Source: Kiritimatiellia bacterium (lineage in GTDB: Bacteria > Verrucomicrobiota > Kiritimatiellia > JAAZAB01). From it: a stretch of DNA of 64,000 nt. Each line of letters begins with the position of its first letter. Position 1 is the first letter of the stretch. A program made the translations under genes and the position numbers. Below are positions 1-64,000 of the stretch, piece after piece. The notes under the pieces were generated by a model. It was given only the letters and a program-made list of their open reading frames with translations, was not told the origin of the DNA and did no database searches. The stretch is from assembly GCA_028718125.1 (NCBI GenBank), contig JAQUMN010000005.1, forward strand, positions 3,784 through 67,783. Direction: 5' to 3'.

Positions 1-922
1 CATCGCGATTGGAGTATTTCGGCGCGAAACCGAGATTTTTCTCCGCTTTTTCGATGGAGACAAACGATTCCTTGCCGGCGGTCTCGTAAATCCACTTATA
101 TAACGGCGATAATCGCATCGATTCCAGCAAGCGCAGGATCAGAATTACCGGTCGCTCCGGCAGCGATACGATCCGTTTGCCGTGTCCGGCTTCGTCAAGC
201 ACGGCCTGAAAATCCGAACGTGGCGTTCCGAATGCCTTTGCGCCGATATTGAACGTGTCGTTGGCAATATCCTCCGGCAATGTGGCGCAGAGCCAGATCG
301 CTTCGCACAGGTCTTCCACGTCCAGATATTGATACGGGTTGTTGCCCGGGCCAAGGATGGGAAAATTATGTCCGTCCCTGGCCCATTCATAGAGCATGGC
401 AAAAACGCCCAACCGCTCCGGGCCAATGAACGATTTTGGCCGCACAATCGGCAGGCACATTCCGTCGCTACGGTTCTCTTCGCAGAGCGCCTCGGCCAGC
501 ACTTTCGCTTCCCCGTACGGGCCGACTCCTTCGAGTTCGTCGGTTTCGAGAAGCGGATGGTGGTCGGGAATGCCATAGACGGCCGTGGAGGAAATATGAA
601 TAAACCGTTCTACTTTTTGGCGCGCGGCTTCCTCGAGAACCATGCGCGTTCCATCCACGTCGGTGGAATAAATGTCGGCCGGTTTGTAAAGCGGCAAAGC
701 GGCTGCCGCGTGAACGACGATATCGACCCCGTCCATGGCCGCTCGCACGTCTTCGCGTTTGCGGATATCGCCACGAAATGCGCGCACTTGGCCGGCGACA
801 TCGCGATAATCGAACGGGGCGAGGTCGAGGACCGTTACGCGTTGTTGTCTGGCCAGCAAGTGGCGGATAAGATTAATGCCGAGAAATCCGGCTCCGCCGG
901 TAACCAAGAATGTTTTAGTCAT
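1..922 (-). CDS. NAD-dependent epimerase/dehydratase (SDR family); 3' end cut by window edge
   Basis: Manual minus-strand translation from ATG at 920-922: [23 protein letters not shown]... (GxxGxxG Rossmann N-terminus). Absent from the ORF track because no stop lies inside the window. Its ATG overlaps the stop of the upstream gene (ATGACTAA). Confidence 0.75.
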
Positions 923-2246
923 GAATTCCCCGACTTTCCAGAGAACCTTCGCCTTCCTGTGATTCGCAAAGGGTCATTAACGTTTTGGCTTCCACATAGC
1001 TGGCGATCCCCGCCGCGACTTTTTTGGCCTCGCGCATGGCCAATACAACCGTGGCCGGGCCGTGAACCACTTCACCGGTCGCGAAGACGCCCGAGCGGCT
1101 TGTTATACCGAAAGGCAGTTCTCGTATGATAACACGGCCGGCTGAATCCACGTTGATGCCGGTTGTCGTGGAAACGATCCGAGCCGCAGGTCGTTGTCCT
1201 ATGGCGATTAAGACTATATCGACGGTCAATTGGACGGACCCTTGATTCAGGCTGACCTTTTCCACGCGATCAGCGCCACAAAACGAATCCACAGCGAGGC
1301 CGTCCCTGAACACGACCCCTTCTGTTTTTGCCGCCGCGATTTCGCTGGGGAGAAAGGAGCACTGCTCGATAGGGTTGCGGGCAACGACACAAACGGATGC
1401 GGCTCCCCGCCGTTTGGCGGCGCGCGCAACATCCACTGCCACATTGCCCCCTCCGACCACCACCACGCGATCGCCAAACCGAACCGGAACAACGCCGGGA
1501 TCGATGCGTGATGTCTCGGCCAGAATGACCATTTGGAGGAAATAGATGGCGGGGACAATACCCGGCAGTTCCTCGCCGGGGACGTTCAACGTCTGGGGTA
1601 GCGCATTTCCGGTGGCGATGCAAATGGCATCGAATCCCTTGGCAAACAGGGTGTCAACCGTGATGTCCGGACCAATCATGACATTGACCTTAAATTCCAC
1701 GCCCAGTTTTCTGAGTTTGTCGATTTCCCTGTGAACGACGTGTTTGGGAAGCCGAAAGGCAGGAATCCCATACATCAGAACGCCACCCGGTTCCGGTTGG
1801 CTGTCGAAGACGGTCAAGGCGAAGCCGAGCTTCGCTAAATCGCCGGCAATGGTCAGGCCGGCCGGCCCGGAACCGATGACCGCGACGTTCCCTTTTTTCG
1901 GCGGCAAGACTTTGCGAGCCGGTCCGAAACCCATTTCCGCGATCATGTCGGCGATAAACAATTCGATCTTGCCGATCCGGATGGCGGCGTTTTTCCGGGC
2001 GAGGATGCAATGCGATTCGCATTGCAATTCATGGGGACAGATTCGTCCGCAAATTGCCGGCAGATTGGTTCTTTGGGCTAAAATCTCGCCGGCTTGCCCG
2101 ATATTGCCGTCGACAACTGCTTGGATAAACCCGGGAATATCGTTTTCGATCGGGCATCCTGTCCGGCAAACGGGCTGGGCGCAATTGAGGCATCGTTTTG
2201 CCTCTTGGACCGCTTCCTGAAGGGTGAAGACATGTTCATCGTTCAT
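915..2246 (-). CDS. NADPH-dependent glutamate synthase beta-subunit-like FAD/NAD(P) oxidoreductase with N-terminal Fe-S cysteines
   Basis: 443-aa [17 protein letters not shown] cysteine cluster, then [11 protein letters not shown] and [12 protein letters not shown] dinucleotide-binding motifs typical of the GltD family. Confidence 0.75.
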
Positions 2247-2249
2247 GCA

Positions 2250-3563
2250 TCAATCCTTCTTGACGTCCCGGCTATCACCCATTCTCTTGCGCGTGCTCCA
2301 CAGTCCGGCTGAGGGAGTGGCAATGAAGTAGATTTCCTCGCCGTCCGGCATAACATTAAATCCGTTGTGCATTCGTTCCGGATTATAACGGCGCAAGGCG
2401 CTATCCAGGTCCATGTGCTGAAACCCGACGCCATTAATTTCATCTTTAGTAAGATGGCCGGGAGCATAGGTGATGGTAAAACGCCCTTCGGCGGAACCAT
2501 GGATTAAATGCGCCGTGGCGTGCGTCAAATCCCGGAGATCGCCGTTGGCCGGACACGTGCGCCACAAATCCATGATCCGCTCCGTGCCGGCATATCCATA
2601 TTTACGGATAACAGCGTCTACGTCCGGCTGTTCGCCGAATCGTTCCAAGCCCGGCGCGATAATCAGCAACTCTCCACCGTCCGCCATGGCCATGCGGGTG
2701 CGGTAAATCGCTTTGTTCGCCACCCAGGTGCTGTGAAACTCGTTGCCTTGCATTACGGCGACAACCTTTTTGAGCGGAGGAACGATCGTGATGTTCTGTC
2801 GTTGTGACGCCTTGGCGGCTTCCAGATAGGTTTCCGTGTCGTTGCCGGCGTAGACGCCTGTATGCGCGAGGTGGCCGGTGGAATCGTAGGCCATTGTCAG
2901 CAGCAGATAGGCGTCGGGCAGGCGGGTCAGGTATTCCGCCTCGGCCTTGTCATAGCATGTCCGCAGGGGAGTGACAAGGCGTCCAAGGTTGTTTTCGATT
3001 CCGCAGCAGGCTGCCATCATATGGCTGGCGCAAATCGTCGGTTTGCCGCCCAGTCCGATGAAGTAGTTCTTGTTGTGGCTGGCGAAGCCCAACACCTCGT
3101 GCGGCACAACATGGCCGATATGAAGGATCAAATCCCAGTTGCCTTCCAGCAGGAATCGGTTGAGCGCCACGGGAATGGGCCAGTCGGCCTTGCCGCCGGA
3201 AACCTCCCGCACGAACGCGGCCGGCACTTCGCCGATGACCTTCGATCCTTCCCGCCAGTCATGGGCGTGGATGCGCTCCTCCGGTATATTGCCGAACATC
3301 CATCGATTTTGCTCCGACGTGTGGGGCACATGCTGGCCAAGTGTGGGGATGAGATGCACGTCGGCGAACATTGAGAAAATACGGTATAATTCCTCCGTAA
3401 TCCAGCCCGCGCCGCTGTGCGCGCGCGTGATATCGGGAGGCAATAAAAGGACCCGTCGCGGGTTCTTGCGGATGCGCTTCCGCGATTCCTCCGCGAACTG
3501 CCGAACCAGTTCGAGTACGCATTCTTTCGATAGACATTTGGACTCTTCTTTAAACCAGGACAT
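2250..3563 (-). CDS. LarA-like (lactate racemase N-terminal domain / DUF2088) protein
   Basis: 437-aa ORF. Its overall pattern resembles the nickel-dependent lactate racemase family. Assignment rests on recalled family resemblance only. Confidence 0.5.
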   Translation of the reverse strand: MSWFKEESKCLSKECVLELVRQFAEESRKRIRKNPRRVLLLPPDITRAHSGAGWITEELYRIFSMFADVHLIPTLGQHVPHTSEQNRWMFGNIPEERIHAHDWREGSKVIGEVPAAFVREVSGGKADWPIPVALNRFLLEGNWDLILHIGHVVPHEVLGFASHNKNYFIGLGGKPTICASHMMAACCGIENNLGRLVTPLRTCYDKAEAEYLTRLPDAYLLLTMAYDSTGHLAHTGVYAGNDTETYLEAAKASQRQNITIVPPLKKVVAVMQGNEFHSTWVANKAIYRTRMAMADGGELLIIAPGLERFGEQPDVDAVIRKYGYAGTERIMDLWRTCPANGDLRDLTHATAHLIHGSAEGRFTITYAPGHLTKDEINGVGFQHMDLDSALRRYNPERMHNGFNVMPDGEEIYFIATPSAGLWSTRKRMGDSRDVKKD

Positions 3564-3578
3564 GGCGATTCCCTCTCG

Positions 3579-4553
3579 CTAATGGGCTGCTTGTTTTGTC
3601 AGATATTCCCGAACATAACGCCGCACGCCTTCCTCGATGCTCAGGAAGGAGGCGGTGTAGCCAATCCGGCGCGCCTTGGCCATGTCGGCCTGGGTGTGGT
3701 ATTGATACTTGTTTCGGATGGGTGTGGGCATATCGATGAATTTAATCCTTGGCGTCATGTTCATGGCGGCGAACAGAGCCTTGGCCAGGTCGATCCATGT
3801 GCGCGCTTCGCCTGTTCCGCAGTTGAACAGTCCCGATATGTTGGGATGATCGTAGAAAAACAACGTCATGGCGACGGCGTCATCGACATGGATGAAGTCA
3901 CGGTCCTGTTCGCCGTCGCGGCAGTCCGCCCGATACGACTTGAACAGCGTTATTTCGCCTTCGCGCAGGATTTGGGCGTAGGCCTTGTTCACCAGCGAGC
4001 GCATCTCGCCCTTATGATCCTCGCCGGGGCCATATACGTTGAAATACTTCAGTCCCGCGATATTCCGCATGGCGGCGGTCTCCAGCGCCCACAGGTCGAA
4101 CCGATGTTTGGACCGGCCATAGAGGTTCAACGGTTCTAACGTTGCGGTAACGGGATCCTCGTCGGAGTATCCCTTCGCGCCGTCGCCGTAAGTTGCGGCG
4201 CTGGAGGCATAAACGAACCGGGCGCCTATACTCGACGACCACTCGCATAAATCGCGTGTGTATCGATAATTATTATCCTCAAGGTACGCCTCGTTCGTTT
4301 CCATCGTGGAACTGCATGCGCCCAGGTGGAAAATTCCGCTGACTTTCGGCATGCGTCCCTCGCGCAGCCTGGCGCGTAATGCCGTTTTGTCGAGGTATTC
4401 TTCGAACCGGATTCGCTTCAGGTTGCATTGCTTGGCCGGATCGTCCAGATGATCGACGACCATGATGTTCTCGCATCCGCGCCGGTTCAGGGCTTTCACG
4501 AGGTTGCTGCCAATGAAACCGGCTCCGCCGGTGACAAGGATCCCATTTTTCAT
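3579..4553 (-). CDS. hldD: ADP-L-glycero-D-manno-heptose 6-epimerase
   Basis: 324 aa. [18 protein letters not shown] Rossmann start, and overall HldD/RfaD-like length and motifs. Start overlaps the stop of hldC (operon). Confidence 0.8.
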   Translation of the reverse strand: MKNGILVTGGAGFIGSNLVKALNRRGCENIMVVDHLDDPAKQCNLKRIRFEEYLDKTALRARLREGRMPKVSGIFHLGACSSTMETNEAYLEDNNYRYTRDLCEWSSSIGARFVYASSAATYGDGAKGYSDEDPVTATLEPLNLYGRSKHRFDLWALETAAMRNIAGLKYFNVYGPGEDHKGEMRSLVNKAYAQILREGEITLFKSYRADCRDGEQDRDFIHVDDAVAMTLFFYDHPNISGLFNCGTGEARTWIDLAKALFAAMNMTPRIKFIDMPTPIRNKYQYHTQADMAKARRIGYTASFLSIEEGVRRYVREYLTKQAAH

Positions 4554-5053
4554 GTTTTCTTTTCCGCCGCCAAAACGCGGGCAATGGTGTTCGTGGTGGA
4601 TTGACCTTGCACCTTTCGAGCCAGGACCACATGCCCTCCGTTGCGTTCGACCGCTTCGCGTCCGCTAACATAGTGCGCCCAATCTTCTCCTTTTACCAGC
4701 ACTTCAGGCAGAAGCGCCTCCACAATTGCCGCCGGCTTGTCGTCATCGAAAATGACGATATAATCGACCGCCTCCAGCGCCGCCAGCAACAGGGCTCGTT
4801 CCCTCTCGTTGTTAATGGGGCGCTTGGGACCTTTGTTGCGTTTGACGGAGGCGTCCGAATTCAAGCCTACCACCAGCACGTCGCCTTGGCTGCGCGCAAA
4901 CTCAAGGTAACTGACATGTCCCACATGCAGGATGTCAAAACACCCGTTGGTGAATACTAATGTCCGGTTTTCCTTTCGCAACCGCTGACGCTCGATCAGC
5001 ATCTGGTCGAGGTTGAGGATTTTTGTTCGTATAATTTTCACGCGTTCGGACAT
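4550..5053 (-). CDS. hldC: D-glycero-beta-D-manno-heptose 1-phosphate adenylyltransferase (RfaE domain II type)
   Basis: 167 aa. FTNGCFDILHVGHVSYL cytidylyltransferase (H/T)xGH motif and LVVGLNSDASV; sits in a heptose operon with hldD. Confidence 0.75.
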   Translation of the reverse strand: MSERVKIIRTKILNLDQMLIERQRLRKENRTLVFTNGCFDILHVGHVSYLEFARSQGDVLVVGLNSDASVKRNKGPKRPINNERERALLLAALEAVDYIVIFDDDKPAAIVEALLPEVLVKGEDWAHYVSGREAVERNGGHVVLARKVQGQSTTNTIARVLAAEKKT

Positions 5054-5149
5054 TTACTTCTTGATAGTCTTCTTAACATTCCCCGCCCGCTTCGCCTTTT
5101 CTGGCGCTTTTTTCGGCTTGCGCATTGCGCATTTACAGGTCTTGCACAT
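5054..5149 (-). CDS. putative 31-aa Lys-rich CxxC micro-protein upstream of hldC
   Basis: Minus-strand ORF MCKTCKCAMRKPKKAPEKAKRAGNVKKTIKK. An AAGGAAGG RBS lies 7-14 nt upstream of its ATG. Its stop abuts the hldC start codon. Confidence 0.3.
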   Translation of the reverse strand: MCKTCKCAMRKPKKAPEKAKRAGNVKKTIKK

Positions 5150-5287
5150 GGGGTCCCTTCCTTTCCATGGTAGTCATTGTTATTGTTGTATGCTTAACTT
5201 TATTGAGTTTGGTTGTGGCGAACGGGTAATACGATTTCATAAAACGTAATACCATGCAAGCGAAAAACATCATCAGCCATCTGTCGA

Positions 5288-5824
5288 TTGTACGTGGTCG
5301 CGGCGGCGGCATCTTTTCTATTGTTGAGCCGGAGCCCGGAGGGCAACGAGGAATTACGCAGGACACTGGTCGGAGAGATTTTATTGGTGTGTCCCAATGA
5401 GGTTCTGCGCACCTTCGCCTTGTTTGTGGCGGTCGGCACCGTGCATGTCGTCTTTCGCCGCCCCTTCCTGCTTCTCTCGTTCAACCCGGATCGCGGCCGT
5501 TCAGAAAGATTGCGTTTGTGGTTTTGGGATTTTCTTTTTTACGCGCTTTTCGGCGTTGTTGTAACCAGTTTTGTTCGAATGGGCGGCGTGTTACTGGTCT
5601 TCTCGTTCCTCATAATTCCAGCTGTGTGCGCCAATATTTTCGCAAAGTCGTTGAGGACGCAACTTGCCTTGGGATGGCTCGTGGCAACGTTGTCCAGCGT
5701 TGCAGGATTGTATGCTTCATATCGGCTTGATCTGCCGACCGGTGCGGCGATTGTCTGCGCGCTTGGGCTGGCCCTGTTACTGGCAGGAATCGGCCGGGCT
5801 ATAGACATTATGATCAAAAGGTGA
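5288..5824 (+). pseudogene. 5'-truncated metal ABC transporter permease fragment (ZnuB/MntB-like)
   Basis: 178-aa ORF. It matches only the C-terminal half of ZnuB-type permeases (IIPAVCANIFAKSLRTQLALGWLVATLSSVAGLYASY...). No N-terminal half and no partner ATPase/SBP genes are present. It sits at an apparent island boundary. Confidence 0.5.
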
Positions 5825-6035
5825 TTGTAAAAGCAATCCGTTGGGCTATTAACAAATTAATGGATCAACAAAATATTATTGCGGAATATTCTCGCTGTTG
5901 GATGGCGCAGCGGGCAAAGGTAATCGAACTGGTGAAAGCCCGGGGATTGTCATCATCCCGTAGGAGCCGTTCTACAGCAAAAAGGCGGCCACCCGTGTCG
6001 CAGATTAGTCGCGGGGTGTGGAAATGGAATAAGAT

Positions 6036-6791
6036 TCAATATATATGCCACGAGGCATCCAGCCCGTAGAGCTTTTCGTGATCGTGCCGTCGGCCACCCT
6101 TACGGGCCAGGAGGCGGGCCATGTCGTGTTGTCCGTAGGCCTCGGCCCAAGTCAGGGGCGTGTTGCCATTATTGTCGCAGGCGTTAATGTCGGCGCCGGA
6201 ATTCAGCAGACATTTAATACCTTCGATATGGCCCCAAAAGGCCGCCCAATGCAAGGGTGTCAGCCCCTGGGTATAGGTTTTGGATTCGATCTCAGCGCCC
6301 TTATCGAGCAATAAGTACATTGTTTTTGCGTGCCCATATTGTGCGGCGCAGTGCAGGGACGTCAGGCCGAAGACATCCTTGGTCTTGACATCGGCCTTGT
6401 GGGCCAGGAGCAAAGCGACCATGTCGTTATGCCCGGCCAGCGCGGCCAAGTGCAAGGGTGTAATGCCGATGTTGTTGGCGGCGTTGATGTCGGCACCCTT
6501 TTCCAGCAGGAGCTTGACTTCGTCCAGCCGGTTAAACTGGGCCGCCACGTGCAAAGCGGTGGAGCCGTCGTTGGCGATGGGCGCGTTGACGTCGGGAGGT
6601 GCGGGTGCCACAACTTCCGCGTTGGTCACAGCCGTAGCTGTCGGTTCCGGCGCGGTAATATTGGTGACCCCCGCCATGGTATCCTGACTCTCCGAGAGGT
6701 CGGGACCGCCGAAGGTCGAGATGGACAGGCAACAGATCCCCAGCATTGCGATCCATCTAATGGCTTTCATGGTGACTTCCGGAGACAACAC
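6036..6791 (-). CDS. secreted ankyrin-repeat protein
   Basis: N-terminal signal-peptide-like MKAIRWIAMLGICCLSISTFG, followed by at least 5 ankyrin repeats (TPLHLAALAGHNDMVALLLAHKADV, etc.). Confidence 0.75.
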   Translation of the reverse strand: MLSPEVTMKAIRWIAMLGICCLSISTFGGPDLSESQDTMAGVTNITAPEPTATAVTNAEVVAPAPPDVNAPIANDGSTALHVAAQFNRLDEVKLLLEKGADINAANNIGITPLHLAALAGHNDMVALLLAHKADVKTKDVFGLTSLHCAAQYGHAKTMYLLLDKGAEIESKTYTQGLTPLHWAAFWGHIEGIKCLLNSGADINACDNNGNTPLTWAEAYGQHDMARLLARKGGRRHDHEKLYGLDASWHIY

Positions 6792-7331
6792 ACCCCTCTT
6801 TACTAGAGTATTTATACCACGAAAGGCGTCTGGGTATCAAACGTTTTCAGACAGCGCTAAAAGAGATGCATTATCACTGCTTTCTAAGATAATCAGCCAC
6901 GGACTTGCCTACAGTGCAATCCGTCAGCCGACGGATTGCAGGCGGGTGGACACTGATTAAGCGGGCTGGTGCTGGTGATCGTTGGACCGGCCATGTTATT
7001 CTGGCTGTGGGTGCTGGGCCGGACGATTTGCGGACTGGAAGCGCGGATATGACTGGCAGATAGCCGAAGCATATTATGCATATTATGCCGCTCGATGCCG
7101 CTCGATTTACGCTTGCTCCTCCTCGGCTACCGTTGTATGCTCGCGGCATACTGGATAAAACGCTATTCGTTAGGCATGAGATGAGATGAAAATATGGAAT
7201 GGCCAGAATGCCAGGATGATCCGCTTCATTGCAAAGCGGTAATTTGATGGCGCACGGTTTTGCTCAGTATCGGATTTTTTCTTTCGACGATGGCATCCGA
7301 GGCTTACTGTCGTTAGTATTGCAGGAACAAC

Positions 7332-8077
7332 TTGAAAAGCCCTCACGAGTGGCTGAACAAGATTGACCTACTGGCCGGGACCTCGACCAACGGGATCGTT
7401 ATTCACAACAGAATTCAGCAACTCTCCCTTTTTTTACCTTCACCGCAAGATATAAAAACCCGGCCGATTTCACATTTAGACCAAAGTGTGAAACAGATGG
7501 CCGAAAATGAGGAAAATCCAAGCGGGAATCTTGCGGAAAACAGCCCGAATTCCGCAAATGTGAAATTATCTGTCGAAATGCCTCTTGGCAACATGCCTGC
7601 CGATACTGGGACACAGCCACACGAAGTAATATCTCTCACCGACACTCGTGTAAACGCACAGATGCCAAGCCCCGCTCCCGCGCAAAAGCGCAGAAAGCCG
7701 CTACGGCATTATGAACAATTCGGGGAGACGATCCGCTATCTCACGTGGGATGAGTGGCATAAACTTCTCGATTGCATTGAGGATTACCGGCACAAGCTGA
7801 TTATTTCAGAAATACGAAATACGTGAAAAAGGCCGGTCCGGATCGAGAATACGGGAATGACTCGAAGGGGCGAAAGCTCCAACTGATAACCTCACACTCG
7901 CTTCGCCACAGCCATATCATGCACTATATCCACATTCACAAATTGTCTTTGTCAATTGTCCAGAAGCAGGTCGGCCATCGAATGCTGAAAGCAACAAGCG
8001 TGTATTTGAACCCATCCGAAGAAGCGGTTGCCAATGCTTATAACGCTGTAACGAGAGACGATCACCCTTCAGTCTGA
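7332..8077 (+). pseudogene. degenerate tyrosine recombinase/integrase (frameshifted, internally deleted)
   Basis: Two overlapping ORFs (7332-7826 and 7823-8077) in different frames. The first ends ...LTWDEWHKLLDCIEDYRHKLIISEIRNT (catalytic-domain start, RISE-like box I). The second carries HSLRHSH (HxxR box II) and the ...VYLNPSE tyrosine region. N-terminal part is low-complexity and not integrase-like. Confidence 0.45.
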
Positions 8078-8335
8078 ATCAGAGAGCCAAGACGTAACTT
8101 TTCCTGATGTCAGATATTCAAACGCCTTCTGCAATGCCAGAATGGCCTTCGGAATCTCCCTGATGCTCATGCCCTGCGTTCCCCGCCAGCGACCGTCCTT
8201 ATCCCTATAACGAACCTCAAGAACCACCTTGGGGATTTCGATTTCCTGGCCATCCTTCATCGTCACGAGATTCCGGAATATGCTGACCCTGCAGGGGCCG
8301 ACCATGATGATCTTCTCGGGTGGGTTGTTCCGCAT
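8069..8335 (-). CDS. PC4/YdbC-like ssDNA-binding protein (tentative)
   Basis: ...EIEIPKVVLEVRYRDKDGRWRGTQGMSIREIPKAILALQKAFEYL resembles the bacterial PC4-like single-domain ssDNA binders found in phage/ICE modules. The start codon is uncertain (8305, 8335 or 8416). Confidence 0.4.
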   Translation of the reverse strand: MRNNPPEKIIMVGPCRVSIFRNLVTMKDGQEIEIPKVVLEVRYRDKDGRWRGTQGMSIREIPKAILALQKAFEYLTSGKVTSWLSDSD

Positions 8336-8756
8336 ATTCCTTAGCAATCTGTATGACCTATTGGATAGGTACAGTAATAGATACAGGACTGGAATGGCCT
8401 CTATCCGTACGGTCATAAGTCATAAAGCATCGCAAGTATTTAAGCGTTGTCCTTCCGGAGTGAAAACACTCAATCGCTAAACCGGAAGATTTATAAGCCT
8501 GATTTCCCTTCCACTCCTGACAAACGATTCATGAGCAGGAGTTTCCTGTTCGCCTAAATCGTACCGCGCATGCGGAACGTGGCGCTGACGTGGATGTTGC
8601 CGCATCCGGAGCGTCTTTGCTTCTCAAGCACGGCAAATTCATTCGGAGCGCAAGCTCCCATTCACTCAACACGGAAAGGAGGTGTTTCCACCGTTATTCC
8701 GGCCAACCGGAACACCTTGCTCATGAGTCAAAACACAAACCGAAAGGAGCCGTTCA

Positions 8757-9113
8757 ATGAACAAGTTCATAGGTGTCGGCACTCTGCCGAGAAACGGGAT
8801 TCTAAACGGATCGGACAAGAAAGTTCTCCGGTTCACACTGGCCACATTAATCGGCCGCAACAAGAAAACGAAGAAAGACATCTGGTCGTATGTGCCCTGC
8901 GTGGTCTTCAAGCCATCGGAGGGGACCATCAACCTTCTGACCGTGGACACCAAGGGTGTGATGATCGGGCTGGAAGGCCGGGTTAACACATCCAAGTATG
9001 AGGCCAAGGACCACACGACGAAGTACTCAACTGAGGTCGTGGTTGACGAGCGAAGCATTAGGCTTCTCCAAATCACTGTCGGCGGAGAACCGGCAAAAGA
9101 CAAGGTGGCGTGA
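8757..9113 (+). CDS. ssb: single-stranded DNA-binding protein
   Basis: MNKFIGVGTLPRNG...VPCVVFKP...LEGRVNTSKYEAKDHTTKYSTEVVVD: the canonical SSB OB-fold pattern. An AAAGGAG RBS lies upstream. Confidence 0.8.
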   Translation: MNKFIGVGTLPRNGILNGSDKKVLRFTLATLIGRNKKTKKDIWSYVPCVVFKPSEGTINLLTVDTKGVMIGLEGRVNTSKYEAKDHTTKYSTEVVVDERSIRLLQITVGGEPAKDKVA

Positions 9114-9116
9114 TGT

Positions 9117-9578
9117 ATGAACTACGTCACGGCGCTGATTCAGCTGCCGCTCATCAGGGAGACCCGGAAAGAACGAATCCGGACTCCCGAAGATGTGGCG
9201 CGAGTGTGCTCTGACATTCGAGATCTGGCCCAGGAGACATTCCACGTCCTGATGCTGAATGCCAAGAATAACCTGATCAATCGGATCATGGCGACGGTTG
9301 GAATTGTGGATGCGTCCCTGGTTCATCCCAGAGAAGTCTTCAGGCAGGCGGTAGCGGAAAACGCGACGGCGGTTGTGCTCGTGCACAATCATCCTTCCGG
9401 CGATCCGACACCCAGTGCTGAAGATGTCAGAGTAACACGACAAATAGTCGAGGCTGGCAGGATTCTCAGAATATTGGTGACGGATCACGTCATTATTGGC
9501 CGGGAGTCGGAATCGTCACGCGGATTCCTGAGCATGAGAGAACAGGGCCTGTGCGACTTCACAGGGAATAAATCATAG
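9117..9578 (+). CDS. radC: RadC-like JAB/MPN domain protein
   Basis: HNHPSGDPTPSAEDVRVTRQI and the VTDHVIIG JAMM-like motif; 153 aa. Follows ssb by 3 nt. Confidence 0.8.
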   Translation: MNYVTALIQLPLIRETRKERIRTPEDVARVCSDIRDLAQETFHVLMLNAKNNLINRIMATVGIVDASLVHPREVFRQAVAENATAVVLVHNHPSGDPTPSAEDVRVTRQIVEAGRILRILVTDHVIIGRESESSRGFLSMREQGLCDFTGNKS

Positions 9579-9593
9579 AAGGAGGTGATTGTC

Positions 9594-9794
9594 ATGTATT
9601 CCCCGAAAATATCCGAGGACCTTGTTCACGCTTTATATTTCGCGGCAAAAGATCGAAAAATGCCGATGACACGGCTCGTGGACGGCATCATCCGAGCAGC
9701 CCTCGCCTCAAACAGCCTGCCTCAGGGGAAGCTGGGCACCTGCCAACCGACAGGCAGCCTCCCTGCATCAGAACCGTGCAATGCGGTGGCCTGA
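9594..9794 (+). CDS. hypothetical small protein
   Basis: An AGGAGGTGA RBS at 9580-9588 precedes the ATG at 9594. No recognisable domain. Confidence 0.35.
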   Translation: MYSPKISEDLVHALYFAAKDRKMPMTRLVDGIIRAALASNSLPQGKLGTCQPTGSLPASEPCNAVA

Positions 9795-9982
9795 ATCCCG
9801 TCGCCTCTGCTATCACCGGAACTGGAAGCCGTAAAAGTCTATTTAAGGGGCGCATTATGCCCCGAGATGGTCAAATACCGGTTTTCGATGCATCCGGAAC
9901 AAGTAGGTTAACACGCGGAAATAAGGCCTGAAACAAGCCAGAAATAAACGATTCCGGTCTATTCCGACCGGAACAAAGGTTG

Positions 9983-10027
9983 AAAGGGCGGTTTACCCGG
10001 TAAAACGGGCAACCGCCCTTTCTTTTT
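9983..10027 (+). terminator. rho-independent terminator
   Basis: GAAAGGGCGGTT..loop..AACCGCCCTTTC hairpin followed by a TTTTT run. Confidence 0.6.
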
Positions 10028-10046
10028 GCAGGAAAGGAATTGTGCC

Positions 10047-10706
10047 ATGAACAGTCAAGCAATGGCTTTGGATTTGTACCCATCGGAGTCCGTGCTGGAC
10101 GGGTGGATGCACTCGTTTGGGGTGTATTACCCCAGGTGGAATGCCATAAGACATCAGAACTCGTCGTGGAGCAAGGCGGTGATTCTGGCAAAGCGAAAAC
10201 ACGAGGCGGTTATAGAACGATTCGGAATAATCATCGCCAGCCATTTGTACCCCTTATTGGAATCGGGAGAGAACTACATCATTACTCCGGTCCCGGGTGA
10301 GCAGGAACGAGAACGCTGCCTATTCCAAGGATTGGAACGGTGCGTTACAGAGATATTGGCCGACTGCATCCATGTAGGACTGAAGGACAAGAATAGCGTA
10401 AAGGTCGAAAACCTGCTGGCTCAGGTCAAGCCAAAGGGCAAAAGACAGCATCAGTGCCTCAACATAGCGGAACGCACGGCCAACGTGCGAAATATCTATG
10501 CCGTTATGAACGGGGGACGGGTTTACGGCAATAACATCATCTTGGTGGATGACGTCATTACATCAGGCGCGACCATGGCCGAATGCGCCCGTATTCTTCG
10601 AGAATCAGGCGCTTCAGATGTTATGGGCGTGGCCCTGGCAAGAACAGTCCGTTTAAGTCAACCGGAAGTCAACCACATCGGCGCCATGAGGGACGGTGGC
10701 ATATGA
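10047..10706 (+). CDS. comF: ComF-family phosphoribosyltransferase-domain protein
   Basis: C-terminal PRTase signature IILVDDVITSGATMAECARIL. RBS AGGAAAGGAA precedes the ATG at 10047. Confidence 0.65.
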   Translation: MNSQAMALDLYPSESVLDGWMHSFGVYYPRWNAIRHQNSSWSKAVILAKRKHEAVIERFGIIIASHLYPLLESGENYIITPVPGEQERERCLFQGLERCVTEILADCIHVGLKDKNSVKVENLLAQVKPKGKRQHQCLNIAERTANVRNIYAVMNGGRVYGNNIILVDDVITSGATMAECARILRESGASDVMGVALARTVRLSQPEVNHIGAMRDGGI

Positions 10707-11041
10707 ATTACTTAGTTGAATTCAAGCGCGAGACGTATGGCCACGATCATCGCGCCATCAATAAGCACAGCGAGAGGTGGTTCAGCGACAACTACGGTCG
10801 CATCTTTGTGCTGTCCCGTACCTTGGACGGATGTCCTCCGTTTTTCGAGGCATACGGACCATTCGCTGAATCCCACAAAGGGGTTCTGCCAAGACTCCGG
10901 GTAGCCGGGAAGGAATACTGGGGTAAAGGTTGGACATGGAAGCAGGCAAGCAAGGCGCTCTGCGCTGAAATCGGTGTAAACACGGGAGGAAACGATAATG
11001 GCGTATCAATGCGAAAACTGTCGGGAAGTGTACGAAAGTGA
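10703..11041 (+). CDS. hypothetical protein
   Basis: ATGA overlap with the comF stop. 112 aa, no recognised domain. Confidence 0.45.
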   Translation: MNYLVEFKRETYGHDHRAINKHSERWFSDNYGRIFVLSRTLDGCPPFFEAYGPFAESHKGVLPRLRVAGKEYWGKGWTWKQASKALCAEIGVNTGGNDNGVSMRKLSGSVRK

Positions 11042-11195
11042 AGAATCCATGGCGGTGTTTAAGGACATGCCGGTGTTGGATTGGAAGGAAAATAGTGAAG
11101 GCATGCGCTTGTCCGGTGAGTGTCCGTTGTGCGGCGGAATGGTTTTGCCAACGGAAGACAAGTTGCCGGAAGCTGCAACCGTTATGACCAGCTAA
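10998..11195 (+). CDS. small zinc-ribbon protein
   Basis: CENC...CPLC (two CxxC pairs). A GGGAGGA RBS lies upstream. Confidence 0.5.
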   Translation: MAYQCENCREVYESEESMAVFKDMPVLDWKENSEGMRLSGECPLCGGMVLPTEDKLPEAATVMTS

Positions 11196-11295
11196 AGGCA
11201 AGAATAAATACTGGGCAGATTGCCTGTCGGCGGGCAGGCCTGCCCCATTACGGACGACGTGCTGGTAACGGGCAACCGGAAGAAGATTCCCGATA

Positions 11296-11724
11296 ATGGA
11301 GGGTAAAATGAACACTGACAAAATATTTGGCGAGGTGATTTCTCGATACACTCGGTCACAAGCCATTGAGGATGGCGTGCTGGTTGACGTCACAGAGATG
11401 GCGCGGCAAGCGGGGATTAAACACCCGACAGCCATAACAGTCGGCGTGTTTGATGACTACGTGCATGTACCAAAAACACTGGCAGGAATGCAGGACGAAC
11501 AAGGACGACTCTGGGACATTCTCTGGATGTTCGTCTGGCATGCCAAGATTGGCGAAATCAACGGCAACGAAGGAATGTTTGAGGTGTCGTTTCTGACGTA
11601 TGAGGCCAAGGGGCTAAATGAAACAGCCACAAGCCGGAACGAAACAATCATGTTGAAGGCGGTATGCGGCCCAAACGATGATGGATCACCCTGCATCACA
11701 ATCATGAAGCCGGATGAAGATTGA
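11296..11724 (+). CDS. hypothetical protein
   Basis: 142-aa ORF. An alternative start at 11308 has a GGAGGG RBS. No recognised domain. Confidence 0.45.
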   Translation: MEGKMNTDKIFGEVISRYTRSQAIEDGVLVDVTEMARQAGIKHPTAITVGVFDDYVHVPKTLAGMQDEQGRLWDILWMFVWHAKIGEINGNEGMFEVSFLTYEAKGLNETATSRNETIMLKAVCGPNDDGSPCITIMKPDED

Positions 11725-11746
11725 ACAGCTCTTTTCTCGTTTTTCT

Positions 11747-11776
11747 GCCCGAGTCATTCCGACTCGGGCTTTTTTC
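11747..11776 (+). terminator. rho-independent terminator
   Basis: GCCCGAGTC-ATTCC-GACTCGGGC hairpin followed by TTTTTT. Confidence 0.6.
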
Positions 11777-11833
11777 CCCGTTTAGCGACAGCTCTCATAA
11801 GCCATCGAAAGGTTTATTATCTATAACTCGCTT

Positions 11834-12292
11834 GTGCCCCTCATGGATAGAAATACGACAAGTCGGTTTCATGTCAGCCGAAGTTCCTGGGGCGCACAAG
11901 CGGAGCGGATGGTTCGTAGGGAATTGGATAAGTTACCGATGAATCGATTCATGGTGGCACATGACATTCGATTCAAATACGGAAATATCGATCACCTGGT
12001 GATACGGGATGATGGCCGGGTGTTTCTGATCGAGACCAAGTCATATCGCGGTGTCATAACAACCAACGGTTACGGCCTCTATGTCAACGGACAACCTCTT
12101 GAAAATAATCCTATTTGTCAAATCAACAGAACCATACGTTGGATACGAAACATAATGATACGAGCCTTTGGAACAGGATGCTGGGTGACCGCGTTACTTG
12201 TGTTTCCCGCTGCTGACGTGCGAGTTCGATGGCCGCAAAAGAATGTGTTGGTTACGCGATTCGAGGATCTGCGCTGGCTTTTATCATCATAG
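11834..12292 (+). CDS. NERD-domain (nuclease-related) protein
   Basis: GNIDHLVIRDDGRVFLIETKSYRG matches the NERD D...E.K core. Confidence 0.65.
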   Translation: MPLMDRNTTSRFHVSRSSWGAQAERMVRRELDKLPMNRFMVAHDIRFKYGNIDHLVIRDDGRVFLIETKSYRGVITTNGYGLYVNGQPLENNPICQINRTIRWIRNIMIRAFGTGCWVTALLVFPAADVRVRWPQKNVLVTRFEDLRWLLSS

Positions 12293-15200
12293 TCACGGGA
12301 TTACAACCGCCATGGACAGTATATCGTTTCGGAATCGGTCCAATTCTTTTCGCATAGCCCTATTCGTTATAATATCCCACGAAATGGGTTGTTTATTCCG
12401 GCGGCCGATTTGAGCCATAGCAGGTACAACACCAATCCTCACGCCCCACTCTGGATTATCCAGCAAAGCCTTGAGCCTCTGAATATCTTCTATCGCGCCA
12501 ATTTCTCCGAGGGCTCGCGCCGCGTGAAACAGCACAGCCTCATTCTTGTTGTCGGTTAAAGCGCGAATAATGTCAGGCCGGGCCGCAGAACCAGCGCTAA
12601 CCAGCACCGATAATGCGGCTATGCGAACATCGTTATCCGGATCGTTCAACATGGCGACGACTGTAGCCATTCCCTCTTCTGTTGTAATTCGCAATGATTG
12701 AACAACGGCTTTTCGAATTCGTGCAGACGGACTTCTGATCAATTTGATGAAATCATCTTTTGCATCGGCCTCATACTCCGTTAATGCGGCAATGGCCGCC
12801 AGACAAACGGCTTCACAAGGATCCTGTAATGCTTTCCGCAAAACGGGGACGGCGACCGATTCGTTCGATTCACCGAGCGCTCGCACGCATGATTCGCGGA
12901 CATCCTCGTTGGGGGAATTCATAAAAGTTGCCAAATAATCGGCTTCCCTTTTTTCGTGTCCGCTAATCCGCGCATGAGCCACCAAGGCTTCGACTTGGAC
13001 CTCAATCGATGTGGAGCATGTCAGTTTCTTTACGACTGAGGCAGCGGCTGGCGAACCAATAAAACCGAGCGCGTGGACGGCTTTTGCCGTAAGGGTTGCA
13101 TCCCTTGACGTTTTTATCTGCTGTAATAAACAGGGAACAGCCTTTTCAGAACGGCAGTAGCCCAATGCGCCAATAACAGCAACGAGAGTCCTCTTGTTGC
13201 CGGCTTTCATCATATTGATCAGAGGGGCAACCGCACCATTCCCTATCTTGCCGATGGCGGCGCTGGCCATTTCGGCCACATCCGGAAATGACAGCTTGAG
13301 TAACGGCAATAAGGCCGGGAGGTCATCGTGTGACGGATATTTCGCAACCATTTGCACGGCATCACGAAGGTCGGCTCTTTCTTTTGATTTCAGCAATGGA
13401 CGAATATAGGGTATAGCTTTAGGGCCGCTGTCCGCCAACAAAGCAATGGCCGTAAGTGACGTATCTTTATCGGGAGCAGTCATCAATCGAATCAGGATAT
13501 CGAGGGCCTTCTCCCCCCATGATCGTAGCAGGCCATAAATAAATTCTGGTTTAACCCATTCTTTTGGATGGGCAAATTCCTTTAATAGATATTCATAAAG
13601 GGCTGCGTGATATTGGGCCGGAATAATCGACGAGGGAACTTCATGTAATGCCCGTACGGCAATTTCAAGAGGCCTTAAGGCCAAATCTTCCGGCAAGCAA
13701 CCGAGAAGACGCGGAATATAGGATTTGATATCTTGGGATAAAATTCCTCCAAGCAATGCAAGGGGTTCCATCCACATCGGATCATACATGTTGGCATGGA
13801 CTATCGCAGCCCATTGTGGTTGCCGGGACAAAGCGCGAGCGACAAGGTATTCCTGAAAAGTAAGGTGGAGGAATGTAAACCAATCGCCCTGTTCGTCCAA
13901 CGGGACGATAATACCGTCTTTGCACAAGTAATTGACAATACTTGGATTTTCAAGACGGCGGAGCATGGCTTTGACAGGGTGGGATTCGTCCATGCGATTC
14001 ATGTAGCCATCGGTTGGATTCCAAAAATAATCCGTCAATTCGGACGAAGCGAGTGTCTCGTTGGGAAAATACTTGAATGCGATATCTTCCAGCAACCGTA
14101 AGTTACACTCAATGACCTCGCTATTGGACATTTGCCCCTTATCGAGCGCCGGCCATTGGCCGAGCATGCCTTTGATAATGACCTCATAGACCTCGCATCG
14201 TTGTGTTGGCAATCGGTCCGACTGTCGCCGGGACGAGTAAACCTTGCAGAGCAACGTGGCCAACAAAGGATTCTGGATCATGCCGGCGACAGATGGCCGC
14301 GCATCCAGGTCGGCCAATAACCGCTGGCTCAGATCAGGATTTGCAGCAAAGAAATTGCCGATAAATCGCGCTGTGTCCGGCTTACGAAAGGGGCATAATT
14401 GGAGTTCCTTGCGCTTCCCTCCAGGCGCACGGTCAAGCGATATGAGGTCGGATTTATAACCGATAACACGCGAACTAATAATCAATCTTGCTTTGACGTT
14501 GGCCGCAAAAACATTCAAGCGCTCAGCAACGCCCTCTTGATTCGATCGGACTTCATCCCATGCATCGAGGTGGAGGACGGAATGATAACGGCACGCTTTG
14601 TTGCCGTCATCCCATAACGAACGCCAGAGGACCTGGATCAATGGGGTCACGATCTTCTGAGTTTGGCACAAGGCAAACAGAATAGCGCCGCCGAAAAGTT
14701 CGTAGTCAGTAAGAAGGGAACCGGGAGCAATGACATCAGCCGACTTTAATAGATCGAGGATGTCATCGGCATGGTTGAGCGCCTCAGCGACCCGCGACAA
14801 GCGGACATAAACGGGAATGACAATAGAGGGCGGGTGTTTCTCGATCTTCGAACCCTGTAAGAGCTTTAATGTCGCTTGAGCGATGAGTTTGGAGTTGAAT
14901 TTTAACCATTCCGTTTTTCCGCTGCCCGGATCGCCCAAAAGAATACATTGATCCAACTGATCTACCCAGTCCTTGACTGGTTTACGATCTGGCGCAGTGC
15001 CTGAATCCCAGGCCGAATTGCGAAACGCGTAAATTTTACTGCGTAATTCCGGTTCCGCTTGAACAGACTCGTTCAGCCGGAATCGTTCTCGCGCCATGAT
15101 ATCCTCGGCCTGCAGAACCTGGCGAAATGGAACTGCGGACAGAGGAATGCGGAGCGCATCAAGCTTGAGATGCAGTCTCTCCAGCAAGGGAGATGCCGAG

Positions 15201-16003
15201 AGATGACGGTTAAGCCAGGCAAGGTAATCAACCAAGCCGGACGTTACATCTGGATATTTGTCATCGCGAACATCTGCCGATGGAGGGCGTTCCGGTTTAA
15301 CGGAGGCCCTTATTTCAGATAATAATTGCTTTAATCCAACAACTTGAACATGCGGCCTTCTCATTTCGATCTTTGCTTCCGTGAGTTTTAAGCGAAATGA
15401 CAGGCCTATATCGGACTTCGCCATCAAATAATTGCGGAAGTTTTCTCTTAAGAAAATCGCCTCTTTATCGGGAAGACGTGTCATTCCATCCGATTTATAG
15501 AACGGCATGCGATTTGACCCGAATCCACGGTGGGTCTGTTGTATCGGCATCCACATAACGCGAACAGCTTCTGCTGGAGCGCGGAAGGTGCTTCGTGTCT
15601 TATAACGTTTCAACGCGGCCAACAACTCGACATCGTCGGCAATATCACCGTAGGACACAACCTGGTCGTTTTTTGCCTGTATGTGTCGATCCAGTATCAG
15701 CGCCATAACGCCAATATGAAAGCGGCTGTCCTGATTCATCGCCTTGACGATTAGGCCTTCTTGCAAGGCTCTGCACTCAGGATAAGCATCGGTCTGAACC
15801 CGAAGCACTCCATTCGGCACATCAATGATCAGACGATTATTTGGCATCTGTACCACCCCGTACGGTTCAGAACGGTCCTCCGAGTTGCTCCCATAAAAAA
15901 AATAGCCGAGAATCGAGTCATAAAAAAGCAAATATTGTCGACATATCGACCAGTCAACGCAGAGCTGGACGCGAGGGCATAGTTGCCAAGCTCTGTGAGA
16001 CAA
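12293..16003 (-). CDS. NACHT/STAND NTPase with unknown N-terminal domain and C-terminal HEAT-repeat array (bNACHT/Avs-like antiviral candidate)
   Basis: Walker A ILLGDPGSGKTEWL and Walker B VLHLDAWDEV (NACHT style hhhhD-W-DE). The C-terminal 400 aa are tandem HEAT/PBS-lyase-like repeats (…VRIAALSVL…, …VRESCVRALGE…). A likely alternative start MPNNRLIID at about 15849 has a GGGGTGG RBS. Confidence 0.75.
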   Translation of the reverse strand: MSHRAWQLCPRVQLCVDWSICRQYLLFYDSILGYFFYGSNSEDRSEPYGVVQMPNNRLIIDVPNGVLRVQTDAYPECRALQEGLIVKAMNQDSRFHIGVMALILDRHIQAKNDQVVSYGDIADDVELLAALKRYKTRSTFRAPAEAVRVMWMPIQQTHRGFGSNRMPFYKSDGMTRLPDKEAIFLRENFRNYLMAKSDIGLSFRLKLTEAKIEMRRPHVQVVGLKQLLSEIRASVKPERPPSADVRDDKYPDVTSGLVDYLAWLNRHLSASPLLERLHLKLDALRIPLSAVPFRQVLQAEDIMARERFRLNESVQAEPELRSKIYAFRNSAWDSGTAPDRKPVKDWVDQLDQCILLGDPGSGKTEWLKFNSKLIAQATLKLLQGSKIEKHPPSIVIPVYVRLSRVAEALNHADDILDLLKSADVIAPGSLLTDYELFGGAILFALCQTQKIVTPLIQVLWRSLWDDGNKACRYHSVLHLDAWDEVRSNQEGVAERLNVFAANVKARLIISSRVIGYKSDLISLDRAPGGKRKELQLCPFRKPDTARFIGNFFAANPDLSQRLLADLDARPSVAGMIQNPLLATLLCKVYSSRRQSDRLPTQRCEVYEVIIKGMLGQWPALDKGQMSNSEVIECNLRLLEDIAFKYFPNETLASSELTDYFWNPTDGYMNRMDESHPVKAMLRRLENPSIVNYLCKDGIIVPLDEQGDWFTFLHLTFQEYLVARALSRQPQWAAIVHANMYDPMWMEPLALLGGILSQDIKSYIPRLLGCLPEDLALRPLEIAVRALHEVPSSIIPAQYHAALYEYLLKEFAHPKEWVKPEFIYGLLRSWGEKALDILIRLMTAPDKDTSLTAIALLADSGPKAIPYIRPLLKSKERADLRDAVQMVAKYPSHDDLPALLPLLKLSFPDVAEMASAAIGKIGNGAVAPLINMMKAGNKRTLVAVIGALGYCRSEKAVPCLLQQIKTSRDATLTAKAVHALGFIGSPAAASVVKKLTCSTSIEVQVEALVAHARISGHEKREADYLATFMNSPNEDVRESCVRALGESNESVAVPVLRKALQDPCEAVCLAAIAALTEYEADAKDDFIKLIRSPSARIRKAVVQSLRITTEEGMATVVAMLNDPDNDVRIAALSVLVSAGSAARPDIIRALTDNKNEAVLFHAARALGEIGAIEDIQRLKALLDNPEWGVRIGVVPAMAQIGRRNKQPISWDIITNRAMRKELDRFRNDILSMAVVIP

Positions 16004-16038
16004 GCTGTGATCGGTGATTATGGAATCGAAAGGGGGGC

Positions 16039-16437
16039 ATGATGGACGACTATTTCCACAGGATTTATGGGTTATACATTGATTGGGCCGGCAACATACC
16101 GGACAGCAAGCTGCTTACCATTATACGGCTAACCCTGTTATTCGCCGTGCCAACGGCGATCTATTACTGGGCATTTATCTCCGGACGACGCGGGGGATTT
16201 AGCCGGTTAGTGGCGGCGGTGCTTGCCGATGGACTGGTTCTCGCCGTTCCCATCCACGCGCCATACGACCTAACGGCCAGAGCCTGGATTTTTACCGGTT
16301 GTATCATGGCGTTGGCCTACAGCCCAGGGTCTCTTCCTTTTCTGGTTTATCGAGAGGCGGGGCGACAGCGTCGTCTGCGGCTGGGATTGTATGTCCTAAT
16401 GGCTGTGCTTCTTGTGGTTGGACTGCTGTGGAACTGA
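16039..16437 (+). CDS. small integral membrane protein (about 4 TM)
   Basis: Hydrophobic segments LLTIIRLTLLFAVPTAIYYWAFI, LVAAVLADGLVLAV and LYVLMAVLLVVGLLW. Confidence 0.45.
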   Translation: MMDDYFHRIYGLYIDWAGNIPDSKLLTIIRLTLLFAVPTAIYYWAFISGRRGGFSRLVAAVLADGLVLAVPIHAPYDLTARAWIFTGCIMALAYSPGSLPFLVYREAGRQRRLRLGLYVLMAVLLVVGLLWN

Positions 16438-16449
16438 TAGGGGATCGCC

Positions 16450-17088
16450 ATGTTTACGATAATTAAAACGTGGATACGCAAAGTCTGGCGGCAATTCATT
16501 GGCCAACCTGACATGCCGATTGTTATTCGTCCGATTATAGAAGGCGGCGATAACAGGCACTGGTGGCGCCATAACGCGAAGAATCACGATGCGGAGGAAG
16601 ATCATTTCCGGCGGATGGACCCGACAGAGGCTGCTCGGGAAATCTTCGCGCCCAGTCATGGAGAGGAAGATAGTTACGGGTTTACACGGGTTGGTCCCGA
16701 TGGAACTGTTCCCCATCAGGGCGAACAGTGGGACCGTGAACACAATGCCATGCGGGTGAGACGGCGTAAGTTCATGGTGATCACATGCTCACAAGGCGTT
16801 GTCCGTTCTGCAGAGGAAATCAACGGTATTTGCAGTGAATGTCATGGAACTGAAGCAACCGTTGTTCGCTGCTCTGTTTGTGGCGTCATCCTCTGCCAGC
16901 TTCATGCCTATGTCTTGGAGCATCCTACCGGGAATGTGGTTTATTGCCGGACACATCTCGAAGAAGCCCAGGACAACTGGGACACATGGGAAGCCTATGA
17001 CGTTCAACGGGGAGTGCGGCCCAGTCGGAGTGTGTATCCTGGGCGACCGCACGCAGTGGCGCGATATTTACAAAAACAAGGTGGCTGA
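16450..17088 (+). CDS. Cys-rich (zinc-ribbon) hypothetical protein
   Basis: C-terminal CSECHG...CSVCGVILC...CRTH. Lies 13 nt after the membrane protein gene and directly before the ATPase gene. Confidence 0.45.
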   Translation: MFTIIKTWIRKVWRQFIGQPDMPIVIRPIIEGGDNRHWWRHNAKNHDAEEDHFRRMDPTEAAREIFAPSHGEEDSYGFTRVGPDGTVPHQGEQWDREHNAMRVRRRKFMVITCSQGVVRSAEEINGICSECHGTEATVVRCSVCGVILCQLHAYVLEHPTGNVVYCRTHLEEAQDNWDTWEAYDVQRGVRPSRSVYPGRPHAVARYLQKQGG

Positions 17089-17089
17089 A

Positions 17090-18799
17090 ATGACTAACGA
17101 CAAACCAAACAAGCATACCCAGTTCGAGCGGGCGCTCATAGAACTGGAAATGGCCATGAAGTCGGGAAAGATCGCCGACCCACTAATTCAGGAGTACTGG
17201 CGCCGTGGACTGTCGCCTCTTGGCAATGGTGAGCATGGAGCGAAGGCACAGGCAATTCTGGAGAATCTGCTGACAGGACCCTCAATCCTGGCCGGTCTTG
17301 CATTGCCGTCCGAGCCGCCGGAGCCCGAAATAGATCCCAGGTTGTTGGTGTTCATCGGCCGGCGACGGGCCCTGCGTCGGATGACTGGGATTTTGAAGAA
17401 GCTACTGACTATGCACCTGCTTATTCAAGGACCCACGGGCTCTGGAAAAACAAATCTTATCTGGTTCATCATTCAACAGCTAATTGAAGCCGGCGTGAAA
17501 GTAATTTTCCACGATCACAAGAATGAGGGCCGTAAATTGCTGCGGCGATATTCCGGCGTCGTTGTTCTCCGAGTATCGGACTTCCGGGAAAACCTCCTTA
17601 AACCGGTGGGAGACCCGAAGCAGTATTTCTCGACATTCTGGAGCGAGTTTGCGCGCGCTTACAAAATCCGCCGCGAGACAGCCGTGAAACTCGTCGGTAT
17701 TTCTATGCGAGTTTTTGCCGGCTTGAAGCCTGATGAGCCCCATCCCAGTCTTTATGACTTTGCCTGCATGTTGCACAGGATGGCGAAAAGCGAAGGCGAC
17801 TCGACACTGGCAACTGCCGCCGTGGCATTGGAATCGCTGAATGCAACACTGGGAAAAGCGGCGACTGTCCGCGAAGGGTCTTGTGCCGATGATGTCTTCA
17901 ATGTGGTTGTGATGCAATGTCATGGGCAACCCTCTGAGTTTCTCGAATTCTTCATGGGTATCCGTTTATTCCGTAGCCATGTGAAGGCGATTGCCCATGG
18001 ACATACGGGTGAATTGACGTCCGTGGTCGTCAGCGACGAGGGGGGCATTGAATTCGCCAAAGAGTTCAGTGCTGAGGCCGGATCAGGATACATCACTCCG
18101 CAGAAACGGTTGATTACCCAATGCCGAAGTACGGGGACCGGTTTGGTAATCGCCACCCAAAGTGTCAGCGCGATTGACCCTGCCGTCATATCAAATATCG
18201 GATCGTTCGTATGTCTGAAGGCGCAGTCTGATTCCGATGTGCGTATCAGCGGTCGGCTTCTGGGTTTCTCCGATGAGCGATTTGACGAAGTTCGGAATAT
18301 TCCACGCTGGTCTGGCTTGCTCAAGACGCCGAGCCATTCGGGCGCTGTTCTTGTTGATATCCCTGAGGTGGACATGGGCGACTACATGAGCGACGAGGAA
18401 CTGGATAGATTAAATCGCACGGCGTTTGAGCGTTTGAACACGCAATCGATTTTTGCGCCGGTCCATCAGGACGCCGGAGCGCCAATATCCTACAGGGACA
18501 TCCTCGGCGAGACGACGCCACCTGCTCCGGCAGCATCAGACTCAGATCAATTATTCGACTTCCGGGCCGAACACACGAGCTTCATTCGCGAAATTATTGC
18601 ACACCCTGATGCCAGCGTCGTGGAGCATTACGTGAACCTTGGGTGGAGTGCCGGACGGGGTAATCGTGTGAAAACCGATCTCATGGACAATGGCATCATT
18701 GAGTCACAGCGCCAGACTTCGCGCAATGGCCGGCCTATCGAACAGCTTGTACTGACGGAAAAAGGGAGGGCGCTTTTCGATGACGCATCAAAAGCATAG
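17090..18799 (+). CDS. P-loop ATPase of the HerA/FtsK/VirD4-VirB4 clade
   Basis: Walker A HLLIQGPTGSGKTNLI followed by VIFHDHKNEG (the DpxGE box characteristic of HerA/FtsK/TraG-like ATPases); later GLVIATQSVSAIDP. The track ORF begins at 16799, but the ATG at 17090 directly follows the upstream stop and avoids overlap. Confidence 0.65.
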   Translation: MTNDKPNKHTQFERALIELEMAMKSGKIADPLIQEYWRRGLSPLGNGEHGAKAQAILENLLTGPSILAGLALPSEPPEPEIDPRLLVFIGRRRALRRMTGILKKLLTMHLLIQGPTGSGKTNLIWFIIQQLIEAGVKVIFHDHKNEGRKLLRRYSGVVVLRVSDFRENLLKPVGDPKQYFSTFWSEFARAYKIRRETAVKLVGISMRVFAGLKPDEPHPSLYDFACMLHRMAKSEGDSTLATAAVALESLNATLGKAATVREGSCADDVFNVVVMQCHGQPSEFLEFFMGIRLFRSHVKAIAHGHTGELTSVVVSDEGGIEFAKEFSAEAGSGYITPQKRLITQCRSTGTGLVIATQSVSAIDPAVISNIGSFVCLKAQSDSDVRISGRLLGFSDERFDEVRNIPRWSGLLKTPSHSGAVLVDIPEVDMGDYMSDEELDRLNRTAFERLNTQSIFAPVHQDAGAPISYRDILGETTPPAPAASDSDQLFDFRAEHTSFIREIIAHPDASVVEHYVNLGWSAGRGNRVKTDLMDNGIIESQRQTSRNGRPIEQLVLTEKGRALFDDASKA

Positions 18800-19214
18800 T
18801 CGCGGTTACGAATTAATGGACCACCGCCAGGCCAAGGTTGAAGGCCGAGCGATGCTTCTCGCAGCCGGGTTTGATCTAGCTCAGTGCGAATACCGGAACG
18901 CGGATGTGGTCGGGATGCGGCGGGCCGGCAACCGAATTTACGTCCTAACTGTGGAATTTGAGAGGACCGCGCGGAACGCGTTAAGAAATATTCGCCGTAA
19001 TCTAGCAAATGGTAGCGATTGCGTTTTGGAAGCGTGCATGACGCCATCAGCCAAGGACGCGATACAACGACTAATTCGGCAAAAATTGAGGCCCGATGAG
19101 CAAGAGAAAGTTCGTGTAGTGCTGTGTGACGAACTGAGTATCGAGCTTTTACGCTCATTGAATGGGGAAAACAAGGTTGATTCAGAGTTTATTCAGGTTT
19201 CTTCGCGGAGTTAA
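18780..19214 (+). CDS. hypothetical protein, possible restriction-endonuclease-like fold
   Basis: Start overlaps the ATPase stop by 20 nt. ...GFDLAQCEYRNADVVGMRRAGNRIYVLTVEFERT resembles a D...ExE/K nuclease core. Confidence 0.4.
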   Translation: MTHQKHSRGYELMDHRQAKVEGRAMLLAAGFDLAQCEYRNADVVGMRRAGNRIYVLTVEFERTARNALRNIRRNLANGSDCVLEACMTPSAKDAIQRLIRQKLRPDEQEKVRVVLCDELSIELLRSLNGENKVDSEFIQVSSRS

Positions 19215-19315
19215 TTCCGCGGAAATGCGGGTTTGTTCAGATTGATTCACAAAGACACTGCAGCCGATGTGACAGTAGGAAAAACAAAGCAGTCACGGAA
19301 AGGAGGTGAAAACAG

Positions 19316-19570
19316 ATGAACTCCAAGAACATTACGATCGTGAAGCCTGGAGCAGGCGAAAACGCGCTGAGCGAAGCATATGACATCACGATTCAGCCTG
19401 GACACACGGGCAAGCAGGTGGTGGAGCAACTGAAGCTTAAGGGCGAGTATAGCCTGACGAAAGGCGACGGCAAGCCGGTTGATATGTTGGCGGACCTTTT
19501 CCCGCTCGTTGAAAACGGAGAAAAGTTGTTCGCAACGACGCCGGCGACGGTTGGACGGTTGGCGGCATAA
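19316..19570 (+). CDS. ubiquitin-like beta-grasp protein (BilA-like)
   Basis: 84 aa. Strong RBS AAAGGAGGTG. First gene of the Ubl-E2-JAB-E1 operon. C-terminus is ...TVGRLAA (Gly followed by a 4-residue tail). Confidence 0.55.
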   Translation: MNSKNITIVKPGAGENALSEAYDITIQPGHTGKQVVEQLKLKGEYSLTKGDGKPVDMLADLFPLVENGEKLFATTPATVGRLAA

Positions 19571-19572
19571 CA

Positions 19573-20205
19573 ATGATACGGGGGATGACGGCTGTGAGTG
19601 ACGATTTTGACGCTCTTGAATATCTCAAAACACATCCTGATTGGTTCAAAAAGCCTGTACTGATAGGTATGAATCAGAATAAGGATTCGGAAGACGATTC
19701 GATTCAGGCGCGGGCAGACCGTTTCCTCCGCCGTCATCGCCCTGTCATTAATATTCAGCCGCCGATTACAATTCGGCAGTTTCGGCATATTGAAGTGCCC
19801 AATAACTGGCTGCCTTCTGGCAAGGTTAATCAAAGGCAAAATACAGCCTCTTCAATAGTACTAAAAGCCGTACGGCCATATGCCCGCAGATCTCGTACTT
19901 CAAGCTATTGGGAGGATTCAGGATGGGAACATAGAGGCACAAACCTTATCGGATACTATAAGGCTGGGGATAATTCGTATAGGGGAGCTGTAGAACTGAC
20001 GGACAGTAGCTATCGGCCCATGAAGTTCTACATCTATGATCCGCCCAGTGTCATCCTAGATGGGCCACATGGGGCATGTTATCATTGGCAAGGACTGTCG
20101 GGACTAAATAAGTACTGGATTCATTTTAGCGAGGGACCGGCAAACATAGACAGTGGAATAATTCAAATCGAGCGCTCTCTATCGGAAGCACTGGGAGTTG
20201 AATAA
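19573..20205 (+). CDS. E2-like ubiquitin-conjugating-fold protein (BilB-like)
   Basis: Position between the Ubl and JAB genes. Candidate catalytic Cys in ...LDGPHGACYHWQG. Assignment is by operon context plus a weak motif. Confidence 0.45.
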   Translation: MIRGMTAVSDDFDALEYLKTHPDWFKKPVLIGMNQNKDSEDDSIQARADRFLRRHRPVINIQPPITIRQFRHIEVPNNWLPSGKVNQRQNTASSIVLKAVRPYARRSRTSSYWEDSGWEHRGTNLIGYYKAGDNSYRGAVELTDSSYRPMKFYIYDPPSVILDGPHGACYHWQGLSGLNKYWIHFSEGPANIDSGIIQIERSLSEALGVE

Positions 20206-20225
20206 TCAAAAAAGGAAATACGAAC

Positions 20226-20915
20226 ATGGACAACGCAAAACCAAATAAAGACATGGGTATCATCTATGACTTTCTGGCAAAAACAGCTAACAGATTGGAG
20301 GCCAAATTACTGGATGCTTGCCGACAAAGTGATGAACCCATGGCGTTGAGTATTCTTACTGAATTGCTCGATGTTTCAAACGTTAAACGTGTATCGGAAA
20401 GCGCCATAGCGGATATGCCGAACGAGATCGCGATCCCGACATATATGCTGAGCACGCTCACGATTCAGGAAGCCTGCGAAGTTCTAACGAAAACCATGGA
20501 TGAAGATCTGCGGTTTGCGACAGGGCTGGTTGTTGCACCTATGAAATATGCCGTAACGCGGCTGTTGCAGTTCGAGCTGAAGAGAAAGTCTGCTGTAGCG
20601 GCAGAGGGCGATCAGCAGGCAGTGGCCCGTCTTCTGATCGGTTTGCATAATCACGATCATAAGCTGTTCATGACTTGGCACAGTCATCCTGGTTCCGGTG
20701 CGAATTCGACTATGCCATCGCCAATCGATATGGATTTCCATCGGCGACTGGAGGTCGGGAACTACCCGGTGATTGGGGGTATTGTCAATAGGCAGGGATA
20801 CGTGCGTTTCTTCTCGTACAAACGGCCGTTCAGGGTTTCGATCTATGGAAAAGGAATGGAGGTAGTAAATGAACAACACAATGTTTTTAAACTCGATACG
20901 ATCAGTGCGGTTTAA
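20226..20915 (+). CDS. JAB/JAMM metalloprotease, deubiquitinase-like (BilC-like)
   Basis: JAMM motif WHSHPGSG...S..D (HSHP...PSPIDMD) and an upstream Glu. Confidence 0.7.
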   Translation: MDNAKPNKDMGIIYDFLAKTANRLEAKLLDACRQSDEPMALSILTELLDVSNVKRVSESAIADMPNEIAIPTYMLSTLTIQEACEVLTKTMDEDLRFATGLVVAPMKYAVTRLLQFELKRKSAVAAEGDQQAVARLLIGLHNHDHKLFMTWHSHPGSGANSTMPSPIDMDFHRRLEVGNYPVIGGIVNRQGYVRFFSYKRPFRVSIYGKGMEVVNEQHNVFKLDTISAV

Positions 20916-21678
20916 TTCCAACGGTTTTCATCCTGAGAAATTGGAGGAAGGCCAGAAATCTGCAACGGCCAGCCAGGAGCAGTTGCCGGGATTCAATCAG
21001 CAGAACCTTCGGAACGCCCGGATTCAGATGATTGGATGTGGCGGCATTGGCGGTTCCATTTTGGACAACCTTGTGCGGAAGGGATGTGGACACGTTGATG
21101 TTTACGATGGTGACGATGTTGAACTTGGCAATCTCGGACGGCAGAAGTTTTTCCCGTCCGATGTCGGGAAAAACAAAGCGCTCTGCGGTGCGCGAAACGC
21201 CATGCCCCATGCTTCCTGGCCGACCGAGATTGTTGCTCATCCCGTGTGGTTTGAGGATGCGGTGAACCATGGCATGGTCGGCGGCGCGAGTGCCGCGATT
21301 GTGGGGCCTGACAGGGATAGCACAAGGGTCTATTCCAGCAGGTACTTCTATAAAATGTGCCCGGTACTCTTTGTGGGGATCGGTACACGCGCCGAACATG
21401 GATACGTGTTTGTGCAGAAGCCTGGCGAGGCATGTTTTGCATGTCTTTTTCCTGATGCCACGACAAACAAACGTGCACCGTGTCCTGGCACACCGGCGAT
21501 GATTGACATCCTGCTGGTTACCGCCGGGCTCGTGCTTACGGCATTGGATGCTCTCCTGATGCCGGGGCGAAAGATCAATTGGAATTATTGGGATATCTAT
21601 CCGTCTGGAGCCATTTTAACGCAGCCATTGACTATTGAACGGCGGAAGGATTGCCCGATATGCGGGAAGTTCGGTTAA
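20869..21678 (+). CDS. E1-like ThiF/MoeB-family adenylyltransferase (BilD-like)
   Basis: IQMIGCGGIGGSILDNLVRKGCGHVDVYDGDDVELGNLGRQ Rossmann/ThiF motif. Zn-site CFAC...CPIC. GGAGG RBS. Overlaps the JAB gene by 47 nt. Confidence 0.8.
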   Translation: MNNTMFLNSIRSVRFNSNGFHPEKLEEGQKSATASQEQLPGFNQQNLRNARIQMIGCGGIGGSILDNLVRKGCGHVDVYDGDDVELGNLGRQKFFPSDVGKNKALCGARNAMPHASWPTEIVAHPVWFEDAVNHGMVGGASAAIVGPDRDSTRVYSSRYFYKMCPVLFVGIGTRAEHGYVFVQKPGEACFACLFPDATTNKRAPCPGTPAMIDILLVTAGLVLTALDALLMPGRKINWNYWDIYPSGAILTQPLTIERRKDCPICGKFG

Positions 21679-21688
21679 GCATACTCAT

Positions 21689-22054
21689 ATGGAGGCGGTT
21701 ATCATGATTATTCTTTACATGTTTCTATCGGCAATGTGTGCCTTGGGACTTGTCTATCTGCTTGAAATTGGATGGATCAATCGTCCGCCTTATATTGCGA
21801 CCCAGTGGCCGAAGGGACGGGCGATGCGATTCATGTGGACGGCAAGCGGCATCGTTTTGGCAATCAGTCATATCCCCTTGGGGATCCTGGCGGCTCTTGC
21901 CTGCCTGCCCGTGTGCCTGGCTCACCTGTCGTTGGTGGATCGAAATCCCGCGATAAGAATTGGCGTGGGTGAAGTGTTCGGACAAATCTGTCAGATGACG
22001 AAGGCATCATTCCGCCGGTTCATGGATCGAACCCGAATCGGACCTCACTGCTGA
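21689..22054 (+). CDS. small membrane protein
   Basis: 3 predicted TM helices (IMIILYMFLSAMCALGLVYLL, ...GIVLAISHIPLGILAALACLPVCLA). Confidence 0.4.
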   Translation: MEAVIMIILYMFLSAMCALGLVYLLEIGWINRPPYIATQWPKGRAMRFMWTASGIVLAISHIPLGILAALACLPVCLAHLSLVDRNPAIRIGVGEVFGQICQMTKASFRRFMDRTRIGPHC

Positions 22055-22067
22055 ATCGAGGTAAAAC

Positions 22068-22451
22068 GTGGGCACATTATCATCAATCAATGTCCTGTTG
22101 GTCGTAATAATCGGCGTTGTTACCGCGATAGTCAGTTGGCGGGTGTTGTGCCAGGCACTGAAGTTTAAGAACCCGGTCCTAGGGATATGTGTTGGCGCTC
22201 TGACAGGTTTGGGTTTGGCAACGAATATAGGAGGAACTATGTCTGCACTCTTGATTCCCTACGCGGCGCTCGGGATTGCGATTATCTTGATGTTTCTTAT
22301 GGCCCCGTTTCTGAACCGAAAGAAGGACAAGGAAAAGAAGTCGTTATCGCCTGAGCCCACAAATAACGTGTGGAAGCCGGAAGACCCTTGGGAGCGGGAA
22401 ATTCGTCTGAATGGAAAAATGGCTGGCAAATTCAAGGCGAGAAAGCGGTAA
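22068..22451 (+). CDS. small membrane protein with Lys-rich C-terminal tail
   Basis: GTG start. 3 TM segments, then ...NRKKDKEKK.... Confidence 0.4.
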   Translation: MGTLSSINVLLVVIIGVVTAIVSWRVLCQALKFKNPVLGICVGALTGLGLATNIGGTMSALLIPYAALGIAIILMFLMAPFLNRKKDKEKKSLSPEPTNNVWKPEDPWEREIRLNGKMAGKFKARKR

Positions 22452-22491
22452 CGGGAATGGATGCTGTTTTCAAACAGGAGTTGACCCCGCA

Positions 22492-22977
22492 ATGGAAATG
22501 GATGTCGAGCATATGTCAAGGGATGCCAGGATGTGGCGGATTGGCCACATCCTGTCGAAAGGTATTTCCCTTATGCTCGCCAAGGAAATGGAGGAACGAG
22601 AAGCGCTGGCACGAAATGCACTAGCCACGCAATTCGGCGAAAACAACCGCGAAGGACAAACGACAAACTTGTGTGATGACAGCAAGGCGATCCTGGACTA
22701 TCTCAGGCGGGTGGGTCCAGCTTCACCGACTAATATCTGGCGCTACACGGGAATATCAAGGACGACCGTGTTCCGAAGGTTGAAAGAGCTGACTAAAGTT
22801 GGCTTATTGCAGAAGACGGGAAGGGATAAATCTGTGCAATATATGACGATCGGATTTGGCAATAATGATCCTAAACCCGATAATCCTTCGGCAATAAATG
22901 ACGGGAAGAGCGATTCCGGCATTAGTGCTGTGGATGGATCTGTTGAAATGCAGGATTTTACTCTAAACAAGAGATAA
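22492..22977 (+). CDS. winged-helix transcriptional regulator
   Basis: ...DYLRRVGPASPTNIWRYTGISRTTVFRRLKELTKVGLLQKTGRDKSVQY is a wHTH. Start chosen at the ATG at 22492 to avoid overlap. Confidence 0.45.
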   Translation: MEMDVEHMSRDARMWRIGHILSKGISLMLAKEMEEREALARNALATQFGENNREGQTTNLCDDSKAILDYLRRVGPASPTNIWRYTGISRTTVFRRLKELTKVGLLQKTGRDKSVQYMTIGFGNNDPKPDNPSAINDGKSDSGISAVDGSVEMQDFTLNKR

Positions 22978-24139
22978 GTTCGGAGACACGTTCTGAGTTC
23001 GGTGAAATATGGGCGCGCATGCTTGGCGTTCGAAGTAATTCCTCCAGGTTTTTGCGACTGCACGCGTGATATTTCGACATTATCCAGACAAATTCAGCCG
23101 TGTAGTCCGGGATAGCCCGAAGGAGTGAGTAACGAGCATGCCGAATATGATCATCTTCATTTGGAATCCATTTAGCGCCGCTCTTGGCCAGAATATGAAT
23201 GATTTTAATTTTCTCCCGCGACTCCGGGGTATCCACATTCCTCTGTCTGGCACTTGAATAAAGACTAAAAGAATAACCTAGTCCCGAAAGAAGGTTTTGG
23301 ATTGCTGAACATCCTCCGTTAGATTGATCGTTCGGGTTGACTCCGCATTCCAAAAGATACGTGATTAAGGCGGATGCATTCTCACCATGCGCGTATCGAA
23401 TTGCACTGGCAATAGCCGGATGTTTCGGATCGATTCTGATCTGTCTCATTCGAAAAACGTCATAATGTTCATATAGGGCGGCATATTCTAAGGCGCTTAT
23501 ACCATCCTCTGCGTCCTCTTCGTGTTCAGGATCAACAGGCCCGGAGGCATATAAATCGGCTCCTGCCCATACCATCAAGGAAATCCATTTCATATTGCCT
23601 TCCTTGCAATGATAACGAAGGGCAATGTTAATCTGTTGCTGGAAAGATGGAAATCGAGCCTTGTATTTGATTGCTATCTTCAAGGCAGTACGAATTCTGG
23701 AGCAAAGGGCTTGGGCGAGAGGATTCCCCGTGTCGACATCAGCGCCCCGTTCGATGAAATATTCCATAATATCGGGTTGCCAGGTCGAAAATACGTCATT
23801 CATATCTACAGATTTAGCGTTAGCACCATTTTCAACCAGAAGTCGGACCATATCGAAGCGTCTATTCCATAAGACACGAGAAAGTGCATCATACTTTTGA
23901 TTGCGCTCGATTTCGGCGCCACCTTCCAGCAAAACTTGTACAAGACTGTGGAATCCGCTTTCGATGGCATACTGTAAAGGACTTCGCGGACGTGCTCCCT
24001 TTTCCGGAGGAAGGGGTGGATTCACGGGTTTTCCTGACCTTATCCATTCCTGAACTGCAAATAGTTGGCCCGTCTTACACATCTCGATGAGGGGCTTAAC
24101 TTCTTCGTATGAGCTTGCTCTATTCATTTTTGCCACCAT
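22958..24139 (-). CDS. ankyrin-repeat protein
   Basis: Multiple ANK-like repeats (SPLQYAIESGFHSLVQVLLEGGAEI..., ISALEYAALYEHYDVF...). Confidence 0.6.
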   Translation of the reverse strand: MVAKMNRASSYEEVKPLIEMCKTGQLFAVQEWIRSGKPVNPPLPPEKGARPRSPLQYAIESGFHSLVQVLLEGGAEIERNQKYDALSRVLWNRRFDMVRLLVENGANAKSVDMNDVFSTWQPDIMEYFIERGADVDTGNPLAQALCSRIRTALKIAIKYKARFPSFQQQINIALRYHCKEGNMKWISLMVWAGADLYASGPVDPEHEEDAEDGISALEYAALYEHYDVFRMRQIRIDPKHPAIASAIRYAHGENASALITYLLECGVNPNDQSNGGCSAIQNLLSGLGYSFSLYSSARQRNVDTPESREKIKIIHILAKSGAKWIPNEDDHIRHARYSLLRAIPDYTAEFVWIMSKYHACSRKNLEELLRTPSMRAHISPNSERVSELISCLE

Positions 24140-25344
24140 ATAGAGCGCTGTTCAGATTTTTCGTCATCATCAATTTCGGCTTTGCGATCCAAAATGGATG
24201 GCGGGCTCTCAACAAGAGGATCCAGCCTATCGGCCTGTTGCTTGGCCCATTCGAGCCATTTACCGAGGTCGCTCCCGGAATCAATATTCTTGCCGTGTGT
24301 CATCGCGTTGGCTCTGACTGCAATAATATATTCCCGTAACTTTTGGCTGGCTTGCCAGTTCTTGGCTTGTTTCGAGAGTTCATCAATCTTGACCTGCTCA
24401 GCCAAGATTTGAGCAGCAAGTTCCTCGCGACGGCGTTGCTCCTCGCGTCGTTTCTGTTCTTCCAATTCCTGCTTTGCCTTGCGTTCCTCGTCCTGCCGGT
24501 GACATTCGCGAAGATATGAAGCATAAGCAATCATACCTTCGATCATGCTAAGCAAGTTGTTTTCCAAAGGCTTTTTTTTACCGTCCGACCAACGATGGCG
24601 CAATCCACTGCTAGAATAATAGTCCCGGCTGTTTCCTATCAATAGCCGAAGCTTGCCGGAGGGAGCCAATGTTGATTGGAAGGCATTATGGCGGAATGTA
24701 TAATGCCCTTTAATATCCCCAAGGTCTTTTTCAACTTGCTTTGATTCCAAGATTTCTTCGATGGCAAACGGAACATAGAATCCCATAATGCCGGCAATTG
24801 CGCCGACACCCTCGTCGCGCATGTATACCTTGTATTTGCGTGATTCCAGTCCCTTGATAAGACCATCCATGATGCGAAGGGCTCTGCGCAGGTTGTGTTT
24901 TGATACTCTAACGTCAAGGCATTCCTTGTCTTTAGGCAGGATAACTAGACCATTTTGGCCGAGTTCAGCTCTCTCCAACTGCGCTAATGTCTCATGGACG
25001 AAAGGATGGGCTCCTCGAAGGGTTTCTGGAACCGGGATCGCTTCATCTAGGGCCGCTTTCCGTAGCTCATCATTAAGTTCAGGGCTGGTCATAACAGGAT
25101 CATGCGCATGAATATCGAATTCTAGGTTATGCCCGGGATTTGGCAGATGTTCTATGGGAGGTGTCTGTCCGTTCTGTTTCTGAGCCCAATATCCACGAGG
25201 CGGCCTGGGGATGTCGTATTTCTTGCAGATTTTTGCTAACCCAACGTCGGATAAACCATATTGCTTTGATAATTTTGCCATAGGTTGCGACCACACCTGG
25301 TCGTAAAGCTGGGTCCGTGTGATATGAGCAACTTTTTGTTCCAT
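24124..25344 (-). CDS. hypothetical protein with conserved N-terminal motif and central coiled coil
   Basis: 406 aa. N-terminus ITRTQLYDQVWSQPMAKLSKQYGLSDVGLAKICKKYDIPRPPRGYWAQK. A highly charged coiled-coil segment (EERKAKQELEEQKRREEQRRREELAAQ). Confidence 0.55.
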   Translation of the reverse strand: MEQKVAHITRTQLYDQVWSQPMAKLSKQYGLSDVGLAKICKKYDIPRPPRGYWAQKQNGQTPPIEHLPNPGHNLEFDIHAHDPVMTSPELNDELRKAALDEAIPVPETLRGAHPFVHETLAQLERAELGQNGLVILPKDKECLDVRVSKHNLRRALRIMDGLIKGLESRKYKVYMRDEGVGAIAGIMGFYVPFAIEEILESKQVEKDLGDIKGHYTFRHNAFQSTLAPSGKLRLLIGNSRDYYSSSGLRHRWSDGKKKPLENNLLSMIEGMIAYASYLRECHRQDEERKAKQELEEQKRREEQRRREELAAQILAEQVKIDELSKQAKNWQASQKLREYIIAVRANAMTHGKNIDSGSDLGKWLEWAKQQADRLDPLVESPPSILDRKAEIDDDEKSEQRSIWWQK

Positions 25345-25434
25345 AATTATCTCCTAGATATTCTGTTATGCCATAATTTAAACAATCAGCACAGAATATG
25401 AGGGATGCGAGTAAAATAAAGATGAAATTTCCCT

Positions 25435-25458
25435 GGTTGGGTCTGTTGGGACTCATTT
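25435..25458. promoter_or_regulatory. conserved 24-bp motif (copy 1) downstream of ParB-HTH-like gene, upstream of the next gene
   Basis: GGTTGGGTCTGTTGGGACTCATTT. 23 of 24 identical to 30488-30511. Both copies lie 91-105 bp upstream of the next minus-strand gene start. Confidence 0.35.
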
Positions 25459-25510
25459 GGTGCCTCGAAAAAAAGGCACAGGACGAGTTTCTCGGAGGGC
25501 TAAGGTCACT

Positions 25511-25945
25511 TTAAGTGGTACTGATCGACACGATTGTCTGGTGCTCCTGGCGTATTTTTTCGAATGCGCTCTGGCGAGCAGAGACAGTTCTTTTTGCAAG
25601 AATGCAGCGCAGTCTATTTGCAGAGAAATGGCGCAGTTCTTGCCGCGTTTTGAGGGTTGCGACATAGCTGATAACTTCTTCTGGGAGGTTCAAAAGATTC
25701 ATAATTTGTGTTACATTAGCTCGAGAAATGCCGTTTTCCCTGGCGATTCTAGCTCTGGTTAGTTCCGGATCAGCTAGCAGGGCCTTCTGCCAAGCAAGAG
25801 CGGTTTGTACGGGGTTCTTGGACGTGCCGGGCAAAGATGATTCGGGCACGTTTGGCCTTGTGGCTTGCTCGTAGGCTACGACCGGATATGGGAAAGGATG
25901 CGCAATAAACGGACGCGCGCCCCACCTGGGAAATGGGATGCCCAT
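25511..25945 (-). CDS. ParB-HTH-like small DNA-binding protein (paralog A)
   Basis: IARENGISRANVTQIMNLLNLPEEVISYV resembles the ParB/Spo0J HTH (..SHVANLLRLLELPEEV..). N-terminus MGIPFPRWGARPFIAHP is shared with paralog B. Confidence 0.5.
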   Translation of the reverse strand: MGIPFPRWGARPFIAHPFPYPVVAYEQATRPNVPESSLPGTSKNPVQTALAWQKALLADPELTRARIARENGISRANVTQIMNLLNLPEEVISYVATLKTRQELRHFSANRLRCILAKRTVSARQSAFEKIRQEHQTIVSISTT

Positions 25946-26286
25946 GACGATGGAGATAAGGTCATAGTTCGTATCGGGCAGCGGCCTGCGGAGCCAACCC
26001 TTTGGAAATACGAACTTCGGGTCTCATCTTCACTTCCCTATAATATTCAAGTATTTTCCGGGGAATCCTTAATCAAGTACCTGCGAAAAGTTCGTATGTC
26101 GCACTTGATGGTGCAAACAGATAACGAACATTATCGGTATCATTTGTTCTTCAGCGATCATAAATCACTTCCGTCGTTTTCCCTTCTGTTTTGTCATATC
26201 TCCATACCCCGACTGTCAGTCATCGTGGGATCCAACGAAAATAATGCCACTGGCAAGTGATCATAAGATGAGGCATATTGGTCGTC

Positions 26287-28749
26287 ATGGAAGCGAACGA
26301 CCCAAAGTCTCTCATATTACGAAATAAGATCGATACAGTTCGGCGACAATTGTACGAATTTGAATCGCAGACATTGTTGCTGAAGGATCTACTCCGACAA
26401 CTTGAAAAGCAGCAAGCCGCACGGTCAGGCCCATCAGTATCTTCCCCCACTGCGTTGGTTCAGTCACCGCTTCACTGGACGGATGACAACGTGCGATTAT
26501 TCGCCTCGCTTTTTCGTGGTCGAGAGGATGTGTTCCCACGGCGATGGGAAAGCCGAGCTGGAAAAAGCGGATATTCACCCGTTTGCAGGAATGAATGGAA
26601 GCGCAATATCTGCCCAAAGCCAAAAGGAAAGTGTCATGATTGTCTCCATAAAGATTACGTGCCGCTGACTCTGGATCACATCCGCCAGCATCTCTCCGGG
26701 CGCGTGACCATCGGCGTCTATCCTCTGTTGCAAAACGAGACATGCCATTTTCTAGCGGTGGATTTCGATAAAAGCACATGGAGGGAGGATGTTACCGCAT
26801 TTATCCGGGTATGTAGCCAGCACAAAATAGCCTATGCTATGGAACGATCCCGGTCAGGCCATGGCGCACACGTTTGGTTTTTCTTCGAGCATCCTCTGCC
26901 CGCGCGGTTGGCCCGGCGTTTTGGTTGTGCACTATTGACAGAAACCATGGATACTCGTCATCAGGTCGGTTTAGATTCCTATGACCGGCTGTTTCCCAGC
27001 CAGGACACCATGCCTAAGGGCCAATTCGGCAATCTGATAGCACTTCCATTGCAAGCGGAGCCGGCTCGTTCTGGCAACAGTCTGTTTGTCGACGACCGGT
27101 TTATCCCGTTTGCCGATCAATGGGCATTTCTGAATACGATTGGACGTTTGCCCGAAACCGAAGTTCGGGCAATCGAGGAAGACGCGGCGCGACGTGGGCG
27201 CATTTTGGGTGTCCGGGCAGTGATCAGCGAAGATGACGAACAGCCCTGGAACACACCGCCTTCAGGCCAAAAACAGGTGCCTATAACCGGTCCGTTGCCA
27301 TCAACAATCGAGATCGTGTATGCCAATATGCTGTTTATACCGAAGGCGGTACTACCATCCGGCCTGATTAATCGGCTCATCCGGCTGGCCGCCATTCAAA
27401 ATCCGGAATTTTACCGAGCACAAGCCATGCGACAATCCACGTTCGGAAAACCCCGGATTATTTCGTGCGCGGAGGTATTGGAAAAATACCTCGCGTTACC
27501 AAGGGCGTGTTTAGATGACGTGCAATTGCTCCTAACCGAATTGGGTATTCACACTGTTTTATCAGACAAAAGATGTGCCGGGAAACCATTGCACGTCCAA
27601 TTCCGGGGGACGTTATCACCGGAACAAGAACAGGCGGTTAGCGCAGTTTGCGACCATGACTTTGGTGTGATCTCTGCGCCGCCGGCTTTCGGAAAAACCG
27701 TAGTCGGGGCTAAAATCATTGCCAATCATGGCGTTAACACGCTGATTCTGGTCTGTCGGCAACAGTTGTTGGACCAGTGGCGTCAACGCCTGGCCACGTT
27801 TTTAGACCTCCCGATTGAATCTATCGGGTTGATCGGGGGCGGAAAACGGAAACCAACAGGATTGATCGATGTGGCGATGATCCAATCGTTGATACGACAG
27901 GGCATTGTCGCTGATACGGTGGCAACGTATGGGCATGTTATTCTCGACGAATGTCATCACGGCTCAGCGGTGACCCACGAGTTGATCCTTCGCCAAGCGC
28001 ATGCCCGATACATTACGGGATTGACGGCGACACCCACACGGAAAGACGGACATCATCCCATCGTCTTTATGCAATGCGGCCCCATCCGTTACGCGTTAAG
28101 CGGTAAACAGTCCGCCCAACACGGACTTTTCTCCCATCGTGTCGTCACTCGACTGACCGGGACGGACACGATTGGCCCTGAAGAGCAGATTCAAATGCAG
28201 GACATCTACTCGGCCATTATACATGACGAGAACCGGACAAGTCTGATCGTCAATGACATTCGCGCGTCCATCACCAAGGGGAAAACTCCGTTAGTGCTGA
28301 CCGAACGCCGCGAACATTTGGATACTCTGGCAAAGCGCCTTACACCAGTTACCCGGCATCTAATCATCCTTCATGGGAACATGGGGATCAAACAGCGTCG
28401 GGAAATTATGGCCAGACTAGCCGCCGTACCAGAGAACGAATCTCGCATTCTGCTTTCCACCGGTAGATACATCGGTGAAGGCTTCGATGACTCACGGCTG
28501 GACTGCCTGTTTCTGACAATGCCCATCTCCTGGAAAGGTACGCTTCAGCAGTACGCCGGCCGCCTGCATCGCCTTCATCATGCCAAGCGTGAAGTCATCA
28601 TCTATGATTATGTGGATGCCAATATTCCGATTGCTCGCCGCATGTTCGAGAAGCGAAAGAAGGGGTATGCCGCTATGGGGTATGAACTGGAGGACAGTAA
28701 AATTCAGGCAGAGATACCGCTTCCGAATGACCCCTTATTGAATTTGTAG
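26287..28749 (+). CDS. primase-polymerase (AEP-like) domain fused to SF2 DEAD/DEAH helicase
   Basis: N-terminal half has a Cys/His cluster and ...VYPLLQNETCHFLAVDFDK...GHGAHVWFFF (prim-pol style). C-terminal half has helicase motifs I (ISAPPAFGKTVVG), II (VILDECHHGS), III (GLTATPTRKDG) and VI (QQYAGRLHR). The track start at 26278 is TTG; the ATG at 26287 is preferred. Confidence 0.7.
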   Translation: MEANDPKSLILRNKIDTVRRQLYEFESQTLLLKDLLRQLEKQQAARSGPSVSSPTALVQSPLHWTDDNVRLFASLFRGREDVFPRRWESRAGKSGYSPVCRNEWKRNICPKPKGKCHDCLHKDYVPLTLDHIRQHLSGRVTIGVYPLLQNETCHFLAVDFDKSTWREDVTAFIRVCSQHKIAYAMERSRSGHGAHVWFFFEHPLPARLARRFGCALLTETMDTRHQVGLDSYDRLFPSQDTMPKGQFGNLIALPLQAEPARSGNSLFVDDRFIPFADQWAFLNTIGRLPETEVRAIEEDAARRGRILGVRAVISEDDEQPWNTPPSGQKQVPITGPLPSTIEIVYANMLFIPKAVLPSGLINRLIRLAAIQNPEFYRAQAMRQSTFGKPRIISCAEVLEKYLALPRACLDDVQLLLTELGIHTVLSDKRCAGKPLHVQFRGTLSPEQEQAVSAVCDHDFGVISAPPAFGKTVVGAKIIANHGVNTLILVCRQQLLDQWRQRLATFLDLPIESIGLIGGGKRKPTGLIDVAMIQSLIRQGIVADTVATYGHVILDECHHGSAVTHELILRQAHARYITGLTATPTRKDGHHPIVFMQCGPIRYALSGKQSAQHGLFSHRVVTRLTGTDTIGPEEQIQMQDIYSAIIHDENRTSLIVNDIRASITKGKTPLVLTERREHLDTLAKRLTPVTRHLIILHGNMGIKQRREIMARLAAVPENESRILLSTGRYIGEGFDDSRLDCLFLTMPISWKGTLQQYAGRLHRLHHAKREVIIYDYVDANIPIARRMFEKRKKGYAAMGYELEDSKIQAEIPLPNDPLLNL

Positions 28750-28767
28750 TCTGAATATGGAGACTGA

Positions 28768-29568
28768 TTATCCAACGTCATCCAGGCGGGACAGGACATC
28801 TTGTTTCAAGAGATCGTATGCCTCCTGATGGGAATACGCAATTCCGTCACGTAATAGGTCGTCGGTATCCTGAAGGAACTCTGGTCTGAGGATCTTGCTC
28901 TCCATGTTCAATAGGTATTCCCTGGCCGTCACTCGCAATCTTAATGCCGACATATACCGGTGGAAGCATTGGATGATGCGCATCGGTTTCGCCTGTCCTT
29001 GCGTCAATCCGAGCCACAAATCGAAAAGGTCCCGTCCTTTCCTGCGCTGATACAAGGCCCGAAGCTTAGTGCCCAGTAATTCTTCCAGCCGGAAGATCGG
29101 GATTTCGCAACGTCCATTGAACCATCGTGATTTCACGCTGAAAGGACATTTTTCCAGACCAAGAACTGAAAAATGCTCTCGCGAATTGATCTCCACTTTC
29201 AAACGTAATGGCGTGATCGGCAGCGATTCGGATTGCATCCTGAAGATCAGGTTGACAACTCCCGGTCCCTGTTTCCGCCGTGGTTTTCCCAAAAACGGCA
29301 TCAAGACTTCGCGAACGGCATCGAAAATCGGTCCGATAGGACCGGGAACCATCTGAACAAGGTCAATATCTTCCGAGTAACGCGCCGGCGGCGAGAGGCG
29401 GATTTTATGCAGAGCCGTACCGCCGCGAAACGCCAGCTGCGCTGATAATACCGGATGGGCAAAAAGATTAACCAGGACACGGCTGATGATCAGGTCCTGC
29501 TCGACCATGTTCTCGTATTTCCACGGCGCAAAGGCCTTCCATTCAGTAATGAACGGAATCGGAATCAC
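28768..29568 (-). CDS. abiEii: AbiEii-family nucleotidyltransferase toxin (DUF1814)
   Basis: RGGTALHKI...YSEDIDL NTase motif (GT..., DID). 266 aa. 4-nt overlap with the upstream antitoxin. Confidence 0.8.
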   Translation of the reverse strand: MIPIPFITEWKAFAPWKYENMVEQDLIISRVLVNLFAHPVLSAQLAFRGGTALHKIRLSPPARYSEDIDLVQMVPGPIGPIFDAVREVLMPFLGKPRRKQGPGVVNLIFRMQSESLPITPLRLKVEINSREHFSVLGLEKCPFSVKSRWFNGRCEIPIFRLEELLGTKLRALYQRRKGRDLFDLWLGLTQGQAKPMRIIQCFHRYMSALRLRVTAREYLLNMESKILRPEFLQDTDDLLRDGIAYSHQEAYDLLKQDVLSRLDDVG

Positions 29569-30383
29569 GTTAAGTCCCCTTCAACATCCGTATTGAGCCA
29601 TACATTCCAGCGTTTATCCCGTTTAGACCCCTTGATCGGCAGTGATGGATGAAGCCGAACTGGTAAAGGCGCTTGTTTTGCCATCCAATCATGAAATTTG
29701 GTCGCTTTGCCTGCGAATTCCGTTTGTTCCAGCAACCACCCGAGCCTTTGCGCACAGGACAGGCAATCATCCGCCTTCGCGGCTTGAACCAGACGGCGGG
29801 GATCGATCTTTTCGTGAAGCTCCTGGAGAACGGTCAACACACGTCCCAGGCCACCAGCCCGGCGATAATAGCGCACCACATCCAGCGCCGTCGCTTCCGG
29901 CGTGGAAACCGGCAGATACCCTACATACCCCTTCATCTGTTCACGCGGCGTTGTTGCGATATTGGTCTTGCGGAAAAAACGGATCGCTATGCCCCGACAT
30001 CGGATATCCCGCATAGGGCGGTCCGTCACAACATGGTATGCTTGAACTTTTTGGTGGGACGCACCGTGGTAAGCGGCGGCGGATAGCACGCCGACATAAA
30101 ACGGGCGTTTTATGTATTTCATCAAATCGTTGATAAACCAGTCCGGTGGCAAGATCCCGGTGGCCCGATGCTCCAACGGTATGATGGCATAAAATCCACG
30201 ATAGATACGGGCCAAGCGCTTTTTCACAACCAACCTGGAAGCAGCACGATCAAAAGCCATCCGACTGAGTTCCAAAGCGGCAAAGGCTTCATCACGGGTA
30301 AACGTATAGAACCCGTGCATCTGCCTGTCATCTATCCATGCGGAAAGCGATAGGTTTGATTGATCCTTGGTATTCATTTTCAA
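29565..30383 (-). CDS. abiEi: AbiEi antitoxin / transcriptional regulator (COG5340-like)
   Basis: 272 aa. N-terminal wHTH (FTRDEAFAALELSRMAFDRAASRLVVKKRLARIYRGFY), a C-terminal domain, and a position directly upstream of abiEii. Confidence 0.75.
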   Translation of the reverse strand: MKMNTKDQSNLSLSAWIDDRQMHGFYTFTRDEAFAALELSRMAFDRAASRLVVKKRLARIYRGFYAIIPLEHRATGILPPDWFINDLMKYIKRPFYVGVLSAAAYHGASHQKVQAYHVVTDRPMRDIRCRGIAIRFFRKTNIATTPREQMKGYVGYLPVSTPEATALDVVRYYRRAGGLGRVLTVLQELHEKIDPRRLVQAAKADDCLSCAQRLGWLLEQTEFAGKATKFHDWMAKQAPLPVRLHPSLPIKGSKRDKRWNVWLNTDVEGDLT

Positions 30384-30487
30384 CCTGTGTTATCTAATGC
30401 ATAGCAAGACATATTTTGTCCGTTTATGCAATAATTATTTCAAGCGGATAAAACAAGATATTCCTTCGTTATTAAGCATTTTTATTC

Positions 30488-30511
30488 GGTTGGGTCTGTT
30501 GGTACTCATTT
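30488..30511. promoter_or_regulatory. conserved 24-bp motif (copy 2)
   Basis: GGTTGGGTCTGTTGGTACTCATTT. Lies 105 bp upstream of the abiEi start on the minus strand. Confidence 0.35.
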
Positions 30512-30583
30512 TGCATGCTCAAGAACACGGGTAAATCAGGTTTGATACCAAGGGACACAAGAAGAATTGGAACTCATCCGCAA

Positions 30584-30997
30584 TTATCGCGGGCATTGTT
30601 GGCGTAGTTGCCGGAATGCGGCGAGTCTGGCAGTGATGCTTTTTCTAGCGAGAAGGCTTCTGAGATTCCGTTCGGAAAAGTGGCGGATGTCTTCCCTGAC
30701 AGTCAAAGAAGTAACATAGGAAAGAATCTCTTTCGGCAGATCGAGGAGATTCATAATCTGCGTCACCCGTGCGCGTGAAACCCCTGTATTTCGAGCTATT
30801 CCAGCCATATTGAGCGTATTGTCGTCGGCTAACATCTGACGCCATGCCAAGGCGAGATGAACCGGATGCTGAGCAGGTTTTGCGGGTGCCACGTCGTGAT
30901 ACATATTGTCGTGTAAGTCATCCCCGTAGCCCTCAGGATATGAAATCGGGTGCACAATGAACGGCTTGGCGCCCCACCTGGAAAAGGGGATGCCCAT
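30584..30997 (-). CDS. ParB-HTH-like small DNA-binding protein (paralog B)
   Basis: MGIPFSRWGAKPFIVHP N-terminus and GIARNTGVSRARVTQIMNLLDLPKEILSYV HTH. About 55% identical to paralog A. The first 80-90 nt, including the 5'UTR, are about 90% identical at DNA level to copy A. Confidence 0.5.
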   Translation of the reverse strand: MGIPFSRWGAKPFIVHPISYPEGYGDDLHDNMYHDVAPAKPAQHPVHLALAWRQMLADDNTLNMAGIARNTGVSRARVTQIMNLLDLPKEILSYVTSLTVREDIRHFSERNLRSLLARKSITARLAAFRQLRQQCPR

Positions 30998-31290
30998 GAC
31001 GATGGAAATGAGGTCAAAGTTCGTATCGGGTAGCGGTCTGCGGAGCCACATTGACCACGGCTATAACCTGTGTTTTCTCTCCGCAGCGGCTTTTATTCCT
31101 TCCTTTCCATCTGGGGAAATCTTCATATTCCCCTTGTTTTTCAAGGAGCTACCATCGCATCCAACCGAGGCTCCAAAATCAATCAGAGCGGCAATTTTTC
31201 CCGGGTTATAGCTGACAATCCTAAAACAAGGTTTTACCGAACAGAGCTCGAACCTGTGGTTGCTGCGTAAGTGCCACGCATATTCGACGC

Positions 31291-31719
31291 TTATATTCCC
31301 TTGATTGCGAATAAGAAGAACGCTGCGATGGCAGCGAGAAGGAGCACCATAAAGATGATGGCCCAGCGACTTTCCTTTTTCTCTGGTTTGTGGTCTTGGA
31401 CGGCTTTGACCGTGATGTCTTCTCTACCCATTTCAACCAGTCGGTACAGTCCCATCCGCCAGACGATAATGATGGCCACAATTGCACCCGTAATGGCTGA
31501 CAAGTGGCCAATGTGAAACTTATAGAAGACTACAATAGCCACGCTGACGGCAATGGGAATTCCGACAATCCAAGCAAGCCAGTTATGACGATAGCGACAT
31601 CCGCAGAGAGGGCAACGGAATGCGCCATTCTCTTTCTTCATATCCATGCGTGCCGTACACCACGGGCAATATCCTATGCTTTGGAATGGCATCTTATTTT
31701 CCTTTTGGCGAACACTCAA
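31291..31719 (-). CDS. membrane protein with N-terminal zinc-ribbon (CxxC x2)
   Basis: CPWC...CPLC, followed by 3 TM helices. Confidence 0.45.
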   Translation of the reverse strand: MSVRQKENKMPFQSIGYCPWCTARMDMKKENGAFRCPLCGCRYRHNWLAWIVGIPIAVSVAIVVFYKFHIGHLSAITGAIVAIIIVWRMGLYRLVEMGREDITVKAVQDHKPEKKESRWAIIFMVLLLAAIAAFFLFAIKGI

Positions 31720-31764
31720 TTCAACGGGGTGGCGATAGTGTTGAACTTGCGGTTCGATAGTTTT

Positions 31765-32145
31765 TTATTTTTTTCTTAATATAACATCGCAGAAGTACGA
31801 AAGGAAACTTTGGTTTGAGTCCATAGGGCAAAAGAATGTCAGAAGAAATGCAATGACCACGAAAGGAATCCAAATAGTCAACATCAATCGTTTAGAAATA
31901 GTCAATGGAACTTTGTACATAACGATAGCAAGAATAATCTGATAAGTGCTTGTACCGATGAGGAGCGGGAACGAAAAAAGGCAAGGGTATGCCGCACCCC
32001 CAAGACCCATAGGGATTCTTAAGACATTCCACGAAAGTCCCAGAAAAAAAATACCCCAGAATAGAATGGCCCACAAATAACAAAGCAATGTGGCAAGCAC
32101 AAACCATTTGAATGCTCGCAATACCATTCTGCTCTGTTCTTTCAT
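31765..32145 (-). CDS. small multi-pass membrane protein
   Basis: 126 aa, 4 hydrophobic helices. AT-rich codon usage unlike its neighbours. Confidence 0.4.
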   Translation of the reverse strand: MKEQSRMVLRAFKWFVLATLLCYLWAILFWGIFFLGLSWNVLRIPMGLGGAAYPCLFSFPLLIGTSTYQIILAIVMYKVPLTISKRLMLTIWIPFVVIAFLLTFFCPMDSNQSFLSYFCDVILRKK

Positions 32146-32223
32146 CTTGTTTTATCGTGCGTTTACGGACCGCGACATGACATGCCGTCAATGCTCTGGT
32201 TCGATGCTTCTCTTTTTCCTTTT

Positions 32224-32601
32224 TTAAGCCAGTAGATTACCCGTACTATAATCGTTTTTTTTGCATTTGTTCCTTGCATTGATTATCATAAGGACGCCAA
32301 CAAAAAGAAATATCGCCGACAACATAAAGTAAAAGATAAATACAATAACACTGCCGCCGCTGAATCGACTTGATGCCAGAAATGTGTAGAAAGACCCAAT
32401 GAGAAATATTATTCCAGCAAATCGTTTCGCAATATTCAACTTTTTGATTATGCCGACAATACACAACATACTAACCACGGCTATTGTAATTGAGATAATC
32501 TTAAGCCGATAAGTATATAGTATGACTTTTAGCACTTGGACAATTGCTATATATGCAAGCAGTATTAAGGCCACAATATTTAGAATTCGCGTCTTTGTCA
32601 T
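32224..32601 (-). CDS. small multi-pass membrane protein
   Basis: 125 aa, 4 hydrophobic helices. AT-rich. Confidence 0.4.
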   Translation of the reverse strand: MTKTRILNIVALILLAYIAIVQVLKVILYTYRLKIISITIAVVSMLCIVGIIKKLNIAKRFAGIIFLIGSFYTFLASSRFSGGSVIVFIFYFMLSAIFLFVGVLMIINARNKCKKNDYSTGNLLA

Positions 32602-32839
32602 TTCTTACCTTCTATGATCGGCAATGAGGTTGAGGGGTACTATGCATCATCTTTTGTTGTTACGAGTGGGGCAAATCAACCCAAACCTGAAATTCAAAGT
32701 GATAATATCGTCTACAATCCGTGCGTTAAAGCACAAAACGGCACAATTTGACCAACTGGAAGGGCGCGGATAATCCATTCCACTGCCATATCTACAAATC
32801 ATTGAACTTGAGCGGCATCTGTCAGGTTATATCCGTGGT

Positions 32840-32854
32840 CTGCCCGAGGAGCCA
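32840..32854 (+). repeat. 15-bp copy of the tRNA-Asn 3' end (att-like direct repeat)
   Basis: CTGCCCGAGGAGCCA, identical to 57222-57236 (the last 15 nt of the tRNA including CCA). A chance 15-mer match in 64 kb is expected about 1e-4 times. Confidence 0.55.
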
Positions 32855-32856
32855 CA

Positions 32857-33004
32857 CAGTAGAACAAAGTTCACTGTGTGGCGGTGCAGTGAAGCGCAGC
32901 TTCTACTGCACTGACCCCCTTGTTTCCCCGCAGTAGAACGGAGTTCACTGCGGGGTGGTGCAGTGAGCCGTAGGCTCTACTGCACTACTCTCCTTGTTTC
33001 TTTT
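32857..33004 (+). repeat. two tandem about 74-bp units, each forming a nested hairpin
   Basis: Each unit has the form CAGTAGAA-n5-TTCACTG-loop10-CAGTGA(A)-n7/9-T(T)CTACTG-CACT...CCTTGTTTC. Both stems are preserved in both units while the loops differ. Confidence 0.6.
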
Positions 33005-33368
33005 CAAAGACGAGAATCAAGGGCTCCGTTTTCCGTTTTGAAACCCCACAGGGAGATGAACTATCGAAAGAACTATTATCGGAATTAGACAACTATTCTT
33101 GTAGTGGGCTAACAGCAATGCGTGGTTACGACACAGCAATGAAAAGCCAAGTCATTTATCTCAGATTGTCAATGGTCATTTTTGAGCAGACACATACCAC
33201 GGCAGGATATGGTCGGCTTGTTTTTTGTTCAATTTAAGGTAGTATGCAACAGTATTTGGATTTCCACCATAAGTGGACAAGCCTGATTTAGGTTGCCAAT
33301 TTGCTTGCCACGTCTGCTGCAAAGTGGCGCTTCGCGAAGTGACGTAGCGGACACAGGAGGCGGCGAGA

Positions 33369-34292
33369 GTGAGTCCCCATATTGCAGGCTTGGTCATTGG
33401 CGGTTTCTTGCCAGCCGTGTTGCTTGGTTTTTTCGGCGTTATGCAAAAGACCTGCATGCGCGCCAGTATCGGCATTGGGCCGTTTTTTGTCGTTGTCGGC
33501 ACCGCGATCGCGGGTTCAGGGCTTGCCTTTCAGATGTGGACCCCGCTCGGAAGATTCTCCCTCACATCCGTCCTGTGTGCCATGGCGGCCGGCGTGGTTT
33601 GGTCTTCGGGAGTCTGTCTGGTCCTGTTGGCCGTCAGTCGTCTGGGTGGCAGTATCAGCCAGTTGGCCCCGCTGTACAATGTGAACACGCTGGTAGCGGT
33701 TGCGCTGGGGTTGCTGATCTTCTCGGAATGGAGACAGGTCCGGCCCGTCTTCCTGGCGATTGGCGCCGTAATGATCGTGGTCGGTTCCGTCTTTGCAGCA
33801 AGAGCGTCAAGGGAGACGGGTGACGAACACTCGGTCGCCGGCCGCACGTCTCCTCGATTACGAAGAGCGCTCATCGTCGGTTGCGGGTTAATGGCGGCGA
33901 TCTGTTATGGATTCAAGAGCCCATTGTTTAAGGCTGGCATGTGCGCGGGCGCAGGCGTTGGTCCGTTCTTTTTTGCCATGGGATTCGCGGTCATCTGTTT
34001 TGGCATCATCGCTATCTTGGTGACGGGAGATCGCCGCATTTCCCATGCCTCCGGCAGTTACGCTTTGTTCTCGGGCTTATTTTTTTCGGCAGGAAACGGT
34101 TTGGTGTTGCTGGCCATCAGCCGATATGGTGCCAACATCAGCCAGTTGGCCCCATTGTATAACATGAACACATTGGTGGTCGTTCTGTTGGGCCTATTGT
34201 TTTATTCGGAATGGAAACAGATCAAACCAGTTTTGCTGATCGCCGGCGCCGTGTTGATCGTTCTTGGCGCTGCAATTGTCGGCAAAGCATGA
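33369..34292 (+). CDS. DMT-superfamily transporter (GlcU/RbsU-like sugar uptake permease)
   Basis: 307 aa, 10 TM. Two internally duplicated halves, each ending ...SQLAPLYN(V/M)NTLV...LLGLL(I/F)(F/Y)SEW(R/K)Q. Confidence 0.65.
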   Translation: MSPHIAGLVIGGFLPAVLLGFFGVMQKTCMRASIGIGPFFVVVGTAIAGSGLAFQMWTPLGRFSLTSVLCAMAAGVVWSSGVCLVLLAVSRLGGSISQLAPLYNVNTLVAVALGLLIFSEWRQVRPVFLAIGAVMIVVGSVFAARASRETGDEHSVAGRTSPRLRRALIVGCGLMAAICYGFKSPLFKAGMCAGAGVGPFFFAMGFAVICFGIIAILVTGDRRISHASGSYALFSGLFFSAGNGLVLLAISRYGANISQLAPLYNMNTLVVVLLGLLFYSEWKQIKPVLLIAGAVLIVLGAAIVGKA

Positions 34293-34620
34293 AATTCAAG
34301 TAACGCGCCAAAACTTGTCAAGCATCCTTCGATGTTGATATACGAAAGGCAACCCGAAAAACACAATGAAAACAACCAAAACAGTTATCGATTTGAGCGC
34401 TTGCGTGGCGGACGTCGTTTTAGCAATTTCGCTTTCCTGTGATGGTTGGTTACAGAAGAACATCTTTGTTCTTTTTGAATCGAAATATTACCTTTGAATT
34501 GACATTGCGCGGCGGGCGCCTCGTGCTCCGTCCCCGCCCCGGTGTGCATCGGGATCTACCCGACGAGCGCGGGTTCCGGGGCTGCGTTGTGAAGATCGCA
34601 ATCGTAGCCGCGGCCTTCCC

Positions 34621-37600
34621 TTACCCGCGTGATCCAGGCACCTTTATTTCGACGGTATGCTCGTGATGGTCGTCAACCAGCGCGATGGCGGCCAAGGGCT
34701 GCTCGTGGCCATCGACGATCATAGCGGGCGGTTGGGCAGCATCCGTCCCGACCCGGTTCACGGAGATGTGATAGAATGTTTCGCGGTAGCGATAATGAAG
34801 TTTGAACGATTCCCAGTCACGCGGCAGCCGCGGGCTCACCCGCAGGTGGTCCATTTCGAGCCGCAGACCGAGCAGCGTTTCGACGATCAGCCGGTACATC
34901 CAGCCCGCCGACCCCGTATACCAGCTCCAACCGCCGCGGCCGGTGTGCGGCGCGACGGCGTAGATATCGGCGGCAACGACATACGGCTCCACTTTATACC
35001 GGTTGACCTGCGAGGGATTCATGGCATGACGGATCGGGTTGAGCAGCTCAAAAAGCTCCCAGGCTCGCTCGATTTCGCCCAGTTCCGCGAATGCCATGAC
35101 CGCCCAGATCGCGCCATGGGTGTATTGGCCGCCGTTCTCGCGCACGCCGGGCGCATAGCCTTTGATGTAGCCGGGTTCAAGCGCGGATTTGTCGAACGGC
35201 GGATCAAAGAGCTGGATTAACTGTGCGTTGCGCCGGACCAGGCGTTGATCCACGCGCTCCATGGCCAGCCGTGCCCGCACCGGATCGGCCGCGCCTGAAA
35301 GCACCGCCCAGCTCTGAGCGATGGAGTCGATCGCGCATTCCTTGTTGGTAGCCGACCCGAGCGGTGTGCCGTCGTCGAAATACGCGCGCCGGTACCAGTC
35401 GCCATCCCACCCATGCTCTTCGATGGCCTGCCGCAACTGCGCGGCCTGCGCGGCGCAGTAGTCGGCAAACTCGGTCTCGCCCCGGCTGCGGGCCAGTTCC
35501 ACGAACTGGTGCAGCACATCGTAGAGTAAAAACGCCAGCCAGACGCTCTCCCCCCGACCTTTTTTGCCGACGAGGTTCATCCCGTCGTTCCAGTCGCCGG
35601 AGCCGATCAAGGGCAGCCCGTGTGCGCCGAATCGGAGGCCGTGTTTGATCGCCCGCACGCAGTGCTCATAGAGCGTGCCGTCTTCCCCCGAGCGTTGCGG
35701 CAGGTCGTAGTAGGCTTCCTCATCGGCATTCACGGGACGGCCTTCCAGGAACGGGACGCGTTCATCGAGCACGCCGGTGTCGCCGGTCGTCTTCACATAT
35801 CGGCAGGTCGCGTAGGGCAGCCAGATAAAATCGTCGGAGCAATGCGTGCGCACGCCCCGGCCGCTGGACGGATGCCACCAGTGCTGGACGTCGCCTTCGC
35901 CGAACTGGCGGCCGGCGCATCGTAACACATGTTCGCGGGCGACCCACGGGGCGGCATGCAGTAACGCGCTCGTGTCCTGAAGCTGGTCGCGGAACCCGTA
36001 GGCGCCGCCGGATTGGTAATACCCGCTGCGTCCCCACGTGCGACCGACCAGCGTCTGATACTCCAGCCAGCCGTTGACCAGCAGGTTCAAGGCGGGATCC
36101 GGCGTCTCGGCGTATACCACGCCCAGGGTCCGCTTCCAGAAGTCCCAGACATTTTCCAGGGCCAGCCGCGCGCTGGCCGGGCCGCTAAACCGCCGGACCA
36201 GCTGATGGGCCTCCTCGACAGAGTTGCCGGCGCCCAGCACAAAGACCAGTTCGCGTTCCTGGCCCCCGTCCAGGTCGAATGTCACCTGCAGCGCCGCGCA
36301 GGGGTCGAAGCTGGCCCCCGTCTGGCCGGACAGCTGCGCTTGGCGCATGGCGGCGGGACTGGCTGGCGTGCCGTTGCGCCCCAGAAACTCCGTGCGGTTG
36401 CCGGTCATCGTCCGCTGGGCGTCGCTGACGTTTACGAAAACCGTCTTGCCGGCGAACTCCCGGTTATACACATTGCGGGCAAAGAGTGCGCCCGTCGTCG
36501 GGTCGATCTCGGTGACGATGTGCATCAAGTTCGAATGCCGCCACTGGCCGAGGACCCATTCCCAGTACCCCGTGGCCGACAGGCGCCGCGTCCGTCCCGA
36601 GCCGTTGCGCACCTTGATCACCGCCAGTTTAACGGGTGCGTCCAGCGCGACGTAGGTCCACAGTTCCGAGCTGATTCCCAGGTGCGTTAACTCAAACACG
36701 CTGTAGCCGAAGCCGTGCCGGCAGATGTAGGTACCGGGAGCGCGCGCGGGCAAGGGAGTCGGCGACCAGAACTGACCGGTTTCCTCGTCGCGGAGATAAA
36801 ACGCCTCCCCGCTGGGGTCCCCCACGGGATCGTTGTGCCATGGGGTCAGGCGGAATTCGTGGGCGTTATCAACCCAGGTGTAGGCCGAGCCGCTTTCGGT
36901 GATCACCGTGCCGATCTGGGGGTTGGCCAGGACGTTGGCCCACGGCGCGGGGGTGGTCTGCCCGGGCGCGAGCGAAATCACATATTCGCGGCCATCGGAC
37001 GTGAAACCGCCCAGGCCGTTGAAAAAGATGCATTCCCGTTTGTTCGGCACGGTTTTTTCCGCCGGCAGCATGGCCCGCGTGGCGATGAAGCGCGGAACCT
37101 TCCGTTCCACCGGTGTCTGCCGCTCCACTTGCTCGGCCAGGGTTTCGGCGCTGTCGGTGAGGATCACGCGCGCGACGGTCTGCAAGAGGACCCGCTCTTC
37201 CTCCGAGAGCTGTTCGCTGCGCCGCAGAAAAATCCCGCCGGGCTTGTCGACGCGTTGCGCTTCCGTGCTGGCGGCGATCAAGCCCAGGATGCGGTCCTGT
37301 AAAACCTGGCGATAGCCGGAAAAATCTTCGTTCAGGATGACCAGGTCCACCGTCAAGCCTTTCTCGCGCCAGTAGGCATGGGCCTGGAGCATCTGTTTGA
37401 CCAGGTCGATCCGATGCACGTCGGCGATGCGCATCAGGACGATCGGCAGGTCGCCCGAGATCCCGAAGGTCCACAAGCCGGACTGGTTGAGCCGGTTCCG
37501 GGTGAGAATGCCGGTGCTGGCGCGGTGGAACGGATTGGCGTGAATGACGGAACTGGCCAGCTGGGCATACACCTGCGCCTCTGCCTCGGTCACCTGCAAC

Positions 37601-40600
37601 TGGCGCAACACAAGGTCGCTGTGCGACCAGGCCATCTCGAACGCCCGCGCCGCGATGCCGGGATCGCGATACTTGGCAATCAACTCCAGCGCCCCGGCGC
37701 GCGTTTCGGCCATGCCGGAGATGATGTGCCATTCGGCGGAGGCGTCGGGTTCGATGGCGAGGCTTTTGCGGATGGCCACGATCGGATCGAGCACCGTGCC
37801 ATCCGTGTTGGAAAGCGGGGCGACCTTGTCGAATGCGGCCGGATGGACGACGGAGCGGCAGCGGCCGATGAAGGCGGACCGGTCCGTTTCGTACGAGATC
37901 TCGCCCGCCGGTGTGCCGGGCGTGCTCATCAGATGAAACATCCACGGCGGGTTCTCCCCGGACGCGCGCGGCCGGCGCGTGCAGAGAATGGCCTGCGCGG
38001 GGTAAAGGATCTCGGTTTGCACGAACAGGTTGCTGAACGCCGGGTGCGCCAGGTCCGCGGTCAGCGGGGCGATGACGACTTCCGCGTAACTGGTCACCTC
38101 TATCGTGCGCGTACGGGAAGAGAGATTCGTGAGCGTGATGCGGCGGACTTCGACGTCGTCTTCGGGCGACACGGCGATTTCCGTGTGTGCATCGATGTCC
38201 TCGTCGCGGCGCCGGTATTCGGCGCGCCCCTGCGCAAAGATGGCTTCATACTTCCTTGCGATCCGCCGCGTAGGCTGGTAGGCCGAGGACCAGAGCGCGC
38301 CCGTGGCCTCGTCGCGCAGGTAGCAGAAGGTGCCCCATCCGTCGCACGCGGCGTCTTCGCGCCAGCGCGTGACCGTCAGGTCCTTCCAGCGGCTGTATCC
38401 GCCGCCCGCCTGGGTCGCCATGACCTGATAGCTGCCATTGGACAGCAGGTGCACCTCGGGAATGGGCGTGTGCGGCGAGGGGAACACGCGCAGGGTGGCA
38501 GCGGCGGCCGCCGCCGGAGGCCGCCGCGCCACGTTGACTTCCGCCGTGTGCGGCTGCAACGAGGATGCCGCCCGGGGGATGCGCTCGCATAACAGCAGCT
38601 CCGATGCCTTAAACCACGGGTCGGCGAGGAACCGGCGCTGCATGGGCCGATCGAGCAGCCGGTAGGCAAGGGCCAGCAAGCTCATCCCCTGGTGATGCGC
38701 CATGTAACTGCGCAGCGGCACGCAGGTCTTGCCGCGGGGAACGCGCGCGGGCGTGAAATCGATGGCTTCATAAAGCCCGTATAGGCCGTGATACCCGTTC
38801 TCCGAGAGCTTCTCCAGATTCCGGCATGCCTCGCGGGGCGCGACCATCAGCGCCAGCACCGACGCATAGGGCGCAACGACCAGGTCGTCGGCAAGACCGC
38901 GCTTGAACCCCAGGCCCGGTATGCCGAATGCGCCGTATTGATAAGCGCCCTGGGCGTCGGTGGTAGCGTAGCACGACTCGGAAATGCCCCAAGGCACGCC
39001 GCGCTGCCGGCCGTATTCGACCTGCCGGGACACGATGGCCTGGTAGGTCTGATCGAGCAGCGTGTGCTCATAGGTTGGCATCACCAGCAGCGGCATCAGG
39101 TACTCGAACATTGACCCGCTCCATGATACCAAGGCCAGGGCGCCCTCGTGGGTGGTTAATTGCCGGCCCAGGGCGAACCAGTGATCCTGCGGCAACTGGT
39201 CCTGGGCCACGAGCATAAAACTTGTCACCCGCGCCTCCGAGGCGAGCAGGTCGTAATACGATGGATCGCGGCGCCGGTCGGTGACGTTGTAGCCGATCGA
39301 CAACAAATCGCGGGTGGGATCGTAGAGGAACGCGAAGTCCATCGCCGCCTGCTCGCTGCAACGCCGGGCGAGCAGATCGATCTGCCGGATATACTCGGCG
39401 GCGCGATCGCTCGGGGCGAGCGCACCGGCCGCCTCCTGCAAGGTCGGCACGTGGTCAAACTGCTGCGGCTCGGGAACGAGGCCGTGCACGTCATCCCGCA
39501 TGGCGTCGCACTGCCGAATGAACGCTTGCATCCACCCGCGCTGTTCCGCGCTGCCGTGGATGGGCAGTGCGGCGATCTCATGGCTGAGCGCCTCGAGCAG
39601 CGTCAAGGCGGCCGCTACCGTGGGGGGCGCCGGAGCGCGCAGTTTTTCGCGCAGCTGCCCGATGGCCGGCGAGGACACCTTGTCCAGGGTATCCTGAAGC
39701 CCGGCCAGGAGGCGGGGCGAAACGACGGGTTGGTTTTTCAATTCCAACAACCCGGTGCGCAGGATGAACAACGCTCCGGCCAGATTGCCGCTATCGACGG
39801 TCGATACATACATCGGCCGCAGGGGTTTGAGCGTGCGGGTGTCGTACCAGTTGTAAAGGTGGCCCCGGTAGCGTTCGAGCCGTTCCATCGTGGCCAGCGT
39901 TTTGTCCGTCCGGTCGATCAGTTGACCGATACCGAGATAGCCGAAGTCGCTTGCGGCCAGATTGGCCAGCAAGGCCATGCCGATGTTGGTTGGCGAGGTG
40001 CGGGAGGCGACCATCGGCGCCGGGACTTCCTGAACATTATCGGGCGGCAACCAATGTTCTTCCGCATTGACCAAGTCTTCGAAATAGCGCCAGGTTTGCC
40101 GGGACAAGCCGCGCAGGAACGTCTGTTGCGCCGCGGACAAAGCCGGCGGGTCGGTCACGAGCGGACGGCTGATCCACCAGCCGACGGCGGGAGACACCAG
40201 CCACATCAGCAACAACGGCCCGCTGAAGGCCAGTTCGCCGGGGTGCGTTACGGCGAGTCCCGCGAGTCCGGCCACGGCGAACACCGGCGCGACCCACATT
40301 TCGCGAACGAAATCGGCCAGCGTGGTGCAGGCGTTGCGCGCCTCATAACGCGGCGTATACCAGAGCAGCAGGCCGCGCCGCGTGAACAGCATGCGAACGC
40401 CGGAGACAAAAATCGCATCTAGCGTGATGACCGCGCGATAGGGCAACGTGCTCAGCCTCAGGCCGGCCTCCGCCGCCTGGCGCCCCAGCGATTTGAGGGC
40501 GGTGTGCAGATGAAGGCCCCAGGTCCGTTCCCTGGGTTTGCGGACCATGTCCAGCAGGGCGGCCAACAGCAAGGGCAGCAAGAACAACAGGAGCACGAAC

Positions 40601-43146
40601 AGGGTCCAGAAGCCGGCCGGCTGCGGGGCGATGATCCAGCCGCCGAGCAGGAGCAGCCACAGGGCGGGCGGCACGAGGCTGCGGCGCAGATTATCGAATA
40701 TTTTCCACCAACCCAGCGCCGTGAGTATCGTGGGCACGCGCCGGCCGGAGGGGCCGGGCACGCGCGGCAGGAGCCAGCCGGCAATCTGCCAGTCCCCCCG
40801 GATCCAGCGATGGTTGCGGCTCATGTCGGCAGCGAAATTCGCGGGGTGGTCCTCGTATAATTCCACATCCGCGACCAGCGCCGAGCGGGCATACGTGCTT
40901 TCCAGCAAATCGTGACTCAAGATGAGATTTTCCGGGAAGCGCCCGGCCGTGGCCCGCCGAAACGCGTCCACGTCATAGAGGCCTTTGCCGGTGTAAGATC
41001 CCTCGTCAAACACATCCTGGTACACATCGGAAACCTCGTGCGTGTAGGGATCAATCCCCGCGTCGCCGGCCATGAGCCGGGCGAAGAGCGAGCGATTGGC
41101 CGCGATCAGGCTGATGGGCGTGCGGGGCTGCAAAATGGCGTAGCCCTCGACCACGCGGCCGGTCTGCGCATCCAAGCGCGGCCGGTTCAGCGGATGGGCC
41201 ATCGTGCCGATCAGGGTGCGGGCGGCATCGCGCGGCAAACCGGTATCGCTATCCAGCGTGAGGACGTATCGGATCGTGGAAAGGATCGCCGTGTCGCATA
41301 GGATCTCGGAAAATGGGCTGCGCTCCCCGCCGCGCAGCAGCGCGTTGAATTGCTCCAGTTTGCCGCGTTTGCGTTCGTAGCCCATCCAGAGGCGCTCGTG
41401 CGGATTCCAGGCGCGCGACCGATGGAACAGCTGGAAAACGGTCTGGCCCTCGGGGCTGTACCGCGCATTCAGGGACTGGATGCCGTTGCGCGCCCGCTGC
41501 AACAAGTCCGCGTCGTCGGTCTGGACCGGCTCGGTCGCGTCGCGGAAATCGGTGAGCAGCGCAAAATAAATGTTGGGGTCGCGGTTCGCCAGGTAGCGGA
41601 TCTCCAGGTCTTCCAGCAAGTCGGCGACAGCCTGCGGGCTGGTCAGGAGCGAGGGTATAACCACGATGGTGCGCTCGGATGATGGAATCCCTTTCGAAAA
41701 GTCCAGGCGCGGTACCAGGTGCGGGCCGATCGCGATCGTCGCCAGCACGTTTACCAAGGCGACCGCCAGGTGCGAGGCGCCGATGACAGCCAGCCCCGTC
41801 AATAGCCAGACCCGCCAGTCGTGCCAGCCAACCAGGCTGGCCGGCGCCAGCACCAGACTGGCCGCCGCTGCCGTGACGATCAACAGGGAACAGATATAGC
41901 AGAAAAGCGGATGCCGGCGAAGCGTCCGGGCGAGGGTCTGACAGAGGGAGGGGCGGATACCGATGGCGCGCTCCAGGTGCGGGCGGCCCTTGTCGATGAG
42001 ATAGAATCCCACATGGGCCTCGCGCGCCGGCGGGCCCTCGCGCCGGGAGGCGTCCACCGCGAGTTGGATCGCGGCGCGGGCCACCGCGTCCTCGGCCTTG
42101 CCGCTCCGCCGCGACAAGGCTTCGACACAGCGGCGATAGCGGTCGCGCGTGATGAAATCCATTGCGGCATACACGCCGGCGGGGTCGGTATGAAGCACCT
42201 GCTCGATGATACTCGCCGACTCAACGAATTTCCGCCAGTCCATCGCGCTCAGGAAGCGCAGGCTCCCGATGCTGCTGCCGATCGAGACCTGGTCGGCGGC
42301 CTGGGTCTGGTTGTCCGCCCGCTGCAATTGGTCGCGCGTCATGCCTTGTTCGGCCAGGCGATGCTCCACCCAGCTCAGGACGGTTGCCAGCGACGGACTC
42401 CCTCCCTGCAACCGCCCGCAGAACTCCTCCACAAACTGGTTGTTGAACGGCGGATCGGACTGGGCCATCTCCGCCATGACGCGGAGGACCGTGGCCGAAT
42501 CTTTCTCCGCCACCGCCAACAGGCGTCCGGCCCACCGGCCGGCCAGGTTCCGATCGCGCCAGCGCCGGGCAATGTGCACCGAGACCCGCCGCAAGTTCTC
42601 GATCAGCCCCAGCCGCAGCATGATCGGCACGGCCCACAACTCGCCGAGCGTCAACGGGGTAACCGACTGGTAGGCGGCGACAAAATGGCTGACATTTTCG
42701 GCGTCGATCCGCCCGTCCACGTGGGAAATCAGTTCGAGGGCGATATCATAAACCCGGGGGAACCCGGCCGAGGCGCCCGTCAGCAAGCGCGGCAATTCGC
42801 GGCTGTAGGTCCGCGGCAAATGCAGCCGCGTCAGGCGGATTTGCTGCTCGATCAGATAAAAGTTATCCAGCAGCCATTCGCCCGCCGGGCCGGCGTGCCG
42901 GCCATCGGCTTCTGAGCGCGTCACCAGGTCATAGGCCTGAACGAGAACCTGTTCGTTATCCACCAATCGCAGCAGCAGCCTGTTCGACCCGCGTTTGGGG
43001 TTGATCCGATGCTGTCCCGCCAGCGTGATGGCATGCCGGCGCAGCTGTTCGTCGCTGAAGAGTTCGGTGCGCAGGGTCGGTTCGCTCGCGCGCGATCGCG
43101 CCTGCCTCGCTTTCCAGATGTGCCAGCGTAGCGATAGGGGCTGCAT
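34621..43146 (-). CDS. ndvB: cyclic beta-1,2-glucan synthase (GT84 glycosyltransferase + GH94 phosphorylase domains)
   Basis: 2841-aa single ORF. N-terminus ...LVDNEQVLVQAYDLV...GEWLLDNFYLIEQQIR typical of Cgs/NdvB/ChvB. Central membrane-spanning GT region. C-terminal GH94-like domain. Size matches the family (about 2.8-2.9 kaa). Confidence 0.85.
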   Translation of the reverse strand: MQPLSLRWHIWKARQARSRASEPTLRTELFSDEQLRRHAITLAGQHRINPKRGSNRLLLRLVDNEQVLVQAYDLVTRSEADGRHAGPAGEWLLDNFYLIEQQIRLTRLHLPRTYSRELPRLLTGASAGFPRVYDIALELISHVDGRIDAENVSHFVAAYQSVTPLTLGELWAVPIMLRLGLIENLRRVSVHIARRWRDRNLAGRWAGRLLAVAEKDSATVLRVMAEMAQSDPPFNNQFVEEFCGRLQGGSPSLATVLSWVEHRLAEQGMTRDQLQRADNQTQAADQVSIGSSIGSLRFLSAMDWRKFVESASIIEQVLHTDPAGVYAAMDFITRDRYRRCVEALSRRSGKAEDAVARAAIQLAVDASRREGPPAREAHVGFYLIDKGRPHLERAIGIRPSLCQTLARTLRRHPLFCYICSLLIVTAAAASLVLAPASLVGWHDWRVWLLTGLAVIGASHLAVALVNVLATIAIGPHLVPRLDFSKGIPSSERTIVVIPSLLTSPQAVADLLEDLEIRYLANRDPNIYFALLTDFRDATEPVQTDDADLLQRARNGIQSLNARYSPEGQTVFQLFHRSRAWNPHERLWMGYERKRGKLEQFNALLRGGERSPFSEILCDTAILSTIRYVLTLDSDTGLPRDAARTLIGTMAHPLNRPRLDAQTGRVVEGYAILQPRTPISLIAANRSLFARLMAGDAGIDPYTHEVSDVYQDVFDEGSYTGKGLYDVDAFRRATAGRFPENLILSHDLLESTYARSALVADVELYEDHPANFAADMSRNHRWIRGDWQIAGWLLPRVPGPSGRRVPTILTALGWWKIFDNLRRSLVPPALWLLLLGGWIIAPQPAGFWTLFVLLLFLLPLLLAALLDMVRKPRERTWGLHLHTALKSLGRQAAEAGLRLSTLPYRAVITLDAIFVSGVRMLFTRRGLLLWYTPRYEARNACTTLADFVREMWVAPVFAVAGLAGLAVTHPGELAFSGPLLLMWLVSPAVGWWISRPLVTDPPALSAAQQTFLRGLSRQTWRYFEDLVNAEEHWLPPDNVQEVPAPMVASRTSPTNIGMALLANLAASDFGYLGIGQLIDRTDKTLATMERLERYRGHLYNWYDTRTLKPLRPMYVSTVDSGNLAGALFILRTGLLELKNQPVVSPRLLAGLQDTLDKVSSPAIGQLREKLRAPAPPTVAAALTLLEALSHEIAALPIHGSAEQRGWMQAFIRQCDAMRDDVHGLVPEPQQFDHVPTLQEAAGALAPSDRAAEYIRQIDLLARRCSEQAAMDFAFLYDPTRDLLSIGYNVTDRRRDPSYYDLLASEARVTSFMLVAQDQLPQDHWFALGRQLTTHEGALALVSWSGSMFEYLMPLLVMPTYEHTLLDQTYQAIVSRQVEYGRQRGVPWGISESCYATTDAQGAYQYGAFGIPGLGFKRGLADDLVVAPYASVLALMVAPREACRNLEKLSENGYHGLYGLYEAIDFTPARVPRGKTCVPLRSYMAHHQGMSLLALAYRLLDRPMQRRFLADPWFKASELLLCERIPRAASSLQPHTAEVNVARRPPAAAAAATLRVFPSPHTPIPEVHLLSNGSYQVMATQAGGGYSRWKDLTVTRWREDAACDGWGTFCYLRDEATGALWSSAYQPTRRIARKYEAIFAQGRAEYRRRDEDIDAHTEIAVSPEDDVEVRRITLTNLSSRTRTIEVTSYAEVVIAPLTADLAHPAFSNLFVQTEILYPAQAILCTRRPRASGENPPWMFHLMSTPGTPAGEISYETDRSAFIGRCRSVVHPAAFDKVAPLSNTDGTVLDPIVAIRKSLAIEPDASAEWHIISGMAETRAGALELIAKYRDPGIAARAFEMAWSHSDLVLRQLQVTEAEAQVYAQLASSVIHANPFHRASTGILTRNRLNQSGLWTFGISGDLPIVLMRIADVHRIDLVKQMLQAHAYWREKGLTVDLVILNEDFSGYRQVLQDRILGLIAASTEAQRVDKPGGIFLRRSEQLSEEERVLLQTVARVILTDSAETLAEQVERQTPVERKVPRFIATRAMLPAEKTVPNKRECIFFNGLGGFTSDGREYVISLAPGQTTPAPWANVLANPQIGTVITESGSAYTWVDNAHEFRLTPWHNDPVGDPSGEAFYLRDEETGQFWSPTPLPARAPGTYICRHGFGYSVFELTHLGISSELWTYVALDAPVKLAVIKVRNGSGRTRRLSATGYWEWVLGQWRHSNLMHIVTEIDPTTGALFARNVYNREFAGKTVFVNVSDAQRTMTGNRTEFLGRNGTPASPAAMRQAQLSGQTGASFDPCAALQVTFDLDGGQERELVFVLGAGNSVEEAHQLVRRFSGPASARLALENVWDFWKRTLGVVYAETPDPALNLLVNGWLEYQTLVGRTWGRSGYYQSGGAYGFRDQLQDTSALLHAAPWVAREHVLRCAGRQFGEGDVQHWWHPSSGRGVRTHCSDDFIWLPYATCRYVKTTGDTGVLDERVPFLEGRPVNADEEAYYDLPQRSGEDGTLYEHCVRAIKHGLRFGAHGLPLIGSGDWNDGMNLVGKKGRGESVWLAFLLYDVLHQFVELARSRGETEFADYCAAQAAQLRQAIEEHGWDGDWYRRAYFDDGTPLGSATNKECAIDSIAQSWAVLSGAADPVRARLAMERVDQRLVRRNAQLIQLFDPPFDKSALEPGYIKGYAPGVRENGGQYTHGAIWAVMAFAELGEIERAWELFELLNPIRHAMNPSQVNRYKVEPYVVAADIYAVAPHTGRGGWSWYTGSAGWMYRLIVETLLGLRLEMDHLRVSPRLPRDWESFKLHYRYRETFYHISVNRVGTDAAQPPAMIVDGHEQPLAAIALVDDHHEHTVEIKVPGSRG

Positions 43147-43316
43147 AGTGTCCTAGTTCCGCAATCCAATCCGAACGGTGCCGATTTCGCGCGCGCCGGA
43201 GCGGTCAGCCGCATGCAGCCGCCTTCGCATTCCCGGCCCTTGTGTGGGCATGGAAAGCAGGGCTCATCCCGGAGATCCGGCGGGCGCCACCGTGTGTAAC
43301 CCTGCCGTGGTGGCCG

Positions 43317-44189
43317 TCAGGCGTAACTCAGGAGTATTTGCCGCAGGGCGTTCCTATCAACCGGCTGCTCCGCCAAGGGCCCCGGCGCGCAGGCCGGGAA
43401 GTATGACTCGAAGGGCGCCCGGTCGTTTTTATAGAGGATCCCCACCGGAATCCAATCGTCCCATTGAAACGCCAGCTTCATGGCCGCCTCCCAGTTGGCG
43501 GGATCATGCGTGTTCGCCACGTCACGGCAGCGGGACTTGTACCAGGCAAAGGTATTCACCTTGTTGAAGGAGACGCACGGCTGCAGAATGTCGATCAGGG
43601 CGAAGCCCGGATGATTGATCCCCGCCTGGATGAGCCCGGCCAGATGGTCCGGCATGCCGGAAAAACCGCGGGCGGCGAAGCCCGCCTTCATGGCCACGGC
43701 CGTCGCCATGGGGTTGAAAGGCTGTGAGTGAACGCCATCGGGTTGGGCCTTGGTCACAAAGCCTTCCATGGAAGTCGGGCTGGCCTGTCCTTTGGTCAAG
43801 CCATAGATCTGGTTGTTGTGCGTCAGGACCGTCACGTGGATGTTCCGGCGGATGGCCGCGATCAAATGGTTGCCGCCTTCGCCATACAGGCAGCCGTCGC
43901 CGCTTTCGACAATCACCGTCAGCGCGCGGTTGGCAAGCTTGGCGCCCGTGGCCACCGGCAAGGCGCGCCCGTGCAGGCCGTTAAAGAGATTGGCGTTGAG
44001 GTAATGCGGGGCTTTGGCGGCCTGCCCGATTCCGGAAACGAACAACACCGACTCGGGCCGCAACTGACAGGCCACCAAGGCCTGTTTTACGGCCTTCAAG
44101 ATGCCGAAGTTGCCGCAGCCCGGGCACCAGGCTGTTTCATATTCGCCATAGTCAGGTAACGTCACCGGCGTATCAGGCGGTTGTTCCAT
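43317..44189 (-). CDS. korB: 2-oxoacid:ferredoxin oxidoreductase beta subunit (TPP-binding)
   Basis: CPGCGNFGIL...GDGCLYGEGGNHL: the TPP-binding motif of the KorB/PorB family. Confidence 0.75.
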   Translation of the reverse strand: MEQPPDTPVTLPDYGEYETAWCPGCGNFGILKAVKQALVACQLRPESVLFVSGIGQAAKAPHYLNANLFNGLHGRALPVATGAKLANRALTVIVESGDGCLYGEGGNHLIAAIRRNIHVTVLTHNNQIYGLTKGQASPTSMEGFVTKAQPDGVHSQPFNPMATAVAMKAGFAARGFSGMPDHLAGLIQAGINHPGFALIDILQPCVSFNKVNTFAWYKSRCRDVANTHDPANWEAAMKLAFQWDDWIPVGILYKNDRAPFESYFPACAPGPLAEQPVDRNALRQILLSYA

Positions 44190-45876
44190 GGGGTAACCTC
44201 CGCAAAATATACTCGGGTGTGAACGGCAACCCGTCGTAACGCAATACATGATGGGGAATGTGAAACCCGGTTTCCGCGCGGATTAAACGGGCGAATTGAC
44301 CCGTGGCGTTGCCCTCGATGGCAACGACCGTGGGCGCGGATGTCAGGGTATCAAGAAAATGCTTGGGGACCAGGGGCCACACCTGCGGAAAATGAAGGGT
44401 CCCGGCGCGGGTTCCTCCCGCGCGCACGATGGCAGCCGCCTCTTCCACGGCGCCGCGCGACGACCCCCATGAGACCAGCAGCAGATCCGGATGGGCATCG
44501 CCCTGAAAAACCGGGGGGCTGACCTCGGCTTCGAGGCCCAGCATTTTGTGCAGCCTTTTTTCCACCATCGCCCGCCGTACGTCCAGGTCCTCGGTAATGT
44601 GCCCGTCTTCCGTGTGCTCGTCGCTGTCGGCCACCACCCGGTGCCGGCTCAAACCCGGAATCAGGCGAGGTGAAATTCCGGTTTCTGTCAGGGCATAGCG
44701 TTTGTAGGGCGGGTTGTCCGGCTCGGGCGGGGCCGGCCAGTGCGGCGGCGTGTCCAGGGTAAACGGAACGATGTCGCGGTAGGTGTCGGCCAGGAACTGG
44801 TCCGTCAGCAGAAAAACCGGCCCCTGGTAACGGTCGGCAAGCAGAAAGGCCTTCTGGGCAAGTTCAAAACATTCCTCCACCGAGCCGGGTGTCAGGATGG
44901 CGCGCGGGAATTCGCCGTGCCCGGCGTGCAGGACAAATTCAAGATCCGCCTGTTCGGTCCGGGTCGGCAGCCCGGTGGCCGGCGCGGGGCGCTGGGCCAC
45001 CACGATGACGACGGGCGTCTCGGTCATGCCCGCCAGGCTCACGCTTTCCACCATCAGGGCGAATCCGCCGCCGGAGGTCGCCACCATTGCCGGCGCGCCC
45101 GCAAAGGATGCGCCGATGGCCATGTTTATGGCGGCAATCTCGTCCTCGGCCTGTTCCACGACCGTCCCCATCTTGCCCGCATGCTTAATCAGGGTCAGCG
45201 GGACGGTGGTGGCGGGCGTCATCGGGTAGAAGGCGCAGAACTTTACCCCGGCGTTCAGGGCGCCCAGGGCGAGGGCTTCGTTGCCGTTCAGCATGATCGG
45301 CGCGGCGCTCCGCGGCGGCGCCGGCAGGTTTCTAAAAGCGACCTTCTGGGCGCCGATCCAGTCATAGGCGCTTGAAATGGCCTTGCGATTGTCCTCGGCG
45401 CCTTCCGGATGCTTGCCGTCGAAAAAACTTTCCAGGGCGTGTTCGAGGGTCGCGCGCTCCAGTCCCAGAATGGCCCCCACGATGCCGCAGGCCGCCATGT
45501 TCTCGGCGGTCTTTGAGGCCAGGCGCTCGAAGGGAACGTTCAGAACCGGAACATCGCGGATGTCCTCCTTTTCGTCGGCGATGACCAGCGCCCCGGGCGC
45601 GAGCTCCGGCCGATGGCGCTGGAAGGTGTCGGCGTTCAGCGCCACCAGCAGATCGATCGGCTCCTGCGGTGCGGCGATCGGCGCGGAGGCCACCCGAATG
45701 GCAAACGTATTATGCCCGCCGCGGATGCGCGACATGTAGCTCTGGGTCGCCACAATGTGGTAGCCGGCTCGAACCAGGCTGCGGCAAAGCAGCTCGCTGA
45801 TGGTCACCAGGCCTTGCCCGGCCTCGCCGCCGATCACTACCTGCAGGGCGTTCGGTTGTTCGTTTGCGTTTGTCAT
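44173..45876 (-). CDS. korA: 2-oxoacid:ferredoxin oxidoreductase alpha subunit with fused gamma domain
   Basis: N-terminal gamma-domain motif VVIGGEAGQGLVT. Alpha-domain motifs (NGNEALALGALNAGVKFCAFYPMTP). The ATG at 45874-45876 was chosen over the longer track ORF. Confidence 0.75.
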   Translation of the reverse strand: MTNANEQPNALQVVIGGEAGQGLVTISELLCRSLVRAGYHIVATQSYMSRIRGGHNTFAIRVASAPIAAPQEPIDLLVALNADTFQRHRPELAPGALVIADEKEDIRDVPVLNVPFERLASKTAENMAACGIVGAILGLERATLEHALESFFDGKHPEGAEDNRKAISSAYDWIGAQKVAFRNLPAPPRSAAPIMLNGNEALALGALNAGVKFCAFYPMTPATTVPLTLIKHAGKMGTVVEQAEDEIAAINMAIGASFAGAPAMVATSGGGFALMVESVSLAGMTETPVVIVVAQRPAPATGLPTRTEQADLEFVLHAGHGEFPRAILTPGSVEECFELAQKAFLLADRYQGPVFLLTDQFLADTYRDIVPFTLDTPPHWPAPPEPDNPPYKRYALTETGISPRLIPGLSRHRVVADSDEHTEDGHITEDLDVRRAMVEKRLHKMLGLEAEVSPPVFQGDAHPDLLLVSWGSSRGAVEEAAAIVRAGGTRAGTLHFPQVWPLVPKHFLDTLTSAPTVVAIEGNATGQFARLIRAETGFHIPHHVLRYDGLPFTPEYILRRLPHGTTA

Positions 45877-46176
45877 GATGGCCCGCGTTCCCTGTTCCGC
45901 CGAATGCCAGGATCTTTTAGAGCCCCAGTATCCGCCCGGCGCCGGCGAACCGCGATCGGGATATACCTGATTTGGGCCGGCGAAATACCTGATTGCCCGG
46001 GCAGGCTTACGCCTTGCCCACCGCCAAAATCGCCCCGGCTGACGTGAGCGTATGGATGTCTTTGAGTCCTCAGTTATATCGAAGGGATTATTCAGGTTCA
46101 ACCTGATGGCGACTTTTAGGGTCCGGGTGCAGGCTATGACCCATCGGCAACCATTCTAATAAAGGAGGTCATCGTC

Positions 46177-46449
46177 ATGGCTACTGTCAGATCGAATTTT
46201 GTCGTGCCCAACGCCTTCGGCCTGCATGCGCGTCCATCCGCCCTATTCGCCAAAACAGCCGGCCGGTATAAAGCCTGCGTTCGCGTGAAAAACGGGGACC
46301 GCGTTGTCGACGGCAAAAGCATTCTCGAATTGTTGATGATCGGCGCGACACAGGGCTCCCGCTTGACGGTGGTCGCCGAGGGCTACGATGCCGATGCCGC
46401 CATGAAGGATATCCAAAACCTGTTTGCCACGGCGTTCGGCGAACAATAA
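46177..46449 (+). CDS. ptsH: phosphocarrier protein HPr
   Basis: 90 aa. GLHARPSA active-site His motif, and ...DGKSILELLMIGA (HPr Ser46 region). Confidence 0.85.
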   Translation: MATVRSNFVVPNAFGLHARPSALFAKTAGRYKACVRVKNGDRVVDGKSILELLMIGATQGSRLTVVAEGYDADAAMKDIQNLFATAFGEQ

Positions 46450-46529
46450 TTCCGGATGCCGCCCGGTCACGTTGCCCGGAGCGCCGGGCCACGGGCTTGC
46501 CCGGCGTCCCCTTGGCAAAGGAGGAACCC

Positions 46530-47477
46530 ATGCGCGCGATGGCGATCGAGGAATTTGGCGGCAGCGAGAAACTCAAGCCGATGGATTTACCCGTTCCGGA
46601 AATCACCGATCATGAAGTGCTGATCGCGGTGAAAGCCGCGGGCGTCAATCCGGTCGATTGGAAAGTGCGGGACGGATTGTTGCGCGAGCGATTGCCGCAT
46701 GCCTTTCCGCTTATTCCCGGCTGGGATGTGGCCGGGGTCGTGGAACGCGTCGGCTCCAAGGTCAAACGCTTTGCCGCAGGCGACGACGTGTATGCCTACG
46801 CCCGCAAGCCGGTCGTCCAGGGCGGGGCCTACGCCGAATTCATTGCCCTGCCGCTGGAAAATGTGGCGCGCAAACCCAAAACCCTGTCGTTTGAGGAAGC
46901 TGCGACCATCCCGCTTTCCGGTCTGACGGCCTATCAGGCGCTGTTCGATCGCGCCCGCCTGCGCTCCGGCGACGTCGCCTTGATTCATGCGGCGGCCGGC
47001 GGCGTGGGCGGGTTTGCCGTCCAATTGGCCAAGACCCGCGGGGCCGTCGTCCTGGGCACGGCCGGCAGCCGGAACCATGACTATCTGCGCAGCCTGGGCG
47101 TGGATGAACCCATCGATTACACGCAGGGCGACTTTTGCGAGGCGGTCCGCAAAACCCATCCGGAGGGAGTGGATGTCGTCCTCGACACCCTGGGCGGCGA
47201 TACCCTGGTGCGCAGCGCCAGCCTTCTCAAGAAGAAAGGCCGCATTGTGTCCCTGATCGATCCCGAAGGCATCGCCCGGTTAAAAGCCGGCGGCGTCAAG
47301 GCCCACTATCTCTTCGTTTCTCCCAATGCACGCGAGTTGACGAAGATCGCGGAGATTATCGAGAAAGGCCTGTTGCGGACAACCCTTGCGGCCACCTTTC
47401 CGCTGGCGGATGCCGCCAAGGCCCAGGTCATGAGCGCCACCCACCATGTCCGGGGCAAGATCGTTTTAATAATCTGA
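46530..47477 (+). CDS. qor: quinone oxidoreductase / MDR-family zinc-type alcohol dehydrogenase-like
   Basis: AGGAGG RBS. ...GVNPVDWKVRDG... and the AAGGVGGFAVQLAK NAD(P)-binding motif. Confidence 0.7.
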   Translation: MRAMAIEEFGGSEKLKPMDLPVPEITDHEVLIAVKAAGVNPVDWKVRDGLLRERLPHAFPLIPGWDVAGVVERVGSKVKRFAAGDDVYAYARKPVVQGGAYAEFIALPLENVARKPKTLSFEEAATIPLSGLTAYQALFDRARLRSGDVALIHAAAGGVGGFAVQLAKTRGAVVLGTAGSRNHDYLRSLGVDEPIDYTQGDFCEAVRKTHPEGVDVVLDTLGGDTLVRSASLLKKKGRIVSLIDPEGIARLKAGGVKAHYLFVSPNARELTKIAEIIEKGLLRTTLAATFPLADAAKAQVMSATHHVRGKIVLII

Positions 47478-47647
47478 TTCAGCGATGCCCGGCTCCCAGG
47501 CTATAGAGCAGGCTAAGAAAACGTGTGGCCGCGGCGCTCCGTATGGTCGCTCCGACAGAGCGGGCAGCTACACCAGGAAAAGGGCCACGACACGTGTTAA
47601 TCGGCTCTAGCTGGCGATCCGCCCGGGGTTTTGGTAAGCTCCAGTCC

Positions 47648-48571
47648 ATGAGCGTCAGCCGAAACCCAAAGTGGGTGCTTTTACTCCAGGAACTCCGGGC
47701 GCCTTTTTTCACGGCCTCCATTATTCCGGTGCTGGTCGGGAGCGCCTGTGCCTACTTTGGCACCGGCCAATGGCACTGGCCGCTGTTTTGCTGGACGGCG
47801 CTGGGCGTGATGTGTATCCATGCCGGCGCCAATGTGGCTAACGATTATTTTGATCACCGTAGCGGAAATGATGCGGCCAATACCGATTTCGTCCGCCCCT
47901 TCACGGGCGGAAGCCGGATGATTCAGGATAAGCAGTTAACCCCTCGCGAGGTCCTGACGTTGTCGCTGGGCTGCTTTGCCGCCGGCGGCGCGGTGGGCCT
48001 GTATGTGTTTTGGAAGGTGGGACCGCCGGTGATCTGGCTCGGGCTCATCGGTATGGCCGGGGGATTCTTTTACACGGCGCCGCCGGTCAAATTGTCGGCC
48101 CAGGGCCTGGGCGAACCGGTGATCGCGCTGCTCTTCGGCGTGCTGCCGGCCGTGGGCGCCTATTATGTCCAGACCAGGCGCTTTTCCGGCGACGTTCTGG
48201 TCCTATCGCTGTCGCTGGCGGTGCTGGTCTTGCTGGTGTTGTTCATCAACCAGTTCCAGGATTACCGTGCCGATGCGGCGACGGGCAAACGCACCTGGGT
48301 TGTGCGCCTTGGGTTGCGCCGGTCGGCCTGGTGCTACGCGGTGTTGGTGGCGCTCTGGCCGCTGCCCCTGCTGGTCGCCGTCGCGGCAGGCTGGTATCCC
48401 GCCTGGCTTGTGCTGGCCTTGGCGCCCGGCTTGCTCGCGGCCTGGACCGTGCCGCGCGTCTTGCGCTATTATGCCCATCCGCGGGTCCTGGCTCCCGCCA
48501 ACGCGCTCACCATCGCCATGCATGCGGGTGTGGGAATCGTCATGGTCCTGGTCTTGATCGGCGCCCGCTGA
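47648..48571 (+). CDS. menA: UbiA-family prenyltransferase (MenA-like)
   Basis: ANVANDYFDHRSGND Asp-rich motif. 8-9 TM. Lies next to a polyprenyl synthase. Confidence 0.65.
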   Translation: MSVSRNPKWVLLLQELRAPFFTASIIPVLVGSACAYFGTGQWHWPLFCWTALGVMCIHAGANVANDYFDHRSGNDAANTDFVRPFTGGSRMIQDKQLTPREVLTLSLGCFAAGGAVGLYVFWKVGPPVIWLGLIGMAGGFFYTAPPVKLSAQGLGEPVIALLFGVLPAVGAYYVQTRRFSGDVLVLSLSLAVLVLLVLFINQFQDYRADAATGKRTWVVRLGLRRSAWCYAVLVALWPLPLLVAVAAGWYPAWLVLALAPGLLAAWTVPRVLRYYAHPRVLAPANALTIAMHAGVGIVMVLVLIGAR

Positions 48572-48601
48572 ACCCGAAGCCCCGCACCCGGGATCGTATC
48601 C

Positions 48602-49646
48602 TCATGACGGCAAGCGCAACACGGCGTCCTTGAACGAACGCAGGGTTTCCCGGAATTCGCGCCGGATCGGCAGGGCCTGTAACCGGCGGTCTGCCTGTCG
48701 CGAAAGGCGCTCTATTTCCCGGCTGGCGCTCGCCAGCGCGCCCGACCGGATGATGATCGCTCCGACTCGGAGGATATCCGCCGGCGCATTATGGGTCCGG
48801 CGATACACCCGGTCCAACAGGCGCCGTTCCTCGGCTGAACATTGCCGGTAGGCAAACCATAGCGGGAGCGTCCGTTTGCCTTCACGGATATCGGCCAGCG
48901 GGGGCTTGGCGTTGCGGGTTGACCCGGCGCCGAAATCCAGCACATCGTCCTTAATTTGAAAGCCCCGGCCCACGCAAAGGCCAAACTCAAACAGCTGTGC
49001 CGCCGTGTGCCGGGGCGCGTGGGCCAGCGTGGCGCCCATGGCCAGCGGCATGGCAAAACTGTAGTGGGCCGTCTTGCGATCATATATGCGGTCAATGGCC
49101 CGGCGGCTCATGCGCTCCGGCGGCGTGAGGGTGTATAACAGCTCTTCCACCTCGCCGCATCCCGTGAACAAAGCGGAGCGGGTCAATTGTTCCAAGGCCA
49201 GTTGCTTGCGGGCCGGAGGCGCCCGGACGGCGAGGAAGGCATCGATGGCCAGGGTATAAATGGCGTCGCCGATGACCATGGCCAGGTCCGATCCGGTGAA
49301 TCGCCGGCCGGTGACGGTATTCAATTTCCGATTCAGCATGATGTGCAAAGCCGGCGCACCCCGGCGCTGGGCGGCGTGATCGATGATGTCGTCGTGGATT
49401 AGGATGAAGGCATGCAGCAGTTCCAGGGCCGCGGCCGAGGTGTATAGGTTGAACGCCGGCCTGGATTTGAATCCGAGATAACCCAGGACAAACAGAAGCG
49501 GCCGGATCCGTTTGCCGCCGCGCTGAAGGTAGCGGGCGATTAACCGGCGATAGGGCGCCGGCAGGCTCGCGAACGGGGGGGCCTGTATGCGCGACACGAG
49601 CCGGCCCAGCGCGCGGTCCACGTTGTTTTTGATTTTGTTCACCATG
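48602..49646 (-). CDS. polyprenyl diphosphate synthase (trans-isoprenyl diphosphate synthase)
   Basis: FARM LIHDDIIDH and SARM GFQIKDDVLDF motifs. Start MVNKIKNN at 49644-49646 was chosen; the track's N-terminal extension overlaps the next gene. Confidence 0.75.
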
Positions 49647-49708
49647 GTTTTCCGGTACCATACCGCTGATCCTTTGACTTTGACAACAACATTGTAAACC
49701 GTGGGCGA

Positions 49709-50839
49709 ATGAAACACCTGGTCATCATGGGCGGCGGATTTGGCGGGCTCTCGGCGGCCCGCTACCTTTCCCGGTATCGGGATGAAGTTGCTGTCACGGT
49801 GATTGACCGCAAGAACACATCCGATTTTCTTCCCTTGCTGCCGGATGTTGTCGGCGGACGCTTGCCCTCGTCGGCTGTCTCCGTAAACTTGCACGACGTG
49901 GCGCGCCGCCTGGGATTTGCCTTTGTTCGCGCCGAGGTTCGGCGCATCGACCCGTCCCGGCGCTGTGTCCTGGGCGAAGGGCGGGAGGTTCCTTACGACG
50001 CGCTGATTATGGCCGCCGGCAGCGAGCCTAATTATTTCGGCAACCAGGCGGCCCGGCAGGCGGCCTTGCCGCTGAACACCGCGCGCGATGCCGGCCTGCT
50101 GGCGCAGAAACTCCAGGAAGGCCGCTTCAAAACCTGCGTCATTATCGGGGGCGGGTATACCGGCGTCGAGATCGCCACCCATGTATGGCGCCGGCTGCGG
50201 GCGGCGCGGGAGGCCAAAGCTATCGTGATCGTGGAAGCGGCCTCTTCGATCCTGGGAGCGCTGCCCGATTGGATGAAACGCTACACGCTGAAAACATTGG
50301 ATACCCTGCAGATTGCCCATTTTGAAAACTGCCGGTTGGCTGGCATTGACAACGGCGGCGTGAGGCTATCCAACGGCCGGGTGTTCAACCCGGCCCTGCT
50401 AGTCTGGGCGGCCGGCGTCCAGGCCCCCGCCTGCGTCCGGTCATCGCCCTTTGCCAGGGGGGCCCAGGAGCGCATCCGGGTGGATGCCTTCCTGCGCGCC
50501 CGGGACGATGTGTTTGTGATTGGGGATGCGGCCGCCGTTATGGCGCGGGGCCATCCGTTGCGAATGTCCGTTCAATTCGCGATTGCCCAGGGCGCCTGCG
50601 CCGCGGCCAATGCGCTCCGGCATCTACGCGGCGCACGCTTGCGGCCCTATCGTCCGCTGGACCCCGGGTTTGTGCTTCCCATGGCCCACGGGCGCTCGTG
50701 CGGCACGGTGCTCGGCGTCCGGGTGCGCGGCCGCCTGCCCACGTTCCTGCATTATGGCATGTGCGCCTGGCGGCTGCCGGGTCTTGCCCAAAAAATAAAA
50801 ATGTGTAAACTGGCCGTGCAATCGGAACGTGTGTCTTAA
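49709..50839 (+). CDS. ndh: type II NADH dehydrogenase (NDH-2) / FAD-dependent pyridine nucleotide-disulfide oxidoreductase
   Basis: HLVIMGGGFGGLSAA and VIIGGGYTGVEIA dinucleotide-binding motifs. Confidence 0.7.
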   Translation: MKHLVIMGGGFGGLSAARYLSRYRDEVAVTVIDRKNTSDFLPLLPDVVGGRLPSSAVSVNLHDVARRLGFAFVRAEVRRIDPSRRCVLGEGREVPYDALIMAAGSEPNYFGNQAARQAALPLNTARDAGLLAQKLQEGRFKTCVIIGGGYTGVEIATHVWRRLRAAREAKAIVIVEAASSILGALPDWMKRYTLKTLDTLQIAHFENCRLAGIDNGGVRLSNGRVFNPALLVWAAGVQAPACVRSSPFARGAQERIRVDAFLRARDDVFVIGDAAAVMARGHPLRMSVQFAIAQGACAAANALRHLRGARLRPYRPLDPGFVLPMAHGRSCGTVLGVRVRGRLPTFLHYGMCAWRLPGLAQKIKMCKLAVQSERVS

Positions 50840-50863
50840 CCGGTAAAAAAAGGAGGAGCGCCC

Positions 50864-51301
50864 ATGAAAGGATCCTGTGCCTGTTTTGACTGCCGGAGCG
50901 CCGCCGTGGCCTTGGTTCGCTGGGGGTTGGGCCTTCTTTTCCTGATCGGCGGCATCAACAAGCTCATGCATCTGGGCGGCTTTGTTAACGCCTATCTGCT
51001 GCCGGCCTTTGCCAACACGTATTTACCGGCCGGCTTGGTCGCCGCCTACGGCTACGCCCTGCCGTTTGTCGAAGTCTTGCTGGGCGTTGCCCTGGTGCTG
51101 GGCCTGTGCCGGAATAGCGCCTTGTTTGTCACGGGGCTGACCTTGATTTCACTCGCCTTCGGACAGATTCTCCTGCAAAAATTTGATGTGGTTTCCCAGA
51201 TCCTGGTCTACCTGGCCATGACCGGCGCCGTCCTGTTCCTGGGCGACTATGACCGGTGGGTTGTGGGCTGCAGCTGCAAATCGTCGGAGCCAAAGTCCTG
51301 A
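50864..51301 (+). CDS. DoxX-family membrane protein
   Basis: 145 aa, 4 TM. LIGGINKL motif typical of DoxX. Confidence 0.6.
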   Translation: MKGSCACFDCRSAAVALVRWGLGLLFLIGGINKLMHLGGFVNAYLLPAFANTYLPAGLVAAYGYALPFVEVLLGVALVLGLCRNSALFVTGLTLISLAFGQILLQKFDVVSQILVYLAMTGAVLFLGDYDRWVVGCSCKSSEPKS

Positions 51302-51451
51302 TAGGGTGACAGGATTAACAAAGATTGGCAGGATTTTTAGGCGAGAAAAATTAAACGAATTCTTTTTGCGTCTTAATCCTGTCTAACAACTCCGTGTTGT
51401 CTTGTTTTAAATAGCGGTTCCCGGTGTTCAAGGCATTACTCGGCGGGCCGG

Positions 51452-51781
51452 CTATTTTTCCATTTCGAGTCCGGCGTCTTGCCATCCTTTTTTGCCGGCT
51501 TTGAAATCGAGGGTGTGCTTATACCCTAGATCCAGGAGCGTGCGCGCCGCGCGCGTGCTGGCCGTGCAGGCGTATCCCCCGCAATACGTGACGATCGTGG
51601 CGCGCTTGTCCAGCAACGTCGGCGCCAGCTGGTCGATTTTATCCACCGGGATATTGATCGCGCCGGGAATGTGGCCTTCGTGATAGCTTTCCCCGGAAAG
51701 CGTGTCCACCAGCGTGAACGCTTCCTTGTTTTCCTTCATTTCCATGAGCGTTTCCAGGGTGATGAGCGTTAATTTTTTCAT
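51452..51781 (-). CDS. rhodanese-domain protein
   Basis: 109 aa. LVDTLSGESYHEGHIPGAINIP and catalytic CGGYACTAST loop. Confidence 0.7.
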   Translation of the reverse strand: MKKLTLITLETLMEMKENKEAFTLVDTLSGESYHEGHIPGAINIPVDKIDQLAPTLLDKRATIVTYCGGYACTASTRAARTLLDLGYKHTLDFKAGKKGWQDAGLEMEK

Positions 51782-51935
51782 GGGATCATGCTCCTGTATG
51801 GTTGGGTTGCGTTGTCGTTTCGTTATTTTTACGTTTCCAGCGGGTCGACGTAGGTCCGGAACATGCGGCGGCGATTACAGCTCAACGGCCCTGCCGGTGC
51901 GCGCGCATACGCAGGGCCTGCGCGTCAGGGGACGG

Positions 51936-52655
51936 CTACTTTAATTGCGCTGCCGCAAAGTCCCAGTTCGCCAGGCGATCCAGGAAGGCCTGGACGAAGT
52001 CCTTGCGGCGGTTCTGGTAATCCAGATAGTAGGCATGCTCCCATACGTCGCAGGTCAGGAGCGCCGTTTTGCCATGGGCCAGCGGCGTATCCGCATTCGA
52101 GGTCTTGACGATCTGAAGCCGGGCGCCATCTTGGACCAGCCAGACCCAGCCACTGCCGAACTGGGCCACGGCCGCGTCGGCGAAGGCCTTCTTGAACTCG
52201 TCGAAGCCGCCGAAGGACGTGACGATCATCTCCAGCAGGCGCCCCGTCGGCTGGCCGCCGCCGAGCGGTTTCATGCTCTGCCAGAAAAACGCGTGGTTCC
52301 AGGCTTGGGCCGCATTGTTGAACACGGCCGCCTTTTCGGGGGAAGCGGCGCTTTCCACAACCACCTTTTCCAGGGGCTGGCCGGACCAGGGTGTTCCGAT
52401 GGTCAGTTTATTCAGGGTGTCGATATAGGCCTGATGGTGCTTGCCGTAATGAAAACTCATGGTCCGCGCGGAAATATACGGCTCCAGCGCGTCCTGGGCA
52501 TAGGGCAGCGGCGGTAGGCGCAAGGCCGGCGCAGCGTTGGCAGGTCCCGCCTGGCCGACGCCATCCGCCGCCCAGCCCGCGATGCCCAATGTCACGAGCG
52601 GCATTACCGGTAACAAGCGGCGACAGGCCTTCATCAGGTTCGTATTCATAGTCAT
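51936..52655 (-). CDS. sodA: Fe/Mn superoxide dismutase with N-terminal signal peptide
   Basis: ...LPPLPYAQDALEPYIS...HYGKHHQAYIDTLN...DVWEHAYYLDYQNRR. Start at 52655 has a GGAGAA RBS. Confidence 0.8.
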   Translation of the reverse strand: MTMNTNLMKACRRLLPVMPLVTLGIAGWAADGVGQAGPANAAPALRLPPLPYAQDALEPYISARTMSFHYGKHHQAYIDTLNKLTIGTPWSGQPLEKVVVESAASPEKAAVFNNAAQAWNHAFFWQSMKPLGGGQPTGRLLEMIVTSFGGFDEFKKAFADAAVAQFGSGWVWLVQDGARLQIVKTSNADTPLAHGKTALLTCDVWEHAYYLDYQNRRKDFVQAFLDRLANWDFAAAQLK

Positions 52656-52713
52656 GGTGTTCTCCGTTTCCGATTGAATGTCATGCGAACGCCGGGACAA
52701 TCCGGGTCCGCGT

Positions 52714-53361
52714 TCAGGTGCCGAACAGTTTACGGGCGAGGGTGGCCACGTGCTTGCCTTGGTAGCCGGCGATGGCCATTTCATTGAGGCTCGGTTGCCG
52801 CGCTCCGTCCGCGCCGGCCAGGGTGGAGGCGCCGTAGGGGCTGCCTCCCGTGATCTCCGCCATATTGAGCAGGCGCTGTTCGGCATACGGCACGCCGACG
52901 ATGATCATGCCGTGATGCAACAGCGTGGAATGGAAACTGGTGATGGTGGTTTCCTGGCCGCCGTGCTGGGTGGCCGTGCTGGTGAACACGCTGCCGATCT
53001 TGCCCACCAGGGCGCCTTTCATCCATAACCCGCCGGTTTGATCGAGCAGGTTGCGCATCTGGGCGCACATGTTTCCGAAACGCGTCGGCGTCCCAAAGAT
53101 AATGGCGTCGGCCTCGGCCAGGCGCTCCGGCGCGGCCGTCGGGATATGCGCGAATTTTCGCCGGGCCGCCAGCGCGCCACTCTTGGCCAGGGCCGCCTCC
53201 GGAACGAGTTCGGCCGCCTCCGCCTCCGGAACGAGTTCGGCCGCCTGGTAGAGTTCGACCTCGCAGCCGTCCACCTCCCGAGCGCCGGCGGCTTCGGCCT
53301 CGGCCAGCTGGTGAATGTGGCCATACATGCTGTAAAAGACGATGTGGATTTTTGTCGACAT
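52714..53361 (-). CDS. wrbA: NAD(P)H:quinone oxidoreductase WrbA (flavodoxin-like)
   Basis: [22 protein letters not shown]...GTPTRFGNM...: WrbA signatures. Contains a 27-bp in-frame tandem duplication (AAELVPEA x2). Confidence 0.8.
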
Positions 53362-53468
53362 GGCTTGCTCCTTGAAGGATCAGGGTCGATTACGGGTTCA
53401 ACTGCCGTTGACACGGGTGGATCCGTGCTTATCGTTCGTCGGCCGGTGCGGGCCTTGTATGCCTCCCT

Positions 53469-54042
53469 TCATTCATGGGGGTTACTCGTTGCGGGCGGAT
53501 CGAACGCCACGAATTTGTCCCGGGTCGCCTTGCAGAGCGGGCAACGATCGGGTGCGCTGCCTTCCACCGTGTAGCCGCACACGGCGCAAATTTGCACGGC
53601 GCCCAATGCGACGTCCTTCCCGGCGTTAACCGCTGCCTGAGCCTTCTCGAAGAGGGCTTTGTGCATTATTTCGGTTCCGTAGGCCCATTCGAAACTGCGA
53701 ACGGCGCCGCGTTCTTCCTGCAACTGCGCCACGTGCCGATAAGCCGGATACATCTCCTCGATCTCGAAGGTCTCGCCGGCGATCGCCAGCGCCAGGTTCT
53801 TGGCCGTATTGCCCGGTCCGAAGGCGGCCATGGAGTTGGCCACAAATCCGCCGTCGAGGTGCTTGAGCTCGGTATAATGGTCCCCGGCGTGCACATATTC
53901 GGCGTGGGCCACTGCCTGGAACAGGCGCGCGACATTCGCGAACCCCTCGTGCCGGGCAATGTCGCCGAAGATCAGGTACCGCATGTGGGCCTGGCTTTCG
54001 CCGCCGAAGGCATTTATCAGGTTCTGTTCGGTCATGGTATGC
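53469..54042 (-). CDS. rbr: rubrerythrin
   Basis: Ferritin-like di-iron ExxH motifs, plus C-terminal rubredoxin-like CAVCG...CPLC. AAAGGAA RBS before the ATG at 54042. Confidence 0.8.
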
Positions 54043-54465
54043 ATAGGGTTCCTTTCATTAGCGCCATCATGCGCGCCGGGCCGCGGAGCGACAATCCGGT
54101 TTTTCCTTATTTTAACCTTCCAATTTGCTGAGCCCCGCCGCGGCTCCGGGGGAGGGTCGGGTTCCATCCCGACCCTCCGGCGGACGCTCCACCCCTCCCT
54201 TCTTCGCCACGGCTATGCAGGGCAGGCCGATGGAGGGGAATTGAATCCATCCCTTCTTGGGAGGGGTGCCCGATCAGGCTTTTCGAATGAAGCAATAGGG
54301 GCGGGCCTGATTGGCCGCCGGCCGCTAATATGAAAATCTGCTCTTGGAAAAAGAAAAGGCAAAAACGCTGTTACATGCAAAGGAGGTGACACCGCAACAA
54401 TGGACCGATGCGAGGGCGGGACTCGATTCTCAGGCAACATCAATAACCTTCAAAGGAATGCACTC

Positions 54466-54983
54466 ATGAGAAATCTAATGTGGATCGTGGCCGTCGGCAT
54501 CCTGTCCTTGGGCCTGGTTGGATGTCATTGTATGCGCGGTACGTGCCCCTGCTGCTCGAAACAGGCGAACGCTTCGGCCTCCGGCAAACACGCCTGCGCC
54601 AAATGCGGGATGTCGGGCGCCGCCTGCACATGCCCGGCCGGTTCCACGGCGCTGCCCGAAATAACCACCGCGGCCCTCAAGACCCTGATGGATTCCGGCG
54701 CGCCGATGATCCTGGTCGACGCCCGCACGGGCAAGTATGACGATGGCCGCCGGATTCCCGGCGCGCTGAGTCTTGACCCGATGCCAAGGACGACCTCATC
54801 CAGGCGACGTTGAAATCCAAGTCCGCCCTGATCGTGACCTATTGCGCCAATCTAAAATGCCCGGCCAGCGTGGAATTGGCCGGCAAGTTGAAGGCGCTGG
54901 GATACAAGCACGTGCTCGAATATCCGTATGGAATCGAGGACTGGGCGGCCAAGGGCAATCCGGTCAATCCCGCCGCCAAGTGA
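54466..54983 (+). pseudogene. rhodanese-domain lipoprotein, frameshifted
   Basis: Frame 1 gives a lipoprotein signal (LSLGLVGC) plus the first half of a rhodanese domain (...MILVDARTGKYDDGRRIPGALSLDP). Frame +1 continues past the track stop at 54811-54813 with ...LIVTYCANLKCPASVELAGKLKALGYKHVLEYPYGIEDWAAKG to the stop at 54981-54983. A 1-nt indel near 54775-54790 is implied. Confidence 0.45.
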
Positions 54984-55021
54984 ACGCTGAAGCATGTCCG
55001 TCTAAATAAGGAGGAAGCGTC

Positions 55022-55522
55022 ATGGGAACCAAAGCGCGCGAAATCATTAAAATGGACGTGGATCAACTCGCCGGGCTGCTGCGCAAGGCGTTTTCCGACG
55101 AATGGCTGGCTTATTACCAGTATTGGGTCGGCGCCCAGGTGGTGAAAGGGCCGATGAAGGACGCGGTGATTACGGAGTTGAACCAGCATGCGGCCGATGA
55201 GCTCCGGCATGCCGGCCTGATTGCGCTGCGCATCATCGAGCTCGATGGCATGCCGGTAACCAAGCCGGAAGATTGGTATGAATTAACCAATTGCGGCTAC
55301 GAGGCGCCCGACGATCCCTATGTGGAAACCGTGCTGAAGCAGAACATCAAGGGCGAACAGTGCGCCATCACGACGTATTCCAAGCTGCTCCAGACTACCA
55401 AGGACGCCGATCCGGTCACCTACAATATCGTGGTTCAAATTCTGCAGGACGAAGTGTCGCACGAGGAAGACCTGCAAAATCTGGCCGAGGATATCCAGCT
55501 GATGCTTAAGCACGGTCGGTGA
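55022..55522 (+). CDS. ferritin-like (bacterioferritin/Dps-related) protein
   Basis: 166 aa. Helical ferritin-like pattern ...NQHAADELRHAGLIALRIIELDG...QDEVSHEEDL. Confidence 0.6.
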   Translation: MGTKAREIIKMDVDQLAGLLRKAFSDEWLAYYQYWVGAQVVKGPMKDAVITELNQHAADELRHAGLIALRIIELDGMPVTKPEDWYELTNCGYEAPDDPYVETVLKQNIKGEQCAITTYSKLLQTTKDADPVTYNIVVQILQDEVSHEEDLQNLAEDIQLMLKHGR

Positions 55523-55995
55523 ATATAAACGCTCCGGGATGGCGACCCGCATCGGGCGGATGCGGGCCGCCCCGGGCCGAGAGCTCGGGCCAATGTCTCT
55601 TAAGCAGACAGGTGCGGGAGGGCAATCATGCGAGAAATCCCGATGAACATGACGGTTTGTTGCACCCTTGCCGGAAAAATCTCAGGCAACTGGATTTGCA
55701 TAAAAGCCCGGACTGGCGATGTGCGCCGGCTGCCGAAAGATGCGCCGATGTGCCAGCGAGTCAGTTTTTTCGATGCGCTGTTCGACGAGGTTGAGGCGGC
55801 GGGCGTCCGCGCGCCGCATCGGAAAATTCGGCATCGTGAATCGGGGTTATCCTGATGGCGGGCGGGCGTGCAGTCCGGCAGCATGCAGGCGACACAAGCA
55901 GGAAGGAGCGGGGCGCAACCTCGGAGTTCGCGGATGAGGCAAACGATAGCAGGGACCGGATGGATGAGAATTGCATCCATGAAGGAGACGCGATC

Positions 55996-56253
55996 ATGCA
56001 GAAAGTAAAATTCCAGGTTAAAGCGGATAAAGGGCGCCAGGTATTTGTGGCGGGGTCGTTCAACCAGTGGGATCCCACGGCCATCAAGATGAAGCGCAGC
56101 GGCGATGGCTGCTATGCCGCCACGGTCGAGCTTTCCGCCGGCCGGCACGAATACAAATTCATGATCGATGGCGCCTGGCAGTGCGATCAAGCCTGTCAAG
56201 AGCGGGTGGCCAATACCTTTGGATCCCAGAATAATGTGATCGAGGTTCGGTAA
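55996..56253 (+). CDS. CBM48 / glycogen-binding-domain protein
   Basis: KVKFQVKADKGRQVFVAGSFNQWDP...HEYKFMIDGAW matches the AMPK-beta/isoamylase N-terminal CBM48 fold. GGAG RBS. Confidence 0.55.
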   Translation: MQKVKFQVKADKGRQVFVAGSFNQWDPTAIKMKRSGDGCYAATVELSAGRHEYKFMIDGAWQCDQACQERVANTFGSQNNVIEVR

Positions 56254-56892
56254 GACGACAAGAACCGGACGACTCTCATCCGCTATCCGGCGGGCAAAGC
56301 CGGAAGCTATGCGGTCCCCAGCGGCGTGACCCTCATCGGGGACAGGGCATTCCGGAGGTGTGCGAGTCTGACCAGCGTCATGATCGGCAATGGCGTCACC
56401 CTGATCGGGGACAAGGCCTTCCAGAAATGCGCCAGCCTGACGGCGATCACGGTGGACGCGCTCAATGCCGCCTACAGCAGCGTGGACGGGGTCCTGTTCG
56501 ACAAGAGCCAGACGGCGCTCATCCACTATCCGGGCGGTAAAGCCGGAAGCTACGCGGTTCGCAGCACTGTCACGGCGATCGGGGACGAGGCGTTTTATTC
56601 CTGCCGCGGTCTGACCGGCGTCACGATCCCTGTCAGCGTCACCGCGATCGGGGATGCGGCCTTCTATGCCTGTACCGGCTTAACCGGCGTCACGATCCCC
56701 GATAGCGTTACGGCGATCGGGGAGGGGGCGTTTTATTCCTGCGCCAGCCTGGCCGGCGTTTTGATCGACAGCGATACCGCCAGTATCGGCAACGGCGCAT
56801 TCGGCGACTGCAATAAGAAACCGGAGGAGCTCACCGTATCGTCCACGGTATGCAGCGTATTGACAAGTGGCGTGGCCTCTTTCTTGTTGTAG
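56254..56892 (+). pseudogene. BspA-type leucine-rich-repeat protein fragment (no start codon)
   Basis: Frame is open from the preceding stop with no ATG. Repeated ...VT(A/L)IGD(E/A)AF(Y/Q)(S/A)C.(G/S)LT(G/S)V(T/M)IP.(S/G)V units are typical of BspA-like LRR_5 proteins. Confidence 0.4.
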
Positions 56893-57161
56893 CCGCCCCG
56901 ATCAGATTTATGTTCCCTGTTGGCAACCTGTCTTTCCGCAAGCTTGATTAGCGGGATAGTGTCCTTGGCAAGCATTTACGATGATCGTTAGTAGGGTGTG
57001 GCCCCGCTTTGAGCAATGTAATCCTGTGTGCGTGCCATGCCAAGGCGTGGTCGCGCCATGGTCTGCCCTGAAGCCCTTCGGAATGAAATGCGCCCGTTTG
57101 ACAACGGGAATTGACACCGCCTCGTTTCTTGGTATTGTTCAGCAGGTTTTATCCACATCAT

Positions 57162-57236
57162 TCCGCGATAGCTCAATGGTAGAGCGGGTGGCTGTTAACC
57201 ACTAGGTTGCAGGTTCGAGCCCTGCCCGAGGAGCCA
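57162..57236 (+). tRNA. tRNA-Asn (anticodon GTT), with two acceptor-stem mismatches
   Basis: Hand-folded. D-arm GCTC/AATGGTA/GAGC. Anticodon arm GGTGG/CTGTTAA/CCACT. Variable loop AGGTT. T-arm GCAGG/TTCGAGC/CCTGC. 3' acceptor strand CCGAGGA + G + CCA. 5' acceptor strand TCCGCGA gives G4-A69 and A7-C66 mismatches. Confidence 0.6.
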
Positions 57237-58925
57237 GCCCCTTGGCATTACGAACTTATCCCCCTCCTTCGGGGAAACGCCTGTAAATAGGTCGGTTGCG
57301 TAAAGGGTCATGTTAACCAGATACCATTTAGTTCGTATTCGCGCCTTGAATACTCCTGGTTCAGCGGACATCTGATCCTTTTCCGGGTCAAAGTGGTTAA
57401 CAGTCACTTCCTTCACCAGAAGGCGAATTAACTCCTTCTGATCCTCCGGCGGCAACACCCGAAATACTTTTCCGAACTGCAGCAAGCTGTCGGCAATCAC
57501 CCTGGCATCTGTAACCACTTTCTCCCGGTACTGAATGTCGATCTTGACCTTCTCCCGCTCCAACTCAACCTGCCGTTTTTCCTCGGCCAACTGTTCCGCT
57601 TCTCGGATCATTTCATCGCTGATTCGTTTTGCGCCCTCTTTCTTCGCTGTGTCCATGAAATTCTTGACGGCTACAGACAGCTTATCGAACTGCTGGTCAA
57701 GCTCGGCCAGTTTGGCCTTCAGTGGTTTGATACCCTTATTCTTGGTCTCGTCGGCCGCTTTAATGGTCGCCTTAATGATATCCGGATGCTTCCCGATCTC
57801 GCCGATGTACCCGATGATCAGATCCTCAAATGGCCGCGCCGGGATGTTCCGAACCGAGCACTTGGCCTCTCCGCCTTCTTTTGAGACGTTCGTACAGGTG
57901 TAGTATAGGTATTGATTGCCGTTCTTATCCTTCTTGCCGGCGGGCTTTGGGGTGAGGCTGAGGCCACAATGACCGCATTTCAACAGGCCCTTCAATAGAT
58001 GAACATGCCGGTCCTGATGCAGGAAGATCGGGCCTTCCTTTTCTTTTGGACGCAACGCCTCGTTTGCCGACTGCCAGAGTTGCTGAGACACGATGGCAGG
58101 ATGTTCGGAGGGATATTCCTTGCCGCCATTGATGACGACCCCCTTATAGATTGGATTCGCTATCATCTCCTGTATACGACCACTGACAAACCTCTTATCG
58201 CCAACCACCTTGGTTGATCCGTCTTTTTGAACAAGGATTCGCTTTCGCGTGCGCCACCCCATCTTATTTAGGTACTTGGCCACGGCCGTCGGATTCTTGA
58301 GCTGGACCGCCTCGTCGAATGCTTTCGTCACAAGTTCTTGCTCGGCTGGTTTCAGGATAAGCTTCTGGTTTTTTTTGTCGTAGTCGTATCCCGTTGGCAC
58401 CCAGCCGCCGTTCCACTTGCCCTGCTGGGCGCGCTGGATGAGCTTATGCCGTGTGCGCTCACGGGTCTGTTCGCGCTCGAATTCCGCAAAGCTCAGAAGC
58501 ATATTCAGGAAAAGCATTCCATGCGGTGTAGCCGTGTCAATCTGCTGTGTAGCGCTGGCAAAGTTTACATTGTGCCGCCGGAGCTCTTCCCATAACCCAT
58601 AGAACTGCCGAAGTGATCGCGACAGCCGATCGAGCTTATAGACCACAATCATATCAACATTGCCGGCCCTTGCCTCGGCCAGCAGATTGTTAATCCCTGG
58701 CCGGTCCATCGTACTCCCCGAATAGCCGGAGTCTTCGAGATGCAGAGCGGACACCCATCCCTCTTCCTTGTGAATGGCAATATAGTGCTCGCAGATGTCC
58801 TTTTGCGCATCAAGTGAACTATACTCCCCCTGCGCCTGGTCGTCTGTTGATACGCGGGTATAGATCGCACATCGAACTGTTTTTGTGGCAACTTGTCTTG
58901 CAGATTGTTTAGAGTTCGTATTCAT
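57195..58925 (-). CDS. large serine recombinase (integrase)
   Basis: N-terminal resolvase catalytic domain (AIYTRVSTDDQ, VVYKLDRLSRS). Recombinase domain. Zn-ribbon (CGHCG...C..C) and a long coiled coil. The last 14 codons are encoded antisense to the tRNA-Asn 3' half. Confidence 0.85.
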   Translation of the reverse strand: MNTNSKQSARQVATKTVRCAIYTRVSTDDQAQGEYSSLDAQKDICEHYIAIHKEEGWVSALHLEDSGYSGSTMDRPGINNLLAEARAGNVDMIVVYKLDRLSRSLRQFYGLWEELRRHNVNFASATQQIDTATPHGMLFLNMLLSFAEFEREQTRERTRHKLIQRAQQGKWNGGWVPTGYDYDKKNQKLILKPAEQELVTKAFDEAVQLKNPTAVAKYLNKMGWRTRKRILVQKDGSTKVVGDKRFVSGRIQEMIANPIYKGVVINGGKEYPSEHPAIVSQQLWQSANEALRPKEKEGPIFLHQDRHVHLLKGLLKCGHCGLSLTPKPAGKKDKNGNQYLYYTCTNVSKEGGEAKCSVRNIPARPFEDLIIGYIGEIGKHPDIIKATIKAADETKNKGIKPLKAKLAELDQQFDKLSVAVKNFMDTAKKEGAKRISDEMIREAEQLAEEKRQVELEREKVKIDIQYREKVVTDARVIADSLLQFGKVFRVLPPEDQKELIRLLVKEVTVNHFDPEKDQMSAEPGVFKARIRTKWYLVNMTLYATDLFTGVSPKEGDKFVMPRGWLLGQGSNLQPSG

Positions 58926-59157
58926 ATACACATGCATAGTATCATATTACGAACTATATGCAACCATATTTATCATACAAAATTTTCTGACCACGACTCC
59001 GCCAGCATCAGCTGGATATACGACTAACCACCGAGTGTCTGTCCTGAGCGAACCTATGGTGAGTAAAATCGAACCAGTCGAAGGGCCGATGGATCGCCAA
59101 GCACCAGATTTTAACCGGCTGGTTCTGAAATAGCCGAAGATTGAATAGCGACCTTGC

Positions 59158-62100
59158 CTATTTGCTCTCGCCGGTGAGCATACGCCAGACTTGATGATAA
59201 TCGTTACCTGTCATAGCAGCATCTTTCGGAACCACTGTCTGCCAGTCCTTGACGGTGAGAGAACGGATAAATTCCCTGGCAATCGCCGGGGTCTGGTTGT
59301 CCTTGCCGCATTTCTTGAAGACTTGCCCAAGCGGAACGGCAACACTCCGTGGTACAGAATGCATTCTCATCATAACTGCTTCATGCGTGGGTACACCGTA
59401 GTAGATCATGGCTGGTAGTGCGTTGATTATGCGCTTCTGTTCTTCGTCGAGTTTCGAAAAGTCAATGCCACTTGTTGGAAGTTTGCTGAGTGTAGCAAGC
59501 CCCCACGTAGCGGACAGGCATAAGTGTCCGTAGATAGCTCTGCATGCTTGCGAGATCGCATCTGTAATGTCACGCGTTCTTGCTCCCTGCTTCTGAAAGT
59601 ATTTTTTCCCAAGAGTTTCTAATGAAGCTCCATTAACCCAGTCGGACGTAAGACCGGCGAGAACCTTGTGTTCCAATCCGTGCGGAGCAATTCGCTGAAG
59701 CTGGGCGCTGATTTCAGGTAAACGGAGCATGATTCCCATCAGACTCTGAAACGCCACGTTGTTGCGCCCAAAGAGGCCTTCTGGGCACCAATCTCTCGGA
59801 GCGACTTTGTTGTGGAGTGCGCCAATCGCACATCGCAACGTTTCTGGAGAGAATCCCGTAGCATCAGCTAGTGTTGCGAGGCTTTTTTGCTTGGATATCC
59901 ACACGCCGAATTGCTTAGTTACTGACAGGAGAGTTTTTGCCTTGTCAGGTGCTTTTCTCTCCAGGCTGCGATATCCCAGGGTGTTCCTGAGTATGCGCTC
60001 AGCTTGAGAGACAAAACTCTCAGGCGATTGAGTTTGGTTGTATATGTGAGCCAAATACCCCCAAAATGCATGCCATTCCGGCTTGTTCAAGACAGAATCA
60101 AAACCAATGGATGTCCCAGTCTGCAGAACCTGATCGATTAGCGATTCGAGAATGGAAACGAGTTCACGGTGTTTCTCGCACACGTAAGATTCAATCTGGC
60201 GTCGATGCGCTGTATCCTTAAACTTCGTGGCAATCCCAATGACTCCAAGGCTTTCTTGAAAGATTCTACCGGCACGGCCCGCAAGATTCCAGAAATCGTG
60301 AGTGGGCATTGGTATATAAGGATAATTCAAAGATGCCAAGAACACTGCCGAAACAGGGAAATTGATGCCTTGTGCAATAGTGGTTGTCGCGCAAATAGCG
60401 CGAACATCATTCTCTTCGGCCAATTGTTCAATCAGCGCGCGGGCATCATCAGAAAGTCCAGAATGATGCACAGCAATGCCGTGTTCAAGCATGTCACACA
60501 ATTCAAAGGTTGGACTTATTTCCGTCTTGAGAAACTTCTGCACCAAACGGATAGAGTCGGGAACCCGGTCAAGTTGACCAAGAGCGGAACATAGTGATCG
60601 AGCCATTTGCCATGCTTCGCCTTGGTCGGTAGTAATCGCGAGCACCAATGAACGTGGTTTCTCGGCAAAAACTTTCGCCATCGCTGCCGTTTGGAGATAG
60701 AGAGTATTCGACACGCGGCTGAATGTCTCATCCAAGATGCCCGGTGATCCAACTTGGAACTGACCATCCAGATACATAGTGCCGGGAGTAGTGTGGAGGG
60801 TATTGAAGTGTAAGGACCATTTTCGGGGCTTCTCCCCTTTTTTTGAGTGGAATATGCCAACAATACGCTCGTTTGGTTGCCAAGCGGTAACACCTATGGA
60901 TGCTGAAGCTTCAATATCAGGCGAGAGCCATTCAGCAATCTCTTTTGCATTAGGAATAAAGGGCGTTAACAAGAGAAAACTGGCCTTTGCGCAGTCACGC
61001 TTAACCGTTGCCAAAAGGAGCTCCAGTTTAAGGCCACGGGAGGATTCCTGTATGTTGTGTGCTTCGTCAATAACAACCAGAGCAAGAGGTCGCTGGACTT
61101 TGTTCTGGCGAATTACGAGATCAAGCTTCTCGGGAGTAGTTACCAAGACATGAAATCCATCTTTGGCTGAGAGGATATCGTCCTCAAATGTGTCGATTTC
61201 TATAGCACCCGATAATTGTTCAACACGTATTCCGACGGCGCCCAGTTCCTTGCGCAATTGCCGTGTCTGTTGCGCCACGAGGGCTCGCGTCGGAGCCGTG
61301 TATGCGACCCAACCCCCATCTTGGGCAAACTGATTGAGCGCCTGCAATACTCTGAAAATGGCCAAGAATGTTTTTCCCGCAGAAGTTGGCAAATTGATAA
61401 CTATTGAACGTTTAGCCGGATCAAGAAGCCCTTGCTCCAACAATGCCGCTCGTTGCGGAGGTAACAGCTCAAACAAATTTCGAGCGTCTCTGCGCGTGAC
61501 ATATTGAACATACTTTGTCACGCGTGAGTTCACCACATGAGCTATACGCCAGATTGAACTCTGAACCATGTGCCGGGCTGTTAGATGTAGCCATCTTAGG
61601 AGCACCTCGAGTTCAGCATCTCTTGCATTTCTCGCCGCTTCCGAAGCCTTATCGAAATGGGTGTCTATCTGCACATCGACGTCGTTTGGTGTTCCCTGCA
61701 TGAGAAATGTCGCGGTCATCTCGGTTGCGGCAGCCCAGTGGTATAGAGCCGCTAGTGTCCATCCTGCGAAGGATTTCTGCTCTTCCGACAGAGCGTTTAA
61801 GTGTTGCTCTTCGTATTCCGCTTGATCTTTGCGGAGCCCAGCCACCACTTCGGCAACCCGCCCCAAATCGTTCCAGCCATCCTTACGAACCAAGCATATC
61901 CAAGCCTCAAACATGCGAAAAAGAATGCGTTTGTCCCATGGAACGTCGGCCACATTAGGGGCAATTACAGCTACATCGTGTTCCTTGATCCATCTACGAG
62001 CATCCGACCATCGTTTGCCGACATATGCAAAGGCAATAAGTTTAAGAACGTGATATACACGAAATTCATGAGGAACGGGAAGAGGAAGAGTTCGCATGAT

Positions 62101-62472
62101 GGAGAAGGCCGCAGAGCAGTCAATTTCGGCTTCCGCCCTAGATGAAGCGTTATCGTCTGTCGGACGAATCAAAGCGAACCAGGATTCGAGAGCCGCAATC
62201 TCCAGTGCCTGAAGAACTTTGTTTGTCGCTTCCGCTTCTTTGGTTGCATCGTAGGGCTGGAGGTTCAACAGAGATCCTATGGCATCTGTCACAAGATGCT
62301 TGTCGGACTCGTCAATCGCATGCTGAATCGTATCTTGCCCAATGACGTCGAGTGCCCAGTGGGAGGGTATTTTCACAACTTCACCTTCTGACCGGATGAT
62401 ACATTGTCTTGCCATTCTTTGATTGGGATTGAAACGTATAGCGCGAGCAACAGAATATCCGGGGTATCGCAC
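59158..62472 (-). CDS. DExH-box SF2 helicase, HamB-like (Hachiman candidate)
   Basis: Motif I NLPTSAGKT, motif II VVIDEAHNI, motif V CATTTIAQGINFP, motif VI NLAGRAGR. About 1.1 kaa with a long N-terminal non-helicase region. Probable true start at 62415 (MARQCIIR), overlapping the upstream gene. Confidence 0.5.
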   Translation of the reverse strand: MRYPGYSVARAIRFNPNQRMARQCIIRSEGEVVKIPSHWALDVIGQDTIQHAIDESDKHLVTDAIGSLLNLQPYDATKEAEATNKVLQALEIAALESWFALIRPTDDNASSRAEAEIDCSAAFSIMRTLPLPVPHEFRVYHVLKLIAFAYVGKRWSDARRWIKEHDVAVIAPNVADVPWDKRILFRMFEAWICLVRKDGWNDLGRVAEVVAGLRKDQAEYEEQHLNALSEEQKSFAGWTLAALYHWAAATEMTATFLMQGTPNDVDVQIDTHFDKASEAARNARDAELEVLLRWLHLTARHMVQSSIWRIAHVVNSRVTKYVQYVTRRDARNLFELLPPQRAALLEQGLLDPAKRSIVINLPTSAGKTFLAIFRVLQALNQFAQDGGWVAYTAPTRALVAQQTRQLRKELGAVGIRVEQLSGAIEIDTFEDDILSAKDGFHVLVTTPEKLDLVIRQNKVQRPLALVVIDEAHNIQESSRGLKLELLLATVKRDCAKASFLLLTPFIPNAKEIAEWLSPDIEASASIGVTAWQPNERIVGIFHSKKGEKPRKWSLHFNTLHTTPGTMYLDGQFQVGSPGILDETFSRVSNTLYLQTAAMAKVFAEKPRSLVLAITTDQGEAWQMARSLCSALGQLDRVPDSIRLVQKFLKTEISPTFELCDMLEHGIAVHHSGLSDDARALIEQLAEENDVRAICATTTIAQGINFPVSAVFLASLNYPYIPMPTHDFWNLAGRAGRIFQESLGVIGIATKFKDTAHRRQIESYVCEKHRELVSILESLIDQVLQTGTSIGFDSVLNKPEWHAFWGYLAHIYNQTQSPESFVSQAERILRNTLGYRSLERKAPDKAKTLLSVTKQFGVWISKQKSLATLADATGFSPETLRCAIGALHNKVAPRDWCPEGLFGRNNVAFQSLMGIMLRLPEISAQLQRIAPHGLEHKVLAGLTSDWVNGASLETLGKKYFQKQGARTRDITDAISQACRAIYGHLCLSATWGLATLSKLPTSGIDFSKLDEEQKRIINALPAMIYYGVPTHEAVMMRMHSVPRSVAVPLGQVFKKCGKDNQTPAIAREFIRSLTVKDWQTVVPKDAAMTGNDYHQVWRMLTGESK

Positions 62473-63161
62473 TCAGAAAGAGTCTTTGCGCGCGCACGAA
62501 GATCGTCCTCATGAGGGGCTGTTGTACGAACCAGGATGCCGGTCAGCCAAATAGTCTTCCTGTCGCCAAGATAGGCCTTGCAGGCCGTACGATAATCGCT
62601 CTCCCACGCCTGACCTTTATGACGAAAGCCCAAGTATCGAACTAACGTGTCTGTGACATCTGTGTTACGCGCAAGCGTTTCAATTTGAGCAATCATACCA
62701 CTTCGCCCGTAAAGAACACCTGGGGGTTGTGTCGAATCCTCTGAAGTCTTTACCTCGCCAAAGGCAAAAGCAACAGTGGTGCCCTTGTTTCTCAAACCGA
62801 CAATGTCAGCGCCAGCTTGACTTGCATTAGGATTCCGAAGGTCCCGGCCACTGTGCCATGGAAAAATACATTCATGATGTTCTTCAAGGTAACATTCTGC
62901 AACAGCTTCGCCTATACGCCAGGTTGGGACGATTTGTGATTGCATGAGTCTGGCGAGATTCTTTGCCTCAAAGCGAGTCAAAACAAGAGACGTGATAGAA
63001 CTTTCAAGTTCTTCTTTCGCAGTAACATCTGCGACACGATTGGCCACAACGCCGGAAAGAGCCATCCGGGCTTCATTAAGTGCAAACTGCCACCCAGAAG
63101 CAGATACTTTCCCATGAGTGATATCGAATGCTTTGCGGCCTCTTGGAATTGTCGTTTTCAT
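62373..63161 (-). CDS. HamA-like protein with PD-(D/E)xK-type motif (DUF1837-like; tentative)
   Basis: 262 aa, located immediately upstream of and overlapping the helicase. ...GADIVGL...VAFAFGEVKTSED fits a D...E.K nuclease core. Assignment is by synteny and motif only. Confidence 0.4.
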   Translation of the reverse strand: MKTTIPRGRKAFDITHGKVSASGWQFALNEARMALSGVVANRVADVTAKEELESSITSLVLTRFEAKNLARLMQSQIVPTWRIGEAVAECYLEEHHECIFPWHSGRDLRNPNASQAGADIVGLRNKGTTVAFAFGEVKTSEDSTQPPGVLYGRSGMIAQIETLARNTDVTDTLVRYLGFRHKGQAWESDYRTACKAYLGDRKTIWLTGILVRTTAPHEDDLRARAKTLSECDTPDILLLALYVSIPIKEWQDNVSSGQKVKL

Positions 63162-63802
63162 TCCGATATCTTCTTTTCTAGAACCTTATCACAATCAGGC
63201 TTGCCTATGCCACCTTCGACTGAGGAAAATCCCATAGAAAGCAAGTTGCGGTTGGCCTCATGGTTGAACGTGAAACGGGGTTTGTTCCATTTGGAGATTA
63301 CACGGCAGAGGGTTTCGGTTTTACTGCCTGGGGCGGCGTAAGCAACAAAGACTTTCTCGGCCAGAGCGGAAATGATCAGATTACGCTTCAATGCCGTTTC
63401 TGCCGTGGCTCTCTTTGTCCTGCCATCAAATGGCGATGCTAGGATCATTCGGCCTTCCTCCATAAGCTGGCGGAATTCGGCAGGAATTCGAACGGGAAGA
63501 CCGCGGCCCATTACTACGCACACTGGAACTGATGCTCGGAGAAGAATATTGAGGACTTCCCGTTCGACCGGCGAGTGAAACCCGCCAATGACAGGCGTGG
63601 ACAAGGCAATAAAGTTCTTAGCAAGATCATAGCATTGAAGAATTAGACTGCCGGGGCACTTGACTGAGCAAAGAAACGCAGTATAGGAACTGGCAAGCAA
63701 TTCCTCGGGACCGTACCCATGAAACGTTATATGCAACCGACATGGTTTTTTGAGTGGTCCCATTTGAGCGGTATTTTCAAAGCTGTGTTTCCAAGGGATC
63801 AT
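63158..63802 (-). CDS. DprA/Smf-like Rossmann-fold (SLOG superfamily) protein
   Basis: ...ALSTPVIGGFHSPVEREVLNILLRASVPVCVVMGRGL...ILASPFDGRTKRATAETALKRNLIISALAEKVFVAYAAPGSKTE parallels the DprA core (SE..pg..p....F..RNRii..ls...lvvea...SGsl). 4-nt overlap with the HamA-like gene. Confidence 0.5.
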   Translation of the reverse strand: MIPWKHSFENTAQMGPLKKPCRLHITFHGYGPEELLASSYTAFLCSVKCPGSLILQCYDLAKNFIALSTPVIGGFHSPVEREVLNILLRASVPVCVVMGRGLPVRIPAEFRQLMEEGRMILASPFDGRTKRATAETALKRNLIISALAEKVFVAYAAPGSKTETLCRVISKWNKPRFTFNHEANRNLLSMGFSSVEGGIGKPDCDKVLEKKISE

Positions 63803-63999
63803 AAATCTTCTCGCGTAAGTAATTGCCGCAAGGTCTTCCAGTTCGTATCGCCTCTTTTCCCGACAATGTATCGTCGTTTACCAGCACCTTGCTGCCCCTT
63901 GCGGCCAAGAAGAGCGTCGATTGTCTTGTAGAAAACGCTTTGCTTGGGGATGAGACGGAATGCAAATTCGCGTTGGCCGGCGAGACGGATAAAGAACAC
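63799..63999 (-). CDS. hypothetical small protein (may continue the operon upstream)
   Basis: 66-aa ORF overlapping the DprA-like start (ATGA). No recognised domain. Confidence 0.25.
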   Translation of the reverse strand: MFFIRLAGQREFAFRLIPKQSVFYKTIDALLGRKGQQGAGKRRYIVGKRGDTNWKTLRQLLTREDL

Positions 64000-64000
64000 T

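Follow-up and report, generated by a model that had tools for sequence, protein, structure and literature searches.

In bacterial NACHT (bNACHT) antiphage proteins, a NACHT module occupies the centre and a repeat arm the C-terminus. The N-terminal output position is variable, its domains being swapped between close relatives, and the genes are found in mobile or variable DNA (Kibby et al., bioRxiv 10.1101/2022.07.19.500537; Kaur et al. 2020, PMC7159879). Among the bacterial NACHT proteins of 'antigen-receptor type', HEAT repeats are named explicitly as one kind of sensor, and DNA-binding N-terminal domains occur among the listed bNACHT 'adaptors' (10.1101/2022.07.19.500537). The Avs proteins follow a similar logic, in which an N-terminal output and a STAND NTPase are combined with a sensor made of helical repeats, by which a phage protein is recognised. 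In the CARD-NLR-like LypABC system, which is tied to a mobile or domesticated element and is toxic if misregulated, the repressor CdxB acts at the promoter and holds the system off, thus providing a precedent for a toxic NLR-like system under strict control by a repressor (PMC13236601).

The window analysed here, a stretch of 64,000 nucleotides from a Kiritimatiellia bacterium, encodes a protein with the layout and the setting of the bNACHT proteins. It consists of an N-terminal domain of about 100 aa (N-dom), a variable linker, a helical pre-NACHT region, a NACHT module, about 12 HEAT repeats and a short C-terminal helix (Table 1). Thus, a NACHT module recognised by profile and fold matches is joined to a C-terminal sensor of a listed type, the HEAT arm. 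The preliminary description had already read this architecture as that of a bacterial NACHT sensor, and the reading was borne out both by the HEAT type listed by Kibby et al. and by the conflict-gene context. On balance, we consider it probable that the gene encodes a bNACHT-type, NLR-related STAND NTPase and that it travels on an integrative mobile element, as rapidly diverging cargo of a fixed slot.

The uninterrupted minus-strand open reading frame at 12293..16003 yields 1236 aa when read from its TTG codon, as was originally proposed. The frame is real, but translation almost certainly starts at the ATG at 15847 (1184 aa) and not at the TTG at 16003, because three observations agree: the ribosome-binding site (RBS) GGGGTGG lies 5 nt 5' of this ATG, the NCBI protein MDD5677000.1 is identical from the Met at 15847 onward, and the full-length homologs of L086 and L001 start at the position aligned to this Met. 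Consequently, the 52 extra codons span the RBS together with a DNA motif that is conserved upstream of the gene, and this extension is most likely a non-coding 5' region. The NCBI annotation describes the product only as 'HEAT repeat domain-containing protein'.

Table 1. Features of the NACHT-HEAT gene and of its immediate surroundings (positions in the window; residues counted from the ATG at 15847).
Feature	Position	Strand	Residues	Basis or remark
NERD-domain gene, slot boundary, convergent with the NACHT gene	11834..12292	+		Pfam NERD 1e-18; 49-51% identical in L085, L086, L089
NACHT-HEAT CDS, corrected, 1184 aa + stop	12293..15847	-		= MDD5677000.1; L086/L001 N-termini align
Conserved C-terminal helix + stop codon	12293..12364	-	1162-1184	family alignment with P0002; L086 homolog
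About 12 HEAT/PBS-lyase-type repeats of roughly 31 aa	12365..13465	-	795-1161	Pfam HEAT_2, HEAT, HEAT_PBS; repeat HMM and register
NACHT module, NBD-HD1-WHD-HD2	13568..14977	-	291 to about 760	invariant columns, PDB profile matches, AF2, Foldseek
WHD motif FLHLTFQEYL	13844-13873	-		family-invariant His
GMIQNPLLATLL in NACHT module		-	522-532	
Sensor SR		-	459-460	family-invariant
Walker B LHLDAWDE	14552-14575	-		intact, family-invariant
Walker A GDPGSGKT	14912-14935	-		intact, family-invariant
Helical pre-NACHT region	14978..15322	-	176-290	family-conserved; Y208, L209, PLL..R, LD.LR.PL
Variable linker	15323..15532	-	106-175	weakly conserved even among the four N-dom proteins; AF2 pLDDT below 50
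N-dom, mildly basic	15533..15847	-	1-105	homologous to N-termini of L001, L086, L088 STAND proteins
52-codon in-frame extension to TTG	15848..16003	-		holds RBS and conserved motif; homologs without counterpart
RBS GGGGTGG	15852..15858	-		
Operator-like tandem of 9-bp palindrome GAACNGTTC	15860..15878	.		plus strand GTACGGTTC-A-GAACGGTCC; directly 5' of RBS
Divergent backbone operon, other slot boundary	16039..18799	+		TM protein, zinc-ribbon-like protein, HerA/FtsK-type ATPase
Multi-TM protein, 132 aa	16039-16437	+		
Cys-rich zinc-ribbon-like protein, 212 aa	16450-17088	+		
HerA/FtsK-type ATPase, 569 aa, C-terminal wHTH	17090-18799	+		Pfam DUF87; PADLOC mad8 2.8e-16

The protein is a NACHT-clade STAND NTPase with all NTPase motifs intact, in agreement with the NACHT/STAND identity assigned in the preliminary description. 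The Walker A consensus GxxGxGK[ST] is represented by LGDPGSGKT (residues 304-312), in which G305, D306, P307, G308, G310 and K311 are invariant in the nine aligned family members, and the Walker B consensus (hhhhD with extra acidic residues, D[GAS]hDE) by VLHLDAWDE, with D428, D431 and E432 invariant. The sensor-1 Arg after strand 4 (R460) is invariant in the family alignment together with S459, and so are the NPLL motif and H661 of the WHD. The latter belongs to the His motif F-x-H-x-[ST]-F-Q-E-[YF], which is common to this family and the animal NLRs and aligns to FFHKSFQEY of NLRC4.

When a profile of 16 family sequences was compared with the PDB, the top of the list consisted exclusively of NACHT NLRs (NLRC4, E 3e-11; NOD2, 2e-9; NLRP3, 4e-9; NLRP1, 1e-5). 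The single sequence had no match in the PDB and scored 13.8 bits against PF05729 (Pfam NACHT), which is below the cut-off of 26.7. Ten of the twelve weakest listed homologs (P0012-P0025 bar two) carry PF05729, and nine of these ten align at BLASTP E 8e-22 to 5e-8. Moreover, the AF2 model of the NACHT module (pLDDT 79.5, pTM 0.81) retrieved NACHT NLRs as its top 38 Foldseek matches in the PDB, with NOD2 (4.4e-10) and NLRC4 (5.3e-10) at the head and NLRP3 among them, and ORC/Cdc6 appeared only below them. The best profile and fold matches to the animal proteins NLRC4, NOD2 and NLRP3 thus extend over NBD-HD1-WHD-HD2, at an identity of about 11-14% and a TM-score of about 0.45, the latter in a multi-domain superposition. 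Unlike the animal NLRs, the arm consists of HEAT repeats instead of LRRs, and there is no CARD or PYD.

In contrast to the described bNACHT proteins, the NACHT module falls below the Pfam threshold and has no PADLOC model match, the N-dom matches no listed effector or adaptor, and an N-terminal domain is altogether missing from most of the proteins in its own family. The label 'Avs-like', which had been attached to the gene, did not hold, as PADLOC returned no Avs or NACHT match, only HEAT. The protein also differs from Avs in belonging to another STAND clade and in having no recognisable nuclease, protease or other Avs effector. A partial match of the NACHT core was obtained with EruA (NCBIfam NF058535, 'NACHT domain-containing antiphage protein'; E 1.9e-10). 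We rejected membership in this family, since the equivalog cut-off is 1000 bits and the score was 39.6, with an alignment that covered profile positions 69-204 (136 of 1318).

The repeat arm was recognised by Pfam HEAT_2 at 148 bits (9e-44; cut-off 27.7), by HEAT at 55.8 and by HEAT_PBS at 32. With a repeat HMM we delimited six canonical 31-aa repeats at residues 978-1161, and about six degenerate ones are in register from about residue 795. Hence, the array of HEAT/PBS-lyase repeats reported earlier was confirmed by the HMM search, but the number of repeats is about 12 rather than about nine. The stop codon of the gene abuts that of the convergent NERD gene.

The N-terminal stretch of about 300 aa, previously regarded as one region of unknown type, is composed of three parts and not of one domain, although its first 100 aa or so are indeed distinct and match no known family. 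The N-dom was found in only four proteins (those of the window, L001, L086 and L088), each time at the N-terminus of a STAND protein, and it is fused to two different NACHT lineages, the second being that of L088; the sample, with these four N-dom proteins and about ten family members, is small. These sequences share the motifs hxIDV, FH(L/I)G(V/I)(L/M)ALIL, DV..L and A.R..W, and leave-one-out HMMs recovered every member (E 1e-16 to 7e-8). There was no match to the N-dom in Pfam, PHROGs, the PDB, plasmids or viral contigs. The Pfam search of the whole protein revealed no effector domain, and no recognisable effector fold or catalytic signature was seen in the N-dom, for which the AF2 pLDDT (31-47) was too low for use as a fold model. 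H44, D68 and D71 looked like catalytic residues in two sequences and were discarded as such, as they are not conserved in L086. The pre-NACHT region, about 125 aa in length, is common to the nine family members that we aligned, including those without an N-terminal extension, and seven of the nine begin here; its helices were modelled at pLDDT values reaching about 90.

The gene lies in a region of about 29 kb with a GC content of 0.47-0.53, beside host DNA with a GC content of 0.65. This region also carries AbiEi/AbiEii and AEP-TOTE/PrimPol-helicase, a JAB and E1 pair, a ShosT/PsyrT-like PRTase, the NERD protein and a HerA/mad8-like ATPase. The preliminary description had spoken of a defense island; conflict genes do reside in low-GC acquired DNA here, but several of the genes (RadC, DUF6573, NERD, TM-Zn-ATPase, JAB and ThiF) are conserved as the backbone of a mobile element, rather than being independent defence cargo. 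The hosts of this slot-bearing low-GC element are Kiritimatiellia and relatives. All four N-dom occurrences are in one slot, between NERD on one side and TM–Zn-ribbon–HerA-like ATPase–JAB–E1 on the other. A NACHT-type gene fills the slot in four of the five closely related elements and in one distant element, and from one element to another there are differences in the sensor arm and even in the NACHT lineage. In L085 the slot contains other cargo and no NACHT gene, and in L089, which has the same element type and slot, the NACHT protein has no N-dom and the upstream motif is missing. In a comparison of the window with L086, identity is 51-73% for the backbone genes, except for a protein of about 210 aa at 41%; the NACHT-HEAT gene is 34.5% identical overall, and its N-dom 23%. 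The gene is rare and patchily distributed. Its relatives are found close to pAgo, a caspase-HerA fusion, transposases and recombinases, and some of them next to housekeeping genes.

Tandem GAACNGTTC palindromes were located just upstream of the start codon in all four N-dom genes, with a perfect copy in L001 at 7091-7109. They were absent upstream of the relatives without an N-dom, and only four other tandem matches occurred in 1.45 Mb. Neither a consistent RNA fold nor an Rfam match was obtained for them. Judging from their conservation and their position against the RBS, the palindromes may represent an operator that keeps a potentially toxic gene repressed, as CdxB does for LypABC. The two systems differ in that LypABC comprises three proteins with peptidase effectors and a known repressor, whereas a single gene is concerned here, with a putative operator that is deduced from sequence conservation only.

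Because of the NLR/STAND paradigm (NLRC4, NOD2, bNACHT, Avs), we propose the following switch. At rest, the ADP-bound NACHT module would be held closed by the HEAT solenoid. Once the solenoid has bound a foreign protein or a perturbed protein of the host, nucleotide exchange would become possible and so would oligomerisation, by which the N-terminal domains would be clustered and the output delivered. This output would most likely be growth arrest or cell death, which would stop a phage or a competing element.

A regulatory or DNA-binding role of the N-dom is a live alternative, because the conserved palindromic motif accompanies every copy of the domain. According to this possible but rather unlikely explanation, the protein would not be a killer but would serve the mobile element as a transcriptional switch of STAND type: the HEAT arm would sense a signal, the N-dom would bind the tandem GAACNGTTC in the shared divergent promoter region, and NACHT oligomerisation would change how its own gene and the divergent TM-Zn-HerA-like ATPase operon are expressed, following the logic of MalT, GutR and AfsR. 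The motif and the N-dom occur together in four of four genes and are both missing from L089 and from the family members without an N-dom; yet the motif adjoins the N-dom coding sequence, so that linkage alone would give this co-occurrence. It is placed in an intergenic region shared with the divergent operon or a sigma-like gene, but the operon is kept without the motif in L085 and L089, and the backbone has other candidate binders, namely a MarR/IclR-type wHTH and the wHTH tail of the ATPase. The N-dom is basic (pI 7.9-10.5), the bNACHT 'adaptors' include DNA-binding N-terminal domains, and no second N-dom copy was found in the elements, which argues against a homotypic adaptor. Against this, no HTH or other DNA-binding family was detectable in the N-dom, and searches for HTH families in residues 1-316 and in the four N-dom sequences gave no match at E values up to 10. 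If the N-dom binds GAACNGTTC, the protein would resemble MalT, GutR and AfsR/SARP in joining a STAND NTPase and a repeat sensor to a DNA-binding output, but these belong to the MalT or AP-ATPase clades and have a recognisable LuxR or SARP HTH. We rejected assignment to the STAND transcription regulators (LuxR-type HTH, SARP/OmpR wHTH), as no HTH was detected and the NTPase is of the NACHT clade. A bolder version, to which we give somewhat less credence, would make the N-dom an undescribed sequence-specific DNA-binding output and the protein an NLR-like ligand-gated switch over the element's own genes in place of a suicide effector, with sensor arms and NACHT lineages exchanged behind a constant 'operator + N-dom' cassette.

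We regard it as improbable that the N-dom is an adaptor which couples the NACHT sensor to the neighbouring TM, zinc-ribbon and HerA/FtsK-type ATPase proteins, with this membrane/ATPase module as the true effector. The three-gene cluster adjoins all four N-dom STAND genes; its order is the same in L085-L090 (50-92% identity), and in the distant L001 order and divergent orientation are kept at only 23-26% identity. In addition, HerA-type ATPases partner effectors in known defence systems (PADLOC HerA and mad8 matches). However, L085 has the cluster but no NACHT gene, and in L089 the NACHT protein that accompanies it has no N-dom, so that the cluster does not depend on the N-dom; it co-varies with JAB, ThiF, RadC and NERD as element backbone, and the wHTH-tailed ATPase resembles the DNA translocase of the element, its PHROGs matches being terminase and FtsK families.

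Finally, it is very improbable that the gene has no connection with conflict and encodes a housekeeping HEAT scaffold, or a PBS-lyase/NblB-like protein whose P-loop is degenerate. The NCBI label mentions the HEAT repeat only and NblB is the best NCBIfam match (3e-20), but this match reaches 72.6 bits, far under the cut-off of 300, and covers generic repeats only. Moreover, all NTPase motifs are intact and do not vary within the family, the gene, rare and patchily distributed, is found on a mobile element of low GC content, and the NACHT profile and fold matches contradict this reading. The phycobilin lyase families CpcE/F and CpeY (19-26 bits against cut-offs of 220-600) were likewise discarded as generic repeat similarity, and Kiritimatiellia are not known to possess phycobilisomes.

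The best reading of the locus is thus a bNACHT-type conflict sensor under tight regulation, which is carried as diversifying cargo of the element. Bacterial NLR-like sensors of the NACHT-HEAT class were to be expected, and in this respect the core finding is ordinary and the architecture already known. The N-dom is a compact family of about 100 aa that has so far been seen only at STAND N-termini, and since it occurs on two NACHT lineages, it is a candidate for a new output module of NLR-type signalling. The slot is almost always occupied by an antisense NACHT gene, of which the arm, the lineage and the N-terminal domain have been exchanged, and it therefore offers a natural experiment in receptor modularity. 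The tandem palindrome at the 5' end is a testable cis-element, which may reveal how potentially toxic sensors stay silent, or whether the sensor itself binds DNA.

The frame that the preliminary description had read as a 1236-aa NACHT/STAND protein from a TTG codon was indeed open without interruption on the minus strand, but the start is likely to be ATG 15847, giving 1184 aa. We preferred this codon because GGGGTGG was found 5 nt upstream, because MDD5677000.1 ([quoted passage not shown], from a 134.8-kb contig) was identical to the window protein from that Met, and because both full-length homologs, encoded at the loci L086 and L001 of relatives, started at the aligned position. Residues are numbered here on the 1184-aa protein, and the earlier numbering is 52 higher.

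Evidence from the single sequence was weak: it scored 13.8 bits with Pfam NACHT (cut-off 26.7), NPHP3_N gave an E of 1e-3, and a PDB search returned no match. In the alignment of the window protein with its eight closest relatives (n = 9), the Walker A motif LGDPGSGKT, the Walker B motif LDAWDE, the SR sensor, GM.QNPLLATLL and the winged-helix motif FLHLTFQEYL, including its His, were invariant. When a family profile of 16 sequences (residues 176-730) was searched against PDB, it matched NLRC4 (3e-11), NOD2 (2e-9), NLRP3 (4e-9) and NLRP1 (1e-5), and non-NACHT P-loop proteins appeared only at E > 5e-4. The AF2 model of the same residues (pLDDT 79.5, pTM 0.81) had NOD2, NLRC4 and NLRP3 as its top Foldseek matches (E 4e-10 to 1e-8). 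On these motifs, the profile and the predicted structure, we take the NACHT assignment of the preliminary description as established. The C-terminus was covered by Pfam HEAT_2 (9e-44), HEAT, HEAT_EZ and HEAT_PBS, which agrees with the HEAT array reported earlier but not with its count of about nine: a repeat HMM placed six canonical 31-aa units at residues 978-1161, and six degenerate units continued in register back to about residue 795, about 12 in total, with a conserved terminal helix after the repeats. An identity as NblB or phycobilin lyase was rejected, the scores being far under the respective cut-offs and reflecting generic repeat similarity only.

What had been treated as one N-terminal region of about 300 aa proved to consist of three parts: a domain of about 100 aa (residues 1-105, hereafter N-dom), a variable linker (residues 106-175) and a conserved helical pre-NACHT region (residues 176-290). 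By its alignments the last of these is a property of the whole family, since database relatives start aligning at query residue ~180-220 and the majority of them begin there. When residues 1-215 were searched exhaustively with phmmer in a library of 1.84 billion representatives, the protein itself was recovered along with just two other sequences, both spurious matches to repeat proteins (one a BspA-like LRR protein, the other a fish protein with Ig repeats). However, the idea that the N-terminus is a pure orphan was abandoned after tblastn on neighbour loci gave homologs of 23-31% identity over about 100 aa, a similarity too weak to reach significance in so big a library; in addition, one gene call was truncated. 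At L001, the locus of the relative P0002 (JGI 3300034058 Ga0373119_2081672), the match lay in frame immediately upstream of the called start. The database call (1105 aa) was 104 codons short at its 5' end, and protein-database searches therefore missed this N-dom; the ORF from ATG 7130 encodes 1209 aa, and over 98 aa its N-terminus shares 31% identity with the query (pairwise E 4e-11). Two further copies were reached via the loci of the neighbouring ATPase: L086 encodes a full-length homolog of 1178 aa (34.5% identity), and L088 a 967-aa protein that has its first ~75-100 residues in common with the query (E 1.6e-6) and an NTPase of a different, distantly related NACHT-like lineage. In leave-one-out HMM searches each of the four N-doms was the sole additional match among 13,362 ORFs (E 1e-16 to 7e-8), and the weakest member scored about 38 bits against the N-dom profile A7.

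The four N-doms have the motifs hxIDV, FH(L/I)G..ALIL, DV..L and A.R..W in common and are mildly to strongly basic. No match to the domain was found in Pfam, PHROGs, PDB, plasmids or IMG/VR, and searches with the N-dom profiles A5 and A7 retrieved nothing from plasmids, PDB, viral and metagenome contigs or the word-indexed protein database. For residues 1-300, AF2 gave a model (pLDDT 45) that was unusable in the N-dom part (31-47), and its best Foldseek match (E 0.65, LAGLIDADG noise) was disregarded. A catalytic N-dom was considered on the basis of D9, H44, D68, D71 and D72, shared by two sequences, and was rejected as H44, D68 and D71 are not conserved in L086. An EAD-type homotypic adaptor was likewise dismissed, no element carrying a second N-dom copy.

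The NACHT-HEAT gene belongs to a stretch of low GC content (0.47-0.53) that spans about 29 kb. Host DNA (GC 0.65) flanks this stretch on the right; a 2841-aa GH94-type protein encoded there, which resembles cyclic beta-1,2-glucan synthase (catalytic domain 8e-120, GH94 supersandwich 8e-167), identifies the host side of the boundary. Near the left edge we observed an ABC-3 permease ORF that covers only profile positions 94-254 of 258 and is apparently N-terminally truncated, and a 164-aa ORF faintly similar to the C-terminal part of an integrase (PHROG E 0.06); the two may be insertion remnants. Neither att repeats nor an integrase bounding the island were found, nor direct repeats of at least 14 bp flanking it. 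On one side of the gene are RadC, a ShosT/PsyrT-like phosphoribosyltransferase, DUF6573 and NERD genes, and on the other those of a 132-aa multi-TM protein, a 212-aa zinc-ribbon-like protein rich in Cys and an ATPase of HerA/FtsK type that has a C-terminal wHTH (PADLOC mad8 2.8e-16), followed by a ~210-aa protein, JAB, ThiF/E1, a wHTH protein and Ank proteins. The "defense island" of the preliminary description holds as a low-GC region with conflict genes, but part of those genes are the backbone of a mobile element. The phosphoribosyltransferase-like protein matched PADLOC PsyrT (6e-14) and ShosT (2e-13), and we saw no obvious candidate for a ShosA/PsyrA partner.

Coordinates of the features (in the window unless another locus is named)
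Feature	Locus	Position	Remark
ABC-3 permease ORF		5288-5824	
164-aa ORF		7332-7826	
Phosphoribosyltransferase-like gene		10026-10706	between RadC and DUF6573
Open frame from TTG		12293-16003	minus strand
NACHT-HEAT gene from ATG		12293-15847	minus strand
Intergenic region with palindromes		15848-16038	191 bp
Tandem palindromes		15860-15878	
TM-Zn-ATPase cluster		16039-18799	
~210-aa/JAB/ThiF triad		19573-21678	
MarR/IclR-type wHTH gene of element		22411-22977	
AEP-helicase and AbiEii/AbiEi		26278-30383	
ParB-HTH gene		30584-31051	
GH94-type gene		34621-43146	minus strand
tRNA-Asn		57162-57236	
Stretch with tRNA-Asn and the GC drop after it		57162-64000	
TM-Zn-ATPase cluster	L001	3157-5871	
Missing N-dom part of P0002	L001	7130-7441	
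ThiF-family gene	L002	8425-9684	
ThiF-family gene	L084	12590-13796	

Homologs of the ATPase (63-92% identity) were found on several metagenome contigs, and the loci L085-L090 have in common the order NERD, slot, TM-Zn-ATPase-...-JAB-ThiF-...-wHTH, at protein identities of 41-94%. The slot holds a NACHT-HEAT gene with N-dom in the window and in L086, the different NACHT lineage with N-dom in L088, that same lineage without N-dom in L089 (Pfam NACHT 6.6e-11), and a multi-TM M48-like protein plus DUF932 in L085. Between the window and L086 the backbone genes are mostly 51-73% identical, whereas the NACHT-HEAT gene is 34.5% and the N-dom 23% identical; a receptor locus of immune type that diversifies on a mobile element would be expected to show such a pattern. 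L001 represents a distant element (ATPase 25% identical) in which the TM-Zn-ATPase order is kept, at 23-26% identity across the cluster, divergent from the NACHT-HEAT gene with N-dom. The three-gene cluster may serve to translocate DNA in an uncharacterised family of integrative elements of Kiritimatiellia and relatives. Nothing identified it as part of a known plasmid or virus: PLSDB plasmids gave no match and IMG/VR a single weak P-loop match, and a metagenome scan with the ATPase profile yielded nothing. A second, diverged ATPase copy (MDD5677083.1, the relative P0030; 82% identical) lies outside the window on the same 134.8-kb contig, about 83 genes from the NACHT gene, so that two related elements seem to be present in the genome.

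The triad of the ~210-aa protein (no family match), JAB peptidase and ThiF/E1-like protein (PADLOC E1-E2 4e-15) was present in every related element (L085-L090), its fastest-diverging member being the ~210-aa protein (41-62% identity), and has the look of a backbone module for ubiquitin-like conjugation (E2?/JAB/E1). Farther out, a fusion of AEP-TOTE/PrimPol with an SF2 helicase (Pfam 2e-98; PADLOC PrimPol 6e-93) precedes the toxin-antitoxin pair AbiEii/AbiEi, and a ParB-HTH gene comes just past that pair. Since none of these genes occurred in the related elements that we examined, they are probably cargo. A link of the NACHT gene to a TOTE (TPR-OB-TBP-Effector; PMC12458937) system was rejected, the AEP-helicase being 10 kb off and missing in related elements. 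Past the tRNA-Asn gene the GC content falls from ~0.59 to ~0.50, which points to this tRNA as the insertion site of a second horizontally acquired island.

All four N-dom genes carry a tandem 9-bp palindrome, GAACNGTTC, directly 5' of the RBS or start. On the mRNA strand the window copy reads GGACCGTTC-T-GAACCGTAC (as DNA, the 19-bp tandem motif is GGACCGTTCTGAACCGTAC); L001 has the perfect copy GAACCGTTC-T-GAACGGTTC, L086 has GAACGGTT-GAACCGTT-ATGT-ACGGTTA and L088 has GAACCGTTC-ACT-GAACGGAC. Tandems with at most one mismatch per unit occurred six times in the 1.45 Mb of fetched DNA, two of them at 5' ends of N-dom genes, and the motif was absent upstream of the L089 gene and of the N-dom-less family genes. 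An RNA element is unlikely: there was no Rfam match, fold z-scores (+0.9 to -1.3) were not better than those of shuffled sequences, the units are kept in direct as well as inverted arrangement, and the window copy cannot form a hairpin. We therefore read the tandem palindromes as a putative protein-binding operator. A LexA/SOS box was set aside as unlikely, since the spacing of the motif does not seem to fit the known boxes GAAC-N4-GTTC and TGTTC-N4-GAACA.

Starting from the intact NACHT and HEAT architecture on a mobile element, we infer all later steps by analogy with the bNACHT literature and with LypABC, a repressor-controlled, toxic, NLR-like system that offers a precedent for an operator-repressed sensor. 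We think it rather probable that the protein is a bNACHT-type sensor, in which the HEAT solenoid would bind a ligand, the NACHT module would exchange nucleotide and oligomerise, the clustered N-terminal domains would deliver the output, and the gene would be held repressed via the putative operator. The Avs-like identity proposed in the preliminary description was given up; judged by what defines each of these families, the window protein is not Avs, EruA or NblB. It is possible, though we consider it unlikely, that the protein is a STAND-type regulator whose N-dom binds the palindromes; the motif adjoins the N-dom coding sequence, and thus their co-occurrence cannot discriminate between the N-dom and another repressor as the binder. 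That the N-dom serves as an adaptor to the neighbouring TM-Zn-ATPase module is more doubtful still, since this module also occurs without N-dom. A HEAT scaffold with no role in conflict appears very improbable.

The neighbours of family members lacking the N-dom included transposases, a serine recombinase, pAgo, a caspase-HerA fusion, and ECF-sigma-like and ThiF genes, as well as housekeeping genes. ThiF-family proteins of ~400 aa, 41% identical to each other, adjoin the N-dom-less P0006 and P0004, and ECF-sigma-like genes lie at most two genes from three other members (P0002, P0007 and P0009); these neighbourhoods could represent a recurrent association or chance. No close member was detected in 185,579 species-representative genomes, where the best match had 25% identity, and the family is therefore rare. 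The combination of NACHT and HEAT is already described for bacteria. New here are the family of N-doms, the way in which these domains have been shuffled between two NACHT lineages inside one element slot, and the putative operator that accompanies the N-dom genes.

Follow-up and report, generated by a model that had tools for sequence, protein, structure and literature searches.

A HerA-like ATPase and predicted nuclease module adjoining a ubiquitin-like protein cassette on integrative elements of Kiritimatiellae and Verrucomicrobia

Four co-directional genes (g1 to g4) in the 64,000-nucleotide stretch of Kiritimatiellia DNA analysed here (the window) form a rare conserved module of a membrane anchor, a two-zinc finger protein, a HerA-like ATPase and a small predicted nuclease, which belongs to a cluster carried by integrative elements of Kiritimatiellae and Verrucomicrobia. 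Because these genes lie nearly always directly 5' of a cassette encoding a ubiquitin-like protein (Ubl) and E2-, JAB- and E1-type proteins in related bacteria, they appear to form the upstream half of some larger, undescribed system and not a system in their own right. Our preferred reading, to which we give a probability of roughly 0.45, is that the cluster is a conflict system in which a membrane-tethered ATPase-nuclease would act on DNA and be regulated or targeted by Ubl conjugation. The module comprises:

g1: 16039..16437, + strand, small integral membrane protein of 132 aa with 3-4 TM segments
g2: 16450..17088, + strand, soluble protein of 212 aa with a binuclear zinc finger
g3: 17090..18799, + strand, predicted FtsK-HerA-superfamily P-loop ATPase of 569 aa from the ATG
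g4: 18780..19214, + strand, predicted PD-(D/E)xK (restriction-endonuclease-fold) protein of 144 aa

The open reading frame list bears out the tight packing on the plus strand from which a first-pass annotation had deduced translational coupling: g2 and g3 are separated by 1 nt and g3 and g4 overlap by 20 nt, as it had stated, while the g1-g2 gap is 12 rather than 13 nt. The mechanical list begins g3 at a TTG at 16799. Purine runs resembling Shine-Dalgarno sequences precede g1 and the Ubl gene. As the dN/dS values against orthologues are 0.055, 0.17, 0.085 and 0.22 for g1 to g4 respectively, these are real genes under purifying selection.

The g1 protein, with hydropathy segments at residues 25-43, 52-75 and 111-132, finds no family match in Pfam, PADLOC, NCBIfam or PHROGs; its orthologues (24-70% identity) lie immediately 5' of g2 in the related loci L001, L002, L004-L007, L010-L012, L014 and L015, and it is the probable membrane anchor of the module. 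In g2, an N-terminal basic/hydrophobic helix and a beta-rich middle region precede a zinc finger at about residues 125-170. It had been labelled a Cys-rich zinc ribbon; eight invariant ligands (C128, C131, C141, C144, C149, H152, C166 and H169) identify a binuclear finger of the treble-clef type, B-box/AN1/FYVE-like, and not a plain ribbon.

By its sequence, g3 is a divergent ATPase of the FtsK-HerA superfamily: a helical N-terminal region of about 100 aa leads into the ATPase core (about 105-420), which a low-complexity linker joins to a C-terminal winged helix (about 500-565). The Walker A motif (GPTGSGK120T) and the succeeding VIFHDHKNEG stretch, both pointed out at first reading, are conserved, as are K120 and Q357, while the Walker B pair D316-E317 is invariant. 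Superfamily membership is borne out by matches to the Pfam DUF87/HerA central domain (33.2 bits against a cutoff of 23.2, in the P-loop region only), to PADLOC HerA models and to PADLOC mad8, the top profile match of the core (1.8e-16; model positions 26-292 of 314, nearly its full length). A profile search of the PDB recovered the HerA subunits of SIR2-HerA and DUF4297-HerA, its closest solved relatives, along with DptH (E 2.5e-6 to 0.012). The closest recognisable relatives, namely mad8, the PADLOC HerA models, SIR2-HerA, DUF4297-HerA and DptH, are all defence ATPases. The first-pass description as HerA/FtsK/VirD4-like stands at the level of the superfamily, but the likeness to VirD4, TraG and FtsK is limited to about 25-45 residues around the P-loop (FtsK_SpoIIIE, P-loop only, E 0.011; TrwB_AAD_bind, a weak P-loop match, E 0.0097). 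The top NCBIfam matches, also weak, are the DNA-translocating ATPases CedD and CedB. Subthreshold matches to the PadR, TbsP_C and HTH_34 winged helices were seen at the C-terminus in three divergent members, while neither a TM segment nor a HAS-barrel N-domain was detectable in g3. The family is rare, with 106 representatives at E<=1e-30 among 1.84 billion.

The g4 protein is predicted to be a nuclease of the PD-(D/E)xK fold with a BamHI-like D...ExE motif; in E37...D42...E59-x-E61 the residues D42, E59 and E61 are invariant, upholding the nuclease-like core proposed earlier. The module likewise still corresponds to no named defence system: PADLOC offers only the mad8-like ATPase match and nothing for g1, g2 or g4, and none of the components reaches the curated threshold of a validated defence family.

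The cassette downstream comprises:

Ubl: 19316..19570, + strand, ubiquitin-like protein of 84 aa, bilA-like in position and size
E2: 19573..20205, + strand, putative E2-like protein of 210 aa, with a conserved C-terminal region of about 110 aa and a P-H-x-x-C motif
JAB: 20226..20915, + strand, JAB/JAMM peptidase of 229 aa (Pfam Prok-JAB)
E1: 20869..21678, + strand, E1-like adenylating enzyme of 269 aa, ThiF family

This set had been called a Bil operon. Only its E1 and JAB domains are recognisable, and the cassette matches no Bil entry of PADLOC, NCBIfam or the PDB. The C-terminus of the Ubl (...T-P-x-x-V-G, followed by 2-4 removable residues) is conserved, with the VG end kept in all orthologues, and the gene has a dN/dS of 0.13; since it finds no family match in Pfam, PADLOC or NCBIfam, we speak only of a presumed beta-grasp fold. 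The adjacent protein has no family match and no PDB sequence match; the H and C of its motif, conserved in an eight-locus alignment, are consistent with an E2-like protein. In L015 and L017 the two genes are fused, which parallels BubAB (PMC11601596). The JAB protein scores slightly below the Prok-JAB cutoff (E 2.3e-5; 24.7 bits against 25), carries the motif H-S-H-x10-S-x-x-D and has orthologues of 30-86% identity. The E1 falls under all curated NCBIfam cutoffs; it is recognised by Pfam ThiF (5.9e-26) and matches Uba1, MccB, MoeB, ThiF and Cap2 in the PDB. Its C-x2-C in the crossover region and a C-terminal C-x2-C reproduce the layout described for BilD (PMC10557695).

The order g1-g4 is kept in all related loci of sufficient length, even at an ATPase identity as low as 28%, on contigs of Kiritimatiellae, Pontiellaceae and Verrucomicrobiales; the four genes are thus co-conserved elsewhere. 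Among the 13 related loci extending more than about 400 nt beyond g4, a Ubl/E2/JAB/E1 cassette lies directly 3' of g4 on the same strand in 12. In L001-L005, L008-L010, L014, L015 and L017, as in the window, it is the Ubl-E2-JAB-E1 set (ATPase identity 35-93%), the remaining case being of the L011/L012 type. The ATPase and E1 identities fall in step (93/93, 79/83, 68/78, 66/78, 70/73, 36/43, 40/42 and 40/41%), whereas the flanking DUF6573 gene is out of step: in L011 it keeps 87% identity against 37% for the ATPase. In L011/L012 the equivalent slot holds a Multi_ubiq-like Ubl, a Prok-E2_E-like protein and a JAB-E1 fusion with an E1 of only 23% identity. As their ATPase nests among loci with Bil-like cassettes in a neighbour-joining tree (computed without support values), the sequences suggest that one cassette type was replaced by another. 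This same-strand linkage, the co-divergence and the alternative cassette together argue for one 8-11-gene unit on integrative elements, and against the stand-alone four-gene system that had been proposed. The related loci come from few lineages, and the associations are therefore not fully independent. In L006/L013/L016 and L019, g1-g4 (or g3-g4) are followed by an 834-aa membrane protein or an HTH_17-like gene instead of a Ubl cassette, so the module can persist without an adjoining one; E1-type genes occur within 4-6 kb in L007 and L006/L016.

Several known systems share parts of this organisation. Bil types I/II consist of BilA (Ubl), BilB (E2), BilC (JAB) and BilD (E1), but described Bil operons lack g1-g4, which here always precede the cassette, and Ubl and E2 are fused in some relatives of the cluster. 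That fusion (L015, L017) and the JAB-E1 fusion with a Prok-E2_E-like protein (L011) are Bub-like traits (PMC11601596). However, no DUF6527/BubE protein as in Bub or 6E was detected in the cluster, the E2-like protein of the window keeps a Cys (thioester type) where Bub chemistry is of the Ser/Tyr oxyester kind, and ATPase and nuclease partners are missing from Bub operons. With SIR2-HerA, DUF4297-HerA and archaeal HerA-NurA the cluster shares an FtsK-HerA-superfamily ATPase beside a small nuclease-type partner gene; it differs from them in the missing HAS-barrel and the C-terminal winged helix of g3, in a partner that is BamHI-like in place of SIR2, DUF4297 or NurA (no PADLOC match), and in its additional membrane, zinc-finger and Ubl components. 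The mad8 gene is mandatory in MADS (bioRxiv 10.1101/2023.03.30.534895), yet we found no homologues of mad6, mad7 or the methyltransferase, kinase and specificity subunits, and g1, g2 and g4 match no MADS model. The double-stranded-DNA translocases FtsK, SpoIIIE and TraB belong to the superfamily of g3 and present the same succession of motor, linker and winged helix, but g3 has no N-terminal TM domain, membrane association probably falling to the separate g1, and is paired with a predicted nuclease. The only published neighbourhood that we found to bring together a Ubl and a membrane-associated HerA-like ATPase is that of Sulfolobales, where a Urm1-like Ubl lies beside the SSO0283 family (PMC2948915); the comparison is one of gene neighbourhood, and this archaeal locus has an informational-gene context and no E2, JAB, nuclease or zinc finger.

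From these domain identities and linkages we infer a mechanism in which g1 would anchor g2 and a ring of the g3 ATPase at the inner membrane. The g3 protein, being of the hexameric type, would bind double-stranded DNA via its winged helix, with ATP driving loading or translocation, and g4, translationally coupled to it, might dock on the ATPase and cut DNA. By analogy with HerA-NurA, SIR2-HerA and DUF4297-HerA, the ATPase may both scaffold and activate the effector, and the Ubl cascade could toggle it by conjugation and deconjugation, as Cap2/Cap3 do in CBASS; alternatively, it might tag a protein that enters with foreign DNA. The zinc finger of g2 would be an adaptor (E3-like or Ubl-binding) bridging both halves, and the net function would be to protect the host or the element from phages or competing mobile DNA. 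The NCBIfam name 'anti-phage 6A-MBL system' provides a precedent for E1/E2/JAB machinery with a nuclease effector; operon type 6a was listed by Iyer 2006 (PMC1779556). In the published descriptions of Bil, Bub and 6A-6E that we consulted, partners of the g1-g4 kind are absent.

The cluster is always embedded in a mobile-element backbone encoding SSB, RadC, DUF6573, DUF932, NERD, ParB-HTH, an AEP primase-helicase, HTH_17 proteins and integrases, and could therefore serve the element rather than host defence. The defence island named in the first-pass annotation is apparent in the AbiE and STAND/NACHT neighbours, and a defence-like role also fits L014, where a ~10-kb integrase island between housekeeping genes has the cluster as its main cargo; an integrative mobile element nevertheless describes the context equally well. 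Three further genes follow the E1 in the window:

TMa: 21635..22054, + strand, small membrane protein with two hydrophobic segments
TMb: 22068..22451, + strand, second small membrane protein of 127 aa, hydrophobic segments 1-31 and 36-84
MarR/IclR-type winged-helix protein: 22411..22977, + strand, 188 aa (Pfam HTH_IclR 5.2e-7, MarR_2 3.5e-6)

TMa probably starts near 21689, giving about 116-121 aa, and has orthologues of 45-84% identity 3' of the E1 in L001-L005, L008 and L009; TMb has orthologues in the same loci, and both are conserved only in the close clade. The winged-helix protein, with orthologues in L001, L005, L008 and L009, is a possible regulator of the cluster.

This setting brings up the main rival to a conflict system, which we consider unlikely: that the cluster serves the element's own DNA handling in transfer, uptake, segregation or packaging. 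Here g3 would pump double-stranded DNA as Streptomyces TraB or FtsK does, its winged helix reading a cis site; the small TM proteins, both g1 and those encoded downstream, would be Spd-type membrane partners, g4 would process DNA, and the Ubl cassette would travel along as a further function of the element, like the PRTRC-type cassettes on ICEs. The element architecture does parallel that of actinomycete integrative conjugative elements (AICEs): integrase or HTH_17 excisionase-like genes adjoin the cluster in L004, L006, L011, L014 and L019, and the elements also encode the AEP primase-helicase, ParB-HTH proteins, the small TM proteins and an ATPase that ends in a wHTH. The window's island yielded no further transfer machinery, and the weak CedD/CedB matches point the same way. 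However, the FtsK_SpoIIIE, TrwB, TraD and VirB4 matches are confined to the P-loop and far under cutoffs, g3 has no TM segment, and where a match spans the full core it is to HerA and mad8 ATPases of the defence type. TraB-type transfer is not known from diderm PVC bacteria, to which the hosts belong; PLSDB plasmids and phage collections yielded no relatives, and a second, unrelated Ubl cassette at the identical position would go unexplained.

It is improbable, too, that two independent systems, a stand-alone ATPase-nuclease defence and a stand-alone Bil-like system, merely travel together. Known Bil and Bub systems do work with four or three genes and no partners of this kind (PMC10557695, PMC11601596), the module occurs without an adjacent cassette in the loci named above, and in the window g4 and the Ubl gene lie 101 nt apart, with a weak terminator-like hairpin in the gap. 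Yet the halves are adjacent and co-directional, overlapping by 4 nt or lying a few nt apart in L002 and L004, they diverge together from 93% to about 36-43% identity while the flanks are shuffled, and the equivalent slot of L011/L012 holds a non-orthologous cassette; as the Ubl/E2/JAB set matches no Bil model, there is no evidence of its independent existence.

More doubtful still is a counter-defence or establishment module, which would neutralise a new host's immunity, for instance by attaching Ubl to its defence proteins or by breaking down DNA of the host or of competitors. The SSB, RadC, DUF6573, DUF932 and ParB-like genes around it are typical of the early-entering or anti-restriction regions of conjugative elements, and the module diverges fast relative to DUF6573; but it matches no known anti-defence family, an ATPase, nuclease and membrane anchor are more typical of effector machinery than of inhibitors, and the L014 island holds little beyond the cluster and an integrase. 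A degenerate remnant of a T4SS coupling-protein (VirD4/TraG/TraD) locus is effectively refuted, for the TrwB_AAD_bind, TraD and VirB4 matches span only about 40 residues, relaxase and T4SS genes are absent from the window's island (as first noted) and from all related loci examined, such that homologues lie outside T4SS clusters, and purifying selection acts on all four genes, which are conserved together.

The divergently transcribed upstream neighbour is:

P-loop/HEAT-repeat protein: 12293..16003, - strand, 1236 aa

It had been taken for a STAND NTPase; it has HEAT repeats (HEAT_2 9.3e-44; PADLOC HEAT-ARM_XIII 1.2e-16) and a GDPGSGKT P-loop, but its NTPase-domain match is weak (NPHP3_N 0.0013). 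It is probably not a fixed part of the cluster: the large protein in this slot varies among relatives, being a NACHT protein in L005, one of 967 aa in L004, an M48-like protein of 1011-1019 aa in L001/L011 and an orthologue of 35% identity in L002.

The four genes that the first-pass annotation had read as an operon, together with the features that immediately follow them, are laid out as below (gene coordinates from the ORF list).

16039-16437, + strand: g1, a membrane protein of 132 aa
16450-17088, + strand: g2, a zinc-finger protein of 212 aa
17090-18799, + strand: g3, a HerA-like ATPase of 569 aa, counted from the ATG one base past the g2 stop codon
18780-19214, + strand: g4, a PD-(D/E)xK protein of 144 aa, with a 20-nt overlap with g3
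19216-19231, + strand: a weak terminator-like hairpin right after the g4 stop codon, within the 101-nt gap 5' of the Ubl gene
19316-21678, + strand: a cassette of Ubl, E2-like, JAB and E1 genes

The 1-nt spacing and the 20-nt overlap stand as first annotated, while the g1-g2 gap measures 12 rather than 13 nt. Purine-rich ribosome-binding sequences precede both g1 and the next gene downstream of g4. Pairwise Nei-Gojobori comparisons with orthologues gave dN/dS values of 0.055 (g1), 0.17 (g2), 0.085 (g3) and 0.22 (g4), indicating four genuine genes, each under purifying selection. The gap between g4 and the Ubl gene is absent in relatives: the related loci L002 and L004 have a 4-nt overlap and a 6-nt gap, respectively. 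A scan for promoters and terminators returned counts not above the shuffled expectation and says little on operon boundaries.

The placement of g3 in the FtsK-HerA superfamily was borne out by matches to DUF87, to the mad8 model and to PDB profiles, which together extend past the P-loop. Pfam DUF87 (33.2 bits against a cutoff of 23.2) covers only the surroundings of the P-loop, the PADLOC mad8 model aligns over nearly its full length to residues 107-417 (1.8e-16), and a profile of 13 homologues recovered from the PDB the HerA subunits of SIR2-HerA and DUF4297-HerA, to which residues ~266-438 align, as well as DptH. The conserved positions comprise the Walker A K120, the Walker B D316/E317, R340/R346 and Q357. 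Residues 1-100 have neither a HAS-barrel nor any other Pfam match, and the protein has no TM segment. The last ~80 residues show subthreshold winged-helix matches (PadR, TbsP_C, HTH_34) in the window, L006 and L011, with no match among PDB sequences. FtsK_SpoIIIE aligns to 25 residues (E 0.011, 15.7 bits against a cutoff of 24), short of a motor domain; TrwB_AAD_bind aligns to 42 residues (E 0.0097), and the TraD models score 15-19 bits against cutoffs of 366-521. All matches to TrwB, TraD, VirB4 and FtsK are confined to the P-loop and lie far under their cutoffs; contrary to the VirD4-like part of the original label, a full-length T4CP domain with an N-terminal TM anchor was not found in g3.

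Whereas canonical HerA is partnered by NurA, the partner of g3 here is g4, which has a PD-(D/E)xK fold and no NurA match. Membership in MADS was likewise rejected: that system needs mad6, mad7 and mad8, whereas only a mad8-like ATPase core is present here, and g1, g2 and g4 have no match at E<=1 in PADLOC (2023 version of PADLOC-DB). Among the searchable defence-system model sets, none covers the g1-g4 family. A phage origin was also rejected, as searches of IMG/VR and INPHARED found no relatives; in PHROGs the sole match was a partial one to 'terminase large subunit' (3.8e-11, ~60 residues). The PLSDB plasmids yielded only distant and uninformative ATPases, namely DptH and a 1076-aa Lactococcus ATP-binding protein encoded beside dynamin and HNH genes.

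The g4 product is predicted to be a nuclease, in keeping with its first description as nuclease-like, on the basis of a PD-(D/E)xK fold and conserved acidic residues on strands 2 and 3. Its structural model (pLDDT 77) has an alpha-beta-beta-beta-alpha-beta core, and the top 25 Foldseek matches are almost all of the restriction-endonuclease fold, BamHI, Hjc, Cap4 and Shedu among them, although the E-values are weak (4e-3 at best). In the 10 loci compared, E37, D42, E59 and E61 never vary; we take the D...ExE pattern to be the BamHI-type variant of the PD-(D/E)xK motif (BamHI E77/D94/E111/E113). Truncation of the window copy (144 aa versus 180-187 aa in L001-L005) was considered and rejected, since versions of 123-151 aa occur in several lineages, and the length differences are confined to an unconserved tail.

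The g1 product has 3-4 hydrophobic helices and no family match in Pfam, PADLOC, NCBIfam or PHROGs. The g2 product had been described as a Zn-ribbon protein; instead of a simple ribbon we found eight ligands (C128, C131, C141, C144, C149, H152, C166 and H169) that are invariant in the close clade and have a cross-brace-type spacing. All eight are kept in three of the four distant loci (L006, L011, L014), and four of them in L007. The isolated domain gave only subthreshold Pfam matches, to an ANCHR-like B-box (8.9e-4), zf-AN1 (6.6e-3) and zf-B_box. Based on the kept ligands and these matches, g2 is tentatively called a binuclear treble-clef-type finger of uncertain subfamily, the fold assignment being weak.

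The Ubl-E2-JAB-E1 order of the downstream cassette is that of bilA-D (PMC10557695). The earlier label of a Bil operon holds as regards this gene order, with a recognisable E1 and JAMM peptidase, but not as regards membership in the Bil family by sequence: the E1 matches only generic ThiF/E1 entries and CBASS E1-E2 models, with nothing specific to Bil. Pfam recognised ThiF in the E1 (5.9e-26) and, just below the cutoff, Prok-JAB (2.3e-5), and no other domain in the cassette; the Ubl, E2-like and JAB proteins have no match in PADLOC, NCBIfam or PDB sequence searches. A PRTRC identity for the E1-type genes was rejected, the scores being below the NCBIfam cutoffs. The Ubl has a conserved VG end followed by 2-4 residues, the E2-like protein a conserved P-H-x-x-C, the JAB protein a JAMM motif as read from its sequence, and the E1 two CxxC pairs; these features fit what would be an active cascade.

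The g3 family is rare, at ~100 clusters (50% identity) out of 1.84 billion representatives: an exhaustive profile search of these recovered 106 at E<=1e-30, ~60 of them full length, and 543 at E<=1e-10, while a word-indexed search found 13 homologues (41-92% identity), one named as a Kiritimatiellae MAG protein. Neighbourhoods were collected by exact-protein look-up, a genome scan (yielding loci from a Verrucomicrobiales MAG and Pontiellaceae bacterium B12227) and a metagenome scan, and compared by tblastn of the window proteins against all loci together with ORF inspection. The resulting loci represent few lineages and include near-duplicates (L002/L003, L008/L009, L006/L013/L016, L011/L012). 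The same g1-g2-g3-g4 order is found in every long-enough locus, down to 28% ATPase identity in L007, confirming that the four genes are co-conserved. The g3 homologue is split over two frames at ~5293 in L015 (4910-6585), by a frameshift or assembly error, and is also split on the P0013 contig, into genes of 112 aa and 428 aa.

The four genes are evolutionarily linked to cassettes for Ubl conjugation, which come in at least two architectures. Directly after g4, the window, L001-L005, L008-L010, L014, L015 and L017 have Ubl, E2-like, JAB and ThiF-type E1 genes on the same strand, and the junctions between g1-g4 and the cassette often overlap or nearly do so (e.g. L002, L004); L015 and L017 encode the Ubl and the E2-like protein as a single fusion. 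The same slot in L011/L012 holds a different cassette of a TM protein, a Multi_ubiq-like Ubl, a Prok-E2_E-like protein and a JAB-E1 fusion, whose E1 part is 23% identical to the window E1. In a neighbour-joining tree of the ATPase, built with neither support values nor resampling, L011 and L006 group with two loci that have the Bil-like cassette, L014 and L015. This suggests that the cassette was replaced in L011 and lost in L006.

Other loci differ past g4. In L006 (and equally in L013 and L016) the place of the cassette is taken by a gene at 8654-11158 (+), whose 834-aa product has TM helices near its N-terminus and a coiled coil and matches no family. Next come an HTH_17-like gene, a tyrosine integrase and leuS, and in these loci an E1-type gene and a possible E2-like gene lie 5-6 kb upstream on the other strand. 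In the Pontiellaceae isolate locus L007, a DUF2924-like gene and a serine recombinase separate g4 from a further Ubl-type cassette on the other strand, 4 kb past it (14642-18150, -), which encodes a 590-aa JAB-E1 fusion, a protein of 126 aa and an unfoldase-type ATPase of the Cdc48 subfamily of AAA+ proteins (AAA_2, 1.4e-32). L019 has an HTH_17-like gene after g4 and, past it (1072-3958, +), what read from their sequence as look-alikes of a vWA protein, a PP2C-like phosphatase and a Ser/Thr kinase, resembling a TerY-P-like triad.

The cluster is carried on integrative elements of bacteria that we take, from their taxonomic placement, to belong to the PVC group. In relatives it is flanked by DUF932 genes, HTH_17 excisionase-like genes and tyrosine or serine recombinases, and in L014 the cluster and an integrase form a ~10-kb island between housekeeping genes. 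In line with the first note, no relaxase or T4SS genes were seen in the window's island, nor in the related loci scanned. The flanks are mosaic: the window's DUF6573 gene (11296-11724, +) and the preceding ORF (10583-11041, +) are 87% and 76% identical to their L011 counterparts (2101-2526 and 1526-1828) whereas the ATPases share 37%, implying separate histories for the backbone and the g1-g4/Ubl cluster. Two small ParB-HTH-domain proteins (25511-25945, - and 30584-31051, -) have homologues 3' of the MarR-like gene in L001, L005 and L009, and are therefore part of the shared backbone.

We favour, at a probability of roughly 45%, the reading that g1-g4 and the Ubl cascade constitute a single conflict system, in which a membrane-tethered ATPase-nuclease would act on DNA, the Ubl cascade would regulate or target it, and the zinc finger of g2 would be the adaptor. 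This is based on the affinity of the ATPase core to defence proteins, on its nuclease partner, on the cargo-like placement of the cluster in L014 and on the precedent of E1/E2/JAB proteins coupled to effectors, as in 6A-MBL (an NCBIfam name; PMC1779556) and, likewise, in CBASS Cap2/Cap3. By analogy with TraB-type conjugation, the cluster might instead serve the element's own DNA transfer, segregation or processing, an unlikely option that nevertheless deserves some weight and would, if true, point to a TraB-like transfer route in diderm PVC bacteria. That two independent systems simply travel together is doubtful; ATPase and E1 identities drop in parallel, from 93/93% to ~36-43%. A role in counter-defence or establishment is quite improbable. 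The chance that g3 is a T4SS coupling-protein remnant is close to nil, and we reject it given the P-loop-only matches, the lack of T4SS and relaxase genes and the purifying selection.

In the Bil and Bub papers (PMC10557695, PMC11601596, 10.1101/2024.11.21.623966), in PMC1779556 and in targeted full-text searches, we found no Ubl cassette partnered by a HerA-type ATPase, by a nuclease of the REase fold or by a B-box/AN1-like finger. Related neighbourhoods have been published: the 2006 survey of prokaryotic Ubl neighbourhoods (PMC1779556) reports that 6c-6e operons encode other metal-binding proteins and that the non-conjugated YukD Ubl of ESX/T7SS loci has an FtsK-like ATPase beside it, and a 2010 survey (PMC2948915) reports a Urm1-like Ubl beside a membrane-associated HerA-like ATPase in Sulfolobales. 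Accordingly, we rate the cluster as a variation on Ubl-conjugation systems and HerA-effector pairs, not as categorically new.

Bacterial Ubl conjugation is established (Bil, Bub, CBASS Cap2/Cap3), and for most such systems the gap is what the tag does once attached and how targets are selected, as the Bil and Bub papers themselves say (10.1101/2024.11.21.623966). Here the cassette is evolutionarily locked to defined partners, namely a membrane anchor, a candidate two-zinc finger, an ATPase with a putative DNA-binding domain and a predicted nuclease. This makes it testable whether the Ubl cascade regulates or targets the ATPase-nuclease effector, and whether g2, with its zinc finger, supplies the missing adaptor or E3. 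That g2 is a bacterial E3-like or Ubl-binding adaptor coupling the cascade to a membrane-bound, DNA-engaging HerA-type ATPase-nuclease is a long shot; if true, prokaryotic Ubl tagging would direct or license an ATP-driven motor, resembling in function the eukaryotic ATPase machines that ubiquitin directs with the help of AN1 or treble-clef adaptors, and this would be the first defined downstream effector for any bacterial Ubl pathway.

A slot 5' of g1 (12293-16003, - in the window), usually on the opposite strand, encodes a large and different protein in almost every locus; it may represent either a hotspot for cargo or a variable sensor that is part of the system.

Occupants of the slot 5' of g1
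Window and L002: HEAT-repeat P-loop protein
L005: NACHT protein
L004: 967-aa protein
L001 and L011: M48-like multi-TM protein of 1011-1019 aa and a 313-363-aa protein
L006: 551-aa protein
L014: 448-aa protein

Besides this HEAT-repeat P-loop protein, the ParB-HTH proteins and DUF6573, the window's island carries SSB-like, RadC and NERD genes, and the following.

6036-6791, - and 22958-24139, -: two ankyrin-repeat proteins, unusual in bacteria, flanking the island's core
26278-28749, +: an 823-aa protein in which an archaeo-eukaryotic primase domain (Pfam AEP-TOTE, 2e-98) is fused to an SF2 helicase (ResIII, Helicase_C)
28768-30383, -: an AbiEii toxin/AbiEi antitoxin pair (3.4e-31 and 2.4e-34)

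A literature search for 'TOTE conflict system' with regard to the AEP-TOTE gene gave no usable paper. The G+C content is ~50% in the g1-g4 island versus ~65% from 35 kb on; over ~34500-57000 it rises from ~0.46-0.55 to ~0.60-0.67. This high-GC block starts with a 2841-aa ORF (34621-43146, -) and ends near a tRNA-Asn gene (57162-57236, +), with which the gene for a large serine recombinase (57195-58937, -; Resolvase 5.6e-40) overlaps; the block has the look of either a second integrated element or a boundary in composition.

Follow-up and report, generated by a model that had tools for sequence, protein, structure and literature searches.

Four adjacent genes at positions 19316-21678 of the window, the 64,000-nucleotide stretch of Kiritimatiellia DNA analysed here, probably form a ubiquitin-like (Ubl) conjugation cassette of a previously unannotated family that is built into integrative mobile elements, rather than a free-standing Bil defence system. 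The open reading frames are co-oriented and tightly packed, exactly as the initial annotation described them, and every motif quoted there is present: HSHPGSG...SPID, GCGGIGG, the CxxC-CxxC pair (CFAC and CPIC) and the terminal ...TVG-RLAA. The same annotation took them for a complete four-gene operon, but this view has to be widened, as the quartet is the centre of a 10-gene conserved block. To our knowledge, bacterial Ubl conjugation has been shown experimentally so far only in antiphage contexts, namely type II CBASS, Bil and probably Bub. The family would add a further Ubl lineage, in which the minimal E1 is UBA5-like and thioester-competent, the E2 position is taken by a Cys/His domain unrecognised by any database and the Ubl precursor almost always has a tail, and it would set Ubl conjugation in the core of integrative elements beside their DNA-pumping ATPase. 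A search of the literature returned neither a description of this family nor any experiment on it.

The conserved gene block

Synteny with related loci (designated by L numbers) places the quartet in the middle of a conserved block of 10 genes at positions 16039-22451, all on the plus strand. The first gene, TMa (16039-16437), encodes a 132-aa membrane protein with about three transmembrane helices predicted from hydropathy; it has syntenic homologues in L001, L002, L004, L006, L009, L012, L013, L015, L037 and L049, and its dN/dS is 0.08 relative to L002. ZN (16450-17088) encodes a 212-aa protein with a C-terminal Cys/His-rich region, probably a two-zinc finger, in which C128, C131, C141, C144, C149 and C166 are invariant in the alignment and H152 and H169 mostly conserved. 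This region gives a weak Pfam zf-AN1 match (E 0.059) and is kept even in the distant loci L006 and L009; the protein may be an adaptor or E3-like factor. The third gene (17090-18799) encodes a soluble P-loop ATPase of the HerA/FtsK superfamily, about 569 aa long, with the Walker A motif GPTGSGKT and a C-terminal winged-helix-like region. It is syntenic in all close loci and matches Pfam DUF87 above the cutoff (32.9 bits), HerA_C, TrwB_AAD_bind and FtsK more weakly, the PADLOC models mad8 and HerA, and the NCBIfam models CedD, CedB, VirB4 and TraD P-loop. The stop of the ATPase gene is overlapped by P144 (18780-19214), which in other loci also overlaps the start of the Ubl gene; its 144-aa product is conserved by alignment and synteny and found no family match in the Pfam and NCBIfam scans.

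A strong Shine-Dalgarno sequence, AAGGAGGTGA, precedes the gene of the putative Ubl precursor (19316-19570; 84 aa). It is followed by the genes of the Cys-domain protein, initially called E2-like (19573-20205; 210 aa, or 203 aa from the GTG at 19594 that is used by NCBI and in most homologues), of a JAMM/JAB metallopeptidase (20226-20915; 229 aa) and of a single-domain E1 of the ThiF/MoeB/UBA5 type (20869-21678; 269 aa). The successive genes are separated by a 2-nt gap, a 20-nt gap and a 47-nt overlap. Downstream lie two further small membrane proteins supported by hydropathy and synteny, TMb (21689-22054; about 116-121 aa, 2-3 transmembrane helices, dN/dS 0.12-0.17) and TMc (22068-22451; 127 aa, about 3 helices, dN/dS 0.22-0.28), the latter ending the consistently conserved block. 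The gene that overlaps its end (22411-22977, plus strand) encodes a 188-aa winged-helix, IclR/MarR-like DNA-binding protein (HTH_IclR 29.8 bits, MarR_2), possibly a regulator. It is only loosely conserved beside the block, its homologue in L004 lying 1.3 kb downstream.

All ten genes are syntenic in L001-L004, L012, L013, L015 and L018, and the four upstream genes also in L006-L009, L037 and L049. Where dS could be estimated, dN/dS was 0.06-0.30; several pairs were saturated, including the 210-aa gene against L002, and purifying selection was seen for every block gene in at least one comparison. The Pfam scores, the low dN/dS and the synteny of the quartet and its six flanking genes in independent contigs thus show that the quartet genes are not chance open reading frames.

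The quartet proteins

The AlphaFold2 model of the 84-aa protein (pLDDT 65.5) has the topology strand-strand-helix-strand-(helix)-strand, and its Foldseek matches are nearly all beta-grasp proteins, among them UFM1, ISG15, ubiquitin, SUMO, MoaD and BilA (8tyz_B), the best being UFM1 bound to UBA5 (6h77_Q). Structure prediction, which the initial annotation had proposed as a check on its beta-grasp assignment, thus agrees with that assignment in both topology and matches; a phmmer search of the sequence against the PDB gave no match. Gly80, in the motif ..ATVG, is invariant in the close family, where it is followed by tails of 0-4 residues. Across about 99 distinct Ubls ..A-x-V-G is kept, followed by 1-7 variable residues in complete open reading frames or by a whole fused domain, and in L006-L009, L037 and L058 the Cys-domain protein is fused to the Ubl behind the conserved VG. 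The 84-aa protein models as a beta-grasp and is read as a Ubl precursor with a presumably removable tail, RLAA, and the suggestion that residues after the Gly would need to be cut off fits the family. Such pre-processing by a JAB enzyme is already known for Bil.

The two enzymes that follow can be assigned from their sequences. The 229-aa protein is a predicted JAMM/JAB metallopeptidase with a complete active site: E93, H152-x-H154, S165 and D168 are invariant in seven aligned sequences of 26-72% identity. HMM searches, which the initial annotation had recommended, gave a Prok-JAB score of 24.7 bits, 0.3 bits short of the Pfam cutoff of 25, and the model matches 12 relatives of the protein (E<=1e-3); phmmer against the PDB gave no match. 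Besides the JAMM domain the protein has a family-specific N-terminal region of about 80 aa. For the 269-aa protein the same searches were clear, with a ThiF (PF00899) score of 91.5 bits against a cutoff of 28.1 over residues 43-232, in one domain only, and ThiF matches all 28 family E1s; for Prok-E2 they found nothing. The protein is accordingly placed as a single-domain adenylating enzyme of the ThiF/MoeB/E1 superfamily. Its invariant residues in the alignment include G56 and G58 of GxGxxG, N88-L-x-R91-Q92 of the NLGRQ arginine motif, K103 and D148, together with a zinc site formed by Cys189, Cys192, Cys262 and Cys265 (CFAC and CPIC). Cys205 in the crossover loop, invariant in seven E1s, is the candidate catalytic Cys. 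In PDB sequence searches the E1 aligns end to end with MoeB (1jw9_B, 249 aa) and ThiF (1zud_1, 251 aa), and with UBA5 over residues 45-195 only. In NCBIfam it aligns full-length with the model of the SAMP-activating E1, and its scores against the ThiF, MoeB and SAMP-E1 models are far below the cutoffs.

The 210-aa protein is proposed to be a Ubl thioester carrier, an E2-equivalent, from the conservation of its C-terminal domain of about 100 aa, which follows a variable N-terminal half and carries His166, Cys169, His184 and Glu200. The domain is widespread (560 representative clusters at E<=1e-3) and has no Pfam entry. Of 78 domains, 74 have His166, 75 have Cys169 and 74 have His184, which lies 15 residues downstream of Cys169. 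Where a protein carries two such domains in tandem, the first has lost all three and keeps the structural residues. The E2 assignment made initially found no match in the HMM and structure checks proposed for it. Pfam Prok-E2, UQ_con and RWD matched none of the 42 + 27 members of the Cys-domain family, and neither the domain profile in a PDB sequence search nor phmmer of the 210-aa protein against the PDB returned a match. Profile comparison by hhalign of the Cys domain with classical E2s and UFC1 gave a probability of 0.1-0.2%; as a control, UFC1 was compared with that thin E2 profile and reached 17%, with the catalytic Cys aligned. The AlphaFold2 model (pLDDT 43) is unusable and its Foldseek matches are meaningless. 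With 41% identity to its homologue in L002, against 59-75% for the neighbours, the protein is the fastest-evolving of its sub-module. Should the domain prove a genuine E2, the sequence space known for these enzymes becomes wider; otherwise it represents a Ubl acceptor of a new kind.

Related loci and mobile-element context

The family is abundant, a single peptide pattern retrieving 388 metagenome loci. About 40 related metagenome loci are 6 kb or longer, and without exception these have the genes in the order Ubl, Cys-domain, JAB, E1; each of the four genes is seen in at least 48 of 56 genome loci. In all mapped loci the Cys-domain gene accompanies the other three, and no fusion joins JAB to E1. 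The Pfam families seen most often in 142 neighbour proteins, drawn from 23 loci, are Replic_Relax (14), Phage_integrase (13) and TrwB_AAD_bind (8), followed by TraG-D_C (6), DUF87 (6), T4SS-DNA_transf (5), MT-A70 (5) and ParB_N (5); these assignments were confirmed gene by gene. In 31 genome loci the genes form a colinear array of ATPase, Replic_Relax, p143, integrase, Ubl, Cys-domain, JAB and E1. Some metagenome-assembled genomes contain 2-3 copies, versions with a serine recombinase also occur, and the source contig of the window carries a second copy.

The quartet stays with this ATPase/Replic_Relax/integrase core across proteins of only 30-40% identity and across different recombinase types, and translation of the Ubl gene is in several loci coupled to that of genes before it. 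Different branches have different families of upstream ATPase; the shared link to an ATPase is a functional analogy, not strict orthology. In the distant relatives the neighbours of the quartet are a coupling ATPase resembling TraG/TrwB, Replic_Relax and an integrase, and its role is therefore most likely one that serves the element. The initial annotation had looked to defence islands for its reading and to consistent linkage with sulfur-carrier or biosynthetic genes for its refutation; sulfur-acceptor or biosynthetic genes were found at none of the mapped loci, and the homologous operons are tied to a mobilisation and integration core, not to defence islands, which goes part of the way to that refutation. 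In the window itself, the island around the block holds conflict-type genes (a HEAT-repeat NTPase, NERD, a TOTE AEP-helicase and AbiE), and no integrase of its own was found among the scanned open reading frames. The initial statement that no CD-NTase lies nearby is correct for the Pfam-scanned reading frames between 3.5 and 34.3 kb, none of which matched a CD-NTase family.

Comparison with known systems and proposed role

Like Bil, the locus devotes a separate gene to each of Ubl, E2-position protein, JAMM peptidase and E1, arranged in the Bil order, and it has no E3 of known type. In both systems a conserved Gly of the Ubl is followed by non-conserved residues that are removed, here presumably, by the JAMM enzyme, and the E2-position Cys is followed by a conserved His about 13-15 residues on (Cys138/His151 in Bil, Cys169/His184 here). 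The Bil-like set proposed initially stands for the Ubl, JAMM peptidase, E1 and gene order, the E2 being a candidate only. [quoted passage not shown] The small, ThiF-sized E1 had been noticed before as a mere peculiarity, but it is more than that, since a minimal single-domain E1 excludes membership of Bil. The Ubl, the E2-position protein and the JAB show no detectable sequence relationship to their Bil counterparts in PADLOC, Pfam, NCBIfam and PDB sequence searches, in which no Bil model was matched; among the Ubl-conjugation models of PADLOC only those of the Cap2 E1-E2 matched, and only by the E1. The 57 PDB sequences that match our E1 at E<=1e-3 do not include the E1 from the Bil complex 8tyz, and 8tyz was present in the structure library. 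Also unlike Bil, the cassette shares a 10-gene operon with genes for an ATPase and membrane proteins, and its relatives lie in mobile-element cores. We therefore reject assignment to Bil type I or II, and with it the 'Bil type' of the initial annotation.

With Bub (6E/DUF6527) types I and II the locus shares a minimal, homodimer-type E1 resembling UBA5 and ThiF. The Ubl-Cys-domain fusions of L006-L009, L037 and L058 recall Bub Ubl-E2 fusions that need a JAB cut, the BubAB fusion being cleaved by its own JAB (PMC11601596), and in 6E, too, inactive E2-like copies are known to occur next to active ones. Bub, however, uses oxyester intermediates and lacks the catalytic Cys in E1 and E2, whereas here Cys205 is invariant in seven E1s and Cys169 present in 75 of 78 domains. 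Type I has Ubl-E2 and JAB-E1 fusions and type II an E2-E1 fusion; the window has four separate genes. DUF6527/BubE was found neither in the 10 block proteins and other scanned open reading frames of the window nor among the 25 commonest families of the 142 neighbours. With both Cys conserved, the genes separate, DUF6527 absent and Bub models unmatched, membership of Bub was rejected as well.

Operon type 6d (Iyer, Burroughs, Aravind 2006), or PRTRC, of plasmids and ICEs is similar in its carriage on mobile elements, with ParB-domain genes near some of our relatives, in a Ubl with a C-terminal Gly (here Gly80) and in an E2-position protein with a conserved His downstream of the Cys (here His184) in place of the classical His. 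It differs in its partners: the genes described here are accompanied by an ATPase of HerA/FtsK or TraG type, Replic_Relax and an integrase. In NCBIfam scans of the window proteins and 105 core proteins from 27 loci, PRTRC_ThiF reached 41 bits (cutoff 144.75) and PRTRC_A-E gave no match; the Pfam Prok-E2 families, including the Prok-E2_B of 6d, matched nothing in the quartet family, and the conserved alpha-helical protein of 6d was not identified at the locus. This identity was rejected on the unmatched PRTRC and Prok-E2 models.

In the eukaryotic UFM1 system (UBA5-UFC1-UFM1), too, the E1 is minimal and its crossover loop bears the catalytic Cys. Mature UFM1 ends in Val-Gly after a short C-terminal extension has been cleaved from the precursor, in eukaryotes by Cys proteases (UfSP), not JAMM enzymes. 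UFC1 lacks profile similarity to the Cys domain by hhalign, and the likeness is best read as functional analogy rather than direct descent. In archaeal SAMP/UbaA/HvJAMM1 and in the sulfur-carrier pairs CysO/Mec+ and QbsE/QbsD the E1 is also of ThiF type, with one domain and a zinc site, the beta-grasp protein ends in Gly and a JAMM enzyme trims or deconjugates, but these systems lack an E2-position gene and are tied to sulfur transfer, whereas here the Cys-domain gene is always present and sulfur-metabolism genes are absent nearby.

These comparisons bear on other readings of the cassette. It is unlikely to be a Bil-like antiphage system carried as cargo, in which infection would lead to Ubl conjugation of phage structural proteins, as by BilABCD, and the ATPase and membrane genes would be unrelated or accessory. 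Defence cargo is common on mobile elements, and the component set, gene order and Ubl precursor processing are those of Bil; however, the E1 lacks the IAD-AAD-CYS architecture of both Bil types and the Bil components are unmatched by sequence or HMM. The NERD, HEAT NTPase, TOTE and AbiE genes close by in the window and L002, the ATPase matches to PADLOC HerA and mad8, and the fast evolution of the Cys-domain protein (41% versus 59-75%, L002), as expected of a target-recognising E2 in an arms race, would all suit such cargo. Yet cargo usually turns over, whereas the quartet remains tied to its ATPase, Replic_Relax and integrase neighbours, and translational coupling links upstream genes to the Ubl gene in several loci.

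Quite unlikely, too, is a system in which the 210-aa protein is not an E2, whether E2-free (as archaeal SAMP/UbaA/JAMM or Urm1) or a sulfur carrier, and the Cys/His domain is a substrate, adaptor, zinc-binding module or other enzyme. The full-length alignment of the E1 with the SAMP-activating E1 model, MoeB and ThiF favours this, although the NCBIfam scores are far below cutoff. JAB, ThiF and a tailed beta-grasp protein are also the make-up of CysO/Mec+ and QbsE/QbsD and so fit a sulfur carrier, but the E1 lacks a rhodanese domain and none of the mapped loci has sulfur-acceptor or biosynthetic genes. Tests of the 210-aa protein as an E2 (HMM, PDB, hhalign, AlphaFold2) were all negative or without clear outcome, and His-x2-Cys...His could be a metal site; on the other hand, the Cys-domain gene is always in the quartet and sometimes Ubl-fused, the His, Cys and His disappear as a set from duplicated copies, as a catalytic centre would, and the CEHH protein of type II Bil, first taken for a metal binder, proved to be an E2. 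Very improbable is a selfish addiction or maintenance module, a speculation of Iyer et al. 2006 (PMC1779556) for mobile Ubl operons, in which opposed conjugation and deconjugation make loss of the element harmful, with no direct part in DNA transfer or defence. Opposing activities are encoded together (E1 and Cys-domain protein versus JAMM), strictly on mobile elements and in several copies per genome, but known addiction modules are much smaller, and this reading would leave unexplained why the quartet is always found next to, and coupled with, the ATPase, zinc-finger and membrane genes.

A conjugation cassette that serves its element offers a more attractive explanation. The 84-aa beta-grasp protein is, by its sequence and model, made as a precursor, and the JAMM peptidase would cut its tail after Gly80, in line with the intact site, the variable tails, the Ubl fusions and the analogy with BilC and BubC. 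The homodimer-type E1, with its invariant catalytic residues, would adenylate Gly80 and form a thioester on Cys205, as in UBA5/ThiF. From there the Ubl would be handed to Cys169 of the 210-aa protein as E2-equivalent and joined to targets, the JAMM peptidase being able to reverse this step. The zinc-finger protein is a candidate specificity factor; the other operon partners are the HerA/FtsK-type ATPase, with its DNA-binding-like tail, and the three small membrane proteins. Most likely the cassette controls transfer, establishment or maintenance of the element, or excludes competitors. A bolder reading, possible but tentative, is that Ubl conjugation is an obligatory core component of a large unrecognised family of small integrative mobilisable elements, with a UBA5-like minimal E1 and an E2-equivalent unrelated in sequence to known E2s and possibly of a new fold, and controls horizontal gene transfer, not phage defence. 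It would then act on the DNA-translocation machinery of the element itself or on recipient-cell proteins. The elements are found in Acidobacteriota, Planctomycetota, Kiritimatiellia and other lineages. One member of the family is found in Paludibaculum fermentans T20B24, a strain name rather than the label of a metagenome-assembled genome, which suggests that the family can be tested experimentally.

Components of the quartet

The quartet comprises four plus-strand genes encoding a ubiquitin-like protein (Ubl; 84 aa, PHW60_03300, 19316–19570), a Cys-domain protein (210 aa, PHW60_03305, 19573–20205), a JAB protein (229 aa, 20226–20915) and an E1 (269 aa, 20869–21678), separated by gaps of 2 nt and 20 nt and then a 47-nt overlap. 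The coordinates of these co-oriented ORFs coincide exactly with those of the initial annotation, and every motif quoted there is present in the sequence. The quartet probably represents a Ubl conjugation cassette of the thioester type that belongs to a new family, forms a built-in part of integrative mobile elements and is coupled to an ATPase resembling DNA translocases. Of the earlier interpretation, the Ubl, JAB and E1 components and the gene order are retained, but neither membership in the Bil systems nor a four-gene operon is.

No sequence family matching the Ubl was found in Pfam, PADLOC, PDB sequences, PHROGs or NCBIfam. Its AlphaFold model, built on a 24-sequence alignment (pLDDT 65.5), displays a strand-strand-helix-strand-(helix)-strand arrangement with a tail that is disordered from residue 77 on. 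When the model was compared with the PDB using Foldseek, almost only beta-grasp proteins were retrieved; UFM1 bound to UBA5 ranked first, followed by ISG15, ubiquitin, SUMO, MoaD and BilA (Bil complex 8tyz), with E-values of about 0.007–0.03 and TM-scores of 0.42–0.64. These matches point, with moderate rather than strong confidence, to a beta-grasp fold. In the close-family alignment, Gly80 is invariant and the tail following it varies in both length (0–4 residues) and sequence. Among about 99 distinct Ubls of the family, the C-terminus reads ..A-x-V-G, the final position being Gly in 83 and Ala in 5, and is followed either by 1–7 residues in complete ORFs or by an entire fused domain.

The E1 belongs to the ThiF family of adenylating enzymes (PF00899, 91.5 bits) and aligns with E. 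coli MoeB and ThiF over almost its full length and, through residues 45–195, with UBA5. In seven family members sharing 36–83% identity, the nucleotide-binding glycines, Asp80, an Asn-Leu-x-Arg-Gln motif, Lys103, Asp148 and the zinc cysteines 189, 192, 262 and 265 are invariant throughout, as is Cys205 in the Arg-x-Pro-Cys motif of the crossover loop. The thioester cysteine of minimal E1s is Cys184 in ThiF and Cys250 in UBA5; going by these two enzymes, the crossover loop is where a minimal E1 holds this residue.

The JAB protein scores 24.7 bits on Prok-JAB, for which the cutoff is 25, and twelve of its relatives match the same family at E ≤ 1e-3. Its JAMM site, consisting of Glu93, His152-x-His154, Ser165 and Asp168, is invariant in 7/7 sequences with identities down to 26%. 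The N-terminal ~80 residues are family-specific.

The Cys-domain protein and the E2 question

Only 14 close relatives of the 210-aa protein were found among 5.8 billion proteins. Its C-terminal ~100 residues constitute a widespread domain, which a profile searched against 1.84 billion representatives detected in 560 clusters at E ≤ 1e-3 and 270 at E ≤ 1e-10, mostly in proteins of 100–260 aa. The domain consensus is YW..GW...G..L.GYYRT..GS..G.IE....FYI..PP..L..GPH..CF...G.G.Y.IHF...P...D.GI..IE..L.E, and His166, Cys169, His184 and Glu200 are each kept in 74–75 of the 78 domains from the fetched loci. Two proteins from the related metagenome loci L010 (3083–4036) and L052 (2–535) carry the domain in tandem; the N-terminal copy of both retains the structural residues and has jointly lost His166, Cys169 and His184, as would be expected for a catalytic or ligand trio. 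Such a first copy recalls the inactive E2 variants that are paired with an active one. The E2-like enzymes ATG3 and ATG10 contain a His-Pro-Cys motif, which His166-x-x-Cys169 resembles, although we regard this as a lead only.

Several relatives have the Ubl fused N-terminally to the Cys domain, with the junction located right after the conserved Val-Gly; this is the same kind of fusion as that of type I Bub systems, in which a Ubl-E2 fusion is cleaved by the system's own JAB (PMC11601596). The Cys domain also shares its Cys/His spacing pattern with BilB (PMC10557695) and with the E2-like proteins of the 6d operon type of Iyer, Burroughs and Aravind (2006), where the Cys is followed 13–15 residues on by a conserved His.

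Comparisons with known families weigh against an E2. Pfam searches with 42 Cys-domain members, and then about 27 more, matched no family; nor did NCBIfam, and the domain profile returned zero PDB sequences at E ≤ 10. Alignment by hhalign to four classical E2s and UFC1 yielded probabilities of 0.1–0.2%, whereas in a control UFC1 reached 17% against the same thin E2 profile with its catalytic Cys aligned; the sole check on the reference sequences was that UFC1 aligned to them correctly with its Cys in register. An AF2 model of the 210-aa protein on the 14-sequence alignment had a pLDDT of 43, and its Foldseek matches were meaningless. The initial annotation had called this protein E2-like; Cys169 and His184 are conserved, but Pfam, NCBIfam, PDB and hhalign give no link to an E2. 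Because the fusions and the Cys/His conservation favor such a role while all direct tests of E2 homology failed, we consider that of an E2-equivalent thioester carrier the most likely one, at somewhat better than even chances. In L004, another related locus, the Cys-domain gene (10265–10892) looks frameshifted, with a 121-aa call and a second tblastn segment, which points to a pseudogene or to a fault in the assembly.

The ten-gene block and its surroundings

The quartet had been described as a complete four-gene operon; it is instead part of a block of ten colinear genes (16039–22451), in the order 3-TM protein, zinc-finger protein, HerA/FtsK-superfamily ATPase, 144-aa protein, quartet, and two small membrane proteins. 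The same ten genes are colinear in the related loci L001–L004, L012, L013, L015 and L018, and the upstream four also occur in branches of 24–31% identity (L006–L009, L037, L049). Block genes overlap or abut, and in L002 and L004 the gene preceding the Ubl gene overlaps its start codon. Where dS could be estimated, dN/dS was 0.06–0.30; several comparisons were saturated. In the zinc-finger protein six cysteines are invariant and two histidines mostly conserved, which fits a two-zinc cross-brace finger, and we would guess that it is an adaptor or E3-like.

Relative to L013, the upstream four genes are 29–44% identical and the downstream six 68–88%; relative to L002, the upstream four are 49–70% identical, but the Cys-domain protein only 41%. 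These contrasting identities to the same relatives indicate a mosaic block whose two sub-modules recombine at the gap preceding the Ubl gene; the low value for the Cys-domain protein marks it as the fastest-evolving part. Comparison with L013, L015 and L002 places the break at 19215–19315. This 101-nt gap contains a weak hairpin with a T-run (19216–19231) and, in front of the Ubl gene, a strong Shine–Dalgarno sequence that gives it a very strong ribosome-binding site; a promoter and terminator scan gave no signal above chance.

The gene set adjoining the block in L001, L002 and L004 recurs in the window (region 9117–16003), with a Pribosyltran-like protein (10026–10706), DUF6573 (11296–11724), NERD (11834–12292) and, encoded on the minus strand, a HEAT-repeat protein of 1236 aa (12293–16003) that is 35% identical to that of L002; a RadC-like JAB (9117–9578) lies upstream. 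The recurring set appears to belong to the backbone of the same element.

The quartet resides in an island of ~50% GC (about 5–34 kb), with surroundings of ~65% GC. No att-like direct repeats were found bounding it, and no integrase among the ORFs scanned inside it. A truncated ABC-3 permease fragment (5288–5824; profile positions 94–254 of 258) lies at its left edge. The island encodes two ankyrin-repeat proteins, unusual for bacteria, at 22958–24139 and 6036–6791 (minus strand), one of which directly follows the block and is convergent with it. A ~560-nt direct repeat of 84–96% identity (25435–25996 and 30488–31048) corresponds to two ParB-HTH genes, between which lie a TOTE-type AEP-primase/helicase (26278–28749; PF22548, 329 bits) and an AbiEii/AbiEi toxin-antitoxin pair (28768–30383). 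Right after the island, in the high-GC region, is a giant ORF of 2841 aa (34621–43146, minus strand).

A second, diverged cassette copy (PHW60_03715/03720) is located outside the window on the same 134.8-kb contig, which belongs to a Kiritimatiellia MAG; its Ubl is 83% and its 210-aa protein 54% identical to the window copy. A second low-GC island, in the region 57162–63802 of the window, begins at a tRNA-Asn (57162–57236) and has at its start a large serine recombinase (57195–58937, minus strand), after which come a DEAD-box helicase of 1104 aa and a DprA-like gene. The element carrying the second copy, farther down the contig, may begin here.

Relatives and comparison with known systems

A single JAB peptide pattern identified 388 loci in JGI metagenomes, and all fetched loci of ≥6 kb have the quartet in the same order. 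A Pfam census covered 142 proteins, drawn from 23 loci and each no more than four genes away from the quartet; it found most commonly Replic_Relax (14), Phage_integrase (13), TrwB_AAD_bind (8) and TraG-D_C (6), followed by DUF87 (6), T4SS-DNA_transf (5), MT-A70 (5) and ParB_N (5), and a gene-by-gene check confirmed individual assignments. In one of two recurring layouts, ATPase, Replic_Relax, p143 (a gene of the relatives' array) and tyrosine integrase precede Ubl, Cys-domain protein, JAB and E1; in the other, Ubl, tandem Cys-domain protein, JAB and E1 are followed by a ~140-aa protein, TraG-like ATPase, Replic_Relax, a ~100-aa protein and serine recombinase. In the Ubl-fusion branch, a MerR-like gene and a large serine recombinase come after the quartet, with housekeeping genes beyond them. 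Among GTDB species representatives we found 56 loci, nearly all in Acidobacteriota (Bryobacterales, Terriglobia) and some in Planctomycetota, with the full eight-gene array in 31 and two or three copies in some MAGs; Paludibaculum fermentans T20B24 is the sole host named by its strain rather than as a MAG. The quartet operons are found in the integration and mobilization core of small integrative elements. The initial annotation had set defense islands against sulfur-carrier or biosynthetic surroundings; the operons show no linkage to the latter and are not typically found in the former.

No relatives were detected in genome contigs scanned with an alignment of the 210-aa protein and its close relatives, in PLSDB plasmids by tblastn of the 210-aa and two distant Cys-domain proteins, in INPHARED phages with the 210-aa protein, or in IMG/VR viral contigs with the Ubl alignment pattern. 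A plasmid search with the E1 retrieved nothing except generic ThiF genes, PHROGs matched the ATPase and ThiF only, and tRNA scans of eight genome loci gave no hits.

Several known systems invite comparison. Bil systems have the composition and gene order of the quartet, and pre-processing of their Ubl is documented; however, the defining feature of either Bil type is an E1 with the IAD-AAD-CYS architecture (PMC10557695, PMC11601596), which the quartet E1 does not have, and PADLOC and PDB sequence searches gave no sequence link. The designation "Bil type" is rejected on these two grounds: the quartet works like Bil in outline without being a member. Bub systems have a minimal E1 and Ubl fusions in common with the quartet family, yet they are without catalytic cysteines, both of which are invariant here, and have DUF6527, of which there was none in the window block or the commonest neighbor families. 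The 6d/PRTRC operons share descriptive features and the mobile-element setting, and their curated models did not match the quartet. The UFM1 pathway provides an analogy: its E1 has a crossover-loop Cys, and UFM1 ranks first among the structural matches to the Ubl model; UFM1 itself has a Val-Gly end and a short pro-peptide. Type II CBASS, already dismissed in the initial annotation, is unsupported, as the ORFs scanned with Pfam between 3.5 and 34.3 kb include no CD-NTase family and the E1 has no E2 fusion. A sulfur-carrier pathway is rejected as the main reading because there are no rhodanese domain and no biosynthetic neighbors. We found no publication on this quartet family or on how it is connected with these ATPases.

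In one Acidobacteriota-type branch (L054, L057, L060, L066, L077, L134), the E1 is followed by a protein of ~370–410 aa. Because ParB_N and MT-A70 each occur in five neighbor proteins, it may be a ParB-methyltransferase fusion; if so, it would be reminiscent of PRTRC, where ParB is paired with ThiF.
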